NCBI GenBank assembly: GCA_045585895.1
Contig: JAZMZI010000011.1
Coordinates: 8,468 to 72,467, forward strand
Direction: 5' to 3'
Length of the DNA stretch: 64,000 nt
Origin: Eubacteriales bacterium
GTDB taxonomy: Bacteria > Bacillota > Clostridia > Oscillospirales > CAG-272
Positions 1 through 64,000 of the stretch are shown piece after piece; within the stretch, counting starts at the first letter, position 1, and the number at the start of each line of letters is the position of its first letter. Position numbers and translations under genes: made by a program. The notes beneath the pieces are model-generated. The model did no database searches. It had not been told where the DNA came from and saw only the letters and a list, made by a program, of their open reading frames with translations.

Positions 1-1855
1 CGGGAACGAGATCGTATTTGGTAAGCTCCTGCTTGACCGCATCGGGGTTAGCGGTGGGCTTATCCATCTTGTTGATCGCTACGATAATATCAACGCCCGC
101 GGCTTTCGCGTGGTTGATCGCCTCAACGGTCTGAGGCATGATACCGTCGTCCGCCGCAACGACGAGGATCGCGATATCGGTAGACTGAGCACCGCGGGCA
201 CGCATAGCGGTGAACGCCTCGTGTCCGGGGGTGTCAAGGAAGGTAATATCCTGACCGTTTATCTTAACTCTGTACGCACCGATATGCTGGGTAATACCGC
301 CCGCCTCACCGGTGGTGACGTTGGTGTGTCTTATTGCGTCGAGAAGCGAGGTCTTACCGTGGTCAACGTGACCCATTACGCAGACTACGGGCGCTCTGCC
401 CTCAAGCTGCTCCTCGGTATCCTCGGTCTCATCAAAGAGCTTTTCTTCAATGGTAACGACCACTGCCTTTTCGGGCTCTGCTCCGCACTCAACGGCAACG
501 AGAGACGCGGTATCGAAATCGATGGTCTGATTAGCGGTTGCCATAGCACCGAGAAGCATAAGCTTCTTGATAACCTCTGCTACGGTAACCTTAAGCATAG
601 CCGCAAGATCGCTTACCATTATCTCCTCGGGGATCTGAACCTTGATGGGGCCCTTTATAATGGTTACGGGCTGCTTCTGCTCGGGCTTTCCGCCCTTCTT
701 GCCCGCCTTACCCTTCTGGAAGCCGCCTTCCTGTCTGGTCTGATTCTGCTGCTTCTTGAGCTTTTGGTTATTTCCGTTTCTAAGATCTCTTTCATCCTCA
801 TGTACGAAGGTGTCGAGCTTTTCGTCGTATTTGGAAAGGTCAACGCTGGAGGAACGGATATCCACGGTCTTTGCCGCGCCCTTCTTGCTGGTTCCGTCGC
901 CGCCCTTGGGGGTCTGCGCTCTTACTATTGCCTGAGGCTGGAACTTCTCTCTGGGAGCGGAAGGAACGTAATCGTCCTTGTCCATACCCATTCCCATACC
1001 GCCTCTGTTATTGTTAAACTGAGGCTTCTGCTGGGGCTTGCGGTCGTCTCTCTTCTGAGGCGCCTGTCTGTCGAAGTTGGGCGCGCTCATTTTGGAGAAG
1101 CGATCGTTATTGCTCTGCTGAGTGCCTTGAGGTCTGTCCTGTCTCTGCGCACCGCCGAAATTGCCACTTTGAGGTCTGTCCTGCCTGGGCGCTCTTTCGT
1201 CGGTACGTCTGTTATTATTATTGCTCTCGGGTCTTTTATTTTCCTGAGCAGCTCTCTGCATAGCCTTTTCACGGGCAGCCTTTTCAATGGCAGCGGCTCT
1301 GGCAATAGCCTCGGCTCTGTCAACCTTGGGCTGAGTCTTTATCTGGGGTGCCGCGGGCTCGGGCTTAACCTCTGCGACCTTCTCCTCTTTTTTCTCTTCC
1401 TTCTTTGCTACGGGCTCTGCCTTGGCAGCGACAGGCTCCTTGGGTGTAGCTTCAGACTCCGCAGCTTTCTTTTCGGGTTCTGCGGACTTTTCGGCGGTCT
1501 TTTCAGCGGGCTTCTCCGCATTCTTTTCGGACTTTTTGACAGTCTTAGGCTCTTCTTTTTCCGAGGAAGCAGACTTCTCCTCCGCTTTCGCTTCGGGCTT
1601 AGCCTCCGCTACGGCTTCAGCCTTCTTTTCGATCTTGGAGGGAATATAAGTCACTCCGTCAATATAATCGTCGATTCCCTCGATCTGGTGAGCCGACGTC
1701 AATGCGTCAAAAAGGACGTCAAATTCATGAGGCTCAAGAGATTTCTGAACCTTAAGTTCAATTCCCTTGGACGCCATTACGTCCACGATCTCTTTGCTCT
1801 TGATACCTAAGTCCTTTGCAAGCTGATTTGCTTTGATTTGAGGTTTTACTGCCAT
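1..1855 (-). CDS. infB: Translation initiation factor IF-2, N-terminal ~618 codons (3' end runs off the window start)
   Basis: The minus frame is open from the ATG at 1855 ([27 protein letters not shown]...) to position 1. It ends inside the GTPase domain ([24 protein letters not shown]). It follows nusA-ylxR-ylxQ. It is absent from the ORF track because no stop lies in the window; the plus ORF 110..1810 is its antisense shadow. Confidence 0.95.
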
Positions 1856-1879
1856 AAATTATACCCATACCTTTCCGGT

Positions 1880-2233
1880 TTAGTGCATATCGGTCTCGTT
1901 CAGCCTTTCTGAAATCGCACGGCAAAAATTTGAGTCTGATATTAAAACTGCCGCTGCCGCTTTTTTCCCTACCGCCTTGCCCAAGGCGGCGCAATCAAAG
2001 GCGAGCCTTATATGCTTTACATTGTAGAACGTGCATTTGTCACTTATTTTTTTGTGCGTGTTTTCGGACGTATCCGCCGCTTCAAGAACCATTATATCGG
2101 TCTCGTCGCCGTCGTTTTTTCTCTTGAAGCTATGTTTTCTCAAATGTTCGCACACCATATCGGTGCCGATAACGGTCTTACCCGCTCTTCGGCAGATACC
2201 GATCATTCCGAGAAGATTCTTTCCGTCGCTCAT
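1880..2233 (-). CDS. ylxQ: L7Ae-family RNA-binding protein (YlxQ-like)
   Basis: Product from the internal ATG at 2233 (MSDGKNLLGMIGICRRAGKTVIGTDMV...). The longer 1880..2302 ORF would overlap ylxR. The position between ylxR and infB is conserved. Confidence 0.8.
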   Translation of the reverse strand: MSDGKNLLGMIGICRRAGKTVIGTDMVCEHLRKHSFKRKNDGDETDIMVLEAADTSENTHKKISDKCTFYNVKHIRLAFDCAALGKAVGKKAAAAVLISDSNFCRAISERLNETDMH

Positions 2234-2234
2234 C

Positions 2235-2531
2235 TCAAAGCTCCGCCTCCGAAATGCTTTTCTCCATTTCGTCGTATATTTCCTCGGGAATCTTACATTC
2301 AAGAACGCTTTCTATTCTCTTGGATCTTCTCGCCTTGGAAAAGCAAGAGCTTTTAGGACACACATACGCGCCTCTGCCCGATTTTTTACCTACGAGGTCG
2401 AGCACTATCTCTCCCTCGGGGGTCCTCAGGACTCTTATCATTTCCTTCTTCGGCTTGTGCTCGTTGCATCCGAGGCACTGACGCACCGGGATCTTACGAG
2501 GCTTTTGATTATTGTTTTCCATTATTATCAC
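2235..2531 (-). CDS. ylxR: YlxR/RnpM family (DUF448) RNA-binding protein
   Basis: Motifs RQCLGCNEHKPKKEMIRV and GRGAYVCP. It sits immediately downstream of nusA. The start is either GTG at 2531 (overlapping the nusA stop) or ATG at 2522. Confidence 0.85.
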   Translation of the reverse strand: MIIMENNNQKPRKIPVRQCLGCNEHKPKKEMIRVLRTPEGEIVLDLVGKKSGRGAYVCPKSSCFSKARRSKRIESVLECKIPEEIYDEMEKSISEAEL

Positions 2532-3580
2532 ATTACGGGAGAGTTCTTTTCAAGACCCTCTGCATTGATATCGATCTTAACGCCGGTAAGCTTTACTGCA
2601 AGACGAACGTTCTGACCCTTACCGCCGATGGCAAGAGAGAGCTGATCGGGAGCAACGGTAACACGGCACATTCTCTCGCTCTCCATTTCTGCGGAGATAA
2701 CGGTTGCGGGAGAAAGGGCGGCAGCCACGTACTCCTCTATGTTCTCGCTGTATTTTATAAGCTGGATCTTTTCACCGCCAAGCTCATCGAGAATGCTCTC
2801 TATTCTCATTCCGTGAGTACCGATACAAGCACCGACTGCGTCAACGCTCTCGTCTCTGGAATAGACCGCCACCTTGGTGGTCGAGCCCGCGTCGCGCGCT
2901 ACGCCCTTTATAACCACGATGCCGTCGGTGATCTCGGGGATCTCAAGCTCAAACATACGTCTGATAAATCCGGGATGAACTCTGGAAAGAGTTACGATAG
3001 GGCCGCGAAGCTCCTTATTAACTTCCTGAACAAAGACCTTGATCTTATCTCCAACCTCGAAATACTCGCCGGGTATCTGCTCGTTCTTAGGTAGAGTAGC
3101 ATAGCCCGCGCCGGTATCAAGAAGAACGTTTCCGCTCTCATAGTCGATCTTCTGTACGGTAGCGGTAATGATCTCCTCGCGCTTTGATTCGTAAGCCTCC
3201 TGCATAGCTCTGTGCTCGCCCTCGCGGATCGCCTGAATAAGTACCGATTTTCCCGCGCCTGCGCTGAGTCGGCGGAAGTTCTTGGTCTTGACCTCAAACT
3301 CAACGGTGCCGCCGAGAACGTTTCTCTTACTTATTGCCTTAGCGTCTGCAAGCGAGATCTGAACCGAGGGATCCTCAACGACCTCAACGACCTCCTTCTG
3401 CTGATAGACCTTTACGTCTTCCTTAACGGGGTCTATATTGACTCTGACGTTGGTATTGCTGCCGTATTCCTTCTTGAATGCGGAAACCAGAGCAGCCTCG
3501 ATCTTTTCGATCATATACTCCTGCGGAATACCCTTTTCAGCCTCAAGCAGTCTGAGCGCTGCAAAAAACTCTTTGTTCAT
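2528..3580 (-). CDS. nusA: Transcription termination/antitermination factor NusA
   Basis: 350 aa, MNKEFFAALRLLEAEKGIP.... S1-like region and two KH-like regions (ACIGTHGMRIESI, LAIGGKGQNVRLA). Synteny with rimP and infB. Confidence 0.95.
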   Translation of the reverse strand: MNKEFFAALRLLEAEKGIPQEYMIEKIEAALVSAFKKEYGSNTNVRVNIDPVKEDVKVYQQKEVVEVVEDPSVQISLADAKAISKRNVLGGTVEFEVKTKNFRRLSAGAGKSVLIQAIREGEHRAMQEAYESKREEIITATVQKIDYESGNVLLDTGAGYATLPKNEQIPGEYFEVGDKIKVFVQEVNKELRGPIVTLSRVHPGFIRRMFELEIPEITDGIVVIKGVARDAGSTTKVAVYSRDESVDAVGACIGTHGMRIESILDELGGEKIQLIKYSENIEEYVAAALSPATVISAEMESERMCRVTVAPDQLSLAIGGKGQNVRLAVKLTGVKIDINAEGLEKNSPVM

Positions 3581-3612
3581 GTGTATTATATCCTTTCAAA
3601 CATTTTTAACAA

Positions 3613-4101
3613 TTAAAACTTGGAATTTTCAAAATCGAAATAGGTTGCGATCTTGGCGATCTCTTCGGGCTTAAACGCTATATTGCTCTCCCCCGCTTCG
3701 ATCACGACGTTCCCGTCGGTGTCGTACCCGCAGAGCACACCGCGGAAGACCTTGACACCGTTTTTGGGTGCGTACAGTTTGACCTCAACGTCCCAACCCT
3801 CGCACGCGTCGATATGCTGAGGCGTCTTAAGCTCGCGCTCTATACCGGGAGACGATACTTCGAGGATGTAGGATTCGCTTATAGGGTCTGCTTCGTCAAG
3901 AACGGGATCGATAGCACGGTGAAATCTCTCACAATCCTCAATGGTGATGCCTTCCTCGTTGTCGATGGTTATTCTGAGATACTTATCCGCACCTTCCTTA
4001 ACGAACTCAACGTCCCAAATCCAATATCCAAGCGCCTCGGCTACGGGATCGATCAGTTGCTTGACTGTGGAGGCTACGTTCTTGTTTCCATTGACCTTCA
4101 T
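3613..4101 (-). CDS. rimP: Ribosome maturation factor RimP
   Basis: MKVNGNKNVASTVKQLIDPVAEALGYWIWDVEF.... The ATG at 4101 is preceded by AAAGGAGA at 7-nt spacing. The track start at 4182 sits at the predicted transcription start of the 4190-4218 promoter, so it is unlikely. Confidence 0.88.
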   Translation of the reverse strand: MKVNGNKNVASTVKQLIDPVAEALGYWIWDVEFVKEGADKYLRITIDNEEGITIEDCERFHRAIDPVLDEADPISESYILEVSSPGIERELKTPQHIDACEGWDVEVKLYAPKNGVKVFRGVLCGYDTDGNVVIEAGESNIAFKPEEIAKIATYFDFENSKF

Positions 4102-4189
4102 AAGCAGTTCTCCTTTTACCGTTCTTTTTTCGACAAAATTTAAGAGTGGATCCTCAAACCCACTCCAGCTTACATTATACACTATATGG

Positions 4190-4218
4190 ATTATATCACA
4201 TTTTTTTCACTTTTGCAA
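4190..4218 (-). promoter_or_regulatory. Sigma-70-type promoter of the rimP-nusA-infB operon (TTGCAA-N17-TATAAT)
   Basis: On the minus strand, -35 TTGCAA at 4213-4218, a 17-nt spacer and -10 TATAAT at 4190-4195. Phased A-tracts lie directly upstream (4222-4255). Confidence 0.55.
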
Positions 4219-4359
4219 TAGTTTTTTGAAATTTTTTATTATTTTTATCTTTTTTGTTCAAAAGATCGGTTTTTTATATATTAACCAACGTTTTGTTGTG
4301 CTATTCTTTCAAAATTTGCTTAAATTAATTTATTAATGAAGTAAAATTTCGAAATAGTG

Positions 4360-4388
4360 TTTACAAATCGGAATGAATGTGATATAAT
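4360..4388 (+). promoter_or_regulatory. Sigma-70-type promoter for yybS-gdpP-rplI-dnaB (TTTACA-N17-TATAAT)
   Basis: TTTACA at 4360-4365, 17-nt spacer, TATAAT at 4383-4388, about 65 nt upstream of the 4453 start. Confidence 0.5.
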
Positions 4389-4452
4389 ATTATAATGTAT
4401 TATTATGTGAAGTGTTGTCTTTTATCCGATCGCTTCACGGAAAGGAGAGAAT

Positions 4453-5682
4453 ATGCCGAACAAACGAACAAACACAAACATTCCAGAAACGAACGGCATC
4501 AACGATCTTTCGCTGCTTGAAAGAGATACCTGTGAGCAGTTTCCCGTAAAGATCACCCTTGTGCTGTCACTTACCGTAATACTTACGTCGCTGACTCTCT
4601 CCTTGTTTATTGCCGGATTTACCGACGCTTCGCTTATAACGGCTTGGGGCACATGTCTTTTATGCTCGGTGGTTATGTTTACCACATCGAAAAAAATATC
4701 CCAAGCCGTATGGAAGACCCTCGGTCTCGCCTTAGCCGTTTCATTTTTCGGCTACCCCGTGATCCCCGCGCTTATCTTTGGCGGAATCATTTCAATAGGC
4801 GCTTTTTCCGCCCTCGTGACCTCCGCAAAGGGACGCGGTCTGCTCGTTCCCTTCCTGCTTCCGATAGCTTCTTACGCGCTTGCTTTTACAATCATCGGGG
4901 ATCCGCTCGTCTCGCTATCAGCGCCGATCGCGATCCTTCCCGCCGTCCCTATGGGCATCACCGCAAGAAAAAAAGCGGGGATGACTACGTCCGTAGTGGC
5001 ATCTGCGGCAGTGATGCTCTCTCTCGCAATCGGAACGGCTGCTTTGGCGGTCTTCTTAAATTACGGAGAATTGACGGAAGGAGCCGTCAGGCTCGCCGTG
5101 AGCGACATTACGAATTTGGTCTTTGCGTCTACCGAAGATGCTTTGGCGTCGTTTGAAGGAATAGAGTACACCGAAGCCATCCGCAACGAAATGACCCTTG
5201 CTGTTGAAACTTACGTCAATTCCGCTATCGGAATCACTATGGCGACATGCGTTACCGCAGCGTACGCGGCAATAAGGATACAGCATTCTCTTTTCGACGC
5301 ATACGGCCTTGACGAGCACCTTTCGTCCCAAACTACCACCGTTACCGTCAGCCTCGCCGCAGTCGGCGTCTACGCTCTCGCGTACGTGCTGTCCTTCTCG
5401 CTGGATTCTTCAAACGGTCTGTCGATCGTCGGAGCGGTGAGCGGCAACATCTGTCTGGCTTTAACTCCCTGTCTTGTCTTTATGGGGTTTGCGGCGATCA
5501 AGGAATTGCCCAAAAAGCTCGGAGCGCGCGGCGCTCTGCTTTCCGCCGCCTTGATTTTGGCAACGTTATTTTTGATCTTCATCTTCCCGTCTTTCATCGC
5601 CGTAGTCGGCGCAGTATACGTAATAATAACCTCCATCGATGCGTGGGCAAAGGAATTTTACAGCAAAGGAGATAATCAATGA
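4453..5682 (+). CDS. Polytopic membrane protein, YybS-like (DUF2232-type) by position
   Basis: 409 aa with many hydrophobic helices. RBS GAAAGGAGA precedes the ATG. Its stop overlaps the gdpP start (ATGA). The slot upstream of gdpP is where yybS lies in Bacillus. Confidence 0.6.
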   Translation: MPNKRTNTNIPETNGINDLSLLERDTCEQFPVKITLVLSLTVILTSLTLSLFIAGFTDASLITAWGTCLLCSVVMFTTSKKISQAVWKTLGLALAVSFFGYPVIPALIFGGIISIGAFSALVTSAKGRGLLVPFLLPIASYALAFTIIGDPLVSLSAPIAILPAVPMGITARKKAGMTTSVVASAAVMLSLAIGTAALAVFLNYGELTEGAVRLAVSDITNLVFASTEDALASFEGIEYTEAIRNEMTLAVETYVNSAIGITMATCVTAAYAAIRIQHSLFDAYGLDEHLSSQTTTVTVSLAAVGVYALAYVLSFSLDSSNGLSIVGAVSGNICLALTPCLVFMGFAAIKELPKKLGARGALLSAALILATLFLIFIFPSFIAVVGAVYVIITSIDAWAKEFYSKGDNQ

Positions 5683-7865
5683 GCATAAAATCACCTACCA
5701 AAAACAAAAATACTGCTCAAAGCAGGCGGCAGGCGAGGTTCAGCGTTGACCTCAGCTTTCCCATGATCTTTTGCGCTGCCGAAGCAATATTGCTTCTCGG
5801 TGCTCTCGTTTTGCTTGACCGTTTCTCTGAATTTAACCGAAACGGAGCCGCTTTTTCAACCACTGTACTGACCTTCTTTGCCATCTACCTCGTAACGGCA
5901 GGATTTGTATGCATCTTTTATTTTACGAAATCCATCAGATCCAAAAAGGCCATATACGAGGCGTCGCAGATAGAGACCGAGATCTACGATATGTTCCGAT
6001 ACATAATCGACTACCCCTATGCCATTGTTGACCGTGACGGCAAGGTAAAGGTCATGAACGGTGCGCTTCAGGACATTCTCGGACACAAAAAAGCGCTCAG
6101 CGGCATTTCGCTCTCTCAATTCTGCTCCGTTCCGATAAATACTATCAGCGCAAACGCAAAAAACAAAAACGAATATATCAGCGAAGCTCTCCACGATCTT
6201 CCCGGTGACTCGACAATAGAGCAGGTCTCTGTCACCCGCCTTTCCGACGGAAGAAGATACGAAGTTGAATCATACGTTTTCAAAGTGAAATCCGAGAATT
6301 ATTTTTTCACGGTATTCAAGGATATCGAAGATTATCTTTCGGTACTTGAAAGAGAGGAAAGCGAAAGCCCCGTCGTGGCGTTCATCGTACTTGATAACCT
6401 TCAGGAACTGACCCAATACGTTCGCGCAGACTACCGTCTCGCATCTACAGAGGCTGAAAATATAATCAAATCGTGGGTCTCCGAAATGAACGGATTTATC
6501 CGCGAATACGAGAACGACAAGTATATCGCGGTATTCTCCAAAAAAGAGCTGGACAGGCAAATGCTTCTGGATTTTGACATTCAGAGAAAGATAATGTCCC
6601 TCAAAGTAGGTGACAACAGCTTCCCCATCACCGTTTCAATGGGTATCGCCTCCTTTCGAGGCACGCTGAAGGAGATGGAGAAGGCGGCGTCCGACGCTCT
6701 TAACATAGCTATTCAGCGAGGAGGAAATCAAGTCGCCATAAGACGCGAGGACTCTAACGGTTACGCATTCTTCGGCGGAACGCATAAAACTATGGAAAAC
6801 AACACCGCCATAGTATCAAGAGTAGGCGGCGATATTCTTGAAAGCAAGATAAAGAACGCAGACAGAGTTCTTATTATGGGACATTCCAATCCCGACTTCG
6901 ACTCTATCGGCTCCTGCGTAGGTATGGCAAGCTTTGCAATGGCAGTCATCGAAAGCGTGCATGCCGACAAATCCCCCTCAGACCGTCCCAAAGTAAATAT
7001 AGTTATCAACAAAAACGTAGAATCTTTTAAAATATGCTACGCTCAGCTTGAACCGCTCAATATTTATGAAAGCGTATTCATCAGTGCGGAGGACGCAAGA
7101 GATCTGGTGACGGGCGACACGGTGCTTCTTATCTGCGACGTTAACAATCCGTACATTTTCGAAGCTCCCGAGCTTGCCAAAAACGTTTCGAAGATCGCAG
7201 TAATAGATCACCACAGACTCACCGCCGCTCTTCCCTTTGAACCTTTTCTCCAGTATATCGAAGCGACAAAATCGTCCGCCAGCGAGATAGTTTCCGAGAT
7301 CTTTTTCAGAAGCAAGTACGCTGATAAGCTTCACAAGGAGGAAGCCGAGGTGCTTCTCTCGGGTATTATGCTTGACACCAACAATTATACGAGAAACGCA
7401 GGCGCTCAAACCTTTGAGATAACCCACTATCTCTACACGCGCGGTGCTCACACCTCGGTAGTGCGCGAATTCTTCAACGAAAGCCTTGACGAGCTTATGC
7501 TTACGGGCGAATTCGAATCAAAAGCCCGTATCTACCGCGATTCCATAGCGATCACTTGGATGGCGCTCGACCGCCCCTCCACCCCCGAGGACAGAATAGT
7601 TGCCTCCAAGGTGGCAGACAAGCTGCTGCGTATCAAAGACGTGGAAGCATCCTTCGCGCTGGTAAAAATGGATAACGACGTAGTTATTTCGGGACGAAGC
7701 AAGGGCGGCATCAACGTTCAGCTTATTCTTGAAAGACTTAAGGGCGGCGGCCACTTTGACATTGCGGGAGCGCAGGTCAAGAACTCCAGCCTCACCAAAA
7801 CCTTCGAAATGCTCAAAGACGCAATAGACGATTATTTCGAATACGACCACAAACAAAAAACATAA
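5679..7865 (+). CDS. gdpP: Cyclic-di-AMP phosphodiesterase GdpP (DHH/DHHA1 with N-terminal TM, PAS-like and degenerate GGDEF regions)
   Basis: Two N-terminal TM helices. DHH motifs GHSNPDFDSIGS, ICDVNNP and VIDHHR; DHHA1 motif LKGGGHFDIAGAQ. Synteny with rplI and dnaB. Confidence 0.85.
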   Translation: MSIKSPTKNKNTAQSRRQARFSVDLSFPMIFCAAEAILLLGALVLLDRFSEFNRNGAAFSTTVLTFFAIYLVTAGFVCIFYFTKSIRSKKAIYEASQIETEIYDMFRYIIDYPYAIVDRDGKVKVMNGALQDILGHKKALSGISLSQFCSVPINTISANAKNKNEYISEALHDLPGDSTIEQVSVTRLSDGRRYEVESYVFKVKSENYFFTVFKDIEDYLSVLEREESESPVVAFIVLDNLQELTQYVRADYRLASTEAENIIKSWVSEMNGFIREYENDKYIAVFSKKELDRQMLLDFDIQRKIMSLKVGDNSFPITVSMGIASFRGTLKEMEKAASDALNIAIQRGGNQVAIRREDSNGYAFFGGTHKTMENNTAIVSRVGGDILESKIKNADRVLIMGHSNPDFDSIGSCVGMASFAMAVIESVHADKSPSDRPKVNIVINKNVESFKICYAQLEPLNIYESVFISAEDARDLVTGDTVLLICDVNNPYIFEAPELAKNVSKIAVIDHHRLTAALPFEPFLQYIEATKSSASEIVSEIFFRSKYADKLHKEEAEVLLSGIMLDTNNYTRNAGAQTFEITHYLYTRGAHTSVVREFFNESLDELMLTGEFESKARIYRDSIAITWMALDRPSTPEDRIVASKVADKLLRIKDVEASFALVKMDNDVVISGRSKGGINVQLILERLKGGGHFDIAGAQVKNSSLTKTFEMLKDAIDDYFEYDHKQKT

Positions 7866-7896
7866 CGCAAAATTATAAAACCTAAGGAGGTTTATT

Positions 7897-8340
7897 ATGA
7901 AAGTATTACTTTTAGCCGACGTTAAGGGTCAGGGCAAAAAAGATCAGATAGTAGAAGTGTCGGACGGATATGCACGCAACTTCCTTTTCCCCAAAAAGCT
8001 CGCCGTTGCCGCAGACGCAAAGGTCATGAGCGAAGCCAAGAGTAAGGAAGAAGCAAAGCAATTCCGTCTCAAAGAAGAAAAGGCGGCGGCAAAGACTCTA
8101 GCGGAGAAGATCGCCACCCTGACCGTTAAAATATCAGCGACCTCCGGTGCCGACGGACGTCTCTACGGCTCCGTTACCTCAAAGGATATCGCCGAGGCGC
8201 TTTCCAAGCAACACAAGATAGATATAGACAAGAAAAAGCTGGTTCTTGCCGAAAACATCAAGGCTTACGGAACCTACAACGTTGAAGTAAAGGTATATCC
8301 CGAGATCAGCGCTACCCTCAAGGTTTCCGTAACCGAGTGA
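7897..8340 (+). CDS. rplI: 50S ribosomal protein L9
   Basis: [36 protein letters not shown].... RBS TAAGGAGG. Confidence 0.97.
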
Positions 8341-8384
8341 TCTTTTAGCTCACACGGAGCAAAATTAATTATTTGGAGTAAAAA

Positions 8385-9743
8385 ATGGCTGAAGATATTA
8401 TCAGAAAGCTGCCCTTCTCCGCCATTGCGGAGCAATCCTTATTAGGCTCTATCCTCATTGATCCCCAGTGTATAAATCTTGTGGCGGACACTATTTCGTC
8501 GGACGATTTTTATCTTGAGGAAAACAGACAGATCTATCTTGCTATGCACGGTCTTTTCGTCACCAACAGCCAGATAGATATCGTCACTCTTATCGATGAG
8601 TTAGTTAAAAAGGGCATATATTCAAAATCGGGCGGAGAGGAATACATAAAGGTCATCGCAGAGACGGTTCCCAACGCCCTCAACGTAAGGGATTACGCCA
8701 AGATCGTTAAAGACAAGAGCATTTTGCGTCAGCTTATCACGATGTGCGCGGAGGTATCCGACGCGGCATACTCCGAGCAGGACGAGGTTGCGGGAATTCT
8801 TGAGTCGGCGCAGAGCAAGCTCTATTCCATAACTCAGGGACGCGAAACCAAGAACTTCCGTCACATCCGTGAAGTACTTACTGACGTTTACGCGCACTTA
8901 AACGAGCTTCGTACCAATCCCGAAGCAAGCGCGGGAACCTCCACGGGATTCCGCTCTCTTGACCGAGTACTTGCGGGAATGGGCAACAGTGACCTCGTTA
9001 TCGTCGGAGCGCGCCCCGGTATGGGTAAGACCTCCTTCTGTCTTAATATAGGAACTAACGTTGCAAAGCAGACGAAAAAAGCCGTTGCTATATTCTCTCT
9101 CGAGATGTCTGCTGAGCAGCTTGTAAGCAGAGTTATTTCCAGCGAGGCACTCATCGACAGCTACGCTCTTCGTACGGGTGAGCTTAAACCCGAGGAATGG
9201 GGTCACATCGCTCAGGCAGCATCCTCTCTTTCGGGATGCGACATCCTTATCGACGACACTCCCGGTATTTCCGTCACCAAAATGAAGGCAAAGCTTCGCC
9301 GCGTTGAAAATCTCGGTCTGGTGGTTATAGACTACCTCCAGCTTATGCAGTCCGACAAGAAGATAGAAAACAGAACCCAGGAGGTCTCCGAGATCTCGCG
9401 TTCTTTGAAGATACTCGCAAAGGAGCTTAACGTTCCCGTCATCTGCTGCTCTCAGCTTTCCCGTGGAACCGAGGCTAACACCAATAAGCGTCCTATGATC
9501 TCTCACCTCCGTGAATCGGGATCTATCGAGCAGGACGCCGACGTAATTATCTTCCTTTACAGAGACGAATACTATAAAAATGCCGAGGGTGGCGACAGCG
9601 TTGCTCCCGACACCGAGCAGAACGTGGCGGAAATAATTATTGCAAAGAACCGTCACGGCTCCACCGACACAGTAAAGGTAGGCTGGACGGGTCGCTACAC
9701 CAAGTTCCGCGAGCTTGCCAACGAAGGCGATCTGCCACAGTAA
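8385..9743 (+). CDS. dnaB: Replicative DNA helicase (DnaB family; DnaC in Bacillus nomenclature)
   Basis: 452 aa. Walker A GARPGMGKTSF, IDYLQLM, and an N-terminal LPFSAIAEQSLLGSILID motif. Confidence 0.95.
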   Translation: MAEDIIRKLPFSAIAEQSLLGSILIDPQCINLVADTISSDDFYLEENRQIYLAMHGLFVTNSQIDIVTLIDELVKKGIYSKSGGEEYIKVIAETVPNALNVRDYAKIVKDKSILRQLITMCAEVSDAAYSEQDEVAGILESAQSKLYSITQGRETKNFRHIREVLTDVYAHLNELRTNPEASAGTSTGFRSLDRVLAGMGNSDLVIVGARPGMGKTSFCLNIGTNVAKQTKKAVAIFSLEMSAEQLVSRVISSEALIDSYALRTGELKPEEWGHIAQAASSLSGCDILIDDTPGISVTKMKAKLRRVENLGLVVIDYLQLMQSDKKIENRTQEVSEISRSLKILAKELNVPVICCSQLSRGTEANTNKRPMISHLRESGSIEQDADVIIFLYRDEYYKNAEGGDSVAPDTEQNVAEIIIAKNRHGSTDTVKVGWTGRYTKFRELANEGDLPQ

Positions 9744-9775
9744 GACTACACAAATAATAATATCGGAGATCATTT

Positions 9776-11158
9776 ATGATCGTAAAATTTCCCGAATTTT
9801 TAAAATCCCCCCACGCGCTTGCGAAAACGAACAAAGACGAGCCCGTGCTTGTGGCTCTCTCGGGCGGAGCAGACTCGGTCTCGCTTCTGCACCTGCTCTG
9901 CGAATTGCGAAAGGCATCTCATTTTCCGCTATATGCGGCTCACGTGAATCACGGAATAAGAACCGATGCCTACGGCAACGAAGCGGCGAGAGACGAAGAA
10001 TTCTGCAAAAAGCTTTGCGAAAGTCTTGAAGTTGAGCTTTTTACGGAGCACATTGACGTCCCCGCCCTGTCAAAAGACTCGGGCAAAAGCCTTGAAACCG
10101 CCGCCCGAGAAGCAAGGTACGCGTTTTTCGCAAAAATAATGCGCGAGAGATCGATAAAGATATTGGCAACGGCGCACAACGCCGATGACAATTTTGAGAC
10201 CCAACTCTTCAACCTCTGCCGAGGCTGCGGCATTGACGGTCTGTGCGGGATCCCGGAAACCCGTCCCTTCACCGAAGCGGAAGCAACCATCGTAAGACCC
10301 ATTCTTTCCGCTTCAAAGCGCGATATACTCGACTTTTGTTACTCTTACGGCTTCGATTACGTTACCGATAGCACCAACCTTACCGACGACTGCACGAGAA
10401 ACAAATTAAGGCTGAATATAATTCCGCAACTTAAAGAAATATTCGGCTCTCCCGAACGATCAGGCTCAAGACTTGCCGAATACGCAAAAGAGGATTCGGA
10501 CTTTATAAGAAGCGAGGCTGAAAAGCTGCTTTTTACCATGGGCGACAAAATCGATTGCGCAATTTTGCGCAGAACACATCCATCCATCGCAAAAAGAGTT
10601 ATCAGAACGGCTTTTGAAAAACATTCGGACGAGGGACTTGAAAGCGTCCACACCGAAAGCATGCTAAACTTTGTCTGTGAAGGCAAAAACGGAAGTCTTT
10701 CTCTTCCCGATAACACTGTTGCCGTTTTCGAGGACGGATATCTGAGCTTTCGCGCAGAAAGTGACGAAAAAACCGAAGATATGCCTTATCTTGTTTCTCT
10801 TTTCCACGGGATAAACTTTGCAGGCAATAATTTTGCGATATCACTGACAGAATCAGACCGCAAAACGCTCGAAACTTGCCCCGAGGGATATCGGATCTAC
10901 GCTTCGGCAAGGATCAAAGCAAAAGGAGAGCTTTCAGCAAGGAACCGCCGCGAGGGAGACACCGTCTTATCCAACGGCATGCACAAGAAGCTAAAAAAGC
11001 TTATGTGCGACAAAAAGGTGCCGACGCGCGACCGCAACGGCATTCCGCTTATCATTTCGAACGACGAAATAATCTACGCTCCACTTTGCGCGGTATCAGA
11101 TAATGCGTTGAGCGGAGAAAACAAAACCGAATACAAAATCACTGTATATAAAAAATAA
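9776..11158 (+). CDS. tilS: tRNA(Ile)-lysidine synthase
   Basis: PP-loop LVALSGGADSVSLL. 460 aa. tilS-hpt-ftsH synteny. Confidence 0.9.
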   Translation: MIVKFPEFLKSPHALAKTNKDEPVLVALSGGADSVSLLHLLCELRKASHFPLYAAHVNHGIRTDAYGNEAARDEEFCKKLCESLEVELFTEHIDVPALSKDSGKSLETAAREARYAFFAKIMRERSIKILATAHNADDNFETQLFNLCRGCGIDGLCGIPETRPFTEAEATIVRPILSASKRDILDFCYSYGFDYVTDSTNLTDDCTRNKLRLNIIPQLKEIFGSPERSGSRLAEYAKEDSDFIRSEAEKLLFTMGDKIDCAILRRTHPSIAKRVIRTAFEKHSDEGLESVHTESMLNFVCEGKNGSLSLPDNTVAVFEDGYLSFRAESDEKTEDMPYLVSLFHGINFAGNNFAISLTESDRKTLETCPEGYRIYASARIKAKGELSARNRREGDTVLSNGMHKKLKKLMCDKKVPTRDRNGIPLIISNDEIIYAPLCAVSDNALSGENKTEYKITVYKK

Positions 11159-11190
11159 TTGTGCCGCACTGCGGCGGAACGGAGACAATA

Positions 11191-11739
11191 ATGCTTCAGG
11201 ATATTGAAAGAATACTTGTTAATCGAGTTGAGCTTGACGAAATAACCACAAGTCTTGCAAAGCAGATAACCAAAGACTACAAAGGCTCTAAAAAGCCCCT
11301 CATCGTAATAACCATCCTTAAGGGTTCTATGCTTTTTGCATCTGATCTTATGAAAAAGATCGAGCTTCCCTTGGAGCTTGAATTTATGAAGGTGTCCTCC
11401 TACGGCGCGGGCACCAAGAACTCGGGCGAGATCAAAATACATCTCGACCTTATGAGAGAAAATCTCGAGCAGTACGATCTGCTTATAATCGAGGATATAG
11501 TTGACAGCGGACGCACGCTTTCGCGACTTACTCAGCTCCTCAAAAACAGAAACGCAAACAGCGTCAAGACCTGTACCCTTCTCGACAAGCCCTCCCGCCG
11601 AGAGGTCGAATTCGTACCCGATTACTGCGGACGCCAAATAGAAGATGAATTCGTGGTTGGCTACGGACTTGACTACGACGAAAAATACAGAAATCTCCCA
11701 TACGTGGGAATACTTAAAAGAAGCGTTTACGAAAAATAA
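11191..11739 (+). CDS. hpt: Hypoxanthine phosphoribosyltransferase
   Basis: MLQDIERILV.... PRPP-binding motif LLIIEDIVDSGRTL. The ATG at 11191 follows a GGAG RBS. The GTG at 11161 in the track is probably an over-extension. Confidence 0.92.
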   Translation: MLQDIERILVNRVELDEITTSLAKQITKDYKGSKKPLIVITILKGSMLFASDLMKKIELPLELEFMKVSSYGAGTKNSGEIKIHLDLMRENLEQYDLLIIEDIVDSGRTLSRLTQLLKNRNANSVKTCTLLDKPSRREVEFVPDYCGRQIEDEFVVGYGLDYDEKYRNLPYVGILKRSVYEK

Positions 11740-11893
11740 TTTTCGCAAACCCTCACATTACCGTAACATAGAGTTAACATACGGGTGATATACTTTACTG
11801 AATGAAAATTTTATTCTCAAATCACATTGAACTATGCGATTTGAGGCATATAATATAAAAGACTATCCCAAAGCAACATAAACGGAGGACTAA

Positions 11894-14047
11894 ATGAAGA
11901 AAAACGTAAAACAGATACTTTTTTACGTCGCACTTATCGCGGTGGTCATCATCGTGTGCGTTCTGCTTTTCCAGAAAAGTGACGGCGCAGAAATGAAATA
12001 TTCCGACGTGGTCGAGGCGTTCAAGACCGAGCAGGTCGAAAGCTTCGAAATGGGTAACAACAACGTTCTGAAGCTTATTTTCAAGGACGGCGCTCCCATG
12101 GCAGAGGAATTCGGTGCAAAAAATAAAGACGGTAAATATACCGCAAGCTACAAGGTCTCAAGCATAGGCATCTTCCACGCAGACCTTGGCGACGATATAG
12201 AGAAACAGATCGAGGAAGGAAAGCTCGTGGGCGAATACGTGCCCCCCGCAGAATACTCGGCTTGGCTCTCGTATATTCCGATCATTCTCGTCGTGGTGGC
12301 ACTTATCGTAATGTATATCATTATGACACGCTCCATCAGCAACGGCGGCCCCGGCAAGATGAACAATTTCGCAAAATCCCGCGCAAAGATGGCTACCCCC
12401 TCCGACAAAGATAAGGTCACCTTCAAGGACGTAGCGGGCGCAGACGAGGAAAAGGAAGAGCTTGAAGAAGTAGTCGAATTCCTTAAAGACCCCTCCAAGT
12501 TCGCAAAGCTTGGTGCAAAGATTCCCCATGGCGTTCTGCTCATGGGCCCTCCCGGTACGGGTAAGACCCTGCTTGCAAAGGCAGTGGCGGGAGAAGCGGG
12601 TGTTCCCTTCTTCTCTATCTCGGGTTCCGATTTCGTTGAAATGTACGTCGGCGTCGGCGCGTCGAGAGTGCGTGACCTCTTCGACACCGCGAGAAAAGCT
12701 CCCGCATCTATCGTATTCATCGACGAGATCGACGCAGTGGGGCGTCACAGAGGCGCAGGTCTCGGAGGCGGTCACGACGAGAGAGAGCAGACTCTGAACC
12801 AGCTTCTCGTTGAAATGGACGGTTTCGGCTCTCACGACGGAATAATCGTTATCGCGGCAACTAACCGCCCCGACATCCTTGACCCCGCGCTTCTCCGTCC
12901 CGGTCGTTTCGATAGACAGATAACCGTAAACTATCCCGACATCAACGGAAGAATCGAAATACTCAAGGTTCACTCCAGAAACAAACCCCTTGAAGGCTCG
13001 GTAGACCTTAAGGAGGTCGCAAGAATGACCGTAGGCTTTACGGGCGCAGACCTTGCAAACCTTCTTAACGAGGCGGCGCTTCTCGCCACCAGAAGAAACA
13101 AGAGCCTTATCGGTATGGACGATATCGCAGACGCGTTCATCAGAGTTATCGCAGGTCCCAAGAAGAAGTCCAGAGTTATGAAGGACGAAGAAAAGCGCAA
13201 CACCGCTTATCACGAGGCTGGTCACGCTATGATAGCTTACCATCTTGGTCTCGACCCCGTTCAGCAGATATCCATTATCCCTTCGGGACGCGCGCTCGGT
13301 TATACCCTTAATCCTCCTACCGAAGATAAGTACAGCGTATATAAGAGCGAGCTTAAGAAGCAGATATCCATGCTTCTCGGCGGCAGAGCCGCGGAGGAGA
13401 TCGTTAACGGCGATGTCAGCGGCGGCGCGTCCAACGATATAGAGAGAGCGACCAAGACCGCAAAGAATATGGTAACGAGACTCGGTATGTCCGATATTCT
13501 CGGTCCCCGTTGCTTCGGCAACGATCAGGGCGAGGTATTCCTCGGCAGAGACTTCTCCTCCTCTCAGGATTATTCCGAGGAGGTTGCGGCTAAGATCGAC
13601 AGTGAGATCCACGCAATCATCAGTGAGGCATATAACAAGGCAAAAGATATCCTTACGGGCGACATCGCCAAGCTCCACTTTATCGCAGAGTACCTCGTTA
13701 AGCACGAGATCATGGACGGCGATCAGTTCAAGGCTGTAATGGAAAGCGCAGAGCCTTCTATGGAAGAGATCGAGGCTATTGCCGAGGCAAAGAAGCAGAA
13801 GAGCCTCGAGGATAATAAGAACCGCGAGATCGAAATTGCCGAAAAGGAAAAAGCCGAAGCAGAAGCTAAGGCGAAAGCCGAAGCCGAAGCTAACGCAAAC
13901 GGCGAGAGTGCCGAGGCAGAAGCAGAGGCAGAAGCAGAGGTAGAAGCAGAAGCAGAGACCGAAGAGCTTAAAACCGAAGCAGTAGACGGCGAGACCGAAG
14001 AAACTGCCGAAACGAATGACGAAAGCTCCGACGGCGAAAACGAATAA
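11894..14047 (+). CDS. ftsH: ATP-dependent zinc metalloprotease FtsH with a long acidic Glu/Ala-repeat C-terminal tail
   Basis: Walker A GPPGTGKT, Walker B IVFIDEID, zinc site HEAGHA, N-terminal TM helices. The C-terminus is (A/E)-rich: [38 protein letters not shown].... Confidence 0.97.
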
Positions 14048-14057
14048 TATCTAACAC

Positions 14058-14095
14058 AAAAAGCCTATCGCACTCGGTAGGCTTTTTTGTTTTAT
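14058..14095 (+). terminator. Intrinsic terminator of ftsH
   Basis: 10-bp stem 14061-14070/14075-14084 (AAGCCTATCG / CGGTAGGCTT), loop CACT, then a T-run. Confidence 0.75.
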
Positions 14096-14111
14096 AATTA
14101 TAATTTTTTTT

Positions 14112-14296
14112 TGGGGGTAGCGGTGCGCTTGAGACGAACATTGTCGTAGGGCGGGGGCTTGCTCCCGACGTTATATTGGTTTTAAATCCTTCGTTCACGG
14201 GAAGCAGCGCGAGGGTCTTGAATGATACCACGGTGTGGTGTCAGACCTGCGCATAACTATCCCCGACGTCGGTCAAGTTGATCGGCGTCGGGGTTT
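14112..14296 (+). ncRNA. Candidate structured non-coding RNA of unknown class
   Basis: A GC-rich segment between the ftsH terminator and a 15-bp hairpin plus TTTTGTT (14261-14300). Two overlapping TATAAT boxes at 14093-14104 lie just upstream. The 5' GGGGGTAG..GTGCGC (14113-14128) is complementary to GCGCAT..CTATCCCC (14249-14264). No start codon or RBS gives a credible ORF. Confidence 0.35.
14261..14293. repeat. 33-nt hairpin repeat, family A, copy 1
   Basis: CCCCGACGTCGGTCAAGTTGATCGGCGTCGGGG. It matches 35470-35502 at 32/33 positions and forms a ~15-bp stem including G-U pairs. Confidence 0.85.
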
Positions 14297-14322
14297 TGTT
14301 ACGCAAAAATTACTATTTAATT

Positions 14323-15090
14323 TTACTTTCCGAGATACTCTTCAAGTGTAATTCCCTTTTCGTGCATCTCGGTTGCGGCGGCGACACCGACGAAGCGGTA
14401 GTGCCACGACTCGTAGGCATAGCCCGTAACGTCGGTCTTATCCTCGGGATAGCGGAGGATGAAGCCGAATTTATGGGCGTTTTCGCAGAGCCACTCGTAA
14501 GCCTCGGTCTCGGCAAAGCCCTTGTCGGTATCCGAATAATCGGTCTCGCTTCCATAATTTACAAGATCAAGCATTTCGTTGGTGATAAGGTCAACGCAAA
14601 GTCCCGTGTGGTGCTCGCTCTTGCCCGGCTCTGCGGAATAAGAAAGCACGTATTCCTTGACCTTATTGTCGCTCCAAGTGGGGTGCTTGAGCTTTTCTTC
14701 TACCAGATATCCCTCGAAAAGGGTTTTCTGCCTCTGGTAGCTGCGGTATCCGCTTGTGATAGAAACGTTCTTGATCCCGCAGGCTCTCATTTCCTTTATA
14801 AGCGCCTCGGCCGCCGCTGCCGCGTCCTTTTGAAGTGAAATATCCTTGCCGTTCGTGGTATATTCTCCGTCAACGTCGATCAGATCGTCGGGCTTATAGT
14901 CGGAATCTACGGGATTTTCCTTGTTGACAAGCTCCAAAAACTTTTTGTCCTTGGTGTTAAGCACCTTCTCAACCTCCTTTATGTCGGTCTTATAATCAAA
15001 ATCTTTGGTAGACGCTCCCGCGCAGGACGAAAGGAGCAGAACTCCCAAAACAGCCAGCGCGCCTATTTTTACAAATCCGTTTATTTTCAT
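14323..15090 (-). CDS. D-alanyl-D-alanine carboxypeptidase, VanY/peptidase M15B family, lipoprotein
   Basis: Signal peptide with lipobox LLLSSC. Motifs SGYRSYQRQ, SEHHTGLCVD and ESWHYRFVG. Confidence 0.85.
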   Translation of the reverse strand: MKINGFVKIGALAVLGVLLLSSCAGASTKDFDYKTDIKEVEKVLNTKDKKFLELVNKENPVDSDYKPDDLIDVDGEYTTNGKDISLQKDAAAAAEALIKEMRACGIKNVSITSGYRSYQRQKTLFEGYLVEEKLKHPTWSDNKVKEYVLSYSAEPGKSEHHTGLCVDLITNEMLDLVNYGSETDYSDTDKGFAETEAYEWLCENAHKFGFILRYPEDKTDVTGYAYESWHYRFVGVAAATEMHEKGITLEEYLGK

Positions 15091-15659
15091 TTTTCCTCCC
15101 TGCGATCGGCCTTGGTCTCGACCATAAAGAAATAGGGCGAGGTGGCGCTGTTGATTATCTTTACCTTGGTCACGCAGACCTTGAAGCGGCTCAGTCCTTC
15201 GAAATATTCTTCAAGCATCTTTCCTTCCAGATCTCCCTCGGGGTGACCCGGATAGACCGCGATATTAAGTATGGCGTCCTTATCGAGAAGCTCGATCGCC
15301 GCCTCCACCGCGGGCATAGTGGTCTCGCGCATAGTGGTTATGGTCTTATCTCCGCCGGGGAGCCAGCCAAGATTGAACATTCCCGCCTTTATAGGCTCCT
15401 TGACGTAGTTTTTTACGTTGTGGTGGGAGTCGCAGATAAGGGTGTAGTTATCGGGACAGCCCGCCGCTTTGAGATTTTTTGCGGTAGAGTCCACCGCCGA
15501 CTGCTGGATATCAAAGGCATAAACGTGTCCCTTTTCGCCAACGGTCTTGGACAAAAACTCGGTATCGTGACCGTTGCCCATGGTAAAGTCCACGCAAACG
15601 TCACCCTCTTTAAGGTGAGTCAGAATGAACTGCTTATGTAAATCGAGAAGATCTATCAT
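15087..15659 (-). CDS. Class I SAM-dependent methyltransferase, YtqB/MnmM-like
   Basis: 190 aa, DFTMGNGHDTEFL...VYAFDIQ. Size and motif pattern match the small 'putative rRNA methylase' family to which B. subtilis YtqB (MnmM) belongs. Overlaps the downstream gene by 4 nt. Confidence 0.7.
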   Translation of the reverse strand: MIDLLDLHKQFILTHLKEGDVCVDFTMGNGHDTEFLSKTVGEKGHVYAFDIQQSAVDSTAKNLKAAGCPDNYTLICDSHHNVKNYVKEPIKAGMFNLGWLPGGDKTITTMRETTMPAVEAAIELLDKDAILNIAVYPGHPEGDLEGKMLEEYFEGLSRFKVCVTKVKIINSATSPYFFMVETKADRREEK

Positions 15660-15692
15660 TTTTATTATATGCGCCTTACTTGGCTGCCTTTC

Positions 15693-16400
15693 TTATTTTT
15701 GGGTTTTGTGAAGATCGGAGCGAAGGAATTTTACAGAGCGCTCCACCGAATCCTTGGAATTATACCAAGGCTCGTCTCCGTATCTGTAATCGAATTTCTT
15801 GCAGAACCAGCTCACGTCCTCTTTAAGCTCCTCAAGATATCTTTCCTCTATCCCCTCGACCTGCTTCATAAACTCGGGGATCTTCTTTTTTGGGAGCTTG
15901 CTCTGTCCGTACTGCAAGAACTTTCTGTAGTGAGGCAGACAGAAATAGGGCTGCGCGTCAAGCTTTTTTGAAAAATCGGGATCGGTATTCCAAAGCAGGA
16001 CCGCGGTCTCCACCATATGCTCGAAATTGAAGGCTATACGGTCGCAGACGTAGCAGGAGTTTTCAAGCGCGCCTATGCGCTTTATGGGTTTATCCCCCTT
16101 ACCTCCGCCAAGTCCTCCGTCACGAAGCTCCTTTTTTAGCTGTTCCAAATGGCTTTCAAGGGTCAGCGCCATCTGGAGCTTTTTCGATCTTCCCAGCATC
16201 ATGTCGTAATGAGTGCGGCAGAATCCCGTCTCGTTGGTTCGTATTCTTATATCTGGCTCCATCATCGACGCGCCGAGAATGAGATCGAGCTCGTCGTTTT
16301 CAAGCTTATTGTAAAGGGCGCAGAAGGGACAGCCGCAGCTTTTGTCGGCGGCGGAGGCTTCAAACGCCTCGTTTACGGGTATGGTATAGATCTGTTCCAT
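15693..16400 (-). CDS. Conserved hypothetical Cys/His-rich protein (possibly DUF6062-like; function unknown)
   Basis: 235 aa. RBS AAAGGA. Two CxxC...CxxH motif pairs (CPFC..CRTH and CYVC..CLPH). Confidence 0.65.
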   Translation of the reverse strand: MEQIYTIPVNEAFEASAADKSCGCPFCALYNKLENDELDLILGASMMEPDIRIRTNETGFCRTHYDMMLGRSKKLQMALTLESHLEQLKKELRDGGLGGGKGDKPIKRIGALENSCYVCDRIAFNFEHMVETAVLLWNTDPDFSKKLDAQPYFCLPHYRKFLQYGQSKLPKKKIPEFMKQVEGIEERYLEELKEDVSWFCKKFDYRYGDEPWYNSKDSVERSVKFLRSDLHKTQK

Positions 16401-16539
16401 ATTTATCCTTTCACAAAGCAGAAATTGTTACAAAATTCTATTGAAATCGTGCAAATTTACTGTTATAATTATAATATATTATTTTATCATAATTCACGCA
16501 TTTTTTCAAGTGCAATTTTCAGAAATACGGAGAATTTTT

Positions 16540-17472
16540 ATGCTGCTTGCTGAAAAAGTTCAAGAATTAAATATCGGTGAGCTTTCCTTTGTGAAAATAG
16601 AGGGTGTGGAGCGCTTTGACGTGCGAAAGGTCTTTGACTGCGGTCAGTGCTTTCGCTTCGACCCCGTTTCAGACTCCGTCCACCAAGCAGAGTTTGCGGG
16701 ATGCGCCCACGGGCACTATATTTCGGTAGCGCAGGACGGCGACACGCTTTACATATACAACGCGACCATTGAAGAATACGAAACGCTCTGGAAAGAATTT
16801 TTAGGCCTTGACCGCGATTACGGTGAAATAAACCGTGATATTCTCTCGCTTTCGGGCAACCCCGCTCTCCGAGAGGCGGTTGAAAGATCAAACGGCATAA
16901 GAATTTTAAAGCAAGACGAGTGGGAGGCAATCTGCTCCTTTATAATCTCTCAAAACAACAATATTCCGAGGATAAAAAAGCTGGTGGCGGCGGTCTCGGC
17001 GGCTTGCGGCGAGGAGATCGACGTATCCCTCATGAACGGTCATATTGCCGACGCGCACAGCGATCAAAAAGGACACTTTTACTCCTTCCCAACTCCCGAA
17101 AACATCCTTGCGCTTGGCATTTCCGGACTTTCGGAGCTTAAAACGGGTTTCCGCGCAAAATACATATACGACGCGGCTGAAAAAATGTCGGGAGGCGAGA
17201 TCGACTTTGAGTTTTTGAAGGGCGCGCCTACCGACGAATGCGTAAAGCATCTTTGCTCTGTCAAAGGAATCGGGCCCAAGGTCGCTTCCTGCGCCCTGCT
17301 TTTCGGATTTGCCAAGCTCGACGCATTTCCCATTGACGTTTGGATAAAAAAAGTAATGGCAAAATATTTCGATAAGGATTTTGACCCCACCGACCTCGGT
17401 CGTTTTGCGGGAATCGCCCAGCAGTATCTTTTCTACTACGAAAGGTATTTGCAGAGCAAAAACGGAGATTGA
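16540..17472 (+). CDS. ogg: 8-oxoguanine DNA glycosylase / AP lyase (Ogg, HhH-GPD superfamily)
   Basis: MLLAEKVQELNIGE...FDCGQCFRF. HhH-GPD segment LCSVKGIGPKVASCALLFGF...DAFPIDVW. The ATG at 16540 follows ACGGAGAA. The track start at 16441 adds an implausible Ile/Phe-rich leader. Confidence 0.85.
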   Translation: MLLAEKVQELNIGELSFVKIEGVERFDVRKVFDCGQCFRFDPVSDSVHQAEFAGCAHGHYISVAQDGDTLYIYNATIEEYETLWKEFLGLDRDYGEINRDILSLSGNPALREAVERSNGIRILKQDEWEAICSFIISQNNNIPRIKKLVAAVSAACGEEIDVSLMNGHIADAHSDQKGHFYSFPTPENILALGISGLSELKTGFRAKYIYDAAEKMSGGEIDFEFLKGAPTDECVKHLCSVKGIGPKVASCALLFGFAKLDAFPIDVWIKKVMAKYFDKDFDPTDLGRFAGIAQQYLFYYERYLQSKNGD

Positions 17473-17475
17473 CAT

Positions 17476-17973
17476 ATGAACATTGAAGAAAAGATCGAAT
17501 ATTTAAGAAAAAAGCACCCCGCTTTCGGGCGCAAGGTGCTCTACGACGCAGACCGTCACGGTAACGAATTCTGCGAGATGGTATATCCCAACGAAAATAA
17601 TCCCTCCATACCCATCACCGTAAGCGTGAGTGACGACGGATGCCTCGTTTCCGTGGGACAGATAAGCAACGTTACGGGCAGTCGCCCTATAACCGTGGAG
17701 CAAGCTGCATCTGCCATCGACGACGTAGTGAACGACAGAATAGTTTTCGTTCTCGGCTTCAAGGGTGACGACGACGTAGGCTCGGGAGCGCCCTTTCTCA
17801 CCGATATATACCCCGTCACGGGCGACGTGGACGACAGAAGCGCCGAGCTTGAAGCCTTCATTTCAAAAATAAGCACTCCCGTTACGGGCTTCAAAAGAAA
17901 GATGACCCGTCTCAAAGGACGATTTCTGATCTTTAATTTTTCGGGAAACACGCAAAAAGAGATATTCAGATAA
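17476..17973 (+). CDS. Hypothetical protein (165 aa)
   Basis: RBS GGAG. Tightly follows ogg (3-nt gap) and ends at a strong terminator. No motif recognised. Confidence 0.65.
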   Translation: MNIEEKIEYLRKKHPAFGRKVLYDADRHGNEFCEMVYPNENNPSIPITVSVSDDGCLVSVGQISNVTGSRPITVEQAASAIDDVVNDRIVFVLGFKGDDDVGSGAPFLTDIYPVTGDVDDRSAELEAFISKISTPVTGFKRKMTRLKGRFLIFNFSGNTQKEIFR

Positions 17974-17975
17974 AA

Positions 17976-18016
17976 GACGGCAGACTCAACCAAAAATTTG
18001 AGTCTGCCGTTTTTGT
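17976..18016. terminator. Bidirectional intrinsic terminator between convergent genes
   Basis: Stem GACGGCAGACTCAA (17976-17989) / TTGAGTCTGCCGT (17998-18010), with an A-run before and a T-run after. Confidence 0.75.
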
Positions 18017-18019
18017 CGG

Positions 18020-18661
18020 TTATACGTTTTTGGGGAGAAACGTGCTTAAGTCGCCAAGATGGTCGATGTGACCGGTATAAACTGCGGTAAATCTACCGTT
18101 TTCGTATTCAAAAAGGCTGATGGAGGCATTGGGCATCCAACCAAGTCTCGACATATCCTCTGCCCTTCCGCCTTCCGCGGCGGTACAGACCGAACGGATC
18201 GGCGTCGCGTGGGTGGCAATACAGATAGTTTTGCCATCGTTTTCCGCGGCTATCTCTCCGAGAGTGGCGATTACTCTTTCAAAAAGCTCCGCAACGCTCT
18301 CGCCGCCCGTGGGACGCGCTCTGCCGACGTCGGTCTTCCACAGCACGCCGAAGTCATGGGGATATTCCTCGTTAAGCTCCTCAAAGGTCCTTCCCTCCCA
18401 CTCGCCCGCAAATATCTCTCGAAGACCTTCGTGAGGAATTATGGGGAGACCGTGAGCCCTTGCCACGGGAACTGCGGTGTCGTAGGCGCGCTTGAGATCA
18501 CTGGCGTATATCGCGTCTATTTTTTCATTTTTCAAAGCCTCGGCGCACTTCTCCGCCTGTATCTTACCGAGATCCGACAGAGCAAAATCGGAATGTCCCG
18601 CAAAGCGGTGCTCTTTGTTTGCCTCGCTGAAGCCGTGGCGTATCATAATAAATCTTGTCAT
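18020..18661 (-). CDS. Histidine phosphatase family protein (phosphoglycerate mutase/CobC-like)
   Basis: RHG motif in MTRFIMIRHGFSEAN; second catalytic His in CIATHATPIR. Start taken at 18661 (alternative 18688). Confidence 0.85.
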   Translation of the reverse strand: MTRFIMIRHGFSEANKEHRFAGHSDFALSDLGKIQAEKCAEALKNEKIDAIYASDLKRAYDTAVPVARAHGLPIIPHEGLREIFAGEWEGRTFEELNEEYPHDFGVLWKTDVGRARPTGGESVAELFERVIATLGEIAAENDGKTICIATHATPIRSVCTAAEGGRAEDMSRLGWMPNASISLFEYENGRFTAVYTGHIDHLGDLSTFLPKNV

Positions 18662-18739
18662 TTGTAAATCTTTCCTTTTTTCACCCAACCTTTAAGCGAC
18701 TTATACCGTCTGATAATTAAAGGCTGTAAAAATTCTCTC

Positions 18740-19810
18740 TTAAATAAAAGGTCTTCTGTCCAGCACAAGCTTAAGAGGCTTGTCGGACACTATCTGACCG
18801 CGGAAGGTCTGCTGAAGCTCCGCGAGACAGCAGGACGCGCCAAAGAGGCAGTGAAGGTCGTTAAATCTATCGTTGAAGAAGCCGTTTTGAACGAAATAAT
18901 CCTCCTTGGTGAGGTTTGCAACGTATTTCTTTGCAAAATCCCAAAGCTGAGCCATAGCCTCGTCGTGACGGTGGGGGGTCTGGCGGAGCGCTCTCGTCAT
19001 GCAGAATACCCAGTCGATTTCAAGAAAATCACAGTACGTACCGAAAGTATCGGGCAATCCCTTGTTATAGAGATCGATACAACTGTCGACTACCTTTTCG
19101 GGGTACATCAAAGGCTGCTTTGCGTATTCGTGGTTAAAGAGGTAATGGAAGCCGCCCGCCATATACTGGAAAAGCACCGCCTGCTCTCCTATGCACATAG
19201 CGTGACCGTTCAGAGGAGCCTTATCGGCAACTCCCTTCTTCCAGAATCCCGTTACGGGGTCTGCGTTCTCTCTGAACCAAGCAAAGTAGTTCTCGGAGAA
19301 CTCGGGGGTTATCTCGTCGGAGTTGACAAGCGCCGCATAAACGCCCGCGCCGAGGTGAGACTGACTCCAAGGCTTCTTCTGCCAATCGATGCCGTTTTCA
19401 AGAAGGTCGTAAAGCTCCTCACGGCTGTTGAGATATTTATGAAATTCCTTTATGGGGTAAAGGGGCTTGACGTCGAAAAGCTCTAATGCCGCGGAGCAGT
19501 GAGCCGTGGTGTGATATGCGTGATGGGTCTTTTCGTGGAAAAGTCCCGTTTCGGGGTCCTGCATAGCTTGCAGAGCCGCGATCCTTGCGCGTCGGGTCTC
19601 CTCGTCACAGTAAAAATCGTTGATGGTATAAAGCAGATTCATCGCGTCGGCGCAGCCGTACTCGCTGACTCCCATTTCACGGGTCCCCTTTTCGTTCTGC
19701 CAGAGCCAGCGGCGGTATTCGCCGGGTCTGCCCTCTATCTCGTGGCGCTTGACCGCCTCTCTTATTCCTTCGATTATCGGCTGTATGTTCAACTGTTCCA
19801 TAAATTTCAC
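18740..19810 (-). CDS. Hypothetical protein (356 aa), function unknown
   Basis: Long ORF with coding-like composition, Trp/His/Tyr-rich. No diagnostic motif recognised. Confidence 0.7.
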   Translation of the reverse strand: MKFMEQLNIQPIIEGIREAVKRHEIEGRPGEYRRWLWQNEKGTREMGVSEYGCADAMNLLYTINDFYCDEETRRARIAALQAMQDPETGLFHEKTHHAYHTTAHCSAALELFDVKPLYPIKEFHKYLNSREELYDLLENGIDWQKKPWSQSHLGAGVYAALVNSDEITPEFSENYFAWFRENADPVTGFWKKGVADKAPLNGHAMCIGEQAVLFQYMAGGFHYLFNHEYAKQPLMYPEKVVDSCIDLYNKGLPDTFGTYCDFLEIDWVFCMTRALRQTPHRHDEAMAQLWDFAKKYVANLTKEDYFVQNGFFNDRFNDLHCLFGASCCLAELQQTFRGQIVSDKPLKLVLDRRPFI

Positions 19811-19972
19811 CGTCCTATTTGATTCGGAATACCTTCCGTGCCTTTATTTTAGCAAATAACTCCATTCCCGTCAAGGGATTTTCGGAAATTGTATTGAAAT
19901 TTATACTTTTTCATTGTATAATTGTTACAATATTATTTTGAAATATTTATGCATCTTTTCGTTCAAAAAGGC

Positions 19973-20001
19973 TTGACAATCATATGACCGTGTGATATAA
20001 T
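19973..20001 (+). promoter_or_regulatory. Consensus sigma-70 promoter with extended -10 (TTGACA-N17-TGATATAAT)
   Basis: TTGACA at 19973-19978, 17-nt spacer ending in TGA, TATAAT at 19996-20001, 31 nt upstream of the 20033 start. Confidence 0.6.
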
Positions 20002-20032
20002 TGTATTAACAATATCGTAAGGGGGATCGATA

Positions 20033-21358
20033 ATGAATATCACTGATCCGAGGCTAAAAAAAGCATTACCGTATATCAGAAATATCTACACCTCGCTTTT
20101 TGCATCCCTTTCCGCGCTTCTCTTTTCCTCTATCGTTTTCAACGGATATTACAACACCTATCTGTCTTTCGAGGCAGATCTGACCTACCCCGCAAAATCC
20201 CTTCTGCTGACGCTTTTGCCATTTGTCACGATATTGATCGTCTACGTAGTTTACGACTATTTCGACAACGTAGACCTTTTCAACAAAAAGGACTATTTTG
20301 AGGAAAAATCCAAAAAGCCTTTGATCTCAAGAACGCCGTATATCGTAAGCTTTGCTATTTCGATGTTGTTTTCGACGCTTTTGCTGACATCAAGCTTTCA
20401 CGTCGCGCTCGGCTTCTATTTTCCCATGATCAATATTGCCGTGGCAAGATTTTTGGCGGTAGCGGTTATGGCGGCACTGAGGCTGTTCCAGATATGGTCG
20501 CTTCAGGATAAATGGCAGACCGAGATTGAAAATCCCCTTTTCGTAGAAAAGGCTATGTTCAAGCGAAACCGAGACATGTACCTTTTCAAGCCGCATCAGT
20601 TAATACTCCAACCAATCGGATATTTCTTCGCGTTTTTGGCATTGAGCTTGTTGACCGGCAGTATGATCATCCCCGGCATAATTTTGCCGGTATTGGTTAC
20701 CGCCGTCAACTTTGCACTCACCCCCGATATGTGGTGGACGGTATTCAGCGTACCTGTAATTATCGTCGCGATCGTAATAGCTATCCGCCTGATACACAAC
20801 GTAAAAAGACGCCGTATCCTTTTGAAAAAGCTGAAGCAGATGCAAAAAGAGGGACTTGCGAGAGTTGAAATAAAGGGCTCGAAATATCTCAGCTCCACAT
20901 TCATCACCCTGCCCTTGACCGTCAAGATAACCGACCGCGAGGGCGAAGTCTATAATTGCATCGTCGCCACCTGCGGCGAGATAAACGCCCCGATGTTCTT
21001 CAAAGAGGACGAATACTACGTTGAGCACGGTTTCCATTTGCGCGGCGGCGCGCTTATGTCAAGAGGCGGAACCTTTGCACAGGCAGTTGATATCAGCCAA
21101 ATGGGCGGCAAGGAAAACCCAACCAATCTCATTTTCGGATTCCGAACTTCTCACAAGCTGAAGTTCCCCGAGATCGAAGGACACAAGGTGGTAATTCTCA
21201 ATCCTACCCCCACCACGGCATATGCCGTTGACTTCCACTCGTATCGCTCTATCGACACGGGCGAGAATATGGGAAAATACACTCTCTACACGGCTACGGG
21301 TATTTTCAATCACGTTGAAAGACAGAGCCGTAAGACATTCCGCGACTACGATTATTGA
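20033..21358 (+). CDS. Polytopic membrane protein with a ~170-aa C-terminal soluble domain, function unknown
   Basis: 441 aa. RBS AAGGGGG. Several hydrophobic helices up to about residue 255, then KRRRILLKKLKQMQKEG and a non-hydrophobic domain. Confidence 0.75.
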   Translation: MNITDPRLKKALPYIRNIYTSLFASLSALLFSSIVFNGYYNTYLSFEADLTYPAKSLLLTLLPFVTILIVYVVYDYFDNVDLFNKKDYFEEKSKKPLISRTPYIVSFAISMLFSTLLLTSSFHVALGFYFPMINIAVARFLAVAVMAALRLFQIWSLQDKWQTEIENPLFVEKAMFKRNRDMYLFKPHQLILQPIGYFFAFLALSLLTGSMIIPGIILPVLVTAVNFALTPDMWWTVFSVPVIIVAIVIAIRLIHNVKRRRILLKKLKQMQKEGLARVEIKGSKYLSSTFITLPLTVKITDREGEVYNCIVATCGEINAPMFFKEDEYYVEHGFHLRGGALMSRGGTFAQAVDISQMGGKENPTNLIFGFRTSHKLKFPEIEGHKVVILNPTPTTAYAVDFHSYRSIDTGENMGKYTLYTATGIFNHVERQSRKTFRDYDY

Positions 21359-21485
21359 GTTTTATCTACTTGTTTTGCCCCGCTTTGGCGCAATGTCATT
21401 AAGATAAAATAATGACACAAAGAAAGATGCACTTAACAACGCAGAGAAAGCGAAGTGAAGTGCATTTTTCTTGTAAAAAGGCACG

Positions 21486-21512
21486 GTGAAAAGACAGACG
21501 AAAAAGTCTGTC
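21486..21512 (-). terminator. Terminator downstream of the transposase gene, inside the IS
   Basis: GACAGAC (21493-21499) / GTCTGTC (21506-21512), followed on the minus strand by TTTTCACC. Confidence 0.5.
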
Positions 21513-21539
21513 AAAAAAAGTATTGCAAAAAGGAAGAAT

Positions 21540-22856
21540 TTATGGTATTCTGTATAAGAAGCTTGTTGTGGTTTTAGGAGAACCTCTTCGAGGGTTGGCG
21601 GACCCTTTACGAACAGGTAATAAATGCTGTAACAACAACGCTTCAATATTTTGCGGAGAAATATTTTTTAAGAAGAAATTGCGACAAACATGTACGGCGG
21701 CAGCGAAGTTGATTCTGTAAGAATGCTTTCTGTTTTTGTGCTTAACGACTACGTGTGAGGTAATCAGTTCAGTGAAGTTGTACATAGTAAGTCTTGCAAA
21801 GACCTCTTGGAGAATATTCTCCGTTTTTTTAGAGTGAAAATAAGACAAGGCAAGCGAATACTTCAAGTCTCTGAAAGAGGTCTCGATTCCCCAACGCATA
21901 GCATAAAGCTCTTTTAATTCGGAAACAGAAAACTCATCCTCGGTTAAATTGGTAATAAGAACCTCGTAAGTATCTTCGGAAAGCTTAAAGCGAACGACGC
22001 GAAACGAAAGATAATACGGTATTATTGGCACAGTCTTTCTTGTGGTTGACGGTAGAAAATCGAAGTAAACGGAGTGGGATAAATATTTCAAATTGCTTTT
22101 TTTAGCTTCATTTGTTTGCTTTCGTGTTAAACCCAAAGATATAAAAACATCGAATTCTTGGTCATTGGGCAGGTCTAACCCGGACAGAATACCATATCCA
22201 TTACGATCTTTAAATCTAAACAAAAATTTTTGTCCCTTTTCAATGATGTGAGCGAGATTGTTGTAAGATTCATATCCTCTGTCGGCAATATAAATTGTTG
22301 GAACGGTCGATTTATCTCTATCCAACATCTCAACAAAAGCTTTGTGTTCATTTCCGCATCTGCTTTCTTGCACAACAGCATCGATATATATTTTTCTTTG
22401 TAAATCAAAAAGAGCGTTCAGATGGAAGAGATTGTACGGCTTCTGACCGTTCGCACCTTTGTAATAAGATCCCGGCTCATCTTTGTTTGTTGGCGTATGA
22501 AGATCTGATCCGTCAACAGCAAGTAAACGATAGCCTTTAAATAAAGCTTGTTCGTCAACAGAATTGGTAAATGTATGAAACAGAGCCTGAAAAGCACTGT
22601 AATCAAGTTTGTTTCTCTGCTGAACGAATGCGGACACGGTGGGCATAGAGTTGCTTAAATTAAAATACTCCATAAGCTCCCCACGAAGAGATTTTCCCGT
22701 CATTGATAAAACTGATTTTAAGATTTGATCGAAGGGGAGCTTTCTTTCTCTTGTGAAATCCTTGCCCGGTTTTTTCGCAAACAGCTCGGGGTGTGCCGAT
22801 ATTTCGTTGATACATTTTTTCAATATTCTTTTGATGATCTTAGGTGTGTAATTCAT
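21540..22856 (-). CDS. IS4-family DDE transposase
   Basis: MNYTPKIIKRILKK.... DDE-region motifs LLAVDGSDL and YIADRGYESY. IS4 signature Y(2)R(3)E(6)K in YAMRWGIETSFRDLK. The ATG at 22856 is preceded by AAGGAGA. Confidence 0.9.
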   Translation of the reverse strand: MNYTPKIIKRILKKCINEISAHPELFAKKPGKDFTRERKLPFDQILKSVLSMTGKSLRGELMEYFNLSNSMPTVSAFVQQRNKLDYSAFQALFHTFTNSVDEQALFKGYRLLAVDGSDLHTPTNKDEPGSYYKGANGQKPYNLFHLNALFDLQRKIYIDAVVQESRCGNEHKAFVEMLDRDKSTVPTIYIADRGYESYNNLAHIIEKGQKFLFRFKDRNGYGILSGLDLPNDQEFDVFISLGLTRKQTNEAKKSNLKYLSHSVYFDFLPSTTRKTVPIIPYYLSFRVVRFKLSEDTYEVLITNLTEDEFSVSELKELYAMRWGIETSFRDLKYSLALSYFHSKKTENILQEVFARLTMYNFTELITSHVVVKHKNRKHSYRINFAAAVHVCRNFFLKNISPQNIEALLLQHLLPVRKGSANPRRGSPKTTTSFLYRIP

Positions 22857-23078
22857 TGTGTTCTCCTTGTCAATAGTGGATTTGCCTCTATTAACAAGGG
22901 TCGATTTTATTAGCGAGCTAATAAAATCGACCGCACACTTTTGCCTTTTTGTCAACCCCTTTTTCGAAATTTCTTTAACTTTTTTGCAAAAAAAAGAGCC
23001 AAGTCCATTTCTGAACTTGGTTCTTTTCTTAACTTAATGACATTGGCCGAAGCGGGGGGCTTTTTCATATAGTTTAAA

Positions 23079-26000
23079 TTACTGTACGGGAGTGATAGTT
23101 ACGTCGTCAAGATGATAAAGAACGATTACCTTGTCGGTCGAACCGTCGAGAACCGCACAAACGTAGATGTCAAGAGGCTCCGTGGAATCCTTATATGCGG
23201 AAAGGTCGATTATGAGACCGTCACCCTGCCAACCGCCGTTCTTTTTCGTTGTGGCGTCATTGGTGAGGGGAACGTTACTCTTATTTGAGCCGCTGGTGAT
23301 CATTGCGTCGCTTGCTTCGTACCAGTGACCCTGACAATCGTTCCAGGTCTGTCCGCCGTCAGCGGTCCAGACGTATTTGCTGACTCCTCCTTCAACTACA
23401 GACCAACCCTTAAGTCTTACCGCGTAGTCGTAGGTGGTGCCTTTGTTGGTGAACTGATAGGTTGTAACAGACGTGTATGAAGGCATAGTCATAGCAGAGC
23501 CGTTAGCTTTGATGTTAGCTGCTTCGTTTACAGAGTCGACCTGAGAGCCGAAATCAATAAGTATTTCTTCGTATTCGGAGTTTTCATCCAAGATCGAAAC
23601 GAAATCGCAGTTAACTTCCTCAAGAACGTAGAGAAGGATAAGCTTGTCGGTAGCTGCCTTGGGGACTGCCGCGACCGTAATATCGATGGATCCACTCTGA
23701 GCGGAGAGGTCTATAGTGAGACCCTTGCCCGAGCTTCCAGCCTGGAAGCTTCCGTTGGTGCGGGAATTTACCTGATCGGCGAAGGTCACGCCCGATCTGC
23801 TTTGCGCTGCGTTATAAACTGCGTCGCCTGCGGAATCTGCAGTGCCGATAAGTTGTGTCCAGGTCTTGCCTCCGTCGATGGAGTAAACGTATTTTTCAAC
23901 GCCGCCGTCAGCGCAGCACCAACCCTGAAGCAACAGGGTTCCGACTCTTGACACGGTGCAACCGTTAATTACGGTGACGCCGTTCTCACTGGAGTTGTTT
24001 CCCTTATTGATGTAAACTCCGTTAATGTAGTCAATGGCGGAAGCGAAGGGAACGTCGGTTGCCACCGTGTATCCCGACGAGGGATCGAGGTAGGGATTTT
24101 GGGCAGTAGCGGTGTTGACGTCGATCTTTGTTTGCTTGCTGCCTTCGAAGAGGGTAAGAGTATCAACGCCGCCCTTTTCCATCTCACAGATGTCCTCGAT
24201 GCTTGCGTAAATACCTGCGTAAGCGATATTGATGTGGGTATCTTCGTTGGTAAATTCCTTGTTGAATATATCGAAACGGAGGAATTTAGCCGAATACGTG
24301 CCGTCGGAGCCGGAGGTGAACTTAAGCGTGCTGATCTTAGAGAGATCAATAACTTCAACGTGCCATTCGCCGTCTTCAACCAACGAGTGATTGAAGCATT
24401 CGGAACCTACTACGGTAGTGCCCGCGGTACTGGTAAAGAACTGGAAATTGCCAACGGATTCTTTGTTGTCCGAGGGAACTCTGTACTTGATCACGAGATA
24501 CTTGCCCGTCTCGGCAGAGCTGAGGCTGGTAAAGAGTGTAACGTAAGCCTCGGGAATAGGCTTTTCGGTCGTACCGACCTTACCGTAAATGTCAACGTAA
24601 TCAACACCGTTTTCGTTCTTTACCTCGGAGGAACCGAAGAAGGAGAGACCGTTAACCTTTTCTGCGATATCGTTGTGATCGAAGGCAGTGTCGACGGGCG
24701 CGGGCTTTTCGGAGCAATTGATCTCTTCCATGCAGAAGAGAAGAACGAGAGAGGTGGGTTCTTTTACGGGAACTGCCGCAAAGATCACGTCTACCTTTCC
24801 TTCAACACCGTTAAGGTCGATCGTAAGACCGTTATCGTTTTGGAAACGACCGTTTGTTCTGGAAGCCTCGCGGTCGGAGAATTGAAAGCCCGAAGGACCT
24901 GCTTTGCCCTCAGCCGTTGTGAGGATAGCGTCATTGTTGGCTGTGGTTACGTCTATGGGAGTACCTGCGCAGTCCTTCCAGGTCTTTCCTCCGTCGATAG
25001 AGTAAACGTATTTCTGGATACCGCCTTCAACGCAGCACCAACCCTGAACGAACAGAGTCTTGGTTTCGGGAAGCTTTATGCCGTTTATGGTGGTTACACC
25101 GCCGCCCTTGGAGCCTGCGGAGGATGCGCCGGGCTTAACTCCGTTTATATAGTCAAGGACAGAGCCGTAGGCGAGAGTGGACTGAGTATATCCCGATTCG
25201 GGATCAAGATAGGTCTTTATTATGACCTCTGCGGTTTCAACGTTGAGCTTGTTGGTCTGTCCTCCCTCAACGAAGTCAATGGTTTCAAACTTGCCCTCTT
25301 CAAGCTTGCATATCTCTCTGAGATCGGAATCAATACCGATATACGCGAAATCGATATGAACGTCGGGGTCGTTGAAACTCTTGTTGAAAATATCGAATCT
25401 TAATAATCTGGTCGTATAATTACCCGAGCCGTCTGCGATATAGCTGTTAAGACCTGCCTTTGAAAGATCAAAGACGACGACGTGCCATTCACCGTCCATT
25501 ACGGGAGTGTAGCTGAAGTTGCCTGCCTCGGTTGCGTTGTTAGTCGTGGTACTGGTAAAGAACTGGAATCCGCTGACAGGCTCACTGTTGGTATTGGGAA
25601 CTCTGTACTTGACTACGAGATACTGTCCCATATTATCCTTGGCTTCGCTGTCGTAAAGAGTGCAGTAGCTTTCTCCGATATCCTTATTGGAGCTGACGTA
25701 AACGCTGGCGTAGAAGGTTCCGGGAGCATCCTCAAATTCATGCATCTCTACCTTTGAGAAGAAGTGACCCATCGCGGATATGGTCGACTGAAGCTCTTCG
25801 GGGTCGGTATAGATGTTGAGAAGGTTTTCGTTTTCGGGTGCGGTGGGATCGGAAGGCCAGCCCGCAAAATCCTCGTAAGCCGAAACGCGGAAGGTCTTGG
25901 ACTCGGCGTTGGTCATATCCGTAACGAAGGAATAAGAGTAGGTTCCGTCCTCGTCATAATTGACCATATATCCGTCGTAGTAGTGGTACAAGCCGTGTAC

Positions 26001-29000
26001 GGGGTTATTCTTGGAGCTGATAACGTATTCAACCCAGTTACCGTTTTCGTCAAGTATCTCGACCTTGGGGTTGGTAAGCTTTTCGAAGCCGTAAACTCTT
26101 ATCGTAACGTTATTGATTCCGCCCGAGATCGTGAAGGTAGCGGTCTTGCCGTCTTTGCTCTTGATCTTGGGGAGGAAGGGACTGTCAAGCACTTCGTCGG
26201 TAGTGCTGGTGGCGGTAAGAGGATTGAGAAGAGTGTTTTCTCTTACGTCACGAACGTTTTTGTCCATATAGAGCGTTCCGTCGGGAAGAACGGTGCTGTA
26301 GGTATATTCGGTGTAACCGGTTGAATGAGGAGCGTTCAGTCTGTTGGCGGGATCGTCCTCGTATTCCTGAGAGCCCCAAGGAAGGAGGATGGCGTTAATA
26401 GTTATCTTATCGCCTGCTTTGAATTCGATCGTGCCTGCCTCATTAAGAGTAAGGGAAACGTAATCCTTGGGATTCTTGATGAGGAAGTTGTAATCCTTGT
26501 CTACACCGCCTATTTTGAAGCTTGAGTTGTAGATAAGGAAGGCAACGTTTGAGTATCCTTCGGCGCTGCCGTTGTCTCTGTACCAGTCGGGCATCATAAA
26601 GAAGGAGAAGTAGGGGCAATCGTCGCCGAGAATCTTCTCGGGAACTGCGGTCTCGTCCTGATTGGAGTCGATCACCTGATATTCGTTGTTTTCGTCGAGA
26701 TAACCTATCTTCTTATAAGTACCCTCGGGATTGTTGTCGGTTACTTCGTAGAATACAAAATTATCCTTGAAGTTATTGATGGTAAGGTCCTCAAGAAACT
26801 CGTACTCCATAGTGTAGTAGGTTCTGTTTTCGTCGGTCTGGGGCATCTCCATATGAGTGTAAGTGATCTTTATCTTACCGTCGTCGGAGAGATTGTGCCA
26901 TACTACCTCTGCGTAAGTGGGACCGTAAGAGGTAATGATATTTTCCTTACATTCGGACATATAAGTATTGCCGTCTGCGTCGGTGTACTTGAGCCAGGTG
27001 TGCGCGCCGCTGCTGTTATGCTGAGGCTGAGACTTCCAGTAGGGAGCCGACATACTTCTGAAGTCGGGGAGAGTGGAGCTGTTGGTCTTGCCAACGTTTA
27101 CCATTCCCAACCAAGGAAGAATACAGTTGGTCTCGGTAACACCCGTGGAGAGGTGGTAGTAAGGACAGTGGAAGGGAATCTGAGAGAGCTGCTTCAAGGG
27201 GAAGTTACCCCAGTTTTGATAAAGATTTATGAGCGTGTAGGTGTATCTTACGTTCTGCGACAATGAGAGGCAGAAGATAGCCTCGGAGAAGGTGGGGTCG
27301 TCTATATTGTAAAGGTTCCTTTCGCCCGTTGCCTCGGAGAAGTTTTTGATTACCTCTATCGGAACGGGAAGAAGCATCATATCCTTATCCATAAGGGTCG
27401 CACATTCAAGAAGTCCGCTTGAGCCCGAGGTCATAATATAGATGTCTCTGTCTATATCGGAGCGGATCTGGAAGTTGACCTTATAGTTTTTCTGAGGATT
27501 GTTGTAGGGAGCGTAGAAGCCTCCGATAGGAGTTGCTATCTTGAGGATATAAATACCTCTGATAGGATCGTATCGGTCGAAGGATGCACCGTCGGAGTTG
27601 AATTCCGAAATGCTGACTCTCTGAGAAATAAGGGGATGGCGCTCAAATCCCGTTTCCTTAAGGAATTCGGCAAAATCGTGATTTTCATCGGTGTAGACTC
27701 TTTGAGCGAGATAGAAATCGTTGCCGTTGTTTTTAACACCGTCAGCATGTATGTAGTTATCGTTTTCGTCCTTCTTTTCGGTATTTATCGAGGGAATGAT
27801 AACGCCCTCGGTACCATCTGCAAGTACGGGAGTTCTCGTTTGCTCGATAACGTACATGCCGTCCTTCTCGGTTACCTTGATGTTACCCGCGGCGGGATCG
27901 TCGGGAAGAATAAATCCGAAAATACCAGCCTCGGTTACGTCAAAGCCGACTGCTACGACGTCGTCCCAGGAGAAGCCTGCGTCGAGAGAGGTGTAGGTCT
28001 TATCGTCCTTGGTAACGATCATAAGCTTGGAGACCGTAGAAGTAGCTATCTCGGTGAGCATACCCACTTCTTTGATATCCTCAGTTCTCTGTGTTACCGC
28101 AAACTGGATAGCGTGGTGCATCTTGTTGGAGTAAACGTGGAAGTGACGGTTGATGCTGAGGGAAGCGGGGTAATCCATAGCCTTTCCGAGAGTGATGCTC
28201 TGGATGACCAGACCGTCGCCGACTTCGCCGTTGGGGTCGAAGCGGATTCCCTTAAGCGTAGTTGCGTCGGTATATCCGGGAAGCTTGTCAAGAGAGATGT
28301 AATACGCGTGGAATTCTCCGTCATTTACAAAGTAAATGTTCGTTGACTGCGTTGGGTCAAAGTCGTTTCCCGTATCGACCCAGAACTGCGCTCCCGTGGT
28401 CGAGCCTACGGTCTTGGCTACGATAACGATAGCATTGTTATCGGCAGTAGCGTAGCTGAAATTATTCTTGAATGAAAAATACGGGTCGGCACTCTTGCCT
28501 TCCTCGGGCTCAAGGATCTCGTAAAAGTAGGTGATAATGCCGTTTTCATCCTTTATTATGTCACCGTTTGCATCCCTTACGTAGTTAGGTTGTATTTGCT
28601 GCTTGTACGAGGAAGTAAACTGGGTTCTGAGATTAATGTGATTGGGATCTCCGAGGTTATACTCTTTTGCGGCAAAGTTCTGGAATTCGAACAAGCCCTG
28701 ATAGTAGTAATAACCGAATCGGTAGAGGTTAGCCTCTGCGCTCTTGGTGGAGCCCGAAGCGTAGTAGGTGTTTCCGCTGTTCATACGAACGAAAACGTCC
28801 ATAGTGTTCTGGATGTAAGGAACACCCTGAGTGTTCTTGATGGACTCTACGAGCTGGGGCGCTTTGTAGGAGCGCGCGTAGTTCATAGTCATCTCGAGGT
28901 TCTGAATGCTGTAGTGAGTACGGCTTGCGTCGGTAAAGTACGCCTGTACTCCGTTGGCAAGGGAATTGGACATCTGAACGAGAGTGTCGTTCTGAACCTC

Positions 29001-29345
29001 TAAAGAGCTTTGATCCTTAGGCTTGGTGGTTTCTTCGGGAGCGTTAGTGTCGCTACCTTCGGGAGCGTTAGTGTTACTGCCTTCGGGAGCGTTAGTGTCA
29101 CTGCCTTCGGGAGAAGTGTTGCCGTTCGGAGTTGAGGAGCTGTCTCCGTTTGCGGATGTGGTGCTGCTTTGATCGTTACCGCTCTCACTACCTTCGCTGT
29201 TCTGATTGGTAGTAGAGGTTACGGATCCGCTATCGGTACCGCTGCTTTGTTCGGGATCGGAGGGGTCGTTGCACGACGCCAAAACTCCGAGGATCATAAT
29301 AAAAGCTACGATCAAAGAGATAGAGGAAATTAGCTTTCTTTTCAT
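23079..29345 (-). CDS. Very large (2088 aa) predicted surface lipoprotein with repeated modules and Asp-box motifs; function unknown
   Basis: Signal peptide with lipobox (ILGVLASC). Ser/Thr/Asn/Gly/Glu-rich linker with PEGS(D/N)TNA repeats. Central ~1100 aa unassigned. C-terminal (X-Y)(X-Y)Y modules. SxDxGxTW Asp-boxes YSIDGGKTW (x2) and TADGGQTW. RBS GAAAGGAA. Confidence 0.9.
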   Translation of the reverse strand: MKRKLISSISLIVAFIMILGVLASCNDPSDPEQSSGTDSGSVTSTTNQNSEGSESGNDQSSTTSANGDSSSTPNGNTSPEGSDTNAPEGSNTNAPEGSDTNAPEETTKPKDQSSLEVQNDTLVQMSNSLANGVQAYFTDASRTHYSIQNLEMTMNYARSYKAPQLVESIKNTQGVPYIQNTMDVFVRMNSGNTYYASGSTKSAEANLYRFGYYYYQGLFEFQNFAAKEYNLGDPNHINLRTQFTSSYKQQIQPNYVRDANGDIIKDENGIITYFYEILEPEEGKSADPYFSFKNNFSYATADNNAIVIVAKTVGSTTGAQFWVDTGNDFDPTQSTNIYFVNDGEFHAYYISLDKLPGYTDATTLKGIRFDPNGEVGDGLVIQSITLGKAMDYPASLSINRHFHVYSNKMHHAIQFAVTQRTEDIKEVGMLTEIATSTVSKLMIVTKDDKTYTSLDAGFSWDDVVAVGFDVTEAGIFGFILPDDPAAGNIKVTEKDGMYVIEQTRTPVLADGTEGVIIPSINTEKKDENDNYIHADGVKNNGNDFYLAQRVYTDENHDFAEFLKETGFERHPLISQRVSISEFNSDGASFDRYDPIRGIYILKIATPIGGFYAPYNNPQKNYKVNFQIRSDIDRDIYIMTSGSSGLLECATLMDKDMMLLPVPIEVIKNFSEATGERNLYNIDDPTFSEAIFCLSLSQNVRYTYTLINLYQNWGNFPLKQLSQIPFHCPYYHLSTGVTETNCILPWLGMVNVGKTNSSTLPDFRSMSAPYWKSQPQHNSSGAHTWLKYTDADGNTYMSECKENIITSYGPTYAEVVWHNLSDDGKIKITYTHMEMPQTDENRTYYTMEYEFLEDLTINNFKDNFVFYEVTDNNPEGTYKKIGYLDENNEYQVIDSNQDETAVPEKILGDDCPYFSFFMMPDWYRDNGSAEGYSNVAFLIYNSSFKIGGVDKDYNFLIKNPKDYVSLTLNEAGTIEFKAGDKITINAILLPWGSQEYEDDPANRLNAPHSTGYTEYTYSTVLPDGTLYMDKNVRDVRENTLLNPLTATSTTDEVLDSPFLPKIKSKDGKTATFTISGGINNVTIRVYGFEKLTNPKVEILDENGNWVEYVISSKNNPVHGLYHYYDGYMVNYDEDGTYSYSFVTDMTNAESKTFRVSAYEDFAGWPSDPTAPENENLLNIYTDPEELQSTISAMGHFFSKVEMHEFEDAPGTFYASVYVSSNKDIGESYCTLYDSEAKDNMGQYLVVKYRVPNTNSEPVSGFQFFTSTTTNNATEAGNFSYTPVMDGEWHVVVFDLSKAGLNSYIADGSGNYTTRLLRFDIFNKSFNDPDVHIDFAYIGIDSDLREICKLEEGKFETIDFVEGGQTNKLNVETAEVIIKTYLDPESGYTQSTLAYGSVLDYINGVKPGASSAGSKGGGVTTINGIKLPETKTLFVQGWCCVEGGIQKYVYSIDGGKTWKDCAGTPIDVTTANNDAILTTAEGKAGPSGFQFSDREASRTNGRFQNDNGLTIDLNGVEGKVDVIFAAVPVKEPTSLVLLFCMEEINCSEKPAPVDTAFDHNDIAEKVNGLSFFGSSEVKNENGVDYVDIYGKVGTTEKPIPEAYVTLFTSLSSAETGKYLVIKYRVPSDNKESVGNFQFFTSTAGTTVVGSECFNHSLVEDGEWHVEVIDLSKISTLKFTSGSDGTYSAKFLRFDIFNKEFTNEDTHINIAYAGIYASIEDICEMEKGGVDTLTLFEGSKQTKIDVNTATAQNPYLDPSSGYTVATDVPFASAIDYINGVYINKGNNSSENGVTVINGCTVSRVGTLLLQGWCCADGGVEKYVYSIDGGKTWTQLIGTADSAGDAVYNAAQSRSGVTFADQVNSRTNGSFQAGSSGKGLTIDLSAQSGSIDITVAAVPKAATDKLILLYVLEEVNCDFVSILDENSEYEEILIDFGSQVDSVNEAANIKANGSAMTMPSYTSVTTYQFTNKGTTYDYAVRLKGWSVVEGGVSKYVWTADGGQTWNDCQGHWYEASDAMITSGSNKSNVPLTNDATTKKNGGWQGDGLIIDLSAYKDSTEPLDIYVCAVLDGSTDKVIVLYHLDDVTITPVQ
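23600..25700 (-). repeat. Intragenic tandem duplication: two ~1.12-kb (~374-aa) module copies, plus a third partial Y module at 23079-23600
   Basis: An identical 21-mer GGTACTGGTAAAGAACTGGAA occurs at 24426-24446 and 25548-25568, giving a 1122-nt period. Protein pairs: VSGFQFFTSTT/VGNFQFFTSTA, GEWHVVVFDLSK/GEWHVEVIDLSK, LLRFDIFNKSF/FLRFDIFNKEF, QGWCCVEGGIQKYVYSIDGGKTW/QGWCCADGGVEKYVYSIDGGKTW. Confidence 0.85.
29043..29122 (-). repeat. 24-bp in-frame tandem repeat (3.3 copies) encoding PEGS(D/N)TNA
   Basis: CTTCGGGAGCGTTAGTGT(C/T)(G/A)CT(A/G)C at 29043-29066, 29067-29090 and 29091-29114, with a partial fourth copy. Confidence 0.9.
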
Positions 29346-29408
29346 AAGAGTTGATTCCTTTCGTACAAATTGCCAAATGAAAGCTGTATTTTTTGGCTGT
29401 TCATATAC

Positions 29409-29437
29409 ATTATAACATATAATTTATAATATTGCAA
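29409..29437 (-). promoter_or_regulatory. Sigma-70-type promoter of the giant lipoprotein gene (TTGCAA-N17-TATAAT)
   Basis: On the minus strand, TTGCAA at 29432-29437, 17-nt spacer, TATAAT at 29409-29414, about 65 nt upstream of the ATG at 29345. Confidence 0.5.
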
Positions 29438-29646
29438 TATACAATCAATATAAAATTTTCGCTTTTACTTGCACATTTTCCGTATTTTATGCACAATATT
29501 GCTTTTTTATATCAAGAAATACTCGGTGATTTTACATACAAAAAGACGTACCGTAAGCGACTTTGCCACGATCGCTTTTGATACGTCTCAGATTTATAAG
29601 TTTTATCGTTTGAAATTTTTTGCAGCGCACGGGGCGGCTTGTAAGA

Positions 29647-32109
29647 TCAATTAAAATCAAATACCGCCTTGTCGCCGTCTATCTTAAGTTTTGCGCTAAA
29701 ACTTTTACCGCTTTTGGATACGAATCCGCCCAAAACGGGTGTCGTACTCGATGAAAGCAGTATTTGCGCCTCAAAAACCGAGATGGGGCGGTTGCATAGC
29801 TCTCCGCTGATGCGGAATTTACATCCGTCTTTATAACCGAGACATCCGTAATCGTATTTCCCGCGGATGACGTTTTTGCCGCAGATAGGGCATGAACCCA
29901 CGATAGCGCCGAGCATTTCGGTCTCTGCAGGTCTTTTGCGTTCTGACTTTTTCTTTTCAAAATTTACTTTGCCGTCCTCAAGCACCAATCGGCTTGTAAA
30001 ACTGCTTCCGTCCTTTTTTGATTTGAAGCCTTGAATCTCGGAGGTCTTGCCTTCACTTAAAAGCAGGGAAGCGTTGGTCAGCGATATGGCTCTGCCGCAG
30101 ATGAAGCTGCCGAATTTGAACTTGCACCCGTCCTTATAACCCGAACAACCGTAGCCGTATCTGTCTCTGGTTACGTCTTTGCCGCAAAGAGGACATTTTC
30201 CGACTATGTCTCCGTAAAATCCCGTATCGGTATCAAGCTCTATTTCTTTGGGCGTTCTGTCAAAGACCTCGGAGATCTCCGACTGTGCCTGCCCTACGGA
30301 ATCCTTTACGGTTATATCTCCGCGGTATACCTTTTTGAGAGCCTGACCCAGTACGCTGGTCTTGTATTTGTCCATGGAAATGTTCATTTGAGACAATTGC
30401 TCAATGAGATATTCGCCGCCGGGGAGAATGGTGTAAACGTCCTTTTTGAGGTCGATGTATCCCGATTTTCGCGCGTTATCTATGATGCCCGTTCGCGTCG
30501 CCTCGGTTCCAAGCTCCAGACCCTCGAATATAGCTCGGTAATCCTCGTCGTCGTTTTCCGGATCGTCGGGAAGGGCAGAAGTGTCTTGCGCGTCGGCTTT
30601 TTCTTTCTCCGCCAGTGCCGCTTTATCCTCTCGGAAGGGGTTTTTCAGATAGTTGTTAAGGGTCTCAATGGTATAATGACGGGGAGGAGAAGTCTGCTTT
30701 TCGGTGGGAACGAAACGGATATTGACCTCGTCACCTTTTTCAAGCCGTGGCAGTATTTTATCCTTTCTCTCGGAGTCGTCGAAACGCAAAAATCCGCGTT
30801 GAAGGATTATCATTCCCTTGAGAGTAAACTGCTCGAATCCGCCCACGTCGATGACGATCTCGGTCTTTTGCGCAATACATTCTTCCTCGCAGAAGACCGA
30901 CACGAAACGTCTGAATACCGTCTGATAGACCTGCATTTCTTTTTCGGAGAGCTGATCTTTTTTCGGTATTTTGTAGGTAGGGGTCAGCGCCGAATGGCTT
31001 TCTATTTTTGAGTCGTCAAAAATTGTCTTTTTATCCTTGAAAACCACGGGATATCCTACGTTTTTTACCCCCTGGATTATCTTTTTGATCTTGTCCTTCT
31101 CGTTGGTTGCAAGATATTCGGAATTGGTACGGGGATAGGTCAAAAATCCTTCTTCGTAAAGCTTTTGAACTATAGCCAAGCTTTCCGCCATAGACATCTT
31201 GTATTTCTTTCCGAGAAGACTTTGAAGCTTTGAGAGAGAGAAAAGCTTGCCGGGATTAACCGTCTCTTTTTTTGTCTTTTTTGAAATGACGACGGCGCGG
31301 CTTGAATTGTATTTTTCGCAAAGTGCCTCAGCCGATTCACGCCTATCCTTGTCGAATTTTTCGCGGCTTTGAAGCTCTATTTCCTCGCCGTTCGTTTCTT
31401 CCTTTGAGACGGGAGCGTAATAAACGTCGGGGACGAAATTTCTGATCGCCATATCTCTGTCGTATATTGCCCTGACGATCGGAACGATAACTCTGCCTAC
31501 TCTCAAGAGAGTGCCGCTTTTAAGCGTTGCGTATCTTGTGAGATTTACCCCGTAGAGCCAGTCGATATAAGTTCTTGCGAATCCCTCGTTGGCAAGATTT
31601 TCATATTCGCTTTCGTCCTTCATTTCGGACAGCGCCTTGCAGACGGTCTCGGGTGTCTGGTCGGGCAGCCAGAGACGCTTGAAGCTCTTGCCGCTTGCGA
31701 GGACTCCCGTATTCATAACGCAAAGACGAATGATTATCTCGCCCTCTCGGTCAGAGTCTCCCGCGTTTACGATGGTGTCTACGTCGGGGCGCAGGCACAG
31801 ATATCTGATAGTATCAAATTGCTTTTCGACTCCCGCGTCGGCTTTTTTGTCTGCGCCGAGCCGTAATTTGTACCTGAACTCTTCTGGGAAGCAGGGTAGA
31901 GAGTCGAGCGTCCATTTGGCGTTTGCGTCTCCTCCCGTGTAATCTTCAACGTCGCATAAAGAAAAAAGGTGACCGAACGCCCACGTTACCACGTAGTCGC
32001 CACCTTCAAAATATCCGTTTCTTTTAGCCATGGGCGCGCCGCCGCCTTCGGTTATGCCTGCAACGATATTTCTTGCAAGACTCGGTTTTTCGGCAATAAT
32101 TAAGATCAT
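29647..32109 (-). CDS. topB: DNA topoisomerase III with two C-terminal 4-Cys zinc-ribbon repeats
   Basis: Toprim N-terminus MILIIAEKPSLARNIVAGI, DSDREGE. C-terminal repeats CPLCGKDV..GCSGYKDGCKFKF and CPICGKNV..GCLGYKDGCKFRI. The ATG at 32109 has a GAGG RBS. The track extension to 32301 runs into the fakB promoter. Confidence 0.9.
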   Translation of the reverse strand: MILIIAEKPSLARNIVAGITEGGGAPMAKRNGYFEGGDYVVTWAFGHLFSLCDVEDYTGGDANAKWTLDSLPCFPEEFRYKLRLGADKKADAGVEKQFDTIRYLCLRPDVDTIVNAGDSDREGEIIIRLCVMNTGVLASGKSFKRLWLPDQTPETVCKALSEMKDESEYENLANEGFARTYIDWLYGVNLTRYATLKSGTLLRVGRVIVPIVRAIYDRDMAIRNFVPDVYYAPVSKEETNGEEIELQSREKFDKDRRESAEALCEKYNSSRAVVISKKTKKETVNPGKLFSLSKLQSLLGKKYKMSMAESLAIVQKLYEEGFLTYPRTNSEYLATNEKDKIKKIIQGVKNVGYPVVFKDKKTIFDDSKIESHSALTPTYKIPKKDQLSEKEMQVYQTVFRRFVSVFCEEECIAQKTEIVIDVGGFEQFTLKGMIILQRGFLRFDDSERKDKILPRLEKGDEVNIRFVPTEKQTSPPRHYTIETLNNYLKNPFREDKAALAEKEKADAQDTSALPDDPENDDEDYRAIFEGLELGTEATRTGIIDNARKSGYIDLKKDVYTILPGGEYLIEQLSQMNISMDKYKTSVLGQALKKVYRGDITVKDSVGQAQSEISEVFDRTPKEIELDTDTGFYGDIVGKCPLCGKDVTRDRYGYGCSGYKDGCKFKFGSFICGRAISLTNASLLLSEGKTSEIQGFKSKKDGSSFTSRLVLEDGKVNFEKKKSERKRPAETEMLGAIVGSCPICGKNVIRGKYDYGCLGYKDGCKFRISGELCNRPISVFEAQILLSSSTTPVLGGFVSKSGKSFSAKLKIDGDKAVFDFN

Positions 32110-32294
32110 TTTTCGCCTCGTACGATATATTACTTCGTTTATTCTATCATATTTTGAAAAAAATGTCAACCGAGACGGGAAAATATGAACAAAATATGCC
32201 CGTGTTCTCAACTTGGCAATATAATATGTGTAAATTGACCTACCGAGGGCAATAATTTTTGTTGGATTTGATTTTACAATATTTTCTCCAAACC

Positions 32295-32323
32295 TTGACA
32301 TATTGACGAAAATATAGTATAAT
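32295..32323 (+). promoter_or_regulatory. Perfect consensus sigma-70 promoter (TTGACA-N17-TATAAT) for fakB/fakA
   Basis: TTGACA at 32295-32300, 17-nt spacer, TATAAT at 32318-32323. Confidence 0.6.
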
Positions 32324-32413
32324 AAACTGAGGTATGTTTGGATGTATGCAAATATTCGGTTTGATTTTTGCGCCCAAACGCCGGTCTTATTAAAATGAAA
32401 GAGTGCGTTTTTT

Positions 32414-33274
32414 ATGGCTGAATACGTAATTTTTACCGATTCTGCAAGCGATCTTCCCGCATCCGTTGCCGACGGGTTGGGAGTGAGAGTTATTCCGCTT
32501 GAGGTGAATATGGAGGGTGAGCTGAAGCTTAATAACGAGATCGACGTTAAAGAGTTTTACGCTTATCTTCGCTCAAAGCACGGCGCAACGACCTCTGCTG
32601 TCAATATGGACAGATTCATGGAGGAGTTCGACGCCGTCCTGTCCCAAGGCAAGGACGTTCTTTATATCGGATTTTCCTCGGGACTTTCGGGTACTTATAT
32701 GGCGTCGAGAAACGCCGCTGAGGAGTTAGCCGAAAAATATCCCGACAGAAAAATAATCGTAATCGATTCGCTCTGCGCGTCTCTCGGAGAGGGACTTCTC
32801 GTAAAGCTTGCGGCAGACAGAAAGAATGCGGGCGACGATATCGACACCGTAGCGGCGTACGCCGAGGAGACTAAGAAGAATCTTGTTCACTGGTTTACGG
32901 TTGAGGATCTTTTCTTCTTGAAACGCGGCGGCAGAGTTTCGGCAACCACGGCGGTGGTTGGAACTATGCTTCAGATAAAGCCTATCCTTCACGTCGACGA
33001 CGAAGGAAAGCTTATCAGCATGGATAAGGTTCGCGGCAGACAGGGTTCGATCAAGGCGCTTTTCGATAAGATGAAGGCGACGGCTACAGACCCCGCAAGT
33101 CAGACCGTGTTTATAAGCCACGGAGATTGCTACGACGACGCAAAGAAGCTTGCCGATATGGTAAGTGAAGAGCTTGGCGTCACCGATGTGCTTATCAGCG
33201 AGATAGGACCTGTCATCGGAGCCCATTCGGGTCCCGGAACGGTGGCTCTGTTCTATATCGGAACCGAGAGATAA
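32414..33274 (+). CDS. fakB: DegV-family fatty-acid-binding protein (FakB-type)
   Basis: MAEYVIFTDSASDLP..., 286 aa, typical DegV N-terminus and size. Adjacent to a DAK2-domain FakA-like gene. Confidence 0.85.
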   Translation: MAEYVIFTDSASDLPASVADGLGVRVIPLEVNMEGELKLNNEIDVKEFYAYLRSKHGATTSAVNMDRFMEEFDAVLSQGKDVLYIGFSSGLSGTYMASRNAAEELAEKYPDRKIIVIDSLCASLGEGLLVKLAADRKNAGDDIDTVAAYAEETKKNLVHWFTVEDLFFLKRGGRVSATTAVVGTMLQIKPILHVDDEGKLISMDKVRGRQGSIKALFDKMKATATDPASQTVFISHGDCYDDAKKLADMVSEELGVTDVLISEIGPVIGAHSGPGTVALFYIGTER

Positions 33275-33344
33275 TAAGAAGTTTAAAAGCAAAAAACATT
33301 ATAAATTCAAAGCTTGCCTATTTCGGCAGAATGGAGATTTTTTA

Positions 33345-35012
33345 ATGGGTATTACAGGAAATGTCTATCGCAGTATGGTTCTTTCCGGAGCCGCAATACT
33401 CAGCGATAAGAAGGAAGAGATCAATAATCTGAACGTTTTCCCCGTTCCCGACGGAGATACGGGAATCAATATGAGCCTTACTATGAGCACCGTAGGAAAG
33501 GCAGAGGAGGGACTTCCCGTAGGAGTATGTGCCGACAAGGTCGCCGCTCTTATGCTCAGAGGCGCAAGAGGTAACTCTGGCGCTATCCTCTCGCTGTTTT
33601 TCAGAGGTATCGGCAAGGCACTCAAGGGCGTGGATGAGGCAGGCTCCAAGGAGCTTGTAGACGCGTTCAAGAGAGGAACGACGGAGGCGTACCGCGCGGT
33701 AATGAAGCCCACCGAAGGAACTATCCTTACCGTTATGAGAGTTGCGGGAGAGGAGGCAGAGAAGGCTTTCCTTGCAAATAAGCGCATCAGCGTCAAAAAG
33801 CTTTTCGAGGTCCTTCTTCAAGGAGCGGAGACCGCTTTGGCTCAGACCCCCGAAATGCTCCCCGTTCTTAAGCAGACGGGAGTAGTGGACGCGGGCGGCG
33901 CAGGCTTTGTTTGCGTGCTTCAGGGTATGCAGATGGCGCTTGAGGGCAATCCGTACGTTATGGTCAACGCCGCCGCAAGCGAGAGCGACGCGCCTGCAGA
34001 GCCTGAGGGAGCAAACTTCTCGGATTTCAATACCGAGGATATTAAATTTGGCTATTGTACCGAGTGTATAGTTGATAAAAATGAAAAGTACGCAGGCGAA
34101 GATACGTCGGGCGAGCTTTACGAGTTTATAAAGAGCATCGGAGACAGTGCGGTATTTGTGGATGACGAGAGCATCATCAAGCTCCACATACATACCAACG
34201 ATCCCGGAGCGGTTCTCACGAAGGCCATACAGTTTGGAAGTCTTGCTACCGTTAAGATCGAGAATATGAGAAATCAGCATACCGCTCTTACGGGTGAGGC
34301 TGCTGCCATTACTCCCGCAAAGGAGGAAAAGAAGGAAAAAGCGGTGGCTATCGAGAAGAAGTACGGATTCGTCAGCGTATGTATGGGCGACGGTATTGCG
34401 GAGATGTTCAGAGATATCGGAGTCGACAATATCATCACGGGCGGTCAGACTATGAACCCCAGCACGCAGGATATTATCGACGCGGTTCTGAAAACTCCCT
34501 CGGAATACGTTTTCGTTCTGCCCAATAATAAAAATATATGTATGGTAGCCCGTCAGGCTGCTGAGATCATAAGCGAGAGAAAGGTAGTGGTGATTCCTAC
34601 CGAGACCGTTCCTCAGGGCGTATCCGCAATGATCGCGTTCAACCCCGACGCAGAGGTAGACGCGGTAGAGAAGGAAATGAACTTCGCGTGGAAGATGGTC
34701 ACTTCCATGTCGGTCACCTATGCCGTCAGAGATACCGAGCTTGACCGTTTCAAGATCCGCAAGGGACAGTATCTCGGATTGGTCGAGAACAAGATCGCTT
34801 GCGTTACCGACGACAGTATGGCTTGTATGAAGCAGCTCTGCCGCGGAATGACGGGAGCGAGCTTCGTAACCGTATTCTACGGTGAGGGCGTTACCGAGGA
34901 GACCGCAAACAAGGTCGCAAAGATGATCTCCGATAAGGTCGGCGGCGGTTGCGAGGTCGCGGTGCTCAGCGGCGGTCAGCCCCTCTACGACTATATCATA
35001 TCCGTTGAATAA
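33345..35012 (+). CDS. fakA: DAK2-domain protein, YloV/FakA-type fatty acid kinase subunit
   Basis: 555 aa. N-terminal Dak2-like segment NNLNVFPVPDGDTGINM. Size and architecture match YloV/FakA. Paired with a DegV gene. Confidence 0.85.
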   Translation: MGITGNVYRSMVLSGAAILSDKKEEINNLNVFPVPDGDTGINMSLTMSTVGKAEEGLPVGVCADKVAALMLRGARGNSGAILSLFFRGIGKALKGVDEAGSKELVDAFKRGTTEAYRAVMKPTEGTILTVMRVAGEEAEKAFLANKRISVKKLFEVLLQGAETALAQTPEMLPVLKQTGVVDAGGAGFVCVLQGMQMALEGNPYVMVNAAASESDAPAEPEGANFSDFNTEDIKFGYCTECIVDKNEKYAGEDTSGELYEFIKSIGDSAVFVDDESIIKLHIHTNDPGAVLTKAIQFGSLATVKIENMRNQHTALTGEAAAITPAKEEKKEKAVAIEKKYGFVSVCMGDGIAEMFRDIGVDNIITGGQTMNPSTQDIIDAVLKTPSEYVFVLPNNKNICMVARQAAEIISERKVVVIPTETVPQGVSAMIAFNPDAEVDAVEKEMNFAWKMVTSMSVTYAVRDTELDRFKIRKGQYLGLVENKIACVTDDSMACMKQLCRGMTGASFVTVFYGEGVTEETANKVAKMISDKVGGGCEVAVLSGGQPLYDYIISVE

Positions 35013-35036
35013 TAGTAGTGAAAGAATAAATAAACG

Positions 35037-35070
35037 AAAAATGCTCCGTTTCAAGCGGAGCATTTTTGTA
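35037..35070 (+). terminator. Intrinsic terminator of fakA
   Basis: ATGCTCCG (35041-35048) / CGGAGCAT (35056-35063), flanked by an A-run and a T-run. Confidence 0.75.
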
Positions 35071-35117
35071 TGAATTTTCTTTGTTATGAGAATATGAGAA
35101 TAAATATAACTTGACAC

Positions 35118-35146
35118 TTGACAAGCATAGATAAAAATGGTATAAT
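35118..35146 (+). promoter_or_regulatory. Perfect consensus sigma-70 promoter (TTGACA-N17-TATAAT) with no downstream protein gene
   Basis: TTGACA at 35118-35123 (a second overlapping TTGACA lies at 35111-35116), 17-nt spacer, TATAAT at 35141-35146. Confidence 0.55.
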
Positions 35147-35152
35147 TCCCCT

Positions 35153-35226
35153 GCGACACAATTTAATATTTTGAATTTATAGCTAAGTAGGCATTTTTAC
35201 TCTGTAAAAATGCCTACTCCTTTTTT
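35153..35226 (+). ncRNA. Candidate small RNA (~70 nt) from the consensus promoter to the first terminator
   Basis: Predicted transcription start near 35153. Terminator hairpin GTAGGCATTTTTA (35187-35199) / TAAAAATGCCTAC (35205-35217) followed by TCCTTTTTT. No ORF or RBS. Confidence 0.3.
35187..35226 (+). terminator. Intrinsic terminator (13-bp perfect stem plus T-run)
   Basis: See the coordinates in the candidate small RNA entry above. It sits at the apex of a larger nested palindrome (35153-35267). Confidence 0.7.
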
Positions 35227-35290
35227 GCATACTTGGCTTAAATTCAAAGTAGAGAAAATTGTGTCGCATCAATCGGAGCGCGTGTTTTTG

Positions 35291-35322
35291 GTGCGTAGCT
35301 TCGGCTGCGCACTTTTTGTTTT
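35291..35322 (+). terminator. Second intrinsic terminator
   Basis: GTGCGTAGC (35291-35299), TTCG loop, GCTGCGCAC (35304-35312), then TTTTTGTTTTT. Confidence 0.65.
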
Positions 35323-35339
35323 TCATTTTCTACCATTGC

Positions 35340-35462
35340 TATGACCTTGAAACAGTATATTACACGGGAACTGCGGAAGAATGGGCGGCAATCGGCATTG
35401 GTTCAGGTAACGATTATCTCAAAAACGCCAGTATAATTTACAACTGCGTTCCCGAAGAATAA
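35340..35462 (+). pseudogene. 3' remnant of a cell-surface repeat-protein gene (BspA/leucine-rich-repeat-type C-terminal tail)
   Basis: Translates to DLETVYYTGTAEEWAAIGIGSGNDYLKNASIIYNCVPEE*. From memory, this resembles the conserved tail (..YYxGTxEEWxxIxIGxGNxxLxxAxIxYN) of clostridial LRR surface proteins. There is no credible start, and the upstream frame runs through a terminator. Confidence 0.45.
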
Positions 35463-35469
35463 ACAATAT

Positions 35470-35502
35470 CCCCGACGTCGGTCGAGTTGATCGGCGTCGG
35501 GG
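35470..35502. repeat. 33-nt hairpin repeat, family A, copy 2
   Basis: CCCCGACGTCGGTCGAGTTGATCGGCGTCGGGG. One A/G difference from 14261-14293. Confidence 0.85.
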
Positions 35503-35542
35503 GTATCTTTAATTAAAAAAACGTTGTTCAAGAAGCCTTTAT

Positions 35543-36490
35543 TTAAGCATTATTTTGTTCTGCGGTTTTCTTTTTCTCGGTCTTGCGCTTCTTCTTGCGG
35601 AATATTGCCTTGACTATGACAAGGACAACGACGGCGAATATGATCGCAACTATGCCGACGGGAAGAAGGACGGGTGTTACCGCCGCCAAAACGATGGCGA
35701 TACCTTGGGCAAGCGTGACCGAAACGTCGAGACCTCCGAGAAAAGCGTCCTTAAGCTCGGTGAAAAAGTCTTTTTCTTCCTCGGCTTCGGTATATTCCTC
35801 AACCTCTGATACGTAGAGATGCACCGTTGAGTAGGCTACCTTGTTGTCGTAAAGCTTAAGCTGGGTTTTGTAGGATTCGATCTCCTCAATGACCGAATAG
35901 AGCTGATCCTGAAGGCGGAGCATTGTGTCGACGTCCTTGTAATCTGTGTAATTGTCGTACATTTTTTGCAGAGATTCCTTTTGAAGCTCAAGCACCTCTA
36001 TCCTCGACTGGATATCGTAGTATTGATTGGTAACCTCGTCCATATTGGAAGAGGAGCTTGTGACGTTGAGCATTCCGCCGATCTCGCGGTTGAACTCGTC
36101 AAAACGGTCTGCGGGGATACGGATGGTAAAATTTGCGTATCTTTTCGTTTCTTCGCCGTTTGAATTGAGGCTTTTGCCGCTGACCGTGGAGCTTTCGATA
36201 TATCCTCCGACGTCGTTGCAGAGTGCGGTGATAGCGTCGATACATTCGTCGAATTTCGTGGTTTCTGCGTTGACGGTGGCGGTGCGGATGATCTTGCGAG
36301 AGTATTCTCCCTCATTTTCCTTTAACGAAGTGTCGTTGAGGTCGAGATCGACGGCGCTGCCCGCTTCGGGAGATTTGTTGGGATAAGACTCAAAGCCGTC
36401 CGCCTTGCCGTCTTTGGCATTGCAGGCGGTAAAGAGCGAGAGAGTGATAAGTATTGCAATGATTGCCGCTAAAATTTTGTAAGATTTCAT
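35543..36490 (-). CDS. DUF4349-like lipoprotein with a C-terminal membrane anchor
   Basis: Lipobox LSLFTAC. Coiled-coil middle region (QSRIEVLELQKESLQKMY). C-terminal TM helices and a KKKRK tail. The architecture is typical of DUF4349. Confidence 0.8.
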   Translation of the reverse strand: MKSYKILAAIIAILITLSLFTACNAKDGKADGFESYPNKSPEAGSAVDLDLNDTSLKENEGEYSRKIIRTATVNAETTKFDECIDAITALCNDVGGYIESSTVSGKSLNSNGEETKRYANFTIRIPADRFDEFNREIGGMLNVTSSSSNMDEVTNQYYDIQSRIEVLELQKESLQKMYDNYTDYKDVDTMLRLQDQLYSVIEEIESYKTQLKLYDNKVAYSTVHLYVSEVEEYTEAEEEKDFFTELKDAFLGGLDVSVTLAQGIAIVLAAVTPVLLPVGIVAIIFAVVVLVIVKAIFRKKKRKTEKKKTAEQNNA

Positions 36491-36819
36491 ATTTGTAACC
36501 TTTCTGCCGCAAAGCGACCGTTTTTTAGGGAGATCTTTCCCCTTCTACTTATAAAGTCGCTGATTTTTCGGAAAGGTTACGGAATTTCGGGAAAAAATTG
36601 AAAAATTTTCCGTTTTTATTTGCAGTCCTGTTTATCGTACACCTATCGCGATAAAATATAAGTGTAAAGCCGATGGCGGCGACGCGTTTTAGGTTTCGTT
36701 TCTTTTTTTTCTCACTTTTCTTTTATCACTTTTTTCTCTCTTTCTTTCGGCGCTTTGGTTTACCTGCCACGCCCGTTTCGCGTCGTCGCTCTCGGCTGTC
36801 TCTTGAAAGGAGCTTTGTT

Positions 36820-37401
36820 ATGTATAAATACTATAACGCCCATCCTAAAGGATTTTGGGTTGACGATTGCATTGACCGCGCCATTGCGGTCGCCACCAGA
36901 ATGGAGTATAGCGAGGTCAAGGACGGACTTTGTGAGCAAAATCGAATAGATCAGGAGAGAGGTTTGGCTACTTCCAAAGACCCGAGACGTTTTCTTGAGG
37001 ACTCTCTCGGCGCAAAAAGGTTCGTGTTTTCAAACCGCGGGCCTTGGAAAATGACCGCCGAAAGGTTCAGCAAGAGCTACAGAAACGGAAGATATATCCT
37101 TGATATGGGTTGGCACTTTGCCGCCTGCGTCAACGGTGTGTTGCTCGATACTTGGGATCCCAGTGACGAGACCGTGCGCGCCGCTTATCTCGTCACACCC
37201 GTAAAAGACGAGCAGAAGATCACTCTGCGATTCTGTTATACCGTGTCAAAGGTGACCGACGATGAAACCAGTGTCACTTTTTACGACGGGAACGGCAGAT
37301 CCACGGCTAAAACTCTTTCAAAGGATGATGCCGAAAATTATATCGAGAGCCTTAAAAGGCGCGGTTATCCCGATATGACGGATGCGCGCGAATGGCTTTG
37401 A
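36820..37401 (+). CDS. Hypothetical protein (193 aa) with a possible papain-like Cys/His/Asp arrangement
   Basis: The ATG at 36820 is preceded by GAAAGGAG. N-terminal YNAHPKGFWVDDCIDRAIAVA (candidate nucleophile Cys) and DMGWHFAACVNGVLLDTWD (candidate His/Asp). The track start at 36673 adds a translated polypyrimidine tract and is rejected. Confidence 0.7.
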   Translation: MYKYYNAHPKGFWVDDCIDRAIAVATRMEYSEVKDGLCEQNRIDQERGLATSKDPRRFLEDSLGAKRFVFSNRGPWKMTAERFSKSYRNGRYILDMGWHFAACVNGVLLDTWDPSDETVRAAYLVTPVKDEQKITLRFCYTVSKVTDDETSVTFYDGNGRSTAKTLSKDDAENYIESLKRRGYPDMTDAREWL

Positions 37402-37420
37402 TCTGATGCAATGATACGTA

Positions 37421-37460
37421 AAAACTCCCCGAAACGTTCGGTTTCGGGGAGTGATTGTTT
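37421..37460. terminator. Bidirectional intrinsic terminator
   Basis: CTCCCCGAAAC (37425-37435) / GTTTCGGGGAG (37441-37451), with an A-run before and a T-run after. Confidence 0.75.
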
Positions 37461-38839
37461 TAAAGGAGGTTTCTGAAATCCTCAATTCTGTGGAAGGTGG
37501 AATAATTTGCGTCGTGGTAGTTCCTTGCATTGTTCATCGACGTGCGGCAGAGATATATGATATCGTCTCCTTCGATTTCAAAATCAACGTATTGAAATCC
37601 AACCTTGGAGGGGGCGTCGTGCCTTCGGTCGATGAGATCGCAGACCGTCTCCCAAGTCTCAAGGTCGCTTGAAGCTACGAGGGAAAGAAGATTCCTTGCC
37701 GTTTTTGGCTCGTCGATGCGTCGGCTGATGATCGAAAGATATTTCCCGCTTACCGTGTCTTTTTTTATCATGAATTTAGAGAGATTTCCGTCAAAATTTA
37801 TTGCGTGAGAGTATTTGAGAGGCGCATCGGGATCGTCGTCGACGAGAAACGCCAATATCTTCTTTTCGGCTTGGGTCTGGTAGCGCATTATGTTGTAAAG
37901 TCTGCCGTCGGGAGCGACCGTAAGCGTGCCTTCGATATTTCCGTGTCTGCCGTCGGGGGCTGCGCCGACCCAATTGGGGTCGTGAACCACGGGAGGGGTA
38001 AAGTGCCAGTTTTCGGGATCGAGAAGGTCTGCGTTTTCGTCGCAGGACATTACCATAGCGCCGTGAAAATAACCCTTGTCGAGCCAGCTGCCCCATTCGA
38101 GGGTTTCGTAAACCCGTCCGTTGTGGCAAACTACGTTTTGAGGGTTTTTATGGATGCCCGAATACCCCTCTTTTCCGTTTGAACCGCGCAGAAGAGTGAC
38201 GGGAGATGAAAAGCTCTTGCCACCGTCCTCGCTCTTACCGATAAGCAGGTCGCCGTATTCGGTAGATACGGAAAGCATATAAAGCTCGCCCTTGTGGATG
38301 AAGAGCTTGCCCCAGAAACAGGGCATAAGCTCGCATTGATAGTGCCAGCTTTTTCCGTCGTCGTCAGAACGGAAAACAAGGGTAAGATTCTGCGGTGACT
38401 CTCCTTTGAAAACGTCCATTGATGCCAGCAGATGACCGTCGGGATGACGGACGAGGGAAGGGGAGCAGAGCGCGCGACCGGAAAAGGCGTAGCAAGAGTC
38501 GTCGGGGTGGAGATAGTTGACGACTGTTCCTACGGTAGCGGCGCAACGCGCCAGACGGACACGGCTTTTTTTATCGCCTGATGTGACGTAAAATTCATAA
38601 TCGTTTTCGCTTTCAAGTCTCTCGATATCATATTCGTATTCTTGTGTATTGCCGCAAAAAACGAATTCTTCGCTGCCTCTTTTGCGGCAGAAAATTTCAT
38701 ATTTACAACCCTCGCCAAGGGGCAGCCATTCGAGATGAATAGCGTTTTCGGAGGGAGCTATACGGCAGATATAAATCTCTCCGACCTCCCATAAAAACGG
38801 GCGGTATGGTGCGTAGCTCCATTTAGTGCAACCTATCAT
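37460..38839 (-). CDS. BNR/Asp-box repeat protein, sialidase (GH33)-like, no signal peptide
   Basis: Asp-boxes SDDDGKSW and SEDGGKSF. N-terminal beta-sandwich-like ~90 aa. Start at 38839 (MIGCTKWSY...) with RBS AAAGGA. Confidence 0.75.
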   Translation of the reverse strand: MIGCTKWSYAPYRPFLWEVGEIYICRIAPSENAIHLEWLPLGEGCKYEIFCRKRGSEEFVFCGNTQEYEYDIERLESENDYEFYVTSGDKKSRVRLARCAATVGTVVNYLHPDDSCYAFSGRALCSPSLVRHPDGHLLASMDVFKGESPQNLTLVFRSDDDGKSWHYQCELMPCFWGKLFIHKGELYMLSVSTEYGDLLIGKSEDGGKSFSSPVTLLRGSNGKEGYSGIHKNPQNVVCHNGRVYETLEWGSWLDKGYFHGAMVMSCDENADLLDPENWHFTPPVVHDPNWVGAAPDGRHGNIEGTLTVAPDGRLYNIMRYQTQAEKKILAFLVDDDPDAPLKYSHAINFDGNLSKFMIKKDTVSGKYLSIISRRIDEPKTARNLLSLVASSDLETWETVCDLIDRRHDAPSKVGFQYVDFEIEGDDIIYLCRTSMNNARNYHDANYSTFHRIEDFRNLL

Positions 38840-38915
38840 TTTTTGATCCTTTCGATTTGGAAGATGATTTTGTTGTAAAAATCGCTGGTGAATCGACAAA
38901 ATATAAACAATATGT

Positions 38916-39845
38916 TTAAAAAACAACAATATGTTCCAAATAGTCGCTTGCTTTTTTCATCTGCTCTACACAACTCTTGGCATAATCGGTCATAATGCCG
39001 CCGTCGGGCTTTCTCGTGATAAGCTCGGTCTCAATACCTCGGAGAGTCATATTGTATTTAGCCGTGAGGGGGTAGGGAAGACCGCCCTCGATAAAGCCGA
39101 ACGTGCCGATGAACGACTGGATAAGCTCTGCCTTTTCGGGCTCTTTGCGGAAATTGTTGCCGAGCCATGCGTAAAGCTTAGGATGGAAATTGCACATTAT
39201 TCCGCAATATCCCCGAGCGCCCAAACGCAGACTTTCAAGCAGAGTTTGACAGTTTGCGTTAAGAAGCTGAAATTCACTGCCTTCAAGCTGACGGCAACGC
39301 TCTGCGATCAATGCGGCATCACAACAGGTGTCCTTCATATAGTGGAATCTGCCCGTGGACAGCGCCCAATCAAGAATTTTTGGTGTCACTAATCTTTTGT
39401 AAGGGTAAGGGCATTCGTAGAATCCCAGCTTCGCTTCGGGAGGGAGCTTTGCCAGCAGCTTTTCAGCGTTGGCGATAAAAACGTCGTCTCCCTCGTTGTT
39501 GATGTCGAGGCGGTTGGTTATGAGAATGAGCGCGTCGGTACCGCTCTCGTATACGGCGCAAAGCTCCTTTGCCTGTTCTTCAAGCGTGTTGGATACGTGT
39601 CCGGAAGACACCACCGTAAATGGGCGGTCGCCATTCGCTTCAAGTTCCTTTGCTCTCGCGTAAACTCTGCGGTTAAGCTCTATGCGCTCCTCAAGAGTGA
39701 GGAAAAAAATCTCACTGGATTGGCAAACGGCAAAAATTCCGTCGATGCCACTATTATAATAAAAATCAACGTATTTTTCTGCTGTTTCAAAATCAACAGA
39801 GCCGTCTTTTTTGTAAGGTGTTATCATCGTGGTGAAAATATTCAT
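38916..39845 (-). CDS. Dihydrodipicolinate synthase / N-acetylneuraminate lyase family aldolase (class I)
   Basis: MNIFTTMITPYKKDGSVDFETAEKYVDFYYNSGIDGIF.... Candidate Schiff-base Lys in HYMKDT. Atypical CQSSE in place of GTTGE. Upstream of the BNR gene and divergent from an AraC gene. Confidence 0.8.
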   Translation of the reverse strand: MNIFTTMITPYKKDGSVDFETAEKYVDFYYNSGIDGIFAVCQSSEIFFLTLEERIELNRRVYARAKELEANGDRPFTVVSSGHVSNTLEEQAKELCAVYESGTDALILITNRLDINNEGDDVFIANAEKLLAKLPPEAKLGFYECPYPYKRLVTPKILDWALSTGRFHYMKDTCCDAALIAERCRQLEGSEFQLLNANCQTLLESLRLGARGYCGIMCNFHPKLYAWLGNNFRKEPEKAELIQSFIGTFGFIEGGLPYPLTAKYNMTLRGIETELITRKPDGGIMTDYAKSCVEQMKKASDYLEHIVVF

Positions 39846-39940
39846 AAGGTCACCGTCCTTTCCATGTTGATTATACAACAAATCAAGAATAATTTCAATA
39901 CGTAATTTAGGACTTAATTTTATATTTTTCGGACATCCGA

Positions 39941-39969
39941 TTGACATTCTTCCGGAAATCTTATATAAT
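39941..39969 (+). promoter_or_regulatory. Perfect consensus sigma-70 promoter (TTGACA-N17-TATAAT) for the AraC gene
   Basis: TTGACA at 39941-39946, 17-nt spacer, TATAAT at 39964-39969. Confidence 0.6.
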
Positions 39970-40015
39970 CAAATTGTATGAATTTTAGCTATAACGCTTT
40001 GTTTCAGAGGTTTTT

Positions 40016-40888
40016 ATGAAGATATTATACCGTCAAAGTACGAATAGTGATAAGGAAGTAAGCGTTCTTGCGCGTCACGGCGTAAATAATTGCTATTTTA
40101 AATCGATAAAGCAAACGTCGGGTGAAGGGATCGGTACTAAAAAGCGACATTCTCACACAGGATTTGAATTTCATATTATGATCGACGGTAAGCAGTGCTA
40201 CGAGACCGAAAGCGGTGTTTTTATGCTTGAAGGCGGTAATGTCTTTGCCGTTCCCAAGGGTGTCAGACATTCGCTTTCGTCCTGCGATCACCCCGTTAAA
40301 AAGTACGCCTTTACTTTTGCGCTCGATAAGGGGGCGTTTGAGCTTGAAGGCTTGTCGAAGTGTGTTTTATTCCCGATATCCGAAAGGGTCTTGTCTAATA
40401 TACGAACCGTTGAAACCCTTGATAAGGATTCGGATTTTAAAGCAGTATTGATAGAGAATATAGTTTTTGAAACTGTCTGCCTGCTTTTAAATGAGCTTGG
40501 AGTCAGATCTGTTTCACAGGTCGCTTGTGAAGAAGATCCATACTTGAATAAAGACAAGGACGAACGCGTTGAGCTTGCCATTCAGTTTATCAAGGACAAT
40601 ATTGAGTCTCCCTTGCAGGTCGGAGAGGTGGCGTCCTACTGCTATATAAGCGAAAAGCAGCTTAACAGATTGTTTTTGAAGGATACCGATACTACCGTCG
40701 CGGCGTATATCCGACGTGAGAGAATGAAGAGGATAGAAGAACTGCTTTCAACTGCAGATCTTTCGCTTTCCGAGATAAGCGAACGCTTTAATTTCCCGAC
40801 GGAGCACGGATTTAATCTGTTTTTCAAGAAAAATAACGGTATGCCTCCCGGCGAATACCGTAAAATGACAAAGAACGGCAAGGATTGA
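40016..40888 (+). CDS. AraC-family transcriptional regulator (cupin plus HTH)
   Basis: 290 aa. N-terminal cupin-like HSHTGFEFHIMIDG. C-terminal HTH_18-type region (VASYCYISEKQLNRLF...ISERFNFPTEHGFNLFFKKNNGMPPGEYR). Confidence 0.9.
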   Translation: MKILYRQSTNSDKEVSVLARHGVNNCYFKSIKQTSGEGIGTKKRHSHTGFEFHIMIDGKQCYETESGVFMLEGGNVFAVPKGVRHSLSSCDHPVKKYAFTFALDKGAFELEGLSKCVLFPISERVLSNIRTVETLDKDSDFKAVLIENIVFETVCLLLNELGVRSVSQVACEEDPYLNKDKDERVELAIQFIKDNIESPLQVGEVASYCYISEKQLNRLFLKDTDTTVAAYIRRERMKRIEELLSTADLSLSEISERFNFPTEHGFNLFFKKNNGMPPGEYRKMTKNGKD

Positions 40889-40905
40889 CCTTGCCGTTCT
40901 TTTCC
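40874..40905. terminator. Hairpin terminator shared by the convergent AraC and valS genes
   Basis: AACGGCAAGG (40874-40883) / CCTTGCCGTT (40889-40898), then CTTTTCC. Confidence 0.6.
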
Positions 40906-40913
40906 GTATAAAA

Positions 40914-43559
40914 TTAACCTAATTTAGAGATAGCTGCGAGGATACCGTCGAGGTTTTCGCGGTATTTAGCCATCTTTGCCTTTTCGCCCTCAACGACTGC
41001 GGCGGGAGCCTTGGCTACGAAGCCTTGGTTGGAGAGCTTTTTCTCGATCCTCTCGATCTCGCCTTCAAGCTTCTTCTTTTCGCCCTCAAGTCTTGCCTTT
41101 TCCTTCTCAAAGTCGATAATGTCGGACAAAGGAAGGAAGATGGTAGCGGAGTCGGTGATGATCTGGAGAGCATTGTCTGCGCTGACCTCTGTTTCCGCGA
41201 ATGCGTCTGCTACGATAAGTTCGGAAGCGGATGCGAGGCGGGCGAAGAACGCCTCGGCAGACGCGAAGATGTCCTGATACTTGGTAGCAAGGTAGACCTT
41301 TGCTTTCTTGGATGGAGGAACGTTCATTTCGCTTCTTCTCGCGCGGATAGCCTTGATGGCGTCGATTATCTTGGTCATCTTCTCGGCGTCGGCAGTGAAG
41401 TTAAGAGCCGCAGAAGCTTTGGGATATTCGCTTATCATAATGCTTTCCGCATCGCGGGGAAGTGCCTGATAAATTTCCTCGGTGATGAAGGGCATAAAGG
41501 GATGGAGGAGCTTGAGGATGCCCTCAAGAACGTATGCGATGACGTTCTGGCAAACTGCGTTCGCCTCGGTGTCCTTTTCGTTAAGACGCGCCTTGGCAAG
41601 CTCGATGTACCAGTCGCAGAAGATGTCCCATGCGAAGCTGTAGATAGCGCCGAGAGCAACGCCGACCTCGAAGTTGTCGAGGTTGGTAACTACGTTTTCG
41701 CAGAGGGAGTTGAACTCGTTAAGAATCCACTTGTCTTCAAGAGCAAGCTTGTCGGTCTCGGGAAGCTTTATCTCATCAATGGTGAGGTTCATTCTAACGA
41801 ATCTCGACGCGTTCCAGAGCTTATTTGCAAAGTTTCTTGCCGCCTCTATCTTTTCGTCGGAGAATCTCATATCGTTTCCGGGGGAGTTGCCGGTTGCAAG
41901 AGCGAATCGGAGCGCGTCTGCACCGTACTGCTTGATGATTTCAAGGGGGTCGATACCGTTTCCGAGAGACTTGGACATTTTTCTGCCCTGCGCGTCTCTG
42001 ACGAGACCGTGAATGAATACGGTGGAGAAGGGTTTCTCGTCCATATGCTCAAGACCCGAGAAGATCATAAAGAATACCCAGAAGGTGATGATGTCGTAGC
42101 CGGTTACGAGAACGTCGGTGGGGTAATATCTCTTGAGATCCTCGGTGTTTTCGGGCCAGCCGAGAGTAGAGAAGGGCCAAAGAGCCGAGGAGAACCAGGT
42201 GTCAAGCACGTCATCGTCCTGTCTTACCTTTGCGCCGCACTTGGGGCACTTCTCAATGTCGGTCTTGGAGACCGTCATCTCGCCGCACTCGTCGCAATAG
42301 AAGGCGGGAATTCTGTGACCCCACCAGAGCTGACGGGAGATGCACCAGTCGAGGATGTTGTTCATCCAGTTGAAATAGTTCTTGGAGAAGCGCTCGGGAA
42401 CGAAGTTGATGCTGCCGTTCTCGACCGCCTCGATAGCGGGAGCGGCGAGGGGCTTCATCTTAACGAACCACTGGTCGCTGGTCATAGGCTCAACCGTAGT
42501 GCCGCAACGGTAGCAAACGCCAACGTTGTGGTCGTGAGGCTCGGTCTTAACGAGGTAGCCCTCCGCCTCGAGGTCGGCAACCAGCGCCTTACGGCAGGCA
42601 TATCTGTCCATACCCTCGTACTTGCCCGCGTATGCGTTCATCGTAGCGTCGTCGTTCATGACCTTGATCTGCTCAAGGTTGTGTCTCTGACCGACCATGA
42701 AGTCGTTGGGGTCGTGTGCGGGGGTGATCTTAACGCAACCCGTACCGAAGCCGATCTCAACGTAATCGTCGGCGATAACGGGTATCTCGCGGTTTACTAT
42801 GGGAAGAAGAACCTTCTTTCCAATAAGGTGCTTGGTGTTTTCGTCCTCGGGGTTGACCGCAACGGCGGTATCACCGAACATGGTCTCGGGACGGGTGGTA
42901 GCTACCTCGACGTAGCCGTCTTCACCGATAATGGGGTACTTGATGTGCCAGAAGTTGCCGGGCTGATCCTTATACTCAACCTCTGCGTCGGAAAGAGCCG
43001 TCAAGCAACGGGGGCACCAGTTGATGATACGGTATCCGCGATAGATGAGTCCCTTGTTATAAAGGTTTACGAACACCTCGCGAACTGCCTTGGAGCAGCC
43101 TTCGTCCATGGTAAATCTCTGTCTCGTCCAGTCGCAGGAAGCGCCCAGCTTCTTGAGCTGGCTTGTGATGCGAGCCTCATAGGTGTCCTTCCAGCCCCAG
43201 ACGCGTTCGAGAAATTTTTCACGACCGAGGTCGTATCTTGTAAGTCCCTCGTCAACGCGGAGTCTTTCCTCGACCTTGATCTGCGTTGCAATGCCGGCGT
43301 GGTCGGTGCCGGGTACCCAAAGAGTGTTGAAGCCCTGCATTCTCTTGTAACGTACGAGGATATCCTGTAAGGTCTCGTCAAGGGCGTGACCCATATGGAG
43401 CTGACCCGTGACGTTTGGAGGGGGAATAACTATGGAGAAAGAGGGGTTATTGTTATTTTTGTCGGGTGTGAAGTAACCCTTTTCACACCACTCGGCGTAG
43501 ATTCTGTCCTCAAAATCGGAGGGAGAATACGTCTTTGGTAATTCGTTGTAGGAATTCAT
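40914..43559 (-). CDS. valS: Valine--tRNA ligase
   Basis: 881 aa. HIGH-region [20 protein letters not shown] in [11 protein letters not shown]-terminal coiled coil. Confidence 0.97.
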
Positions 43560-43599
43560 TTTTTCGTTCCTTTCAATATATTTTCTTGAATTTTAAACA

Positions 43600-43830
43600 A
43601 AATAAAAAATCCTGATATGAAAAACATATCAGGACGTAAAAATACGCGGTACCACCTAATTTACACTTCAAAAGTGTCACTCAAAGGCTTTAACGTTGCC
43701 ACCGTTGCGAGCTACACGGAAAACTCTTTCACCCACACCGCTCGCGAGCTACCTTCAGTCAATCTCTGTACGCGCTCACACCGCCCGCGCGCTCTCTGAA
43801 AAAGGGAAATGACTTACTCCTCTCGGTCAA
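43600..43830 (-). promoter_or_regulatory. T-box riboswitch leader of valS (specifier GUA, Val)
   Basis: On the minus strand: AGAGAG bay plus distal loop GGCGGTGTGAG. AGTA...GAAGGTAG specifier loop, with GUA at 43750-43752. T-box sequence AATTAGGTGGTACCGCG (43646-43662). Terminator TCCTGATATG/CATATCAGGA (43610-43634) followed by a T-run. Confidence 0.88.
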
Positions 43831-43852
43831 AGCGTTTTATATTTTACGATAT

Positions 43853-43881
43853 ATTATAACATTGGCTTATTGTTTTGTCAA
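43853..43881 (-). promoter_or_regulatory. Perfect consensus sigma-70 promoter (TTGACA-N17-TATAAT) driving the valS T-box leader
   Basis: On the minus strand, TTGACA at 43876-43881, 17-nt spacer, TATAAT at 43853-43858. Confidence 0.6.
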
Positions 43882-43965
43882 TAGCTTTTGATAATTTTAC
43901 CCAAATTTGCGTTATGATCTTCCGAAAACCTACTTGCTTATATGCAATAAATATAAATAAACATC

Positions 43966-43994
43966 TTGATTAATCACTTTCTTTGTGATATAAT
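43966..43994 (+). promoter_or_regulatory. Sigma-70 promoter with extended -10 (TTGATT-N17-TGATATAAT) for the LysR gene
   Basis: TTGATT at 43966-43971, TATAAT at 43989-43994. The 10-bp palindrome TGATTAATCA (43967-43976) overlaps the -35. Confidence 0.5.
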
Positions 43995-44034
43995 ATAAAA
44001 TCATAGATATCAGACTGTAAAGTGAGGGATGACG

Positions 44035-44958
44035 ATGAATATACTTCACATGAAATATGCGGTCGAGGTAGCTCGCCTCGGTTCTCTGAACAAAGCCGCT
44101 GAAACGCTGAGAATAGCCCAGCCCAATATAAGCCGTTCCATCAAGGAGCTTGAGGCGGACTTGGGTATAACTATATTTAACAGAAGCGCAAAGGGAATGG
44201 AGCTCACTCCCGACGGCGAAGAGTTTCTTGACTATGCCCGTGATATTTTGCACAGGATAGACAAAATGGAGCAATCCTACCGCGACGGCTCACATAAAAA
44301 ACATAAGTTTTCTATCTCCGTGCCCCGCGCGTGTTATATATCTGCGGCTCTTGCCGAGTTTTCAAAAAGCATAGGCGATGAAGACGTGGAGATCTATTAC
44401 AAGGAGACTAACTCCAAGAAGACCGTAAAGAAGCTTTTGGAAAACGAGTACAAGCTCGGCATAATCCGTTACTCCGAAAATTACGACAGATATTATAAAA
44501 CTATGCTTGAAGAGAAGGGATTGAATTACGAGCTTGTTGCTGAGTTTTCTTACGTTCTTTTGATGAGCCGCGATAATCCTCTGGCGCAGAAGGAAACGAT
44601 AACCTACGACGATCTCTCGTCTTATATAGAGATCGCTCACGCAGACCCGTACGTGCCTACCCTTTCAATGTCAAAGGTGTTCCGCGAGGAGCTTCCCGAT
44701 AATATAGGTCAGAGAATATTTATCTTCGAAAGAGCGAGCCAGTTCGATCTTCTTTCGGAAAATCCGAAAACCTTTATGTGGGTATCCCCCGCATCTCAGC
44801 AGATACTTGACAGATACAATCTGGTTCAGCGGGTATGTGAGGGCAATAAGAAGATCTATAAAGACGTTCTTATCTACCATAAGGGATACAGGCTGACGAA
44901 GCTTGATAAGGATTTTATTACCTCGCTTTGCGATGCACGGAGAAAATTCATAAAATAA
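44035..44958 (+). CDS. LysR-family transcriptional regulator
   Basis: MNILHMKYAVEVARLGSLNKAAETLRIAQPNISRSIKELE (winged HTH) plus a substrate-binding domain. The ATG at 44035 has better RBS spacing than 44029. Confidence 0.9.
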   Translation: MNILHMKYAVEVARLGSLNKAAETLRIAQPNISRSIKELEADLGITIFNRSAKGMELTPDGEEFLDYARDILHRIDKMEQSYRDGSHKKHKFSISVPRACYISAALAEFSKSIGDEDVEIYYKETNSKKTVKKLLENEYKLGIIRYSENYDRYYKTMLEEKGLNYELVAEFSYVLLMSRDNPLAQKETITYDDLSSYIEIAHADPYVPTLSMSKVFREELPDNIGQRIFIFERASQFDLLSENPKTFMWVSPASQQILDRYNLVQRVCEGNKKIYKDVLIYHKGYRLTKLDKDFITSLCDARRKFIK

Positions 44959-45177
44959 ACTATCTTTATTCCGAAAATCTTTTAGAGATTCATACCTTTA
45001 TATCCTCAGTGATATTACCGATATAACATTTTAATAATTCCCAAGTGCGCGTATTTGTGATAAAATATATGCGGAAATGTGGGAGTGCGACGCAATGCGG
45101 CATATTCTGTCCTAACGGACGCGATGTGCGGCGCGGCGTAACAGCGTATCGATCAATATATCAGGAGGACATATAAA

Positions 45178-47874
45178 ATGGAAAACAGAACTTACGAGAT
45201 CGTAGACAGCGTGGAGAGCTTGCATGAGGCTCTTGCCCGTGTAAGAACGGCGCAGAAGAAATTTGCGACCTACACTCAGGAGCAGGTCGACAGGATCTTT
45301 TTGGCGGCTGCGTCTGCGGCGGATAAGGCAAGGATAAGCCTTGCGAAGCTGGCAGTGGAAGAAACGGGAATGGGTATCATTGAGGATAAGGTGATAAAGA
45401 ATCACTATGCCGCAGAGTATATCTACAATGCGTACAAGGATACCAAGACCTGCGGTGTTATCGAAGAGGATAAGGCTTTCGGTATCACGAAGATAGCGGA
45501 GCCTATCGGCGTGGTTGCCGCAGTTATTCCTACCACGAATCCTACTTCTACCGCGATCTTTAAGTGCTTATTGGCACTTAAGACCCGTAACGCGATCATA
45601 ATCAGCCCTCACCCCAGAGCCAAGAGAGCTACTATTGCGGCGGCAAAGCTGGTTCTTGAAGCGGCGGTTGCGGCGGGCGCTCCCGAAGGGATCATCGATT
45701 GGATAGATATTCCTTCTCTTGAAATGACTAACACCGTAATGAGGGAAGCCGATATAATCCTTGCTACAGGAGGTCCCGGAATGGTCAAGGCGGCGTATTC
45801 CTCGGGAAAGCCCGCTCTCGGTGTCGGCGCAGGCAATACCCCCGCGATCATCGACGACACGGCGGATATTCTTCTTGCGGTCAACTCGATCATTCACTCC
45901 AAGACCTTTGATAACGGTATGATCTGCGCGTCGGAGCAGTCGGTTATCGTTCTTGAAAATATATACGACACGGTAAAGGCGGAATTTGCCGCAAGAGGAT
46001 GCTACTTCCTTGATCCCGCCGAGACCGAAAAGGTCAGAAAGACTATTATCATCAACGGTGCGCTCAACGCGAAGATCGTTGGTCAGAAAGCGGCAAAAAT
46101 AGCAGAGCTTGCGGGAGTTTCGGTTCCCGTGGGCACGAAGATACTTATCGGTGAAGTAGAGAGTGTAGAGCTTTCCGAAGAATTTGCTCACGAAAAGCTT
46201 TCCCCCGTACTTGCTATGTACCGAGCAAAGAGCTTTGACGACGCCCTCGATAAGGCAGACGTTCTCGTTGCGGACGGTGGTTACGGACACACCTCCTCGG
46301 TCTATCTCAACGAGACTACCGAAACCGAAAAGCTTGCTAAATTCTCGGCTCGTATGAAGACCTGCCGTATTCTCGTTAATACTCCCTCCGCACACGGCGG
46401 TATCGGAGACCTTTACAACTTCAGACTCGCTCCCTCGCTCACTTTGGGATGCGGAAGCTGGGGCGGTAACAGCGTTTCCGAAAACGTAGGTGTCAAGCAC
46501 CTCTTAAACATTAAGACAGTAGCCGAGAGGAGAGAAAATATGCTTTGGTTCAGATCCCCCGAGAAAATATATATCAAGAAGGGTTGCCTTCCCGTAGCGC
46601 TGGATGAGCTTCGCTCTGTCAGAGGCGCGAAAAAGGCATTCATCGTAACCGACACGTTTCTTTATGAGAACGGTTACACCAAGCCCATCACTGACAAGCT
46701 TGACGAGATGGGTATTCAGCACACTACGTTCTGGAGCGTTCAGCCCGATCCCACTCTTGCAAACGCTATGGAGGGCGCGGCTCAGATGAGAGCCTTTAAG
46801 CCCGATACTATCATAGCGCTGGGCGGTGGCTCGGCTATGGACGCGGGAAAGATCATGTGGGTGCTTTACGAGCATCCCGAAGCAGACTTTATGGATATGG
46901 CAATGAGATTTATTGATATCCGTAAGAGAGTCTATACTTTTCCCAAGATGGGTGAGAAGGCGTACTTTATTGCAATCCCCACCTCGGCAGGCACGGGTTC
47001 AGAGGTCACGCCCTTCGCAGTAATTACCGATGAAAAGACCGGCGTTAAATATCCTCTTGCCGACTACGAGCTTCTTCCCAATATGGCGATCATTGATACC
47101 GATTTTCATATGTCGGCTCCCAAGGGGCTTACCGCCGCTTCGGGTATCGACGCAGTAACTCACGCAGTTGAGGCGTATGCCGCAATGCTTGCCACCGACT
47201 ACACCGACGGGCTTGCGATTCAGGCTCTCAAGAATATCTTCAAGTATCTTCCCAGAGCTTACGATAACGGTCAGGCCGACGTGGAGGCAAGAGAGAAGAT
47301 GGCTAACGCGGCAACTATTGCGGGTATGGCGTTCGCAAACGCATTCCTCGGTGTATGTCACTCTATGGCTCATAAGCTCGGCGCGTTCCACCATCTGCCT
47401 CACGGAGTTGCCAACGCTCTTATGATCGAGGAGGTACTTCGCTTCAACGCAAGCGAGGCTCCCGCGAAGATGGGTACGTTCTCACAGTACGATCATCCTC
47501 ATACTCTTGAGAGATACGCCGAGATAGCAGACGCGCTTTGTCTTGGCGGTAACACAAACGAAGAAAAGCTTGAAAACCTTATTAAGGCAATAAACGATCT
47601 GAAGGCTCGCGTTGGAATCAAGGCGACCATCAAGGATTACGGCGTCGATGAATCCGACTTTCTTGCCCGTCTCGACGATATGGTAGAGCAGGCATTCGAC
47701 GATCAGTGTACGGGTGCCAATCCCCGTTATCCCCTTATGAGTGAGATCCGTCAGATGTACCTAAACGCGTACTACGGAGATCATTTTACCGAGCAGGAGA
47801 TGCCCGACAGAGATATTATAAGCGTTGAAGTCGATGCAGTCAAGGCTCCCTACCTCAAGGGCAAAAAGTCGTAA
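45178..47874 (+). CDS. adhE: Bifunctional acetaldehyde-CoA / alcohol dehydrogenase
   Basis: 898 aa. N-terminal aldehyde dehydrogenase domain ([10 protein letters not shown] catalytic Cys region). C-terminal Fe-ADH domain ([10 protein letters not shown], histidine cluster). RBS AGGAGG. Confidence 0.95.
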
Positions 47875-47892
47875 ATCAAGGAGGAAAGAGAA

Positions 47893-48642
47893 ATGAAACT
47901 TGACAGAGTAATTGCAGTAAGAAATAATAAGACCGTTTATCGCGACGGTGACAGATGCGTTAAGGTGTTTAACGCAGAGTATTCCAAGGCTGACGTGCTT
48001 AACGAGGCCCTCAATCAGGCGAGGATCGAAGAGACGGGACTCAATATTCCCAAGGTACTTGAGGTCACTATGATCGACGGCAAGTGGGCTATCGTTTCGG
48101 AGTATATAAAGGGCAAAACTCTCGCTCAGCTTATTGCTGAGGATCCCGAAAAGAAAGAAGAATATATTGATCTTCTCGTTGACATACAGATGACGGTCCA
48201 CGGAAAGACCTGCCCCCTCCTTAACAAGCTTAAGGACAAGATGAGCCGCAAGATCGCAGAAACCGATTTCGACGCCACTACAAGATACGATCTTCATACC
48301 CGTCTTGAAGGTATGCCCAAGCACACCAAGGTCTGCCACGGAGACTTTAATCCCTCGAATATCATAATTGCCGAGGACGGCACGCCCTATATTCTCGACT
48401 GGTCGCACGCTACTCAAGGTAACGCATCTGCAGACGTAGCGCGCACGTATCTTTTGTTTTGGCTCAACGGCGATACGGAGGGAGCGGAGTTTTATCTTAA
48501 TCTCTTCTGCAAAAAGAGCGATACCGCAAAGCAGTACGTTCAGAAGTGGATGCCTATCGTAGCCGCGTCTCAGTCGGTCAAGGGCAACGAAAAGGAAAGA
48601 GAATTGCTTTCAAGCTGGGTAGGCGTTGTAGATTATCAGTAA
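47893..48642 (+). CDS. Protein-kinase-like fold protein (aminoglycoside/choline-kinase APH family)
   Basis: 249 aa. Catalytic-loop motif CHGDFNPSNIII followed by ILDWS. RBS AAGGAGG. Only 18 nt downstream of adhE. Confidence 0.8.
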   Translation: MKLDRVIAVRNNKTVYRDGDRCVKVFNAEYSKADVLNEALNQARIEETGLNIPKVLEVTMIDGKWAIVSEYIKGKTLAQLIAEDPEKKEEYIDLLVDIQMTVHGKTCPLLNKLKDKMSRKIAETDFDATTRYDLHTRLEGMPKHTKVCHGDFNPSNIIIAEDGTPYILDWSHATQGNASADVARTYLLFWLNGDTEGAEFYLNLFCKKSDTAKQYVQKWMPIVAASQSVKGNEKERELLSSWVGVVDYQ

Positions 48643-48725
48643 TTAAGGTAAGATCACGGGAAGCTCAGAACCATTCGGAAGGGTTTTGAGCCGTTCTCGC
48701 AAAATACATAGAAAGAGGAAAAGTT

Positions 48726-48968
48726 ATGATTAAAATTACGGTTTGTATTGGAAGCTCTTGCCATATCAAGGGCTCCCGTCAGGTAGTAGCACAGCTTCAG
48801 GATCTTATAGCGGAACATGCCCTTTCGGAGAAGGTAGAGCTTGGCGGAACCTTCTGCATGGGCAACTGTCAGAGCGGCGTTTGCGTTACGGTAGACGACA
48901 AATTCTGTTCGGTCACTCCCGAAACCGTTAACGAGTTCTTTGAGCGCGAAGTTTTGGCGAGGGTATAA
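48726..48968 (+). CDS. Thioredoxin-like [2Fe-2S] ferredoxin (NuoE/HymA-like), copy 1
   Basis: 80 aa. Cys pattern CIGSSC (Cx4C) ... CMGNC (Cx3C). Confidence 0.8.
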   Translation: MIKITVCIGSSCHIKGSRQVVAQLQDLIAEHALSEKVELGGTFCMGNCQSGVCVTVDDKFCSVTPETVNEFFEREVLARV

Positions 48969-48970
48969 GT

Positions 48971-49234
48971 ATGATTTTCGTTCAGATCTGCGTTGGCTCG
49001 TCCTGTCACCTTAAAGGCTCACAGGAGATAGTCGAGCTGATGGAGAGCGCAATAAAGGAGTATAATATCGAGGACGAGGTAGTTCTTTCGGGTAGCTTTT
49101 GCATCGGAAAGTGTAACCGTGTCGGCGTGACCGTTCAGGTCGACGATGAAGTGCACGTCGGTGTCACAAAAGAGAATTTCAGGGAGTTCTTCAAGAAGAA
49201 CATACTTGAAGCTATAGAAAAAGAAGGGGTTTGA
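48971..49234 (+). CDS. Thioredoxin-like [2Fe-2S] ferredoxin, copy 2 (tandem paralog)
   Basis: 87 aa. CVGSSC ... CIGKC. 2-nt gap from copy 1. Confidence 0.8.
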   Translation: MIFVQICVGSSCHLKGSQEIVELMESAIKEYNIEDEVVLSGSFCIGKCNRVGVTVQVDDEVHVGVTKENFREFFKKNILEAIEKEGV

Positions 49235-49239
49235 CGGTT

Positions 49240-50919
49240 ATGGCAAATTGCTTGACTTTAAAAAAATCAAACTGCAAAAACTGCTATAAGTGTATTCGAC
49301 ACTGCCCCGTAAAAGCGATACGTTTTTCGGGAAATCAGGCTCATATTATAGGTAACGAGTGCATTTTGTGCGGCCACTGTTTCGTGGTTTGCCCTCAAAA
49401 TGCCAAGGAGATAGTGGACGGCACAGAAAAGGCAAGAGTTTTGCTTCAAGGGGGCGCCCCTGTTGTCGTTAGCCTTGCGCCTTCATTTATAGCTAATTAT
49501 GACGGCATTGGAATTGAATCTATGCGCCGCGCGTTGAAAAAACTTGGATTTTTCGATGTTGAGGAGACCGCTATCGGAGCGACGATCGTAAAAAGCGAAT
49601 ATGAGCGTATGCTGCTTGAAGAGGAGAGAGACGTAATTATATCCTCGTGCTGCCATTCCGTGAATCTGCTTATCCAAAAGCATCATCCCGCTTGCTTGCC
49701 TTATCTTGCCGACGTTATGTCGCCAATGCAGGCGCATTGTGACGACATCAAGAGAAGGATCCCCAACGCCAAGACCGTGTTTATAGGTCCTTGCGTGGCG
49801 AAAAAGGATGAAGCCGAGTACTACGAGGGAATCGTTGACGCGGTGCTGACGTTCGAAGAGCTTACCAATTGGTTAAAAGCCGAGAAGATCGAGCTTGAAA
49901 GGGAAATGGATAATACTCCCGAAAGCAGAGCAAGGTTTTTCCCTACTACGGGCGGAGTCCTTAAGACTATGGCGCAGAATGCTCAAGGCTATACCTATAT
50001 CGCCATTGACGGCGTTGAAAACTGTATTTCTGCTTTAAAAGACATAGAAAGCGGTAAGATACATAAGTGCTTTATCGAAATGTCTGCCTGCGCGGGAAGC
50101 TGTATAGGCGGTCCCGTTATGGAGAAGTATCACAGCACATCCCCCATCAAGGATTATATAATCGTTTCCGAATATGCGGGTGAGCGTGATTTTGAAGTGG
50201 AGCAGCCCGCTCATATGAATTTGAAAAAGAATTTCACGGCAATAGAGCATAAGCTGGCTCAACCTTCCGAGGAGGAGATAGCGTCAGCGCTCCGCCAGAT
50301 GGGCAAATTTAAGGAATCCGACGAATTGAATTGCGGTACCTGCGGTTACAATTCCTGCCGTGAAAAGGCAATAGCCATTATTCAGGGTAAGGCGGAAAGC
50401 TCAATGTGTCTGCCTAACCTCCTTGATAAAGCCGAAAGTTTTTCCGATACCATCGTTAAGAATACCCCCTACGGACTTATCGTTCTTAATGAGAATCTCG
50501 AGGTTCAGCAGATCAATAACTCCGCGTGCAAGATAATGAATATCCGCTCTTCCTCCGACGTTTTGGGTGAGCCCGTCATTCGCATCCTTGACCCCGCCGT
50601 TTTCGCGCAGGTCAAAAACAGTGGAAGAAGCGTGCGAGACAGACGCACCTATCTTGCCGAATATAAGAAATATATCGAGCAGACGGTGGTATACGACCCG
50701 GATTCTCATATGCTGGTCGGAATTATGCGTGACATTACCGACGAAGAGGCAGAGAGAGAAAAGAAGGCGAGACTTAATATGCATACCGTTGAGGTTGCGG
50801 ATACCGTAGTTGAGAAGCAGATGAGGATAGTTCAGGAGATCGCGTCACTTCTCGGTGAGACCGCCGCTGAGACCAAGATCGCTTTGACGAAGCTGAAGGA
50901 GTCTATTGCCGATGAATGA
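49240..50919 (+). CDS. Sensory-type [FeFe]-hydrogenase-like protein (HydS/HfsB-like): 2x[4Fe-4S] plus H-cluster domain plus extra Cys cluster plus PAS
   Basis: CKNCYKCIRHCP and CILCGHCFVVCP. H-domain motifs SSCCHS, GPCVAKKDE and EMSACAGSCIGGP. CGTCGYNSC...C follows. PAS-like TPYGLIVLNENLEVQQINNSACKIMN. The ATG at 49240 is preferred over the TTG at 49231. Confidence 0.8.
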   Translation: MANCLTLKKSNCKNCYKCIRHCPVKAIRFSGNQAHIIGNECILCGHCFVVCPQNAKEIVDGTEKARVLLQGGAPVVVSLAPSFIANYDGIGIESMRRALKKLGFFDVEETAIGATIVKSEYERMLLEEERDVIISSCCHSVNLLIQKHHPACLPYLADVMSPMQAHCDDIKRRIPNAKTVFIGPCVAKKDEAEYYEGIVDAVLTFEELTNWLKAEKIELEREMDNTPESRARFFPTTGGVLKTMAQNAQGYTYIAIDGVENCISALKDIESGKIHKCFIEMSACAGSCIGGPVMEKYHSTSPIKDYIIVSEYAGERDFEVEQPAHMNLKKNFTAIEHKLAQPSEEEIASALRQMGKFKESDELNCGTCGYNSCREKAIAIIQGKAESSMCLPNLLDKAESFSDTIVKNTPYGLIVLNENLEVQQINNSACKIMNIRSSSDVLGEPVIRILDPAVFAQVKNSGRSVRDRRTYLAEYKKYIEQTVVYDPDSHMLVGIMRDITDEEAEREKKARLNMHTVEVADTVVEKQMRIVQEIASLLGETAAETKIALTKLKESIADE

Positions 50920-52084
50920 TCTTTGTGCAGATATAGGATATAAAAGCATCAATCACGTTGGCGAGGAGCTTTGCGGAGACCACGTTGACGTGGTTGAGGA
51001 AAACGAAAATTCCACCGTTATCGTTCTGGCGGATGGACTTGGTTCGGGAGTTAAGGCGAGTATTCTCTCAACGCTGACTTCAAAGATCATTTCCACCATG
51101 ATGGCGGCGGGACTTCCCATTGAAGAGTGCGTTGCGACTATCGCGGCAACTCTGCCCGTGTGCTCGGTTCGCGGAGTGGCGTATTCGACGTTTACCATCA
51201 TTCATCTTCTCAACAACGAAATAGCCGAGATCATCCAGTACGATAACCCCCACGTTATCGTTATAAGAGATCTTGAGGTATACGATTATCCCAAGACCGA
51301 AATGAATATCGGCGGTAAGAAGATATATAAATCCACCGTGAGATTGCAGGAAGACGACGTGTTTATTGCCATGAGCGACGGCTGTCCTCACGCGGGCATG
51401 GGTGCGAAATACAATTTCGGATGGAAGAGAGAGGATATTGCCGACTATATGGTTGCCTGCGTTGCGGGCGGATATACCGCAAAGAACCTTTCGACTATGT
51501 TAGTGGACGAGTGCGATAATCTGTACGGTCATAAGCCGGGAGACGATACCACCGCCTGCGTTGTCAAGATCCGAAAGAGAGAGCCGATGAACATACTTTT
51601 CGGTCCTCCCTCAAACCGCGACGATGCAAACAGAATGATGTCGCTGTTCTTCTCGAAAGAGGGAAAGCATATTATCTGCGGAGGCACGACCTCGTCTATT
51701 GCCGCTAAATATCTTGGCAAGCCTCTTCGCGCAAGTCTAAGCTTTGAGCGAAGCGACGTTCCCCCTATTGCTACGCTTGAGGGTGTCGATCTCGTTACTG
51801 AGGGCGTTATTACTATGAATAAGGTCATCCAGTACGCCAAGGACTATCTCGGAGAGAACGAGCTTTACGAGGAATGGAGCTTCAGAAAAGACGGAGCCTC
51901 GCTTATCAGCAGACTTCTTTTCGAAGAAGCGACGGATATTAACTTTTACGTTGGAAGGGCGGTCAACCCCGCTCACCAGAATCCCGATCTTCCCATTAAC
52001 TTCAATATAAAGATGAATCTCGTTGAGGAGCTTTCAGATTGTTTGAAAAAGATGGGTAAGAGGATCAAGGTCAGTTATTTTTAA
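50912..52084 (+). CDS. PP2C-type (SpoIIE family) protein serine/threonine phosphatase
   Basis: CGDHVDVVEENENSTVIVLADGLGSGVKASILS, SDGCPHAG. The ATG at 50912 overlaps the upstream stop. About 390 aa with an extra C-terminal domain. Confidence 0.8.
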   Translation: MNDLCADIGYKSINHVGEELCGDHVDVVEENENSTVIVLADGLGSGVKASILSTLTSKIISTMMAAGLPIEECVATIAATLPVCSVRGVAYSTFTIIHLLNNEIAEIIQYDNPHVIVIRDLEVYDYPKTEMNIGGKKIYKSTVRLQEDDVFIAMSDGCPHAGMGAKYNFGWKREDIADYMVACVAGGYTAKNLSTMLVDECDNLYGHKPGDDTTACVVKIRKREPMNILFGPPSNRDDANRMMSLFFSKEGKHIICGGTTSSIAAKYLGKPLRASLSFERSDVPPIATLEGVDLVTEGVITMNKVIQYAKDYLGENELYEEWSFRKDGASLISRLLFEEATDINFYVGRAVNPAHQNPDLPINFNIKMNLVEELSDCLKKMGKRIKVSYF

Positions 52085-52101
52085 AGCAAAAGGAGACAAT
52101 A

Positions 52102-53532
52102 ATGCGTAAGTTTGATACTAAAGTACAGCATTTGAAATATAAGGTTTTGCGTGAGGTCGCACGCCTTGCGTGGGAAGATAAGCTGCTTGAGAACGTTATG
52201 GATATTCCCGAAAAGCTTGCGCCCGGTAAGGAGCCTACAGTGCGCTGCTGCGTATACAAGGAGAGAGCGATCCTCGGAGAGCGAGTAAAGCTCGCCATGG
52301 GCGGTGATAAAAATAACCCAAACATTATCGAGGTTATTGATATTGCGTGTGATGAGTGTCCTGTTGGAGGATTTGAGGTTACCAACGCTTGCCGCGGCTG
52401 TCTTGCTCACCGTTGCGAGGATGTCTGCCGTTTTGGTGCTATCACCTTCGATCACAATCACGTAGCGCATATAGATAAGTCCAAATGTAAGGAGTGCGGT
52501 GCTTGCGCAAAGGTCTGCCCCTATACGGCGATAGTCAGCCGCAAGCGTCCTTGCCAGAACGCTTGTAAGGTAAAAGCAATATCCATGAATGAGGATAAGG
52601 CGGCAGCAATCGATAACTCCAAGTGTATCCAGTGCGGAGCTTGTGTTTATCAGTGTCCCTTCGGCGCGATCACTGATAAGTCCTTTATGCTTAACGCTAT
52701 TGATATTCTCAAAAAGAGTGAGCGTAATACGCGCGGAGGCAATTATAAGGTATATGCGGTTGTAGCTCCTTCAATATCCAGCCAGTTCTCCTATGCGAAA
52801 CTCGGTCAGGTAATAACGGGACTTAAAAAGCTTGGTTTCCACGACGTTATTGAAGCGGCTCTCGGTGCGGACATGGTAGCTATGGAGGAGGCTAAGGAGC
52901 TTTCCGAAAAGGGACTTCTCACAAGCTCTTGCTGTCCCGCGTTCGTTCAGTATATCAAGTCTGCTTTCCCAAATCTTGTAGATCATATTTCTCACAATAT
53001 GTCGCCTATGGCGGTTCTTGCAAAATATATTAAGGAAACAACGCCCAATTCCAAGGTTATATTTATTGGTCCTTGCACTGCGAAGAAGGCAGAGGCTCAG
53101 CTTGAGAATGTTAAGCCTTACGTCGATGCCGTGCTTACCTTTGAAGAGCTTCAGGCTCTCTTTGACAGCCGTGATTTTGACCTCTCTGCCTTTGAGGAAG
53201 GCGTGCTTGATAACGCATCCTACTTTGGACGTATCTTCGCAAGAAGCGGAGGACTTACCGATGCGGCTGCACAGGCTATGAAGGAGCAGAATATCGACTT
53301 TGAAATCAAGCCCGTGGTTTGTGACGGAATAGAGGCGTGTCGTATGGCGCTCCTTAAACTCAGCAAGGGTGCGCTTGACGGCAACTTTATAGAGGGTATG
53401 GCATGTATCGGCGGTTGTATCGGCGGTGCGGGATGCCTCACTCACGGTGAAAAGAATAAGGCTGAGGTCGATAAATACGGCAGAGAGGCACTTGAAAAGA
53501 ATATCAGCGATGCTATTTCGCTGTTAAAATAA
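52102..53532 (+). CDS. [FeFe]-hydrogenase, monomeric group-B-like, canonical H-cluster motifs
   Basis: 476 aa. Ferredoxin-like CKECGACAKVCP and CIQCGACVYQCP. H-cluster motifs TSSCCPAF, GPCTAKKAE and EGMACIGGCIGGAG. RBS AAAGGAGA. Confidence 0.85.
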   Translation: MRKFDTKVQHLKYKVLREVARLAWEDKLLENVMDIPEKLAPGKEPTVRCCVYKERAILGERVKLAMGGDKNNPNIIEVIDIACDECPVGGFEVTNACRGCLAHRCEDVCRFGAITFDHNHVAHIDKSKCKECGACAKVCPYTAIVSRKRPCQNACKVKAISMNEDKAAAIDNSKCIQCGACVYQCPFGAITDKSFMLNAIDILKKSERNTRGGNYKVYAVVAPSISSQFSYAKLGQVITGLKKLGFHDVIEAALGADMVAMEEAKELSEKGLLTSSCCPAFVQYIKSAFPNLVDHISHNMSPMAVLAKYIKETTPNSKVIFIGPCTAKKAEAQLENVKPYVDAVLTFEELQALFDSRDFDLSAFEEGVLDNASYFGRIFARSGGLTDAAAQAMKEQNIDFEIKPVVCDGIEACRMALLKLSKGALDGNFIEGMACIGGCIGGAGCLTHGEKNKAEVDKYGREALEKNISDAISLLK

Positions 53533-53557
53533 TTAATATAAAAAAGGAGATTTTGAA

Positions 53558-54706
53558 ATGGCAAACAGATTTGTACTTAACGAGACCAGCTACCACGGCA
53601 AGGGTGCTGTCGCCGCAGTTGCAACCGAGATTCAGGCAAGAGGATTCAAGAAGGCACTTGTGTGCTCCGATCCCGACCTTATTAAGTTCGGCGTAACCAA
53701 GAAGGTAACAGACGTTCTTGATGCAGCGAATATCGCATACGACGTGTTCAGCGACATCAAGCCCAATCCTACTATTGAAAACGTTCAGAACGGTGTTGAG
53801 GCATTCAAGAATAGCGGCGCGGACTGTATCGTTGCTATCGGCGGCGGATCTTCTATGGATACCGCTAAGGCTGTGGGTATTATCATCGAGAACCCCGAGT
53901 TTGCCGACGTGAGAAGTCTTGAAGGCGTTGCTCCCACCAAGAATAAGTGTACTCCTATTATTGCGGTTCCCACCACCGCGGGTACTGCCGCTGAAGTTAC
54001 TATAAACTACGTTATCACCGACGTTCAGAATAACCGCAAGATGGTCTGCGTAGACGTTCACGACATCCCCGTCGTTGCAGTTGTTGACCCCGATATGACG
54101 GCTACTATGCCCAAGGGACTTACCGCCGCAACGGGTATGGATGCTCTTACTCATGCTATTGAGGGCTATATCACCAAGGGCGCTTGGGAATTAAGCGATA
54201 TGTTCCATATCAAGGCTATCGAAATCATCGCAAAGAGCCTCAGAGCCGCAGTTGACAATACCGACGAGGGCAGAGAAGGAATGGCGCTCGGTCAGTATAT
54301 CGCAGGTATGGGCTTCTCCAACGTAGGACTCGGTATCGTTCATGCTATGGCGCATCCTCTCGGTGCACTTTACGACACCCCCCACGGTGTAGCAAACGCT
54401 ATCATTCTTCCTACCGTTATGGAGTATAACGCTCCCGCTACCGGTGAAAAGTACAGAGATATCGCCGTTGCTATGGGCGTTGAGGGCGTAGCGGATATGA
54501 CGATTGAGGAAGCAAGAGCTGCCGCTATCAATGCGGTAAAGCAGCTTTCGATTGACGTCGGAATCCCCGCAGACCTTAAGGAGATCGTTAAGGCTGAGGA
54601 CGTCGACTTCCTTTCCGAGTCTGCATTTGCCGATGCTTGCCGTCCCGGTAATCCCCGCGAGACCAGCGTAGAGGAGATCAAAGAGCTTTATCTCAAGCTT
54701 ATGTAA
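53558..54706 (+). CDS. Iron-containing alcohol dehydrogenase (FucO / butanol dehydrogenase-like)
   Basis: 382 aa. IAIGGGSSMDTAKAV. Metal-binding His residues in LTHAIEGY and VHAMAHPLG. Confidence 0.9.
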   Translation: MANRFVLNETSYHGKGAVAAVATEIQARGFKKALVCSDPDLIKFGVTKKVTDVLDAANIAYDVFSDIKPNPTIENVQNGVEAFKNSGADCIVAIGGGSSMDTAKAVGIIIENPEFADVRSLEGVAPTKNKCTPIIAVPTTAGTAAEVTINYVITDVQNNRKMVCVDVHDIPVVAVVDPDMTATMPKGLTAATGMDALTHAIEGYITKGAWELSDMFHIKAIEIIAKSLRAAVDNTDEGREGMALGQYIAGMGFSNVGLGIVHAMAHPLGALYDTPHGVANAIILPTVMEYNAPATGEKYRDIAVAMGVEGVADMTIEEARAAAINAVKQLSIDVGIPADLKEIVKAEDVDFLSESAFADACRPGNPRETSVEEIKELYLKLM

Positions 54707-54716
54707 TATAGTCAAC

Positions 54717-54747
54717 AAAAAAGGCACCCGCGCGGTGCCTTTTTTTG
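54717..54747 (+). terminator. Intrinsic terminator ending the adhE-hydrogenase-adh gene string
   Basis: AAAAAA-GGCACC-CGCGC-GGTGCC-TTTTTTT (stem 54723-54728/54734-54739). Confidence 0.7.
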
Positions 54748-54781
54748 TTGATTTGTGAATTGAGAATTTTGTCGAATCCTA

Positions 54782-54810
54782 TTGACTTTTGCAGAAAAAA
54801 GTAGTATACT
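54782..54810 (+). promoter_or_regulatory. Sigma-70 promoter (TTGACT-N17-TATACT) for the glycine riboswitch transcript
   Basis: TTGACT at 54782-54787, 17-nt spacer, TATACT at 54805-54810. Confidence 0.5.
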
Positions 54811-54844
54811 GAACAAGTTGAACTGAATAGAGCTAAATGAAATC

Positions 54845-54999
54845 AGCAGGAGATAAGGCGCAAGCCTTTCCAAAGGGGTAATACTCTCGGGTGTCTTATG
54901 ACGGAGACTGCTGACGGATAGCAATCTGGAGAAGTCCGCTGTGCGCGGATGCCGAAGGGGCAAGGGTAAAACCGTAATCTCTCAGGCAAAAGGACAGAT
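54845..54999 (+). promoter_or_regulatory. Tandem glycine riboswitch (two aptamers)
   Basis: Aptamer 1, 54845-54912: AGCAGGAGA...CCAAAGGGGTAA...CTCTCGGGTGTCTTATGACGGAGACTGCT. Aptamer 2, 54924-54999: ATCTGGAGAAG...GCCGAAGGGGCAA...CTCTCAGGCAAAAGGACAGAT. It sits upstream of an AGCS symporter, a classic glycine-riboswitch target. Confidence 0.88.
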
Positions 55000-55049
55000 C
55001 TTTTACATTGAATTTTCCACAGGGAGATCTTGTTGTATGTCTTATCGCT

Positions 55050-55085
55050 TTCACCGCTATCCGTAAGGTTGCGGTGTTTTTTTGT
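55050..55085 (+). terminator. Riboswitch expression-platform terminator
   Basis: CACCGC (55052-55057) / GCGGTG (55071-55076), followed by TTTTTTTGTTTTG. Confidence 0.65.
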
Positions 55086-55126
55086 TTTGTTCGGTTTAAA
55101 AATTTTTATAGGAGGTTCATTATATA

Positions 55127-56704
55127 ATGGACAAAATTTTACAGGTGGTGGAGAATGTCAACGGCGAAATAAACGGCGTCGTATGGGGCACGTTCGGTCT
55201 GCTTCTGCTTATCGGTACGGGCATAATCGTCACCATTCTCACCAAGTTCTTTCAGGTGTCCCACATTGGCATGTGGTTCAAGAATACCCTTGGCAGTCTT
55301 TTCAACAAGGACGTTATCAAGCACAGTAAGGAAAAGGGCTCTATCTCTCCCTTCCAAGCACTTTGTACCGCTCTTGCTGCAACGGTAGGAACGGGTAATA
55401 TCGCGGGTGTTGCTGCGGCTATATGCATAGGCGGCGCAGGTGCGGTGTTCTGGATGTGGGTTGCCGCATTCTTCGGTATGATGACCAACTACGCTGAAAA
55501 CGTTCTCGGTATTTATTTCCGACGCAAGAACGAAAACGGTGAGTGGTCTGGCGGAGCTATGTACTACCTTGCCGACGGTCTTGGAGGATACAAATTCAAC
55601 GACTGTCACGGACAGATAAGCTTTAAAAAGCTCGGTAAGGTGCTTGCTATCCTTTTCTGTATCTTCACTATGCTTGCATCCTTCGGTATCGGAAGCATGG
55701 GTCAGGTCAACAAGATAGTTACCAACGTTGCGTCTGCTTTTGACGTTTCATCGCTTTCCTCTATTGAGGTTTTCTCGGGCGTTTCTCTCTATAACATCAT
55801 CCTCGGCGCGGTTATTATGCTTCTTACCGCACTTATAACTCTCGGCGGACTTAAGAGAATTGCAAGCGTTGCGGAAAAGATCGTTCCCTTTATGGTAGTT
55901 CTTTTCGTTATCGGAAGCCTTATTATTATAGGTGTAAACTATCAAAATGTTCTTCCCGCATTCAAGGCTATATTCGTGAATGCGTTCAAACCCGAAGCAT
56001 TCGTCGGCGGCGGTATCGGAGCTGTTATCGGTAAAGTCGTAACTCAGGGATTCAAGCGCGGAGTATTCTCTAACGAGGCAGGTCTCGGCTCGTCCGTTAT
56101 GGTTCACTCCAATTCCAACATTAAAGAGCCCGTAAAGCAGGGTATGTGGGGTATCTTTGAGGTGTTTGCAGATACTATGGTAGTGTGCACTATGACTGCA
56201 CTCGTTATCCTTACCGCAGGCGGTCTTGAAGGAGGCGTATTTAACGTTGTTACGGGTGAGATAGCAGAGGGTTATTCCGATGCAACTCTCGTTGGCGGTG
56301 CATTCAACTCCGTATTCTCTTGGGGCAATATCGGTGAAAAGTTCATAGCTATCGCTATGTTCCTCTTCGCGTTTACTACCGTTCTCGGTTGGTCTCATTA
56401 CGGAAGCAAGGCTTGGGAGTATCTCTTTGGCGCAAAGACTACGATCGTGTTCCGTATTATCCACGTATGCACCGTTATCTTCGGCGCAATTCTTACGTCC
56501 TCCTTGGCTTGGGATATTTCCGATACCTTCAACGGACTTATGATGATCCCCAACCTCATAGGCGTTCTCGTGCTTTCTCCTCTGGTCGTAAAAATAACTA
56601 CCAACTATCTCCGCAGAGTGAAGAAGGGCGAAGACATCGAGCCTATGTATAACTTCGATCCCGAAACTCAAGCGGCTGAAAAAGAGCGCGAGATAGACGA
56701 GTGA
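55127..56704 (+). CDS. Alanine/glycine:cation (sodium) symporter, AGCS family
   Basis: 525 aa, polytopic. SPFQALCTALAATVGTGNIAGVA motif. RBS TAGGAGG. Confidence 0.9.
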   Translation: MDKILQVVENVNGEINGVVWGTFGLLLLIGTGIIVTILTKFFQVSHIGMWFKNTLGSLFNKDVIKHSKEKGSISPFQALCTALAATVGTGNIAGVAAAICIGGAGAVFWMWVAAFFGMMTNYAENVLGIYFRRKNENGEWSGGAMYYLADGLGGYKFNDCHGQISFKKLGKVLAILFCIFTMLASFGIGSMGQVNKIVTNVASAFDVSSLSSIEVFSGVSLYNIILGAVIMLLTALITLGGLKRIASVAEKIVPFMVVLFVIGSLIIIGVNYQNVLPAFKAIFVNAFKPEAFVGGGIGAVIGKVVTQGFKRGVFSNEAGLGSSVMVHSNSNIKEPVKQGMWGIFEVFADTMVVCTMTALVILTAGGLEGGVFNVVTGEIAEGYSDATLVGGAFNSVFSWGNIGEKFIAIAMFLFAFTTVLGWSHYGSKAWEYLFGAKTTIVFRIIHVCTVIFGAILTSSLAWDISDTFNGLMMIPNLIGVLVLSPLVVKITTNYLRRVKKGEDIEPMYNFDPETQAAEKEREIDE

Positions 56705-56734
56705 TCTAAATAATCTTTTCAATATAATTCTATA

Positions 56735-56771
56735 CCCCCCGATAGGGCAGAAAAACTGCTTTGTCGGGGGG
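56735..56771. repeat. 37-nt hairpin repeat, family B, copy 1
   Basis: CCCCCCGATAGGGCAGAAAAACTGCTTTGTCGGGGGG. Matches 62418-62454 at 36/37 positions. Confidence 0.9.
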
Positions 56772-56835
56772 TATAATAGTTTTGACGGCGCAAAACCGCT
56801 CTTGTTGAAAAAATGATTTCCAAATAAAAATCAAA

Positions 56836-57672
56836 TCAATCGGAAATATAAGTTCTGTTTTTCCGAAGCTGATTAGGTAATAATCCGAAACGCGAAAAAA
56901 AACATTTGGAGAAATACGACGGAGTGTTGAATCCGCTTATATAGGCTATTTCTTTAACGGACTGATCGCTATGCAGAATCAAATACCTTGAATGTATCAG
57001 CCTTATCTCTAAAACGTATTGGTTTGGAGTTTGCCTCAATTCTTTCTTAAAAAGCTTTATTAGATGATTTTCGGTAATATGCAGATGATCTGCAATATCT
57101 TTAACCGTAATGTTTTTGGTAAAATTTTTTGCTATGTAATCACAAGCGTTTTTCACGTGACGGTTAGTATTATTGACGTAATCGTCTACACGTCCGTATT
57201 TTGCCGCATCGTAAAGAGATAGCAAAATGAATTCTTTTATATATTGCGACTGCAATCCGCTATCGACAACGCTCGGGTAAGAGCATTTTGACAGCTTTTC
57301 CATCAGATCTCTCAGTTCGTCAAAATGATAGGGGCGAAAAACCGAGGGGATAAGGTCTAATTCCTTAAATTCACACTTAGGCTGAATTTTACCCGTGATA
57401 GGTCTGAAAATGTTGCTGTTATCAAGCTCTGCGCCGCCAAAATCCAGCGTTAATATATACATATTGTAATTGCCAATACCCGACGTGATCTGTCCCGGCT
57501 TTCTGAAAATAAGACAATGCTCGGTATCTTGGTATTCGGTGTCGTCCAGACGAATTTTGCGATTCCCGTCGAGATAGAGATCGAACTCGTAATTGGTAAC
57601 CAATCTTTTATCTTCCTTCAAGCTGCTTGAAGCGAAGTGCATACATTCTAAAACTCTTGGCGTAAGTATCAT
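56836..57672 (-). CDS. AraC-family transcriptional regulator
   Basis: 278 aa. C-terminal HTH (VKDIADHLHITENHLIKLFKKELRQTPNQYV...ISGFNTPSYFSKCFFSRFGLLPNQLR). Divergent from the kinase-nanE-murQ-GH42 string. Confidence 0.9.
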   Translation of the reverse strand: MILTPRVLECMHFASSSLKEDKRLVTNYEFDLYLDGNRKIRLDDTEYQDTEHCLIFRKPGQITSGIGNYNMYILTLDFGGAELDNSNIFRPITGKIQPKCEFKELDLIPSVFRPYHFDELRDLMEKLSKCSYPSVVDSGLQSQYIKEFILLSLYDAAKYGRVDDYVNNTNRHVKNACDYIAKNFTKNITVKDIADHLHITENHLIKLFKKELRQTPNQYVLEIRLIHSRYLILHSDQSVKEIAYISGFNTPSYFSKCFFSRFGLLPNQLRKNRTYISD

Positions 57673-57839
57673 TTCAAATAAGTCCTTTGTTTGATTAATT
57701 TATATAATTATACCATAAAAATTGTGAACGATTCAACAAAAAGCATATTTTGTTGCATTTTTAGATTACTGTGTTTCTTTTACTGTTCCCGTAAATGTGA
57801 TAAAATATAAACAGTAACGAAGATCGGAGGCTATTCAGA

Positions 57840-58784
57840 TTGGATAATAGAGCATATTTGACCGTCGATTCGGGGGGCAGTAAGACTAAATTCAGCTTGT
57901 ACGCTATAAATGGCGATCTTATCGGTTGTATGACCGCAAAGGGTTTTGGGACGGCAGTTGACTGCGATGAAGCTTTGAATGAAGCCTTCCCCATATTATT
58001 TGATTTTTGCAAGGATCGTCTGATATCCGCCGCGATCTGCAATCTGGGAGGGAAAAACAAAAAACAGATGGAGATAACGCTGAAAAGAGCCTTTCCCGAT
58101 GCGAAGGTGGAGGTTTTTCGCGAATCCGAGGGCGTCGTTGGATCAGAGCTTTGTAAGAAATATTCTGCGCAAGTCACTTTGATGGCGGGGACGGGTACTA
58201 TTGCCGTTGCGCCCTGTGACGGTAACCTAGTCATTTCGGGAGGCTGGGGAGCAAATATCAGCGATAAAGGCTCGGGATATCAGTTGGGACTTGATGCCGT
58301 GCGGTTGGCTTTAGAGGAGATCGACGGAACTGATGCGCTTTCCTTGCTGACTAAAAATATTACGGGAATATCCTCGCCGCCGAGCGCTATGAGCGCAGAA
58401 AAATACTGTGATTTCCGTGATAACGTACGAAATGCGATGGCTCCGTTTGACCGCGCAAATATCGCAAGCCTTGCGAAGAAGGTGTATGCTTGCGCTAAGC
58501 AGGGTGATGAGCGTTCAATCGAGCTATACGAAAAAGTCGGAAGAGATTTGGCAGAAACCGTGATAGCTGCTTCACGCAAGGCAAGAGTTCGCTTGAATTG
58601 TGCGGTGGTAAACGGTGGAATGGTAAACTCTCGGGAATTTTGGCAAGAAAGCTTTGAAAAAAGGCTGAAAAATGAGTATAATACAGAAAAAGTATATTAC
58701 CTCACTGACGGTATTGACGAGGTAATGTGTGATATTGCAAAAAAACTTTCAGAAGGAGAAGAAAAATGTTTCCAAAAGGATTGA
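57840..58784 (+). CDS. BadF/BadG/BcrA/BcrD-type ATPase, N-acetylhexosamine (GlcNAc/MurNAc) kinase-like
   Basis: TTG start after a GGAGG RBS. N-terminal phosphate-1 motif LTVDSGGSKTKF, then LMAGTGTIAV. Confidence 0.75.
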   Translation: MDNRAYLTVDSGGSKTKFSLYAINGDLIGCMTAKGFGTAVDCDEALNEAFPILFDFCKDRLISAAICNLGGKNKKQMEITLKRAFPDAKVEVFRESEGVVGSELCKKYSAQVTLMAGTGTIAVAPCDGNLVISGGWGANISDKGSGYQLGLDAVRLALEEIDGTDALSLLTKNITGISSPPSAMSAEKYCDFRDNVRNAMAPFDRANIASLAKKVYACAKQGDERSIELYEKVGRDLAETVIAASRKARVRLNCAVVNGGMVNSREFWQESFEKRLKNEYNTEKVYYLTDGIDEVMCDIAKKLSEGEEKCFQKD

Positions 58785-59452
58785 TCGTATCTTCACAAGC
58801 GTTAGAAGGAAATCCGCTCCGCAATTCCGAGTATTTGGCAGTCATGGCAGAGGCGGCGGTTATAGGAGGGGCTAAAGCTATCAGAGCAAACGGTGTAGAC
58901 GATATCAAAGAAATGCGTAAGCGTATATCGGTGCCGATAATCGGTATCGATAAGAAAAAGGACTCCACGGGAAGAACGGTAATTACTCCCGATTTTTAAG
59001 GAGCAAAACGTGTTGCAGATGCAGGCGCCACGATAATTGCGATGGATGTGACCGATTATCCCAGCGATATAGCAGAGGACAGAAAAACACTTATAGACCG
59101 TATACATAATGAACTGGGAGTTATGGTGATGGCTGATATTTCAACCGCATCGGAGGCAAAAAAGGCAGCGGAGATGGGGGTAGACGCAGTTTCTACCACT
59201 CTTGCGGGATATGTTCCCGGAGCGTTACACGGTGCGGATGAGTTATACATGCCAAATCATGATTTGGTCAAAACTATTGCGGATATGCGTCTGCCATGCG
59301 CGCTGGTGGTAGAGGGCAGAATTTGGGAGCGAGCAGACCTTTCGCGGGCGTTTGAACTTGGCGCTGATGCCGTAGTTATAGGAAAGGCAATCACTAATCC
59401 TATGGCTATAACGAAATACTTTTTATCGGGTGTACCGGAGGAGTTAAGATGA
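58766..59452 (+). pseudogene. nanE: N-acetylmannosamine-6-phosphate 2-epimerase (NanE) interrupted by one in-frame TAA at 58997-58999
   Basis: The two track ORFs (58766-58999 and 59042-59452) are in the same frame. Read-through gives ...SVPIIGIDKKKDSTGRTVITPDF*GAKRVADAGATIIAMDVTDY..., a continuous NanE-like sequence. Confidence 0.75.
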
Positions 59453-60261
59453 ATACCGAAAGTGTAAATAAAAAAACCGTGGGAATTTCCGATGCTTCTA
59501 TTGAGGAAGCACTGTATATGATAAACGACGAGGACGCAATCGTTGCCTTAGCCGTAAGAGAGCAAATACCCAAAATTGCCGCCGCAGTTGAGATTGGTGT
59601 TAAAACTCTGAAGGGTGGAGGACGGATCTTTTATTGCGGTTGTGGAACGAGCGGCCGTATTGCCGTTGCGGATGCGGCTGAATGCCCGCCAACCTATGGA
59701 GTAAGTCCAGAGCTTGTAAATGCTGTTATAGCCGGAGGCGCTAAGGCTATGGTCAATGCGGCTGAGGGCTGTGAGGATAGCGCCGAAAAGGGAATAGAAG
59801 CTTTTGAGAGAGTCGGAGTCTGCGATAAAGATATGGTTATAGGAATTTCTGCCGCGGGACGAGCTCCCTTCGTTCTGGCGTTTATGCAGAGAGCGAATGA
59901 GATCGGATGCGTCGTGTGCGCGATAGTAAATAACGTCGATACTCCAATGAAGCAAATTGCCGACGTTGCTATTGAAACGCTTACCAGCGCGGAGGTAATA
60001 AAGGGCTCTACCAGAATGAAAGCGGGTACGAGCCAGAAAATGATACTTAATATGTTCTCCACGGCATTGTTTATTCAAATGGGGTGCACCTACAGAAACT
60101 ATATGGTGAATATGATCCCAAACAATACCAAATTGCGATCAAGAGCCGTTTCTATGATCACGGATATTTTGGAAACCGAGCCTGAGACGGCAAAAAAACT
60201 GTTGGAAGAATATAATTGGGACATAAAAGCGGTAATTGATTCTTGTGATAAGCGAGGCTGA
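59449..60261 (+). CDS. murQ: SIS-domain N-acetylmuramic acid 6-phosphate etherase (MurQ-like)
   Basis: GCGTSGRIAVADAAECPPTYGV, GISAAGRAPFV, KAGTSQKMILNMFST. Start overlaps the nanE stop (ATGA). Confidence 0.8.
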   Translation: MNTESVNKKTVGISDASIEEALYMINDEDAIVALAVREQIPKIAAAVEIGVKTLKGGGRIFYCGCGTSGRIAVADAAECPPTYGVSPELVNAVIAGGAKAMVNAAEGCEDSAEKGIEAFERVGVCDKDMVIGISAAGRAPFVLAFMQRANEIGCVVCAIVNNVDTPMKQIADVAIETLTSAEVIKGSTRMKAGTSQKMILNMFSTALFIQMGCTYRNYMVNMIPNNTKLRSRAVSMITDILETEPETAKKLLEEYNWDIKAVIDSCDKRG

Positions 60262-60265
60262 TATA

Positions 60266-62398
60266 ATGAAAATAATTGATAAAAAATTTTTAACGGGGTC
60301 AATGTACGCTCCATTCTGCCGAACGCTCTCGGCTCCAATGGAGGAGTGGGACAGAGATATGCAGAATATGGCGAAGCTCGGTTACAACTGTCTGCACGGA
60401 TTTGCGGAGTGGCACGATATAGAATACGAAAAGGGACGTTTTGATTTTACCAAAGTGGATCATTTCGTAAGCTGCGCTCACAAAAACGGACTTGTGGCAA
60501 TAGTAAACGTAGCTACGCAGAACGGTGTGGGCTTTTACTCGCCCCGTTGGTTAATGGAGGAATACAGAGGTATAGGCGAAGGGGTCGTTGACGCTCAGGG
60601 GCAGAAGCTTTCCGAAGAGGAATATGTCGTTCCATGTATGGACGATCCCATATATAACGCTTATGCAAAGCGATATTTAAAGGCGGTGGCGGAGCACTTT
60701 GCGGGCGACGAAAGAGTGGGTGCGTTCGTGCTTTGGGGCGAGCCGAATATCAACAGTATTCGCCCCGGCGGACTTAAGATCTGTTATTGTAAGCATACCA
60801 AGGCGAAATTCCGTCAATGGCTTCGCGAGAGATACGGTGATATTTCAAAATTAAACGAAGCATGGGGAAGAGAGGGCCCTTCCGACTACATTGATTTTTG
60901 TCAGGTAAATCCACCTACGGATCTGTCAAGGCAAAAGGGCGGCTTCAATTCATGGGAGGATTGGGCTGAATATATGGAATTTAATCTTGCAGAGCATATT
61001 CGCGAGGCAGATAAAATATTCAAGGAAAACGGAGCCTTGCAGCCTACTATAACCGAGATGTTGCCCGGTACGAATAACGGAATAGATCCTTGGAAGCTTG
61101 GAGAGGGTACCGACATCGTTGGCGTCAGTCTGTTCGGAAAGCCTACCCGCAACGCGGCGCTTTGTATGAATATGTCAAACAGTATTGCAAAAGCACTTGA
61201 TAAAAGCGTTTTCGTAGTGGAGGCGGGAGGCGGCTCTATTAAATTTGACGATCCCAACCCCTTTGCTCCGTCGGGCTTTACACCTTCCATAGAAGAATTA
61301 AAGACCACGGTTCTTATGCGCGCGGGATATGGAGCCAAGGGAATTATGTTTTGGTGTTGGAGACCCCGACTCAGCGACGTAGAGGGCAATGATTTCGGTA
61401 TGTGCCGCCCCGACGGAAAGCCATTGAAAAGAACCGTGATGTTAGGTGAGTTTGCCCGAAAGATGAATGATCTTGCGCCCTTGTATAATCGGTGTAATAG
61501 AGTTTCCGACGTTGCCATCTATACGTCACAGCAGATAAACCATATAATGAACGGCGACAAAATGGGCAATAATTATCTTAACGCCGTCAGAGGCGCAAAT
61601 TATATGCTGACCGATCTTCACATCAATTCGGATTTTATTTGCGAAAAGGAGATCTTGAAGGGTTCTCTGTCGAAATACAAGGTTCTTATTATGCCCTGCA
61701 CCTACGTACTTTCCGAGAAATGTGCGCGTGCCGTTGCCGATTTTGTTGCGGGCGGAGGACACGTCATAGCCGACTATATTCTTGCCGAAAAACGTCCCGG
61801 AGGTCTCTGCTATACGAGTCTGCCCGGTGGAGGGCTTGATAAGGTTTTTGGAATTGAAAGAGAGGACGTTCTGTTTATTGCTCATCCGACTATGGAAAGA
61901 GAGAACTGCTTAGGTATAGAGACCGGTACTATGATCGAGCAGATGATCCTGACGAGTGCAGAATCGATCGGCGGAGAATATATGCCTGAGTATCCGATTA
62001 TTTCGAAGAATCGATACGGAGACGGCAGCGCCGTTTATATAGCAACTCAGTATTTCTCAAAATACGTAAAAAAGCCATCCTCTGCATTAAGGCGCGTACT
62101 GCTTGATATGTTGAAGGAATACGGCATCACTCCGTATGCAGTTCTTGAAACGGAGGATTCGAAAGCTCAATCGGCGCTTATTACCAGTTTAATATCTGAT
62201 GAGGATGATACTGTCAATATTATTACTGTAACCAATACTGATTACGATAGGATAGAGGATTCATTGATATTGCCTGAGGGTGATTATAAGCTTGTAGAGG
62301 AGATCGAAAAATATACGATAACCCATATAAACGGAAAAACGGAAATCGCTTTTACACTGAATTCTCTTGAAACCCTGTCCCTTTACAGGCAAGAATAA
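60266..62398 (+). CDS. GH42-like glycoside hydrolase (beta-galactosidase family)
   Basis: About 710 aa. The N-terminal TIM-barrel-like segment (GYNCLHGFAEWHDIEYEKGRFDF..., FVLWGEPN) and the overall length resemble GH42. The ATG at 60266 has a GAGG RBS. Confidence 0.65.
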   Translation: MKIIDKKFLTGSMYAPFCRTLSAPMEEWDRDMQNMAKLGYNCLHGFAEWHDIEYEKGRFDFTKVDHFVSCAHKNGLVAIVNVATQNGVGFYSPRWLMEEYRGIGEGVVDAQGQKLSEEEYVVPCMDDPIYNAYAKRYLKAVAEHFAGDERVGAFVLWGEPNINSIRPGGLKICYCKHTKAKFRQWLRERYGDISKLNEAWGREGPSDYIDFCQVNPPTDLSRQKGGFNSWEDWAEYMEFNLAEHIREADKIFKENGALQPTITEMLPGTNNGIDPWKLGEGTDIVGVSLFGKPTRNAALCMNMSNSIAKALDKSVFVVEAGGGSIKFDDPNPFAPSGFTPSIEELKTTVLMRAGYGAKGIMFWCWRPRLSDVEGNDFGMCRPDGKPLKRTVMLGEFARKMNDLAPLYNRCNRVSDVAIYTSQQINHIMNGDKMGNNYLNAVRGANYMLTDLHINSDFICEKEILKGSLSKYKVLIMPCTYVLSEKCARAVADFVAGGGHVIADYILAEKRPGGLCYTSLPGGGLDKVFGIEREDVLFIAHPTMERENCLGIETGTMIEQMILTSAESIGGEYMPEYPIISKNRYGDGSAVYIATQYFSKYVKKPSSALRRVLLDMLKEYGITPYAVLETEDSKAQSALITSLISDEDDTVNIITVTNTDYDRIEDSLILPEGDYKLVEEIEKYTITHINGKTEIAFTLNSLETLSLYRQE

Positions 62399-62417
62399 TA
62401 CGACGGTCATAATAAAG

Positions 62418-62454
62418 CCCCCCGATAGTGCAGAAAAACTGCTTTGTCGGGGGG
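62418..62454. repeat. 37-nt hairpin repeat, family B, copy 2
   Basis: CCCCCCGATAGTGCAGAAAAACTGCTTTGTCGGGGGG, immediately after the GH42 stop. Confidence 0.9.
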
Positions 62455-62541
62455 ATTGCTATAATTAAGCTTTAAGAAAATAATTTAAAGCTTCGCTTTA
62501 TTGTAAAAACACGAAAAAAATGATAAATTTGGGACATGATA

Positions 62542-62570
62542 TTGATAAAAAAAGTAAAAGATGCTATAAT
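62542..62570 (+). promoter_or_regulatory. Sigma-70 promoter (TTGATA-N17-TATAAT) for the downstream BNR gene
   Basis: TTGATA at 62542-62547, TATAAT at 62565-62570. A 9-N9-9 palindrome AAGCTTTAA/TTAAAGCTT lies upstream at 62467-62493. Confidence 0.5.
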
Positions 62571-62604
62571 CAAATTGTAATAACAAAACTTTTCTTGGAG
62601 GCAG

Positions 62605-64000
62605 ATGATGATAAACAACGATTCAAGATTTATAAACAACGGTATAGAGATCCCCACTGCGGGAGGATACGCCGATCAGCCAAGTCTGGTAGTATTGTCC
62701 GACGGAACCTTCGTCTGCGCTACAACTACAGGTACGGGTGAGGAAGGAGCCGAAGGAGAGTACGTTTCGGTAATGCGATCAACCGACGGCGGTAAGAGCT
62801 GGAGCGAGGGAACGGCTTTGGAGGATACCCGTTGGGAGTCGTCCTACGCAGTGCTCGTAACCGACCGTTTTGACAGAATATACTGCCTTTACAATTACAA
62901 TCTCGACCACTATACGAAAAGTGAATTTCGCTCTCACCGCTTTGATATGGGCGGTACGTACTGCCTCAAATACAGTGATGATAAGGGACTTACCTGGTCG
63001 GAAAGAATTATCGTTGACGTAGGAGTTACCGATCTTGATACAAAATATCCCTATTTTCCGAGAGGAGAGCAGGAGAAGCAGTACCGCTTTATGTGGAACG
63101 TTGCGCGCCCCTTTATTGACGGCGACGATCTTTACGTAATGGTGGGTAAGCCCTTTCTCGGTGTAAAAGGTCTGTACGATTTTGAGACCTCACGCGGAGT
63201 GCTTTTGGTGGCAAGGGGAATAGTCAAGGATCCCCACGCCCCCTTTGTAACTCTCCCCGAGGGAGCAAAGGAGCTTTTGCCCCGTCCGGGTGACAGAATT
63301 ACCGAGGAGCACTGTTGCGTTAAGCTTTCCGACGGCACTCTTTTCTGCACTTCAAGAACCGAGAAGGGTTATCCTTTGGTGTTCGTCAGCCACGACGATG
63401 GCAAGACTTTTACCGACGGATTTATCCCGAAGCACGTTGGCGGCATACCCGTAAAGCAACCGAGAGCGGCAAACTTCCTCTGGAAGCTTAAAAGCGGAAA
63501 GTATCTTTATTGGTTCCACAACGTAGGAAATATGGGATATGATTTCCGAAATCCCGCTTGGTGCGCCCCCGCCTTTGAGGTCGATACCGAAAACGGCAAG
63601 GAGCTGGTCTACGGTCAGCCCGAGATACTTTTCTATCATACCACGGGCGACCGCCTTTCTATCAGCTATCCCGATCTCGTCGAATACGAGGGCAGACTTC
63701 TTATAACCGAAACTCAGAAGCTTGTCGCAAGAATACATACCGTAAGCGAAAGATTGCAAAACGCATTGCTTAATCAGGACACCGTTTGCGCCAAGCTGGA
63801 AGGCATTTCTATGGCAGAGCTTCGTGAAAACGGTATTCCCGTACAACAGTATTCAAAGGTGAACCACGCCGACAGAGCGGAGTGGAAGGAAATCGTAGAA
63901 AACAGCGGAACAACTTGGATATTTGAAGGAACCTTCAATGCGGGCGATAAAGTTATTTCGGCATTTGACAGACGCAGAGGCGGGTTTAAAGTCAACGTGA
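62605..64000 (+). CDS. BNR/Asp-box repeat protein, sialidase-like, no signal peptide (3' end beyond the window)
   Basis: The frame is open from ATGATG (62605/62608) after a GGAGG RBS to the window end. Asp-boxes STDGGKSW, SDDKGLTW and SHDDGKTF. Not in the ORF track because no stop lies inside the window. Confidence 0.8.
   Translation, partial: MMINNDSRFINNGIEIPTAGGYADQPSLVVLSDGTFVCATTTGTGEEGAEGEYVSVMRSTDGGKSWSEGTALEDTRWESSYAVLVTDRFDRIYCLYNYNLDHYTKSEFRSHRFDMGGTYCLKYSDDKGLTWSERIIVDVGVTDLDTKYPYFPRGEQEKQYRFMWNVARPFIDGDDLYVMVGKPFLGVKGLYDFETSRGVLLVARGIVKDPHAPFVTLPEGAKELLPRPGDRITEEHCCVKLSDGTLFCTSRTEKGYPLVFVSHDDGKTFTDGFIPKHVGGIPVKQPRAANFLWKLKSGKYLYWFHNVGNMGYDFRNPAWCAPAFEVDTENGKELVYGQPEILFYHTTGDRLSISYPDLVEYEGRLLITETQKLVARIHTVSERLQNALLNQDTVCAKLEGISMAELRENGIPVQQYSKVNHADRAEWKEIVENSGTTWIFEGTFNAGDKVISAFDRRRGGFKVNV

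Follow-up and report, generated by a model that had tools for sequence, protein, structure and literature searches.

In the GH186 beta-1,2-glucanases OpgG and OpgD, the catalytic unit consists of a large beta-sandwich and the Ig-like domain after it, and there is no barrel or toroid. To our knowledge, few enzymes have their catalytic center in an all-beta super-sandwich, GH186 being the example so far. GH33 sialidases are beta-propellers whose 6 blades carry several Asp-boxes, and the Paenibacillus xanthanase 6fhj (PDB title: multi-modular xanthanase only) has a catalytic domain that we take to be GH9. In GH186, the general acid is D388 (OpgD) or D361 (OpgG) and the base is D300, with R359 in the cleft (PMC10514313). 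A singlet Asp-box in a non-propeller, Ig-like context has been described for sulfite oxidase and chitobiase (PMC2716378).

The window analyzed here (64,000 nt from an Eubacteriales bacterium) contains at 23079..29345, on the minus strand, an ORF of 2088 aa with an ATG start. ORF calling over the whole window gave 898 aa for the runner-up, in agreement with the original prediction that this is the largest gene. The features of the gene and its flanks were as follows.

29409..29437 (-), candidate Sigma-70-like promoter of the extended -10 type: TTGCAA, 17-nt spacer and TATAAT, TG upstream of the latter
29271..29345 (-), lipoprotein signal peptide, aa 1-25, lipobox LASC with Cys25, read from the translation
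28995..29270 (-), low-complexity linker, aa 26-117, rich in S/T/N/G/D/P/E
25836..28994 (-), conserved family core, aa 118-1170, all-beta and multidomain (AlphaFold2, Foldseek, homolog alignments)
28233..28442 (-), N-terminal X-like jelly-roll segment, aa ~302-371, FWVDTG...GEFHAYYISLDKL...IRFDPNG (hhalign)
26823..27701 (-), most conserved segment, aa 549-841, proposed active or binding center (conservation ≥94%)
25221..25835 (-), module X1, aa 1171-1375, CBM/MAM-like beta-jelly-roll (model pLDDT 94, Foldseek, HMM domain assignment)
24711..25220 (-), module Y1, aa 1376-1545, Ig-like sandwich; Asp-box SIDGGKTW at aa 1449, preceded by a CC pair
24099..24710 (-), module X2, aa 1546-1749 (HMM); X2Y2 42% identical to X1Y1
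23604..24098 (-), module Y2, aa 1750-1914, Asp-box SIDGGKTW at aa 1822 (HMM)
23082..23603 (-), module Y3, aa 1915-2088, without a CC pair; the Asp-box at aa 1994 is a variant, TADGGQTW
21378..23058 (-), IS element with a DDE_Tnp_1 transposase at 21540-22955 (Pfam E 2.7e-28)

The predicted own promoter corresponds to the candidate at 29437-29409, a pattern match that scored 10/12 in the consensus scan, and the ribosome-binding site GAAAGGAA lies 5′ of the ATG. The IS element adjoins the 3′ end of the gene, as had been claimed, and is separate from the protein. Its terminal inverted repeats (I1; 35 nt, imperfect) occupy 21378-21412 and 23024-23058, which places the IS boundary 20 nt past the stop codon. 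Because the neighbors are the IS, a topoisomerase and DegV, the window offers no functional context for the lipoprotein gene, whose own surroundings are housekeeping genes.

The N-terminus, MKRKLISSISLIVAFIMILGVLASC, has a positively charged n-region and then a hydrophobic stretch, followed by the lipobox L-A-S-C with Cys25 as its last residue. Read from the translation, MKRK-LISSISLIVAFIMILGV-LASC corresponds to a bacterial lipoprotein (Lgt/LspA substrate; pattern [LVI][ASTVI][GAS]C). The lipobox Cys was conserved at ≥90% among 66 homologs, and a lipobox was also present in most of the distant relatives. The low-complexity linker that had been predicted to follow it was found at aa 26-117 and contains a 24-nt unit, encoding NAPEGS[DN]T, repeated three times in tandem at 29033-29113 (repeat family D2). 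The protein is thus predicted to be lipidated and, by extension, exposed at the surface.

Searches of Pfam, NCBIfam and PDB sequences gave nothing significant for the 2088-aa protein. For the core, nothing rose above noise with the query, with 10 distant members or with the family profile against PDB sequences (0 matches). The stretch of ~1100 aa originally described as free of assignable motifs corresponds to a core of ~1050 aa with no significant match in these databases. Domain searches and model structures compared by Foldseek, both proposed as checks at the outset, returned no characterized sequence family and only fold-level matches.

The confident model of aa 110-1180 (AlphaFold2; pLDDT 91, pTM 0.86) was all-beta; neither a TIM barrel or toroid nor a propeller or beta-helix was present. 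It runs from an N-terminal helix and sandwich through an X-like insert, a beta domain and a large super-sandwich-like center to a C-terminal Ig-like sandwich. The model resembled galactose-mutarotase-like super-sandwich domains in the PDB, including accessory domains of GH36, GH38 and GH2, with low TM-scores and high rmsd; the best enzyme matches were GH186 OpgG and OpgD (1txk, 8ip2, 8iox and 8x18; Foldseek E ~1e-5, probability 1.0, ~490-660 columns). The predicted core appears to end as GH186 does, in a big sandwich and then an Ig-like domain, but TM on target was only 0.33-0.36 and rmsd was above 20 A. The core is also twice as long and has additional N-terminal domains, and GH186 enzymes are Gram-negative periplasmic proteins and not Clostridia lipoproteins. 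No sequence relationship was detectable: MdoG (PF04349) was unmatched by the query at E ≤ 1 and by 10 family members at E ≤ 10 in Pfam, and hhalign of the family profile with E. coli OpgG gave a probability of 0.07%. Membership in GH186/MdoG by sequence was therefore rejected.

The Paenibacillus xanthanase was among the top Foldseek matches for both the core and the X-Y model. As in that enzyme and cellulosomal enzymes, the large core of the protein is followed on its C-terminal side by a series of CBM-like jelly rolls and Ig-like modules, and some family homologs share a dockerin or cohesin with cellulosomal enzymes; unlike here, those enzymes have a recognizable catalytic domain (GH5 and others in the cellulosomal ones).

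Conservation within the core, which was alignable in all homologs, was uneven. Across 50 sequences 27-64% identical to the query, approximately 30 polar or aromatic residues were near-invariant (≥94%) and concentrated in aa 549-841, including R549, E568, R633, E647, K667, N668, D683, Y709, W712, K718, Q719, Y729, Y730, H731, S733, E738, C741, D761, R763, W770, Q775, H831, E833, Q836, D838, E839 and R841. Columns conserved at ≥90% numbered 57/293 in model positions 446-740 (aa 555-849, bins slightly offset from aa 549-841) and 0/261 in the N-terminal part. Such dense invariance is typical of catalytic machinery, unlike diversifying binding sites. A putative catalytic site is placed here from the conservation pattern.

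The X and Y HMMs gave the module string X-Y-X-Y-Y, in agreement with the predicted origin of (X-Y)(X-Y)Y by a 1122-nt tandem duplication. Direct repeats of families D3, D7 and D10 were spaced 1122 nt, and the 21-mer reported at 24426 and 25548, GGTACTGGTAAAGAACTGGAA, was readable at both positions within family D3. X1Y1 (aa ~1171-1545) and X2Y2 (aa ~1546-1914) were 42% identical over 371 aa (E 3e-95), and Y3 was 41% identical to Y2 over 109 aa (E 1e-22). Nucleotide identity between the duplicated units was 60-85% and confined to short patches. The duplication is consequently ancient, and repeat collapse or mis-assembly, the artifact against which the original prediction had been set, is of no concern. 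The weaker third X-like copy suspected near the N-terminus was also supported, the X profile aligning with the N-terminal profile over 70 columns (hhalign probability 94%, E 1e-7).

The X-Y model (AlphaFold, pLDDT 94) was all-beta. X is a beta-jelly-roll of ~200 aa that Foldseek matched to CBM11, CBM30, CBM4, MAM and CIA30 (TM on target 0.36-0.42 to CBM11, CBM30, CBM4 and MAM), and the RPTPmu MAM-Ig tandem parallels the X-Y pairing. In contrast to those modules, X has no sequence-level membership and has a copy inside the N-terminal part of the core. Pfam gave no hit to a known CBM family, and over both models the resemblance to CBM4, CBM11, CBM30 and CBM86 was at fold level only (TM on target 0.36-0.68). 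Y is a beta-sandwich of ~170 aa with one structural Asp-box hairpin, resembling the Ig-like dimerization domain of sulfite oxidase and dehydrogenase and the C-terminal domain of chitobiase (GH20). Sulfite oxidase and dehydrogenase chains recurred among the Y matches, with modest Foldseek probability (0.2-0.6). Unlike sulfite oxidase, the lipoprotein lacks a Moco domain, and the number of Y copies in tandem ranges from one to seven; Y also carries a CC pair, which is not described in the sulfite oxidase or chitobiase domains. The perfect SxDxGxTW motif and CC pair ascribed to the Y modules held for Y1 and Y2 (SIDGGKTW, aa 1449 and 1822, each with a CC pair ahead of it) and failed for Y3; a further variant, SLDAGFSW, lies at aa 453. 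The motif is shared with GH33 sialidases, but here there is one per Ig-like module, the models have no propeller, and Pfam BNR scored 16.7 bits on the query, below the cut-off of 27. A GH33 sialidase or BNR propeller, and with it a sialidase-like meaning of the Asp-boxes, was rejected.

The core family is undescribed yet not rare, with at least 2333 clusters at 50% identity. It is a large, unnamed family of uncultured gut Clostridia: named members were all annotated "hypothetical", nearly all were lipoproteins, and every genome match was a MAG. Two MAGs each carried at least eight paralogous loci, and tandem arrays occurred. The copy number of X-Y units, which the original prediction had suggested comparing among relatives, was variable across the family: strings ranged from X to XYYYYYYY, and the additional X-Y unit is one state of this variation. 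Relatives of 830-860 aa appear to lack the N-terminal X-like part, because their best profile match begins mainly from position ~268 onward. Dockerins were present in homologs P0102 and P0107 (Pfam scan) and P0117 (precomputed annotation), P0209 has a dockerin-like N-terminus read by eye, and some homologs bear cohesin plus dockerin; the Pfam scan found no dockerin in the query, and thus not the type I dockerin of a cellulosomal component. One homolog bears an LRR_5 (BspA-type) domain.

Many homologs are stand-alone genes, and others lie in sugar-utilization operons. In the human-gut subgroup, seven loci (five with the complete set) encode a Flg_new surface protein, the family member directly upstream of a lipoprotein (probable solute-binding protein), two ABC permeases, a GFO/IDH/MocA oxidoreductase and a GH78-like enzyme. 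In the rumen subgroup, tandem family copies are followed by a GH2 LacZ-like gene, also in seven loci. A Spirochaetota locus has the order sulfatase-AraC-GH78-member-sulfatase, a GH36-like gene adjoins one member with zero intergenic gap, and other relatives lie beside SASA esterases, a CE15-like esterase and AraC regulators. These operons suggest that the 2088-aa protein is probably a new kind of protein that degrades or captures polysaccharide.

A glycan-related role is supported, only indirectly, by the CBM-like and super-sandwich folds, the dockerin-bearing homologs and the operons of relatives. Together with the lipobox and the lack of a family match, these agree with the original reading of a cell-surface glycan-binding or glycan-degrading protein of an undescribed family. 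We favor an endo-acting glycanase that is anchored at the cell surface and belongs to such a family, inferring surface exposure, catalysis, site and substrate, and judge the case for it to be evenly balanced. The flexible S/T-rich linker would keep the all-beta core clear of the membrane, and the core would cleave glycan internally, as a hydrolase or lyase, in a cleft in the super-sandwich-like region (aa ~549-841), the super-sandwich itself being catalytic as in OpgG and OpgD. The X modules would target the enzyme to polysaccharide, and the Y modules, as Ig-like spacers stiffened by single Asp-box hairpins, would space it there. Products would then pass to ABC importers and be trimmed by cytoplasmic exo-glycosidases. 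Because the partners beside relatives are alpha-L-rhamnosidase and beta-galactosidase, a plant glycan containing both rhamnose and galactose, for example rhamnogalacturonan-I or arabinogalactan, is the most plausible class of substrate.

Several observations count against a glycanase: characterized enzymes share no sequence similarity with the core, the query gene lies amid housekeeping genes and many homologs stand alone, and a super-sandwich is usually non-catalytic, an accessory domain in most glycoside hydrolases (as in the GH36, GH38 and GH2 matches). The last point would suit a non-catalytic surface protein that captures polysaccharide and passes it to separate enzymes and an ABC importer, by analogy with Bacteroidota SGBPs or Ruminococcus bromii starch-adherence proteins. 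Such a role, the main alternative, which we consider rather unlikely, would also fit the lipid anchor and long linker, the models composed only of beta-sandwiches, jelly rolls and Ig-like modules, none of them a classical catalytic fold, the variable number of CBM-like modules, the position in the human-gut operon and the presence of Prevotella SGBP-B (6d2y) in the X-Y Foldseek list. However, binding sites diverge with ligand, and it is unusual for a binding protein to keep so many charged, His and Tyr residues invariant among paralogs only 27% identical. Binding would further leave depolymerization in the human-gut operon, where no extracellular depolymerase was annotated among the genes scanned, to the unassigned Flg_new protein or genes elsewhere.

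The paralogous loci (at least eight per genome) and C-terminal module shuffling would fit binding proteins or variable adhesins. An adhesin or cell-envelope structural protein, serving antigenic diversification or attachment to host, particles or other cells and not nutrient acquisition, gains from the tandem arrays, the range of X/Y strings, the LRR_5 homolog, the Flg_new repeat proteins adjoining relatives and the reelin, Eph and MAM-Ig ectodomains among the top Foldseek matches. We regard it as improbable, since an invariant core is ill-suited to antigenic variation, linkage to GH78, GH2, esterase, sugar ABC and AraC genes recurs in distant subgroups and points to carbohydrate catabolism, and dockerin-bearing members point to cellulosome-type assemblies. 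An extracellular protein in which Cys741 is invariant along with His and acidic residues could be a non-glycan hydrolase such as a peptidase or amidase acting through H731, C741, H831, E833 and D838, possibly metal-dependent, a reading compatible with the absence of any family assignment. This seems very improbable, as the top 50 PDB matches contained no peptidase fold, barring the accessory MAM/TRAF region of meprin, the genomic partners of relatives are glycoside hydrolases and sugar transporters, and the appended modules are CBM-like.

Returning to the endo-acting glycanase, we tentatively propose that the core may found a new GH or PL family with its catalytic center in an all-beta super-sandwich, nearly confined to uncultured gut Clostridia, with many paralogs per genome and specialized on plant glycans that contain rhamnose and galactose. 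If so, the core would be a missing extracellular depolymerase of Gram-positive polysaccharide-utilization loci.

The largest gene of the window was, as the original prediction had it, an uninterrupted ORF encoding a lipoprotein, with a predicted promoter of its own and an IS element abutting its 3′ side:

23079-29345, minus strand: ORF of 2088 aa, longer than every other ORF of the window
29437-29409, minus strand: good extended −10 promoter match upstream of the gene, followed by a GA-rich ribosome-binding site
N-terminus, minus strand: lipoprotein signal of textbook pattern in the translation (MKRK, a hydrophobic stretch, and the lipobox LASC with Cys25)
aa 26-117, minus strand: S/T/N/G-rich linker containing three 24-nt tandem units
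21378-23058, transposase on the minus strand: complete-looking IS with a DDE_Tnp_1 transposase of 471 aa at 21540-22955 (minus strand)

Cys25 was kept in at least 90% of 66 aligned homologues. The IS was bounded by imperfect 35-nt terminal inverted repeats (21378-21412 and 23024-23058), and its end was located 20 nt past the stop codon of the large gene. Thus, the hairpin at 23020-22999, which resembles a terminator, belongs to the IS, and the native 3′ region of the gene may have been displaced.

The core of the protein (aa 118-1170) was followed by the module string X-Y-X-Y-Y (X1, aa 1171-1375; Y1, 1376-1545; X2, 1546-1749; Y2, 1750-1914; Y3, 1915-2088), as scored with HMMs for X and for Y. 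DNA repeat families spaced 1122 nt apart within the gene, an identical 21-mer at both 24426 and 25548, and the similarity of X1Y1 to X2Y2 (42% identity over 371 aa, E = 3e-95) confirmed the (X-Y)(X-Y)Y architecture that had been ascribed to a 1122-nt duplication; Y3 was related to Y2 (41% identity over 109 aa). The weaker third X-like copy proposed near the N-terminus was backed by profile-profile alignment (probability 94%, E = 1e-7). Because the repeats are only 42% identical at the protein level, the duplication is old, a recent duplication or an assembly artefact was ruled out, and repeat-driven mis-assembly is not an issue. No further paralogues of the family were found in a search of the window.

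When the full protein was compared with Pfam, nothing was returned except a subthreshold BNR match (16.7 vs. 27 bits), and neither NCBIfam nor all PDB sequences (phmmer and profile hmmsearch) gave a match; membership of any Pfam, NCBIfam, or PDB family failed in those searches. Ten core sequences showed no recurrent weak matches to Pfam at E ≤ 10, and ten distant members of the family defined by this core showed no Pfam domain. No published family answering to this description emerged from literature searches.

The family itself was large. A word-index search yielded 224 relatives; the 120 of these that were listed were all at least 1260 aa long and nearly all without Pfam domains, and the named ones were annotated as hypothetical and came from Clostridia MAGs. 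When 1.84 billion cluster representatives were searched exhaustively with a profile, 2333 clusters reached E ≤ 1e-3, of which 340 reached E ≤ 1e-30, so that the family comprises at least 2333 clusters at 50% identity. The best 150 of the 2333 matches were inspected. The clusters included core-only forms of approximately 1000 aa and forms of approximately 830-860 aa, in which the best profile match begins at approximately position 268. The ten distant members came from Oscillospiraceae, Ruminococcaceae, Eubacteriales, and one Spirochaetota, and every named one was called “hypothetical”; nearly all started with a lipoprotein-type signal peptide, and one began with a dockerin. When the Spirochaetota member was used as a word-index seed to reach other phyla, only one further relative was found. 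Among GTDB genomes (one per species), we observed 67 loci, all in MAGs, from ruminant, yak, sheep, goat, and human (Hadza) guts and from one Chthonomonadales. Two MAGs (fecal_MAG_346 and SGB_4764) each carried at least eight loci, often in tandem, and arrays of two to three paralogues were found at L017 (1843, 1991, and 1613 aa), L037, L043, L016, L030, and other loci of relatives; the family has undergone strong lineage-specific expansion.

The usual architecture was signal peptide, linker, core, X, and Y, with a second Y in some members. The most frequent C-terminal string was XY (59), followed by XYY (42), XX (16), X (15), XXX (9), XYXY (7), and others; among the strings scored, XYXYY occurred only in the 2088-aa protein. 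Among homologous proteins, a dockerin was found in P0102 (Pfam scan) and P0117 (precomputed annotation), cohesin plus dockerin in P0107, and a BspA-type LRR in P0063. At one relative's locus (L013:12659-15440), directly 3′ of a 1610-aa member, two ORFs of 484 and 433 aa each consisted largely of two Y modules (HMM E = 1e-38 to 1e-5); these ORFs either encode Y-Y proteins that stand alone or are what is left of a decayed paralogue.

The core (aa 110-1180) was modeled by AlphaFold2 on the homologue alignment with high confidence (pLDDT 91, pTM 0.86) and was almost entirely beta. In Foldseek searches of the PDB it matched OpgG/OpgD (GH186) of E. coli and Xanthomonas (E approximately 1e-5, probability 1.0, TM on target 0.33-0.36), a multimodular xanthanase, reelin repeats, CBM86, the Eph ligand-binding domain, and GH36, GH38, and GH2 enzymes, which contain super-sandwich domains. 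Taken together, these matches indicate that the predicted core combines a galactose-mutarotase-like super-sandwich with jelly-roll and Ig-like domains; the model contained neither a TIM barrel nor an alpha/alpha toroid, beta-helix, or propeller. The likeness to GH186 is at the fold level only: homology was rejected when the family profile was aligned with E. coli OpgG (from NC_000913.3; hhalign probability 0.07%), and there was no MdoG match. The protein also resembles multimodular Gram-positive surface glycanases.

The X1Y1 model (aa 1170-1550; AlphaFold2 on the homologue alignment, pLDDT 94) placed X among jelly rolls (CBM11, CBM30, CBM4, MAM, and CIA30) and Y with the Ig-like dimerisation domain of sulfite oxidase or dehydrogenase, the pair being similar to the MAM-Ig tandem of RPTPmu. 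On these predicted structures, the CBM-like and Ig-like assignments hold at the fold level only. Asp-box motifs were found at aa 1449, 1822, and 1994; a variant of the motif occurs at aa 453. A singlet Asp-box in an Ig-like C-terminal domain is known from sulfite oxidase and chitobiase (PMC2716378), so the lone Asp-box of each Y module is a structural hairpin and no sign of sialidase-like activity, and a sialidase-like reading of these motifs was rejected. Membership of the GH33/BNR propellers was likewise rejected, given the subthreshold BNR score and the lack of a propeller in the models.

Conservation was concentrated in one part of the core. Across 50 sequences (27-64% identical to the 2088-aa protein), 61 positions were at least 94% conserved, almost all within aa 549-841; the few exceptions include D979 and D1124. 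About 30 of the conserved residues are polar or aromatic, among them R549, E568, R633, E647, K667, N668, D683, Y709, W712, K718, Q719, Y729, Y730, H731, S733, E738, C741, D761, R763, W770, Q775, H831, E833, Q836, D838, E839, and R841. Columns at least 90% conserved numbered 57 of 293 at model positions 446-740 (aa 555-849), whereas there were none among 261 in the N-terminal 285 model residues.

The neighbors of the gene (the IS, a type IA topoisomerase, DegV, OGG, and other housekeeping genes) gave no functional clue within the window; context was therefore drawn from relatives, with ORFs called by an ATG-longest-ORF heuristic. In a human-gut subgroup of seven loci (L067, L068, L069, L071, L072, L074, and L075), a short member of approximately 855 aa was followed by a 572-597-aa lipoprotein without a Pfam match, which, where visible, always lay between the member and ABC permeases (e.g., L071:10487-12205) and is probably an unannotated solute-binding protein. 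The full order, found in five of the seven, was Flg_new repeat surface protein, member, lipoprotein, two ABC sugar-type permeases, GFO/IDH/MocA oxidoreductase, and GH78-like alpha-L-rhamnosidase. The first permease was unusually long (approximately 660-730 aa). In seven rumen loci, one to three tandem members were followed directly by a GH2 LacZ-like beta-galactosidase. The Spirochaetota order was sulfatase, AraC, GH78, member, and sulfatase. Elsewhere, a GH36-like gene abutted a member with zero intergenic gap, dockerin-bearing SASA esterases stood beside members, an AraC regulator occurred together with CE15-like and SASA genes, and a GH78-like gene lay near a long-form member. Many members stand alone, including the one described here.

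Other genes of the window were also recorded. A BNR_2 sialidase-like protein (489 aa) adjoins a DHDPS/N-acetylneuraminate-lyase-like protein (343 aa) at 37460-39947 (minus strand), possibly forming a sialic-acid harvesting pair; the former is the only true BNR-propeller candidate of the window and is unrelated to the Asp-boxes of the large gene. A GH42 beta-galactosidase (720 aa, 60236-62398, plus strand), 31 kb from the large gene, shows that the organism has galactoside catabolism. Three mid-sized ORFs near the large gene had no Pfam match (356 aa, 18740-19810, minus; 441 aa, 20033-21358, plus; 605 aa, 33342-35159, minus).

We favor a catalytic core acting on polysaccharide, at about an even chance, for three reasons: the invariant constellation of charged, His, and Tyr residues persists across very divergent paralogues; the conserved human-gut operon, among the genes scanned, has no annotated extracellular depolymerase and only the Flg_new surface protein without an assignment; and catalysis by this fold class has a precedent in GH186. 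That the core constitutes a new all-beta CAZyme family is somewhat less probable. A surface protein that binds glycans without cleaving them is appreciably less likely than catalysis, and a variable adhesin or envelope protein is improbable. Least probable is a hydrolase of nonglycan substrates employing the His/Cys/acid set.

In the mechanism best supported by these results, lipid would anchor the protein to the membrane, the flexible linker would keep it out from the cell, and the all-beta core would act on polysaccharide through its conserved central cleft, with CBM-like X modules and Ig-like Y spacers contributing avidity and reach. In the relatives, oligosaccharide products would be taken up through the neighboring ABC importer, after which cytoplasmic GH78, GH2, or GH36-like enzymes would trim them.

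This is a real and large family with confident fold predictions, and none of the libraries searched annotates it; its occurrence essentially only in uncultured organisms probably explains why it went unnoticed. Surface multimodular proteins serving polysaccharide use in Gram-positive bacteria, the kind of system in which it is placed here, are well known. Uncultured organisms encode much of the capacity of rumen and gut Clostridia to degrade fibre, and CAZyme annotation does not see their large “hypothetical” surface proteins. The conserved residues and module boundaries make the question of catalysis versus binding directly testable with recombinant protein, either way. A catalytic core would give CAZy a new family, one whose catalytic scaffold is, unusually, all-beta, and would change the reading of gene clusters in these organisms; glycan binding only would make the family the Gram-positive equivalent of what surface glycan-binding proteins are in Bacteroidota.

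Follow-up and report, generated by a model that had tools for sequence, protein, structure and literature searches.

The window, a 64,000-nt stretch of an uncultured member of the Clostridia, to which MAGs from animal guts, mostly of ruminants, are most closely related, contains a real eight-gene operon on the + strand that brings together an ethanol-forming enzyme, an H2-producing enzyme and a putative H2 sensor. The operon is the orthologue of the "high-H2" fermentation operon of Ruminococcus albus 7, and it probably works by the H2-sensing scheme proposed below. Among relatives, two of its products, an APH/choline-kinase-fold kinase-like protein and a PP2C phosphatase, can each be present without the other, a point that we did not find mentioned in the literature searched.

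Gene content and layout of the operon

Every gene from an upstream LysR-family regulator through the last gene of the operon lies on the + strand. The operon begins with AdhE, the bifunctional acetaldehyde-CoA/alcohol dehydrogenase (45178-47874; NF010378 equivalog, 1390 bits against a cut-off of 951), which is found immediately 5' of the kinase gene in 62 of 66 related loci. The kinase-like protein (249 aa, 47893-48642; PF01636, 56 bits against 23.2) is followed by two short Trx-like [2Fe-2S] ferredoxins, Fd1 (80 aa, 48726-48968) and Fd2 (87 aa, 48971-49234), which match PF01257 (2Fe-2S_thioredx) with 34.4 and 34.6 bits, respectively, against 24.8. In each, four Cys ligands could be read from the sequence as C7-x4-C12...C44-x3-C48. 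Fd1 is the counterpart of the NuoE/HoxE C-terminal half, and Fd2 is absent from a number of related loci (e.g. L022, L037, L048, L051, L064, L075 and L079). These small ferredoxins are probably the redox partners of HydS.

HydS (49240-50919; 2x Fer4, Fe_hyd_lg_C 171 bits, PF04060) is a putative sensory [FeFe]-hydrogenase of group C, with two [4Fe-4S] clusters, the H-domain, a 4-Cys FeS motif, a PAS domain and an invariant C-terminal helix. The PAS domain scored 22.0 bits on the full protein against a cut-off of 22.6, and 25.3 bits on the isolated C-terminus, and was matched in all 15 HydS orthologues tested. The H-cluster motifs (SSCCHS, GPCVAKK and EMSACAGSC) have their cysteines intact. In CpI numbering, M497 is replaced by Ser and Gly occupies the M353 position, and the proton-transfer Cys299 is kept. 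The biochemically characterised group C enzyme of Thermotoga maritima, TmHydS, likewise places its PAS domain after the H-domain and has Ser at M497 (PMC10055695), but carries Ala at the proton-transfer position, where Cys is kept in only 17% of group C sequences (PMC10055695). Because it keeps this Cys, the window HydS might be catalytically more active than TmHydS. In the literature, the H2-sensing role of HydS proteins is termed putative (PMC8924675).

The PP2C phosphatase of the SpoIIE/RsbU type (50912-52084; PF07228, 50 bits against 25) starts within the HydS gene, with an 8-nt overlap. In nearly all relatives, too, these two genes overlap or abut at this junction. Its phosphatase domain (residues 1-225) has invariant metal-binding motifs (GD23, D41GLGSG, SD156G and GD211D212) and is joined to a conserved alpha/beta C-terminal domain (residues 226-390). 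The AF2 model (pLDDT 83) gave SpoIIE 5mqh as its best Foldseek match (E = 7e-14), and for the C-terminal domain only a weak SIS-like match was obtained (3trj, E = 0.0016). RsbU, RsbP and SpoIIE agree with the window protein in PP2C subfamily, in fold and in metal-binding motifs, and they too are tied to a sensory input, which in the window is PAS. In contrast to these systems, the input domain in the window belongs to a different polypeptide, HydS; the phosphatase has a distinct C-terminal alpha/beta domain, and the unit encodes neither a STAS-domain substrate nor a GHKL anti-sigma kinase for partner switching. The unit encodes no phospho-target, STAS domain or anti-sigma kinase, and the earlier note likewise had assigned no phospho-target.

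The next gene encodes HydA2, a monomeric group B1 [FeFe]-hydrogenase of the HydA2/HfsD type (52102-53532; TIGR04105, 580 bits against a cut-off of 450; motifs TSSCCPAF, GPCTAKK and EGMACIGGC), which is presumably the catalytic, ferredoxin-dependent H2 producer. The last gene, called Fe-ADH in the earlier note, is indeed of the Fe-dependent ADH type, but at equivalog level it encodes a FucO-type lactaldehyde/1,2-propanediol oxidoreductase (53558-54706; NF007911, 670 bits against a cut-off of 537). It starts 25 nt past HydA2 with a good RBS and no terminator in between. The gene is an addition specific to this lineage, placed last in the operon; 80 related loci all lack such a gene 3' of HydA2.

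The intergenic gaps from adhE onward are 18, 83, 2, 5, -8, 17 and 25 nt, the negative value being the HydS/PP2C overlap. The operon is closed by an intrinsic terminator on the + strand (54717-54745, with the annotated feature running to 54752; a 12-bp stem with 5 GC pairs, then a T-run), the strongest across the scanned stretch 43400-55300. It is flanked by a valS T-box upstream (43627-43839, minus strand) and by a glycine riboswitch downstream (54916-55007), which opens the next unit. The spacing and the single terminator suggest one transcript from adhE to the FucO-type gene. A + strand stem-loop (48657-48699; RNA fold -20.4 kcal/mol, z-score -3.2), which has no T-tract, sits in the 83 nt that separate the kinase gene from that of Fd1, and counts as a caveat against the one-transcript reading. 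The length of this gap is not conserved, being 17 nt in R. albus and varying across related loci. The genes, domains, junctions and terminator listed in the earlier note were all located by gene calls and profile matches, and HMM searches returned the domains that it had named, including PP2C/SpoIIE, APH, 2Fe-2S_thioredx and Fe_hyd_lg_C.

The LysR-family regulator (44029-44958; Pfam HTH_1 69 bits plus LysR_substrate) lies 219 nt 5' of adhE, and 34 of the 51 related loci with enough flank likewise carry a same-strand LysR gene upstream. The regulator is a candidate for the DNA-binding component of the cluster. In several relatives, R. albus and Bacteroidales MAGs among them, Rex is encoded within the unit. 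No rex gene lies between LysR and adhE in the window, and a search upstream of adhE revealed no recognisable Rex box. The earlier claim that the operon has no DNA-binding output domain is weak, given the recurrence of LysR and Rex in related loci.

Relationship to the R. albus 7 and Thermoanaerobacterium clusters

Comparison of the window with plasmid pRUMAL01 of R. albus 7 (RUMAL_RS17345-17385, LysR-Rex-adhE-phosphotransferase-Fd-Fd-HydS-SpoIIE-HydA2) shows the same content and order from LysR through HydA2, with rex present only in R. albus and the FucO-type reductase only in the window. Protein identities are 62% for LysR, 75% for AdhE, 76% for the kinase, 73% for Fd1, 59% for Fd2, 70% for HydS (over 99% of its length), 80% for PP2C and 76% for HydA2, and the HydS H-cluster motifs are identical. 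The R. albus 7 cluster sits on a megaplasmid.

The R. albus 7 cluster is already described (Zheng et al. 2014; Greening et al. 2019). Since the window matches it gene for gene, neither the APH-fold kinase nor the physical link to adhE is new. An R. albus hydS neighbour is called a "Ser/Thr protein kinase" in a passage of PMC5707799 that credits Zheng 2014, and the APH-fold "phosphotransferase" occupies the position where that gene would fall. The earlier note was right to call the sensor HydS-type and to relate the string to the hydS-hydA2 genes of R. albus. Two claims of novelty did not stand: pRUMAL01 and Bacteroidales MAGs also have the sensor physically coupled to adhE, and the APH-fold kinase is no departure from R. 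albus.

A further relative is the hfsABCD operon of Thermoanaerobacterium saccharolyticum and T. thermosaccharolyticum, which encodes a PAS-hydrogenase (HfsB), a SpoIIE-type phosphatase (HfsC) and a ferredoxin-linked hydrogenase (HfsD). Judged from published descriptions rather than from sequences, it shares the core order and a small upstream gene (HfsA) with the window, which agrees with the kinship claimed beforehand, and it has a regulatory link to adhE and ethanol yield. In contrast to the window, no kinase is described in the hfs papers, and adhE lies elsewhere on the chromosome (Tsac_0416).

Distribution of the kinase and phosphatase, and alternative readings

The kinase-like protein keeps all the canonical residues (K24, E38, H149-G150-D151, N156 and D169), and its AF2 model (pLDDT 96) has APH(3'), the choline kinase LicA and APH(4) as top Foldseek PDB matches, together with capreomycin kinase. 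It shares its fold and the Brenner-type HGDxxxxN and D-W motifs with APH(3'), LicA and the TIGR02172 family, but it is short and scored below cut-off against every named NCBIfam kinase model (TIGR02172, 70.6 bits against 228). It forms a family of its own (357 cluster representatives at E < 1e-30) with a hydrogenase/adhE genomic context.

These structural matches, and homologues at ~30% identity that sit in unrelated gene contexts, would suit an ordinary small-molecule kinase, acting for example on an antibiotic or metabolite, that lies in the operon by chance and has no role in H2 or ethanol control. We consider this very improbable. Over a range of 90% to 35% identity, in Clostridia, one Bacilli MAG and Collinsella (Actinomycetota), the kinase stays next to adhE and/or a group B hydrogenase, with gaps of 1-23 nt, which would not be expected of a chance hitch-hiker. 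A role as the antagonist of PP2C, the two acting on one shared phospho-protein in a balance set by HydS, with the wiring to the alcohol dehydrogenases as the new element, is doubtful. The two genes do share a single, tightly spaced unit here, as they do in R. albus and in 36 of 54 close loci, this arrangement recurs at 41-54% kinase identity, and the catalytic residues of both proteins are intact in the window. However, the kinase is tightly paired with a group B1 hydrogenase, lacking HydS and PP2C, in four distant lineages, and adhE-kinase occurs alone in Collinsella and in 14 of the 54 close loci. Conversely, the core Fd-HydS-PP2C-HydA2, which recurs in Oscillospiraceae, Monoglobus and Bacteroidales, takes the kinase-free form (Rex-AdhE-)Fd-HydS-PP2C-HydA2 in the latter two groups; the order in Bacteroidales MAGs is Rex-AdhE-(Fe-ADH)-Fd-HydS-PP2C-HydA2. 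The catalytic Asp151 or metal-binding Asp169 is missing in 13 of 40 sampled kinase-family representatives, the nearest structures are small-molecule kinases, and as new wiring the pair is already published for R. albus (PMC6776011). Because each occurs without the other, the idea from the earlier note that the kinase is the partner of PP2C is weakened, and it is the electron-sink enzymes, not the phosphatase, that the kinase follows.

In papers on T. saccharolyticum, Hfs is often taken to be a single hydrogenase of several subunits. Fd, HydS, PP2C and HydA2 could form a single catalytic complex in which HydS turns over H2, with the regulatory phenotypes as indirect redox effects. H2 production and hydrogenase activity both go down when the hfs operon is deleted (PMC5707799), authors have suggested that HfsABC may be a functional hydrogenase without HfsD, and the window HydS keeps the proton-transfer Cys. 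This reading is nevertheless quite unlikely: deletion of hfsB alone raises hydrogenase activity and adhE expression (PMC5707799). Furthermore, HydS carries the M497-to-S substitution of low-activity TmHydS, neither a PP2C phosphatase nor a PAS domain is known to serve in a catalytic hydrogenase, group B hydrogenases are also found without HydS, and the matched TIGR04105 model names them monomeric.

Proposed mechanism

The preferred reading is that the operon is a regulated high-H2 unit of the R. albus type. In R. albus, expression of the eight-gene cluster drops 111-fold in co-culture with an H2 consumer (PMC6776011), and ethanol production drops as well (PMC6776011; PMC10838669). Deletion of hfsA or hfsB in T. 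saccharolyticum, with a phenotype unlike that of the whole-operon deletion and with adhE transcript and ADH activity up (PMC5707799), also favours this reading. Points against it are the proton-transfer Cys kept by HydS, the absence of a phospho-target, STAS domain or anti-sigma kinase from the unit, the lack of a Rex box upstream of adhE and the frequent treatment of Hfs as one hydrogenase. We hypothesize that H2 would equilibrate with the H-cluster of HydS, which has second-sphere changes typical of sensory enzymes. The redox state may then be relayed through the extra C-terminal Fe-S site to the PAS domain and the invariant C-terminal helix. HydS would in turn modulate PP2C, which is translationally coupled to it and is probably its stoichiometric partner, and PP2C would alter the phosphorylation state of a putative target. 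The DNA-binding step may be supplied by LysR in the window and by Rex in relatives, and the end result would be that adhE and hydA2 are expressed when H2 is high, with a possible effect on the activity of their products as well.

The operon encodes its own putative H2 sensor alongside two alternative electron sinks, AdhE, forming ethanol from acetyl-CoA with NADH, and HydA2, forming H2, presumably from reduced ferredoxin. The APH-fold kinase would be an optional accessory whose ties are to AdhE and the group B hydrogenase and not to the phosphatase, and may regulate these two enzymes directly, via phosphorylation or nucleotide-dependent binding.

Gene content and boundaries of the putative operon

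Gene calls over the region gave an unbroken string of genes, all on the forward strand, at positions 44029–54706. The string opens with a LysR gene (44029–44958), followed by adhE (45178–47874; NF010378, 1390 bits, cut-off 951) and the gene for a 249-aa APH-fold kinase (47893–48642; PF01636, 56 bits, with partial RIO1 and Pkinase matches). Two short thioredoxin-like [2Fe-2S] ferredoxins, Fd1 (48726–48968) and Fd2 (48971–49234), each containing a Cx4C...Cx3C ligand set, are encoded next, ahead of a HydS-type protein (49240–50919) with two Fer4 domains, a Fe_hyd_lg_C domain, the FeS domain PF04060 and a PAS domain. The remaining genes encode a SpoIIE-family PP2C phosphatase (50912–52084; PF07228, 50 bits), the group B1 [FeFe]-hydrogenase HydA2 (52102–53532; TIGR04105, 580 bits against a cut-off of 450) and a Fe-ADH assigned to the FucO lactaldehyde-reductase equivalog (53558–54706; NF007911, 670 bits against 537; TIGR02638, 621 against 523). 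HMM scans upheld all the gene and domain calls that an earlier note had made from the sequence alone.

The intergenic gaps from adhE to the end of the unit are 18, 83, 2, 5, -8, 17 and 25 nt, and the terminator at 54717–54745 is the strongest within the scanned region (43400–55300). This spacing, together with the single terminator, suggests that the unit is co-transcribed. The 83 nt that separate the Fd1 gene from the kinase gene contain a stable stem-loop without a T-tract (48657–48699; -20.4 kcal/mol, z-score -3.2). Gene calls and the HMM scan did not reveal a Rex gene between LysR and adhE in the window. A search for Rex boxes found none upstream of adhE, and its total matches were near chance.

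The upstream bound of the unit is a T-box leader on the reverse strand (43627–43839, 137 bits), located 5' of the valyl-tRNA synthetase gene (40914–43559). On the downstream side, a glycine riboswitch aptamer on the forward strand (54916–55007, 61 bits) heads the next gene, which belongs to the sodium:alanine symporter family (55127–56704). Elsewhere in the window, on the reverse strand at 23079–29345, lies a very long ORF (2088 aa).

Comparison with Ruminococcus albus and distribution among relatives

In a tblastn search of a plasmid collection, the best match to both HydS (70%) and the kinase (76%) was pRUMAL01 of R. albus 7. The plasmid record shows, on one strand, LysR, Rex, adhE, a 'phosphotransferase', two (2Fe-2S) ferredoxin genes, HydS, a SpoIIE phosphatase and HydA2. 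Order and strand are alike in the two clusters from LysR through HydA2, with protein identities of 59–80%. The R. albus cluster contains a rex gene that is absent from the window unit, whereas the window unit has an added FucO-type gene, and its kinase–Fd1 spacer is 83 nt long and carries the stem-loop, compared with 17 nt in R. albus. [quoted passage not shown] 2014 in PMC5707799; going by that citation, the R. albus APH-fold gene occupies the place where this kinase would lie.

Two features had been offered as novel in the earlier note, the physical coupling of the sensor to adhE and the use of an APH-fold rather than a Hanks-type kinase. Neither is new, because R. albus, a published model organism, has both: the coupling is already present in its published cluster, and its APH-fold gene product is the 76% identical homolog.

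To survey relatives more broadly, species-representative genomes were scanned, which gave at least 549 stretches with a gene related to the kinase. The best 80 of these (at least 549) loci, at kinase identities of 72–90%, are from MAGs of uncultured Clostridia, for the most part sampled from the guts of ruminants and other animals. Within these best 80, AdhE is encoded directly 5' of the kinase in 62 of 66 loci, Fd-HydS-PP2C lies 3' of the kinase in 45 of 61, and LysR is present 5' on the same strand in 34 of 51. The full arrangement is found in 36 of the 54 loci in this set that have both flanks; a further 14 of the 54 contain adhE-kinase and then unrelated genes, and 4 contain the kinase and the sensor module without adhE. 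No FucO gene follows HydA2 in any of the same best 80 loci (0/80), and the FucO-type gene is therefore a lineage-specific addition to the unit. A separate Fe-ADH that seemed to precede the kinase in some loci was ruled out, these being AdhE genes clipped at contig ends.

Protein searches with the kinase and its profile returned only matches of 78–100% identity; diversity was sampled via 50%-identity cluster representatives and their contigs. One lineage, with a kinase 54% identical to that of the window, has the order Rex-AdhE-kinase-Fd-HydS-PP2C-HydA2. A second (47%; 2257–5981 of related locus L101) has Rex-kinase-Fd-HydS-PP2C, and a third (41%) has kinase-Fd-HydS-PP2C-HydA2. NfnAB-like genes and an NAD kinase gene precede the L101 unit, one more hint that units of this type belong to redox-balancing regulons. 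Collinsella aerofaciens, a member of the Actinomycetota (50%), contains adhE-kinase only. Four other lineages, represented by loci L088, L096, L097 and L099 (kinase identities of 50, 44, 36 and 35%) and including one Bacilli MAG, contain the kinase gene followed after 1–22 nt by the gene for a ~470-aa hydrogenase. All four of these hydrogenases passed TIGR04105, the group B1 model, and no HydS, PP2C or AdhE was found near the kinase–hydrogenase pair in these four lineages.

The kinase is absent from Monoglobus, which has Fd-HydS-PP2C-HydA2, and from Bacteroidales MAGs (L105–L107), which have Rex-AdhE-(second Fe-ADH)-Fd-HydS-PP2C-HydA2. As these Bacteroidales loci show, adhE and the sensor are coupled in more than one phylum.

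Because relatives carry the kinase and PP2C independently, the kinase is separable from the phosphatase. Judging from gene neighborhoods, the stable core of these clusters is Fd-HydS-PP2C-HydA2, which is the hfsABCD pattern of Thermoanaerobacterium, with adhE and Rex or LysR as frequent additions across phyla. By the same comparison, the kinase counts as a detachable accessory, one that goes with group B hydrogenase and AdhE and not with the phosphatase. The separation of kinase and PP2C and the pairing of the kinase with group B hydrogenases come from about a dozen sampled lineages. The hydrogenase literature searched contained no mention of kinase/phosphatase separability or of a tight association between the kinase family and group B hydrogenases.

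Features of the putative sensor, phosphatase, hydrogenase and kinase

HydS is a putative sensory [FeFe]-hydrogenase of group C. Its H-domain (Fe_hyd_lg_C, 171 bits) contains the H-cluster ligands, four Cys residues in the motifs SSCCHS, GPCVAKK and EMSACAGSC. This domain is followed by the C-terminal FeS motif PF04060 (38 bits), with the PAS domain downstream. The PAS match is marginal in the full protein (22.0 bits, cut-off 22.6) and reaches 25.3 bits for the isolated C-terminus. PAS was matched in 15/15 HydS orthologues tested, and their profile matches PAS structures, namely those from WalK and CitA. At the positions of CpI, Met497 is replaced by Ser and Met353 by Gly, and the proton-transfer Cys299 is kept. 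The window HydS shares the Ser at Met497 with TmHydS, a sensory enzyme that has been characterised; the Gly at Met353 occurs in the window HydA2 as well. The proton-transfer Cys is kept in only 17% of group C sequences (PMC10055695). The sensory role of HydS is called putative, type members included (PMC8924675).

The PAS domain is followed by a tail of ~35 residues (residues ~520–555; window 50800–50916), which is nearly invariant in the alignment of HydS homologues, even at 35–39% identity. Because of this near-invariance in distant homologues, we take the tail to be a putative output or interaction helix, and the best candidate for the surface contacting PP2C.

The metal-binding residues of PP2C (D23, D41, D156, D211 and D212) are invariant. 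Foldseek matches of its AF2 model (pLDDT 83) were to SpoIIE, RsbU and RsbX structures, the best being 5mqh (E = 7e-14). Residues 226–390 (window 51587–52081) form a separate alpha/beta domain, which is strongly conserved, has no Pfam match, and contains the invariant motifs CGGTTS, DGAS and NPAHQ. The PP2C domain dominated the Foldseek search with the whole-protein model, which gave no identification of the C-terminal domain; the sole match to the latter was weak and SIS-like (phosphoheptose isomerase 3trj, E = 0.0016). This domain may be a metabolite-binding input domain. The RsbU-RsbV-RsbW partner-switching module includes a STAS substrate and a GHKL anti-sigma kinase, whereas the window unit lacks both, and an HMM scan of ten proteins encoded within the unit or close to it gave no STAS or HATPase_c match.

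HydA2 exhibits the catalytic-type motifs TSSCCP and GMAC, with Cys299 and Met497 both kept. The R. albus HydA2 (12481–13917 of L081, the pRUMAL01 locus) is likewise group B1 by TIGR04105 (577 bits against 450); it is labelled group A1 in PMC6776011. Group B hydrogenases were described in a 2025 study as the main H2 producers of the human gut.

The kinase matches PF01636 well above the cut-off (56 bits against 23.2) and contains the complete set of canonical residues (K24, E38, H149-G150-D151, N156 and D169). The structures nearest to its model (pLDDT 96) in Foldseek were APH(3'), the choline kinase LicA and APH(4). As a Hanks-type kinase it scored below the cut-off (PF00069, 22 bits against 31.7), with the match covering residues 144–181 only, and its N-lobe weakly resembles that of StkP. 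Of 40 diverse family representatives, 13 carry a substitution of Asp151, the catalytic residue, or of Asp169, which binds metal, whereas Lys24 is invariant in the set. One such variant, which has HGK for HGD (L097 7001–7738), is encoded directly 5' of a group B hydrogenase gene and is translationally coupled to it. These sequences suggest that phosphotransfer is dispensable in part of the family, and some members may be pseudokinases. Homologues of ~30% identity in Clostridium estertheticum and Methylorubrum are in unrelated contexts, and a Niallia record is unannotated there; ~30% identity was taken as the outer limit of the subfamily.

Proposed signal path and biological meaning

In the best-supported reading, the genes of the unit supply a 'high-H2' electron-sink pathway and, with it, a sensor of its own. 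Ethanol would be formed by AdhE, and H2 by HydA2, presumably in a ferredoxin-dependent reaction. H2 would react at the H-cluster of HydS, and the signal would pass through the C-terminal Fe-S site and the PAS domain to the C-terminal helix, which would control the translationally coupled PP2C. PP2C would then act on some phospho-protein, which would affect transcription via LysR or Rex, and possibly enzyme activity too. The parts list and the orthology are established at the sequence level, and from HydS through PP2C to an output we infer the path. Evidence for H2-dependent expression is from R. albus, where the eight-gene unit showed a 111-fold drop when an H2 consumer was co-cultured, with a drop in ethanol too (Greening et al. 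2019, PMC6776011; PMC10838669). That HfsB is regulatory has been concluded from genetic work in Thermoanaerobacterium (PMC5707799). The signalling mechanism of HydS-type clusters was called unknown in a 2026 paper (PMC13277313). The earlier note had regarded the open phospho-target and output as the novel part; the question is real, but it belongs to the whole family and not to the window.

Where both genes are present, the kinase and PP2C could act as an antagonistic pair, a model weakened by the independent distribution of the two genes. A single-complex 'Hfs hydrogenase' is less likely than a sensor that signals through PP2C. A hitch-hiking small-molecule kinase is also a less likely reading of a gene that has the APH/choline-kinase fold and tracks group B hydrogenase and AdhE genes across lineages. 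A doubtful but conceivable proposal is that an unrecognised kinase-like family, some members of which look like pseudokinases, has group B [FeFe]-hydrogenase and AdhE as its partners in place of HydS and PP2C, and controls these enzymes post-translationally, by phosphorylation or nucleotide-dependent binding. If true, this family would supply the post-transcriptional layer hinted at by the data on hfs mutants, in which ADH activity is up and ALDH activity is not.

In fermenters of the gut and rumen, the proportions of ethanol, acetate and H2 are believed to be set by HydS-type clusters, and these proportions bear on methane emission and biofuel yields. The window brings no new kind of system, and it shows the architecture of R. 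albus to be widespread among uncultured Clostridia of the gut, with relatives of the kinase encoded in those 549 or more stretches. The separation of the kinase from the phosphatase redirects the search for the phospho-target, and the comparison across relatives marks the kinase as a candidate for regulating group B hydrogenases directly.
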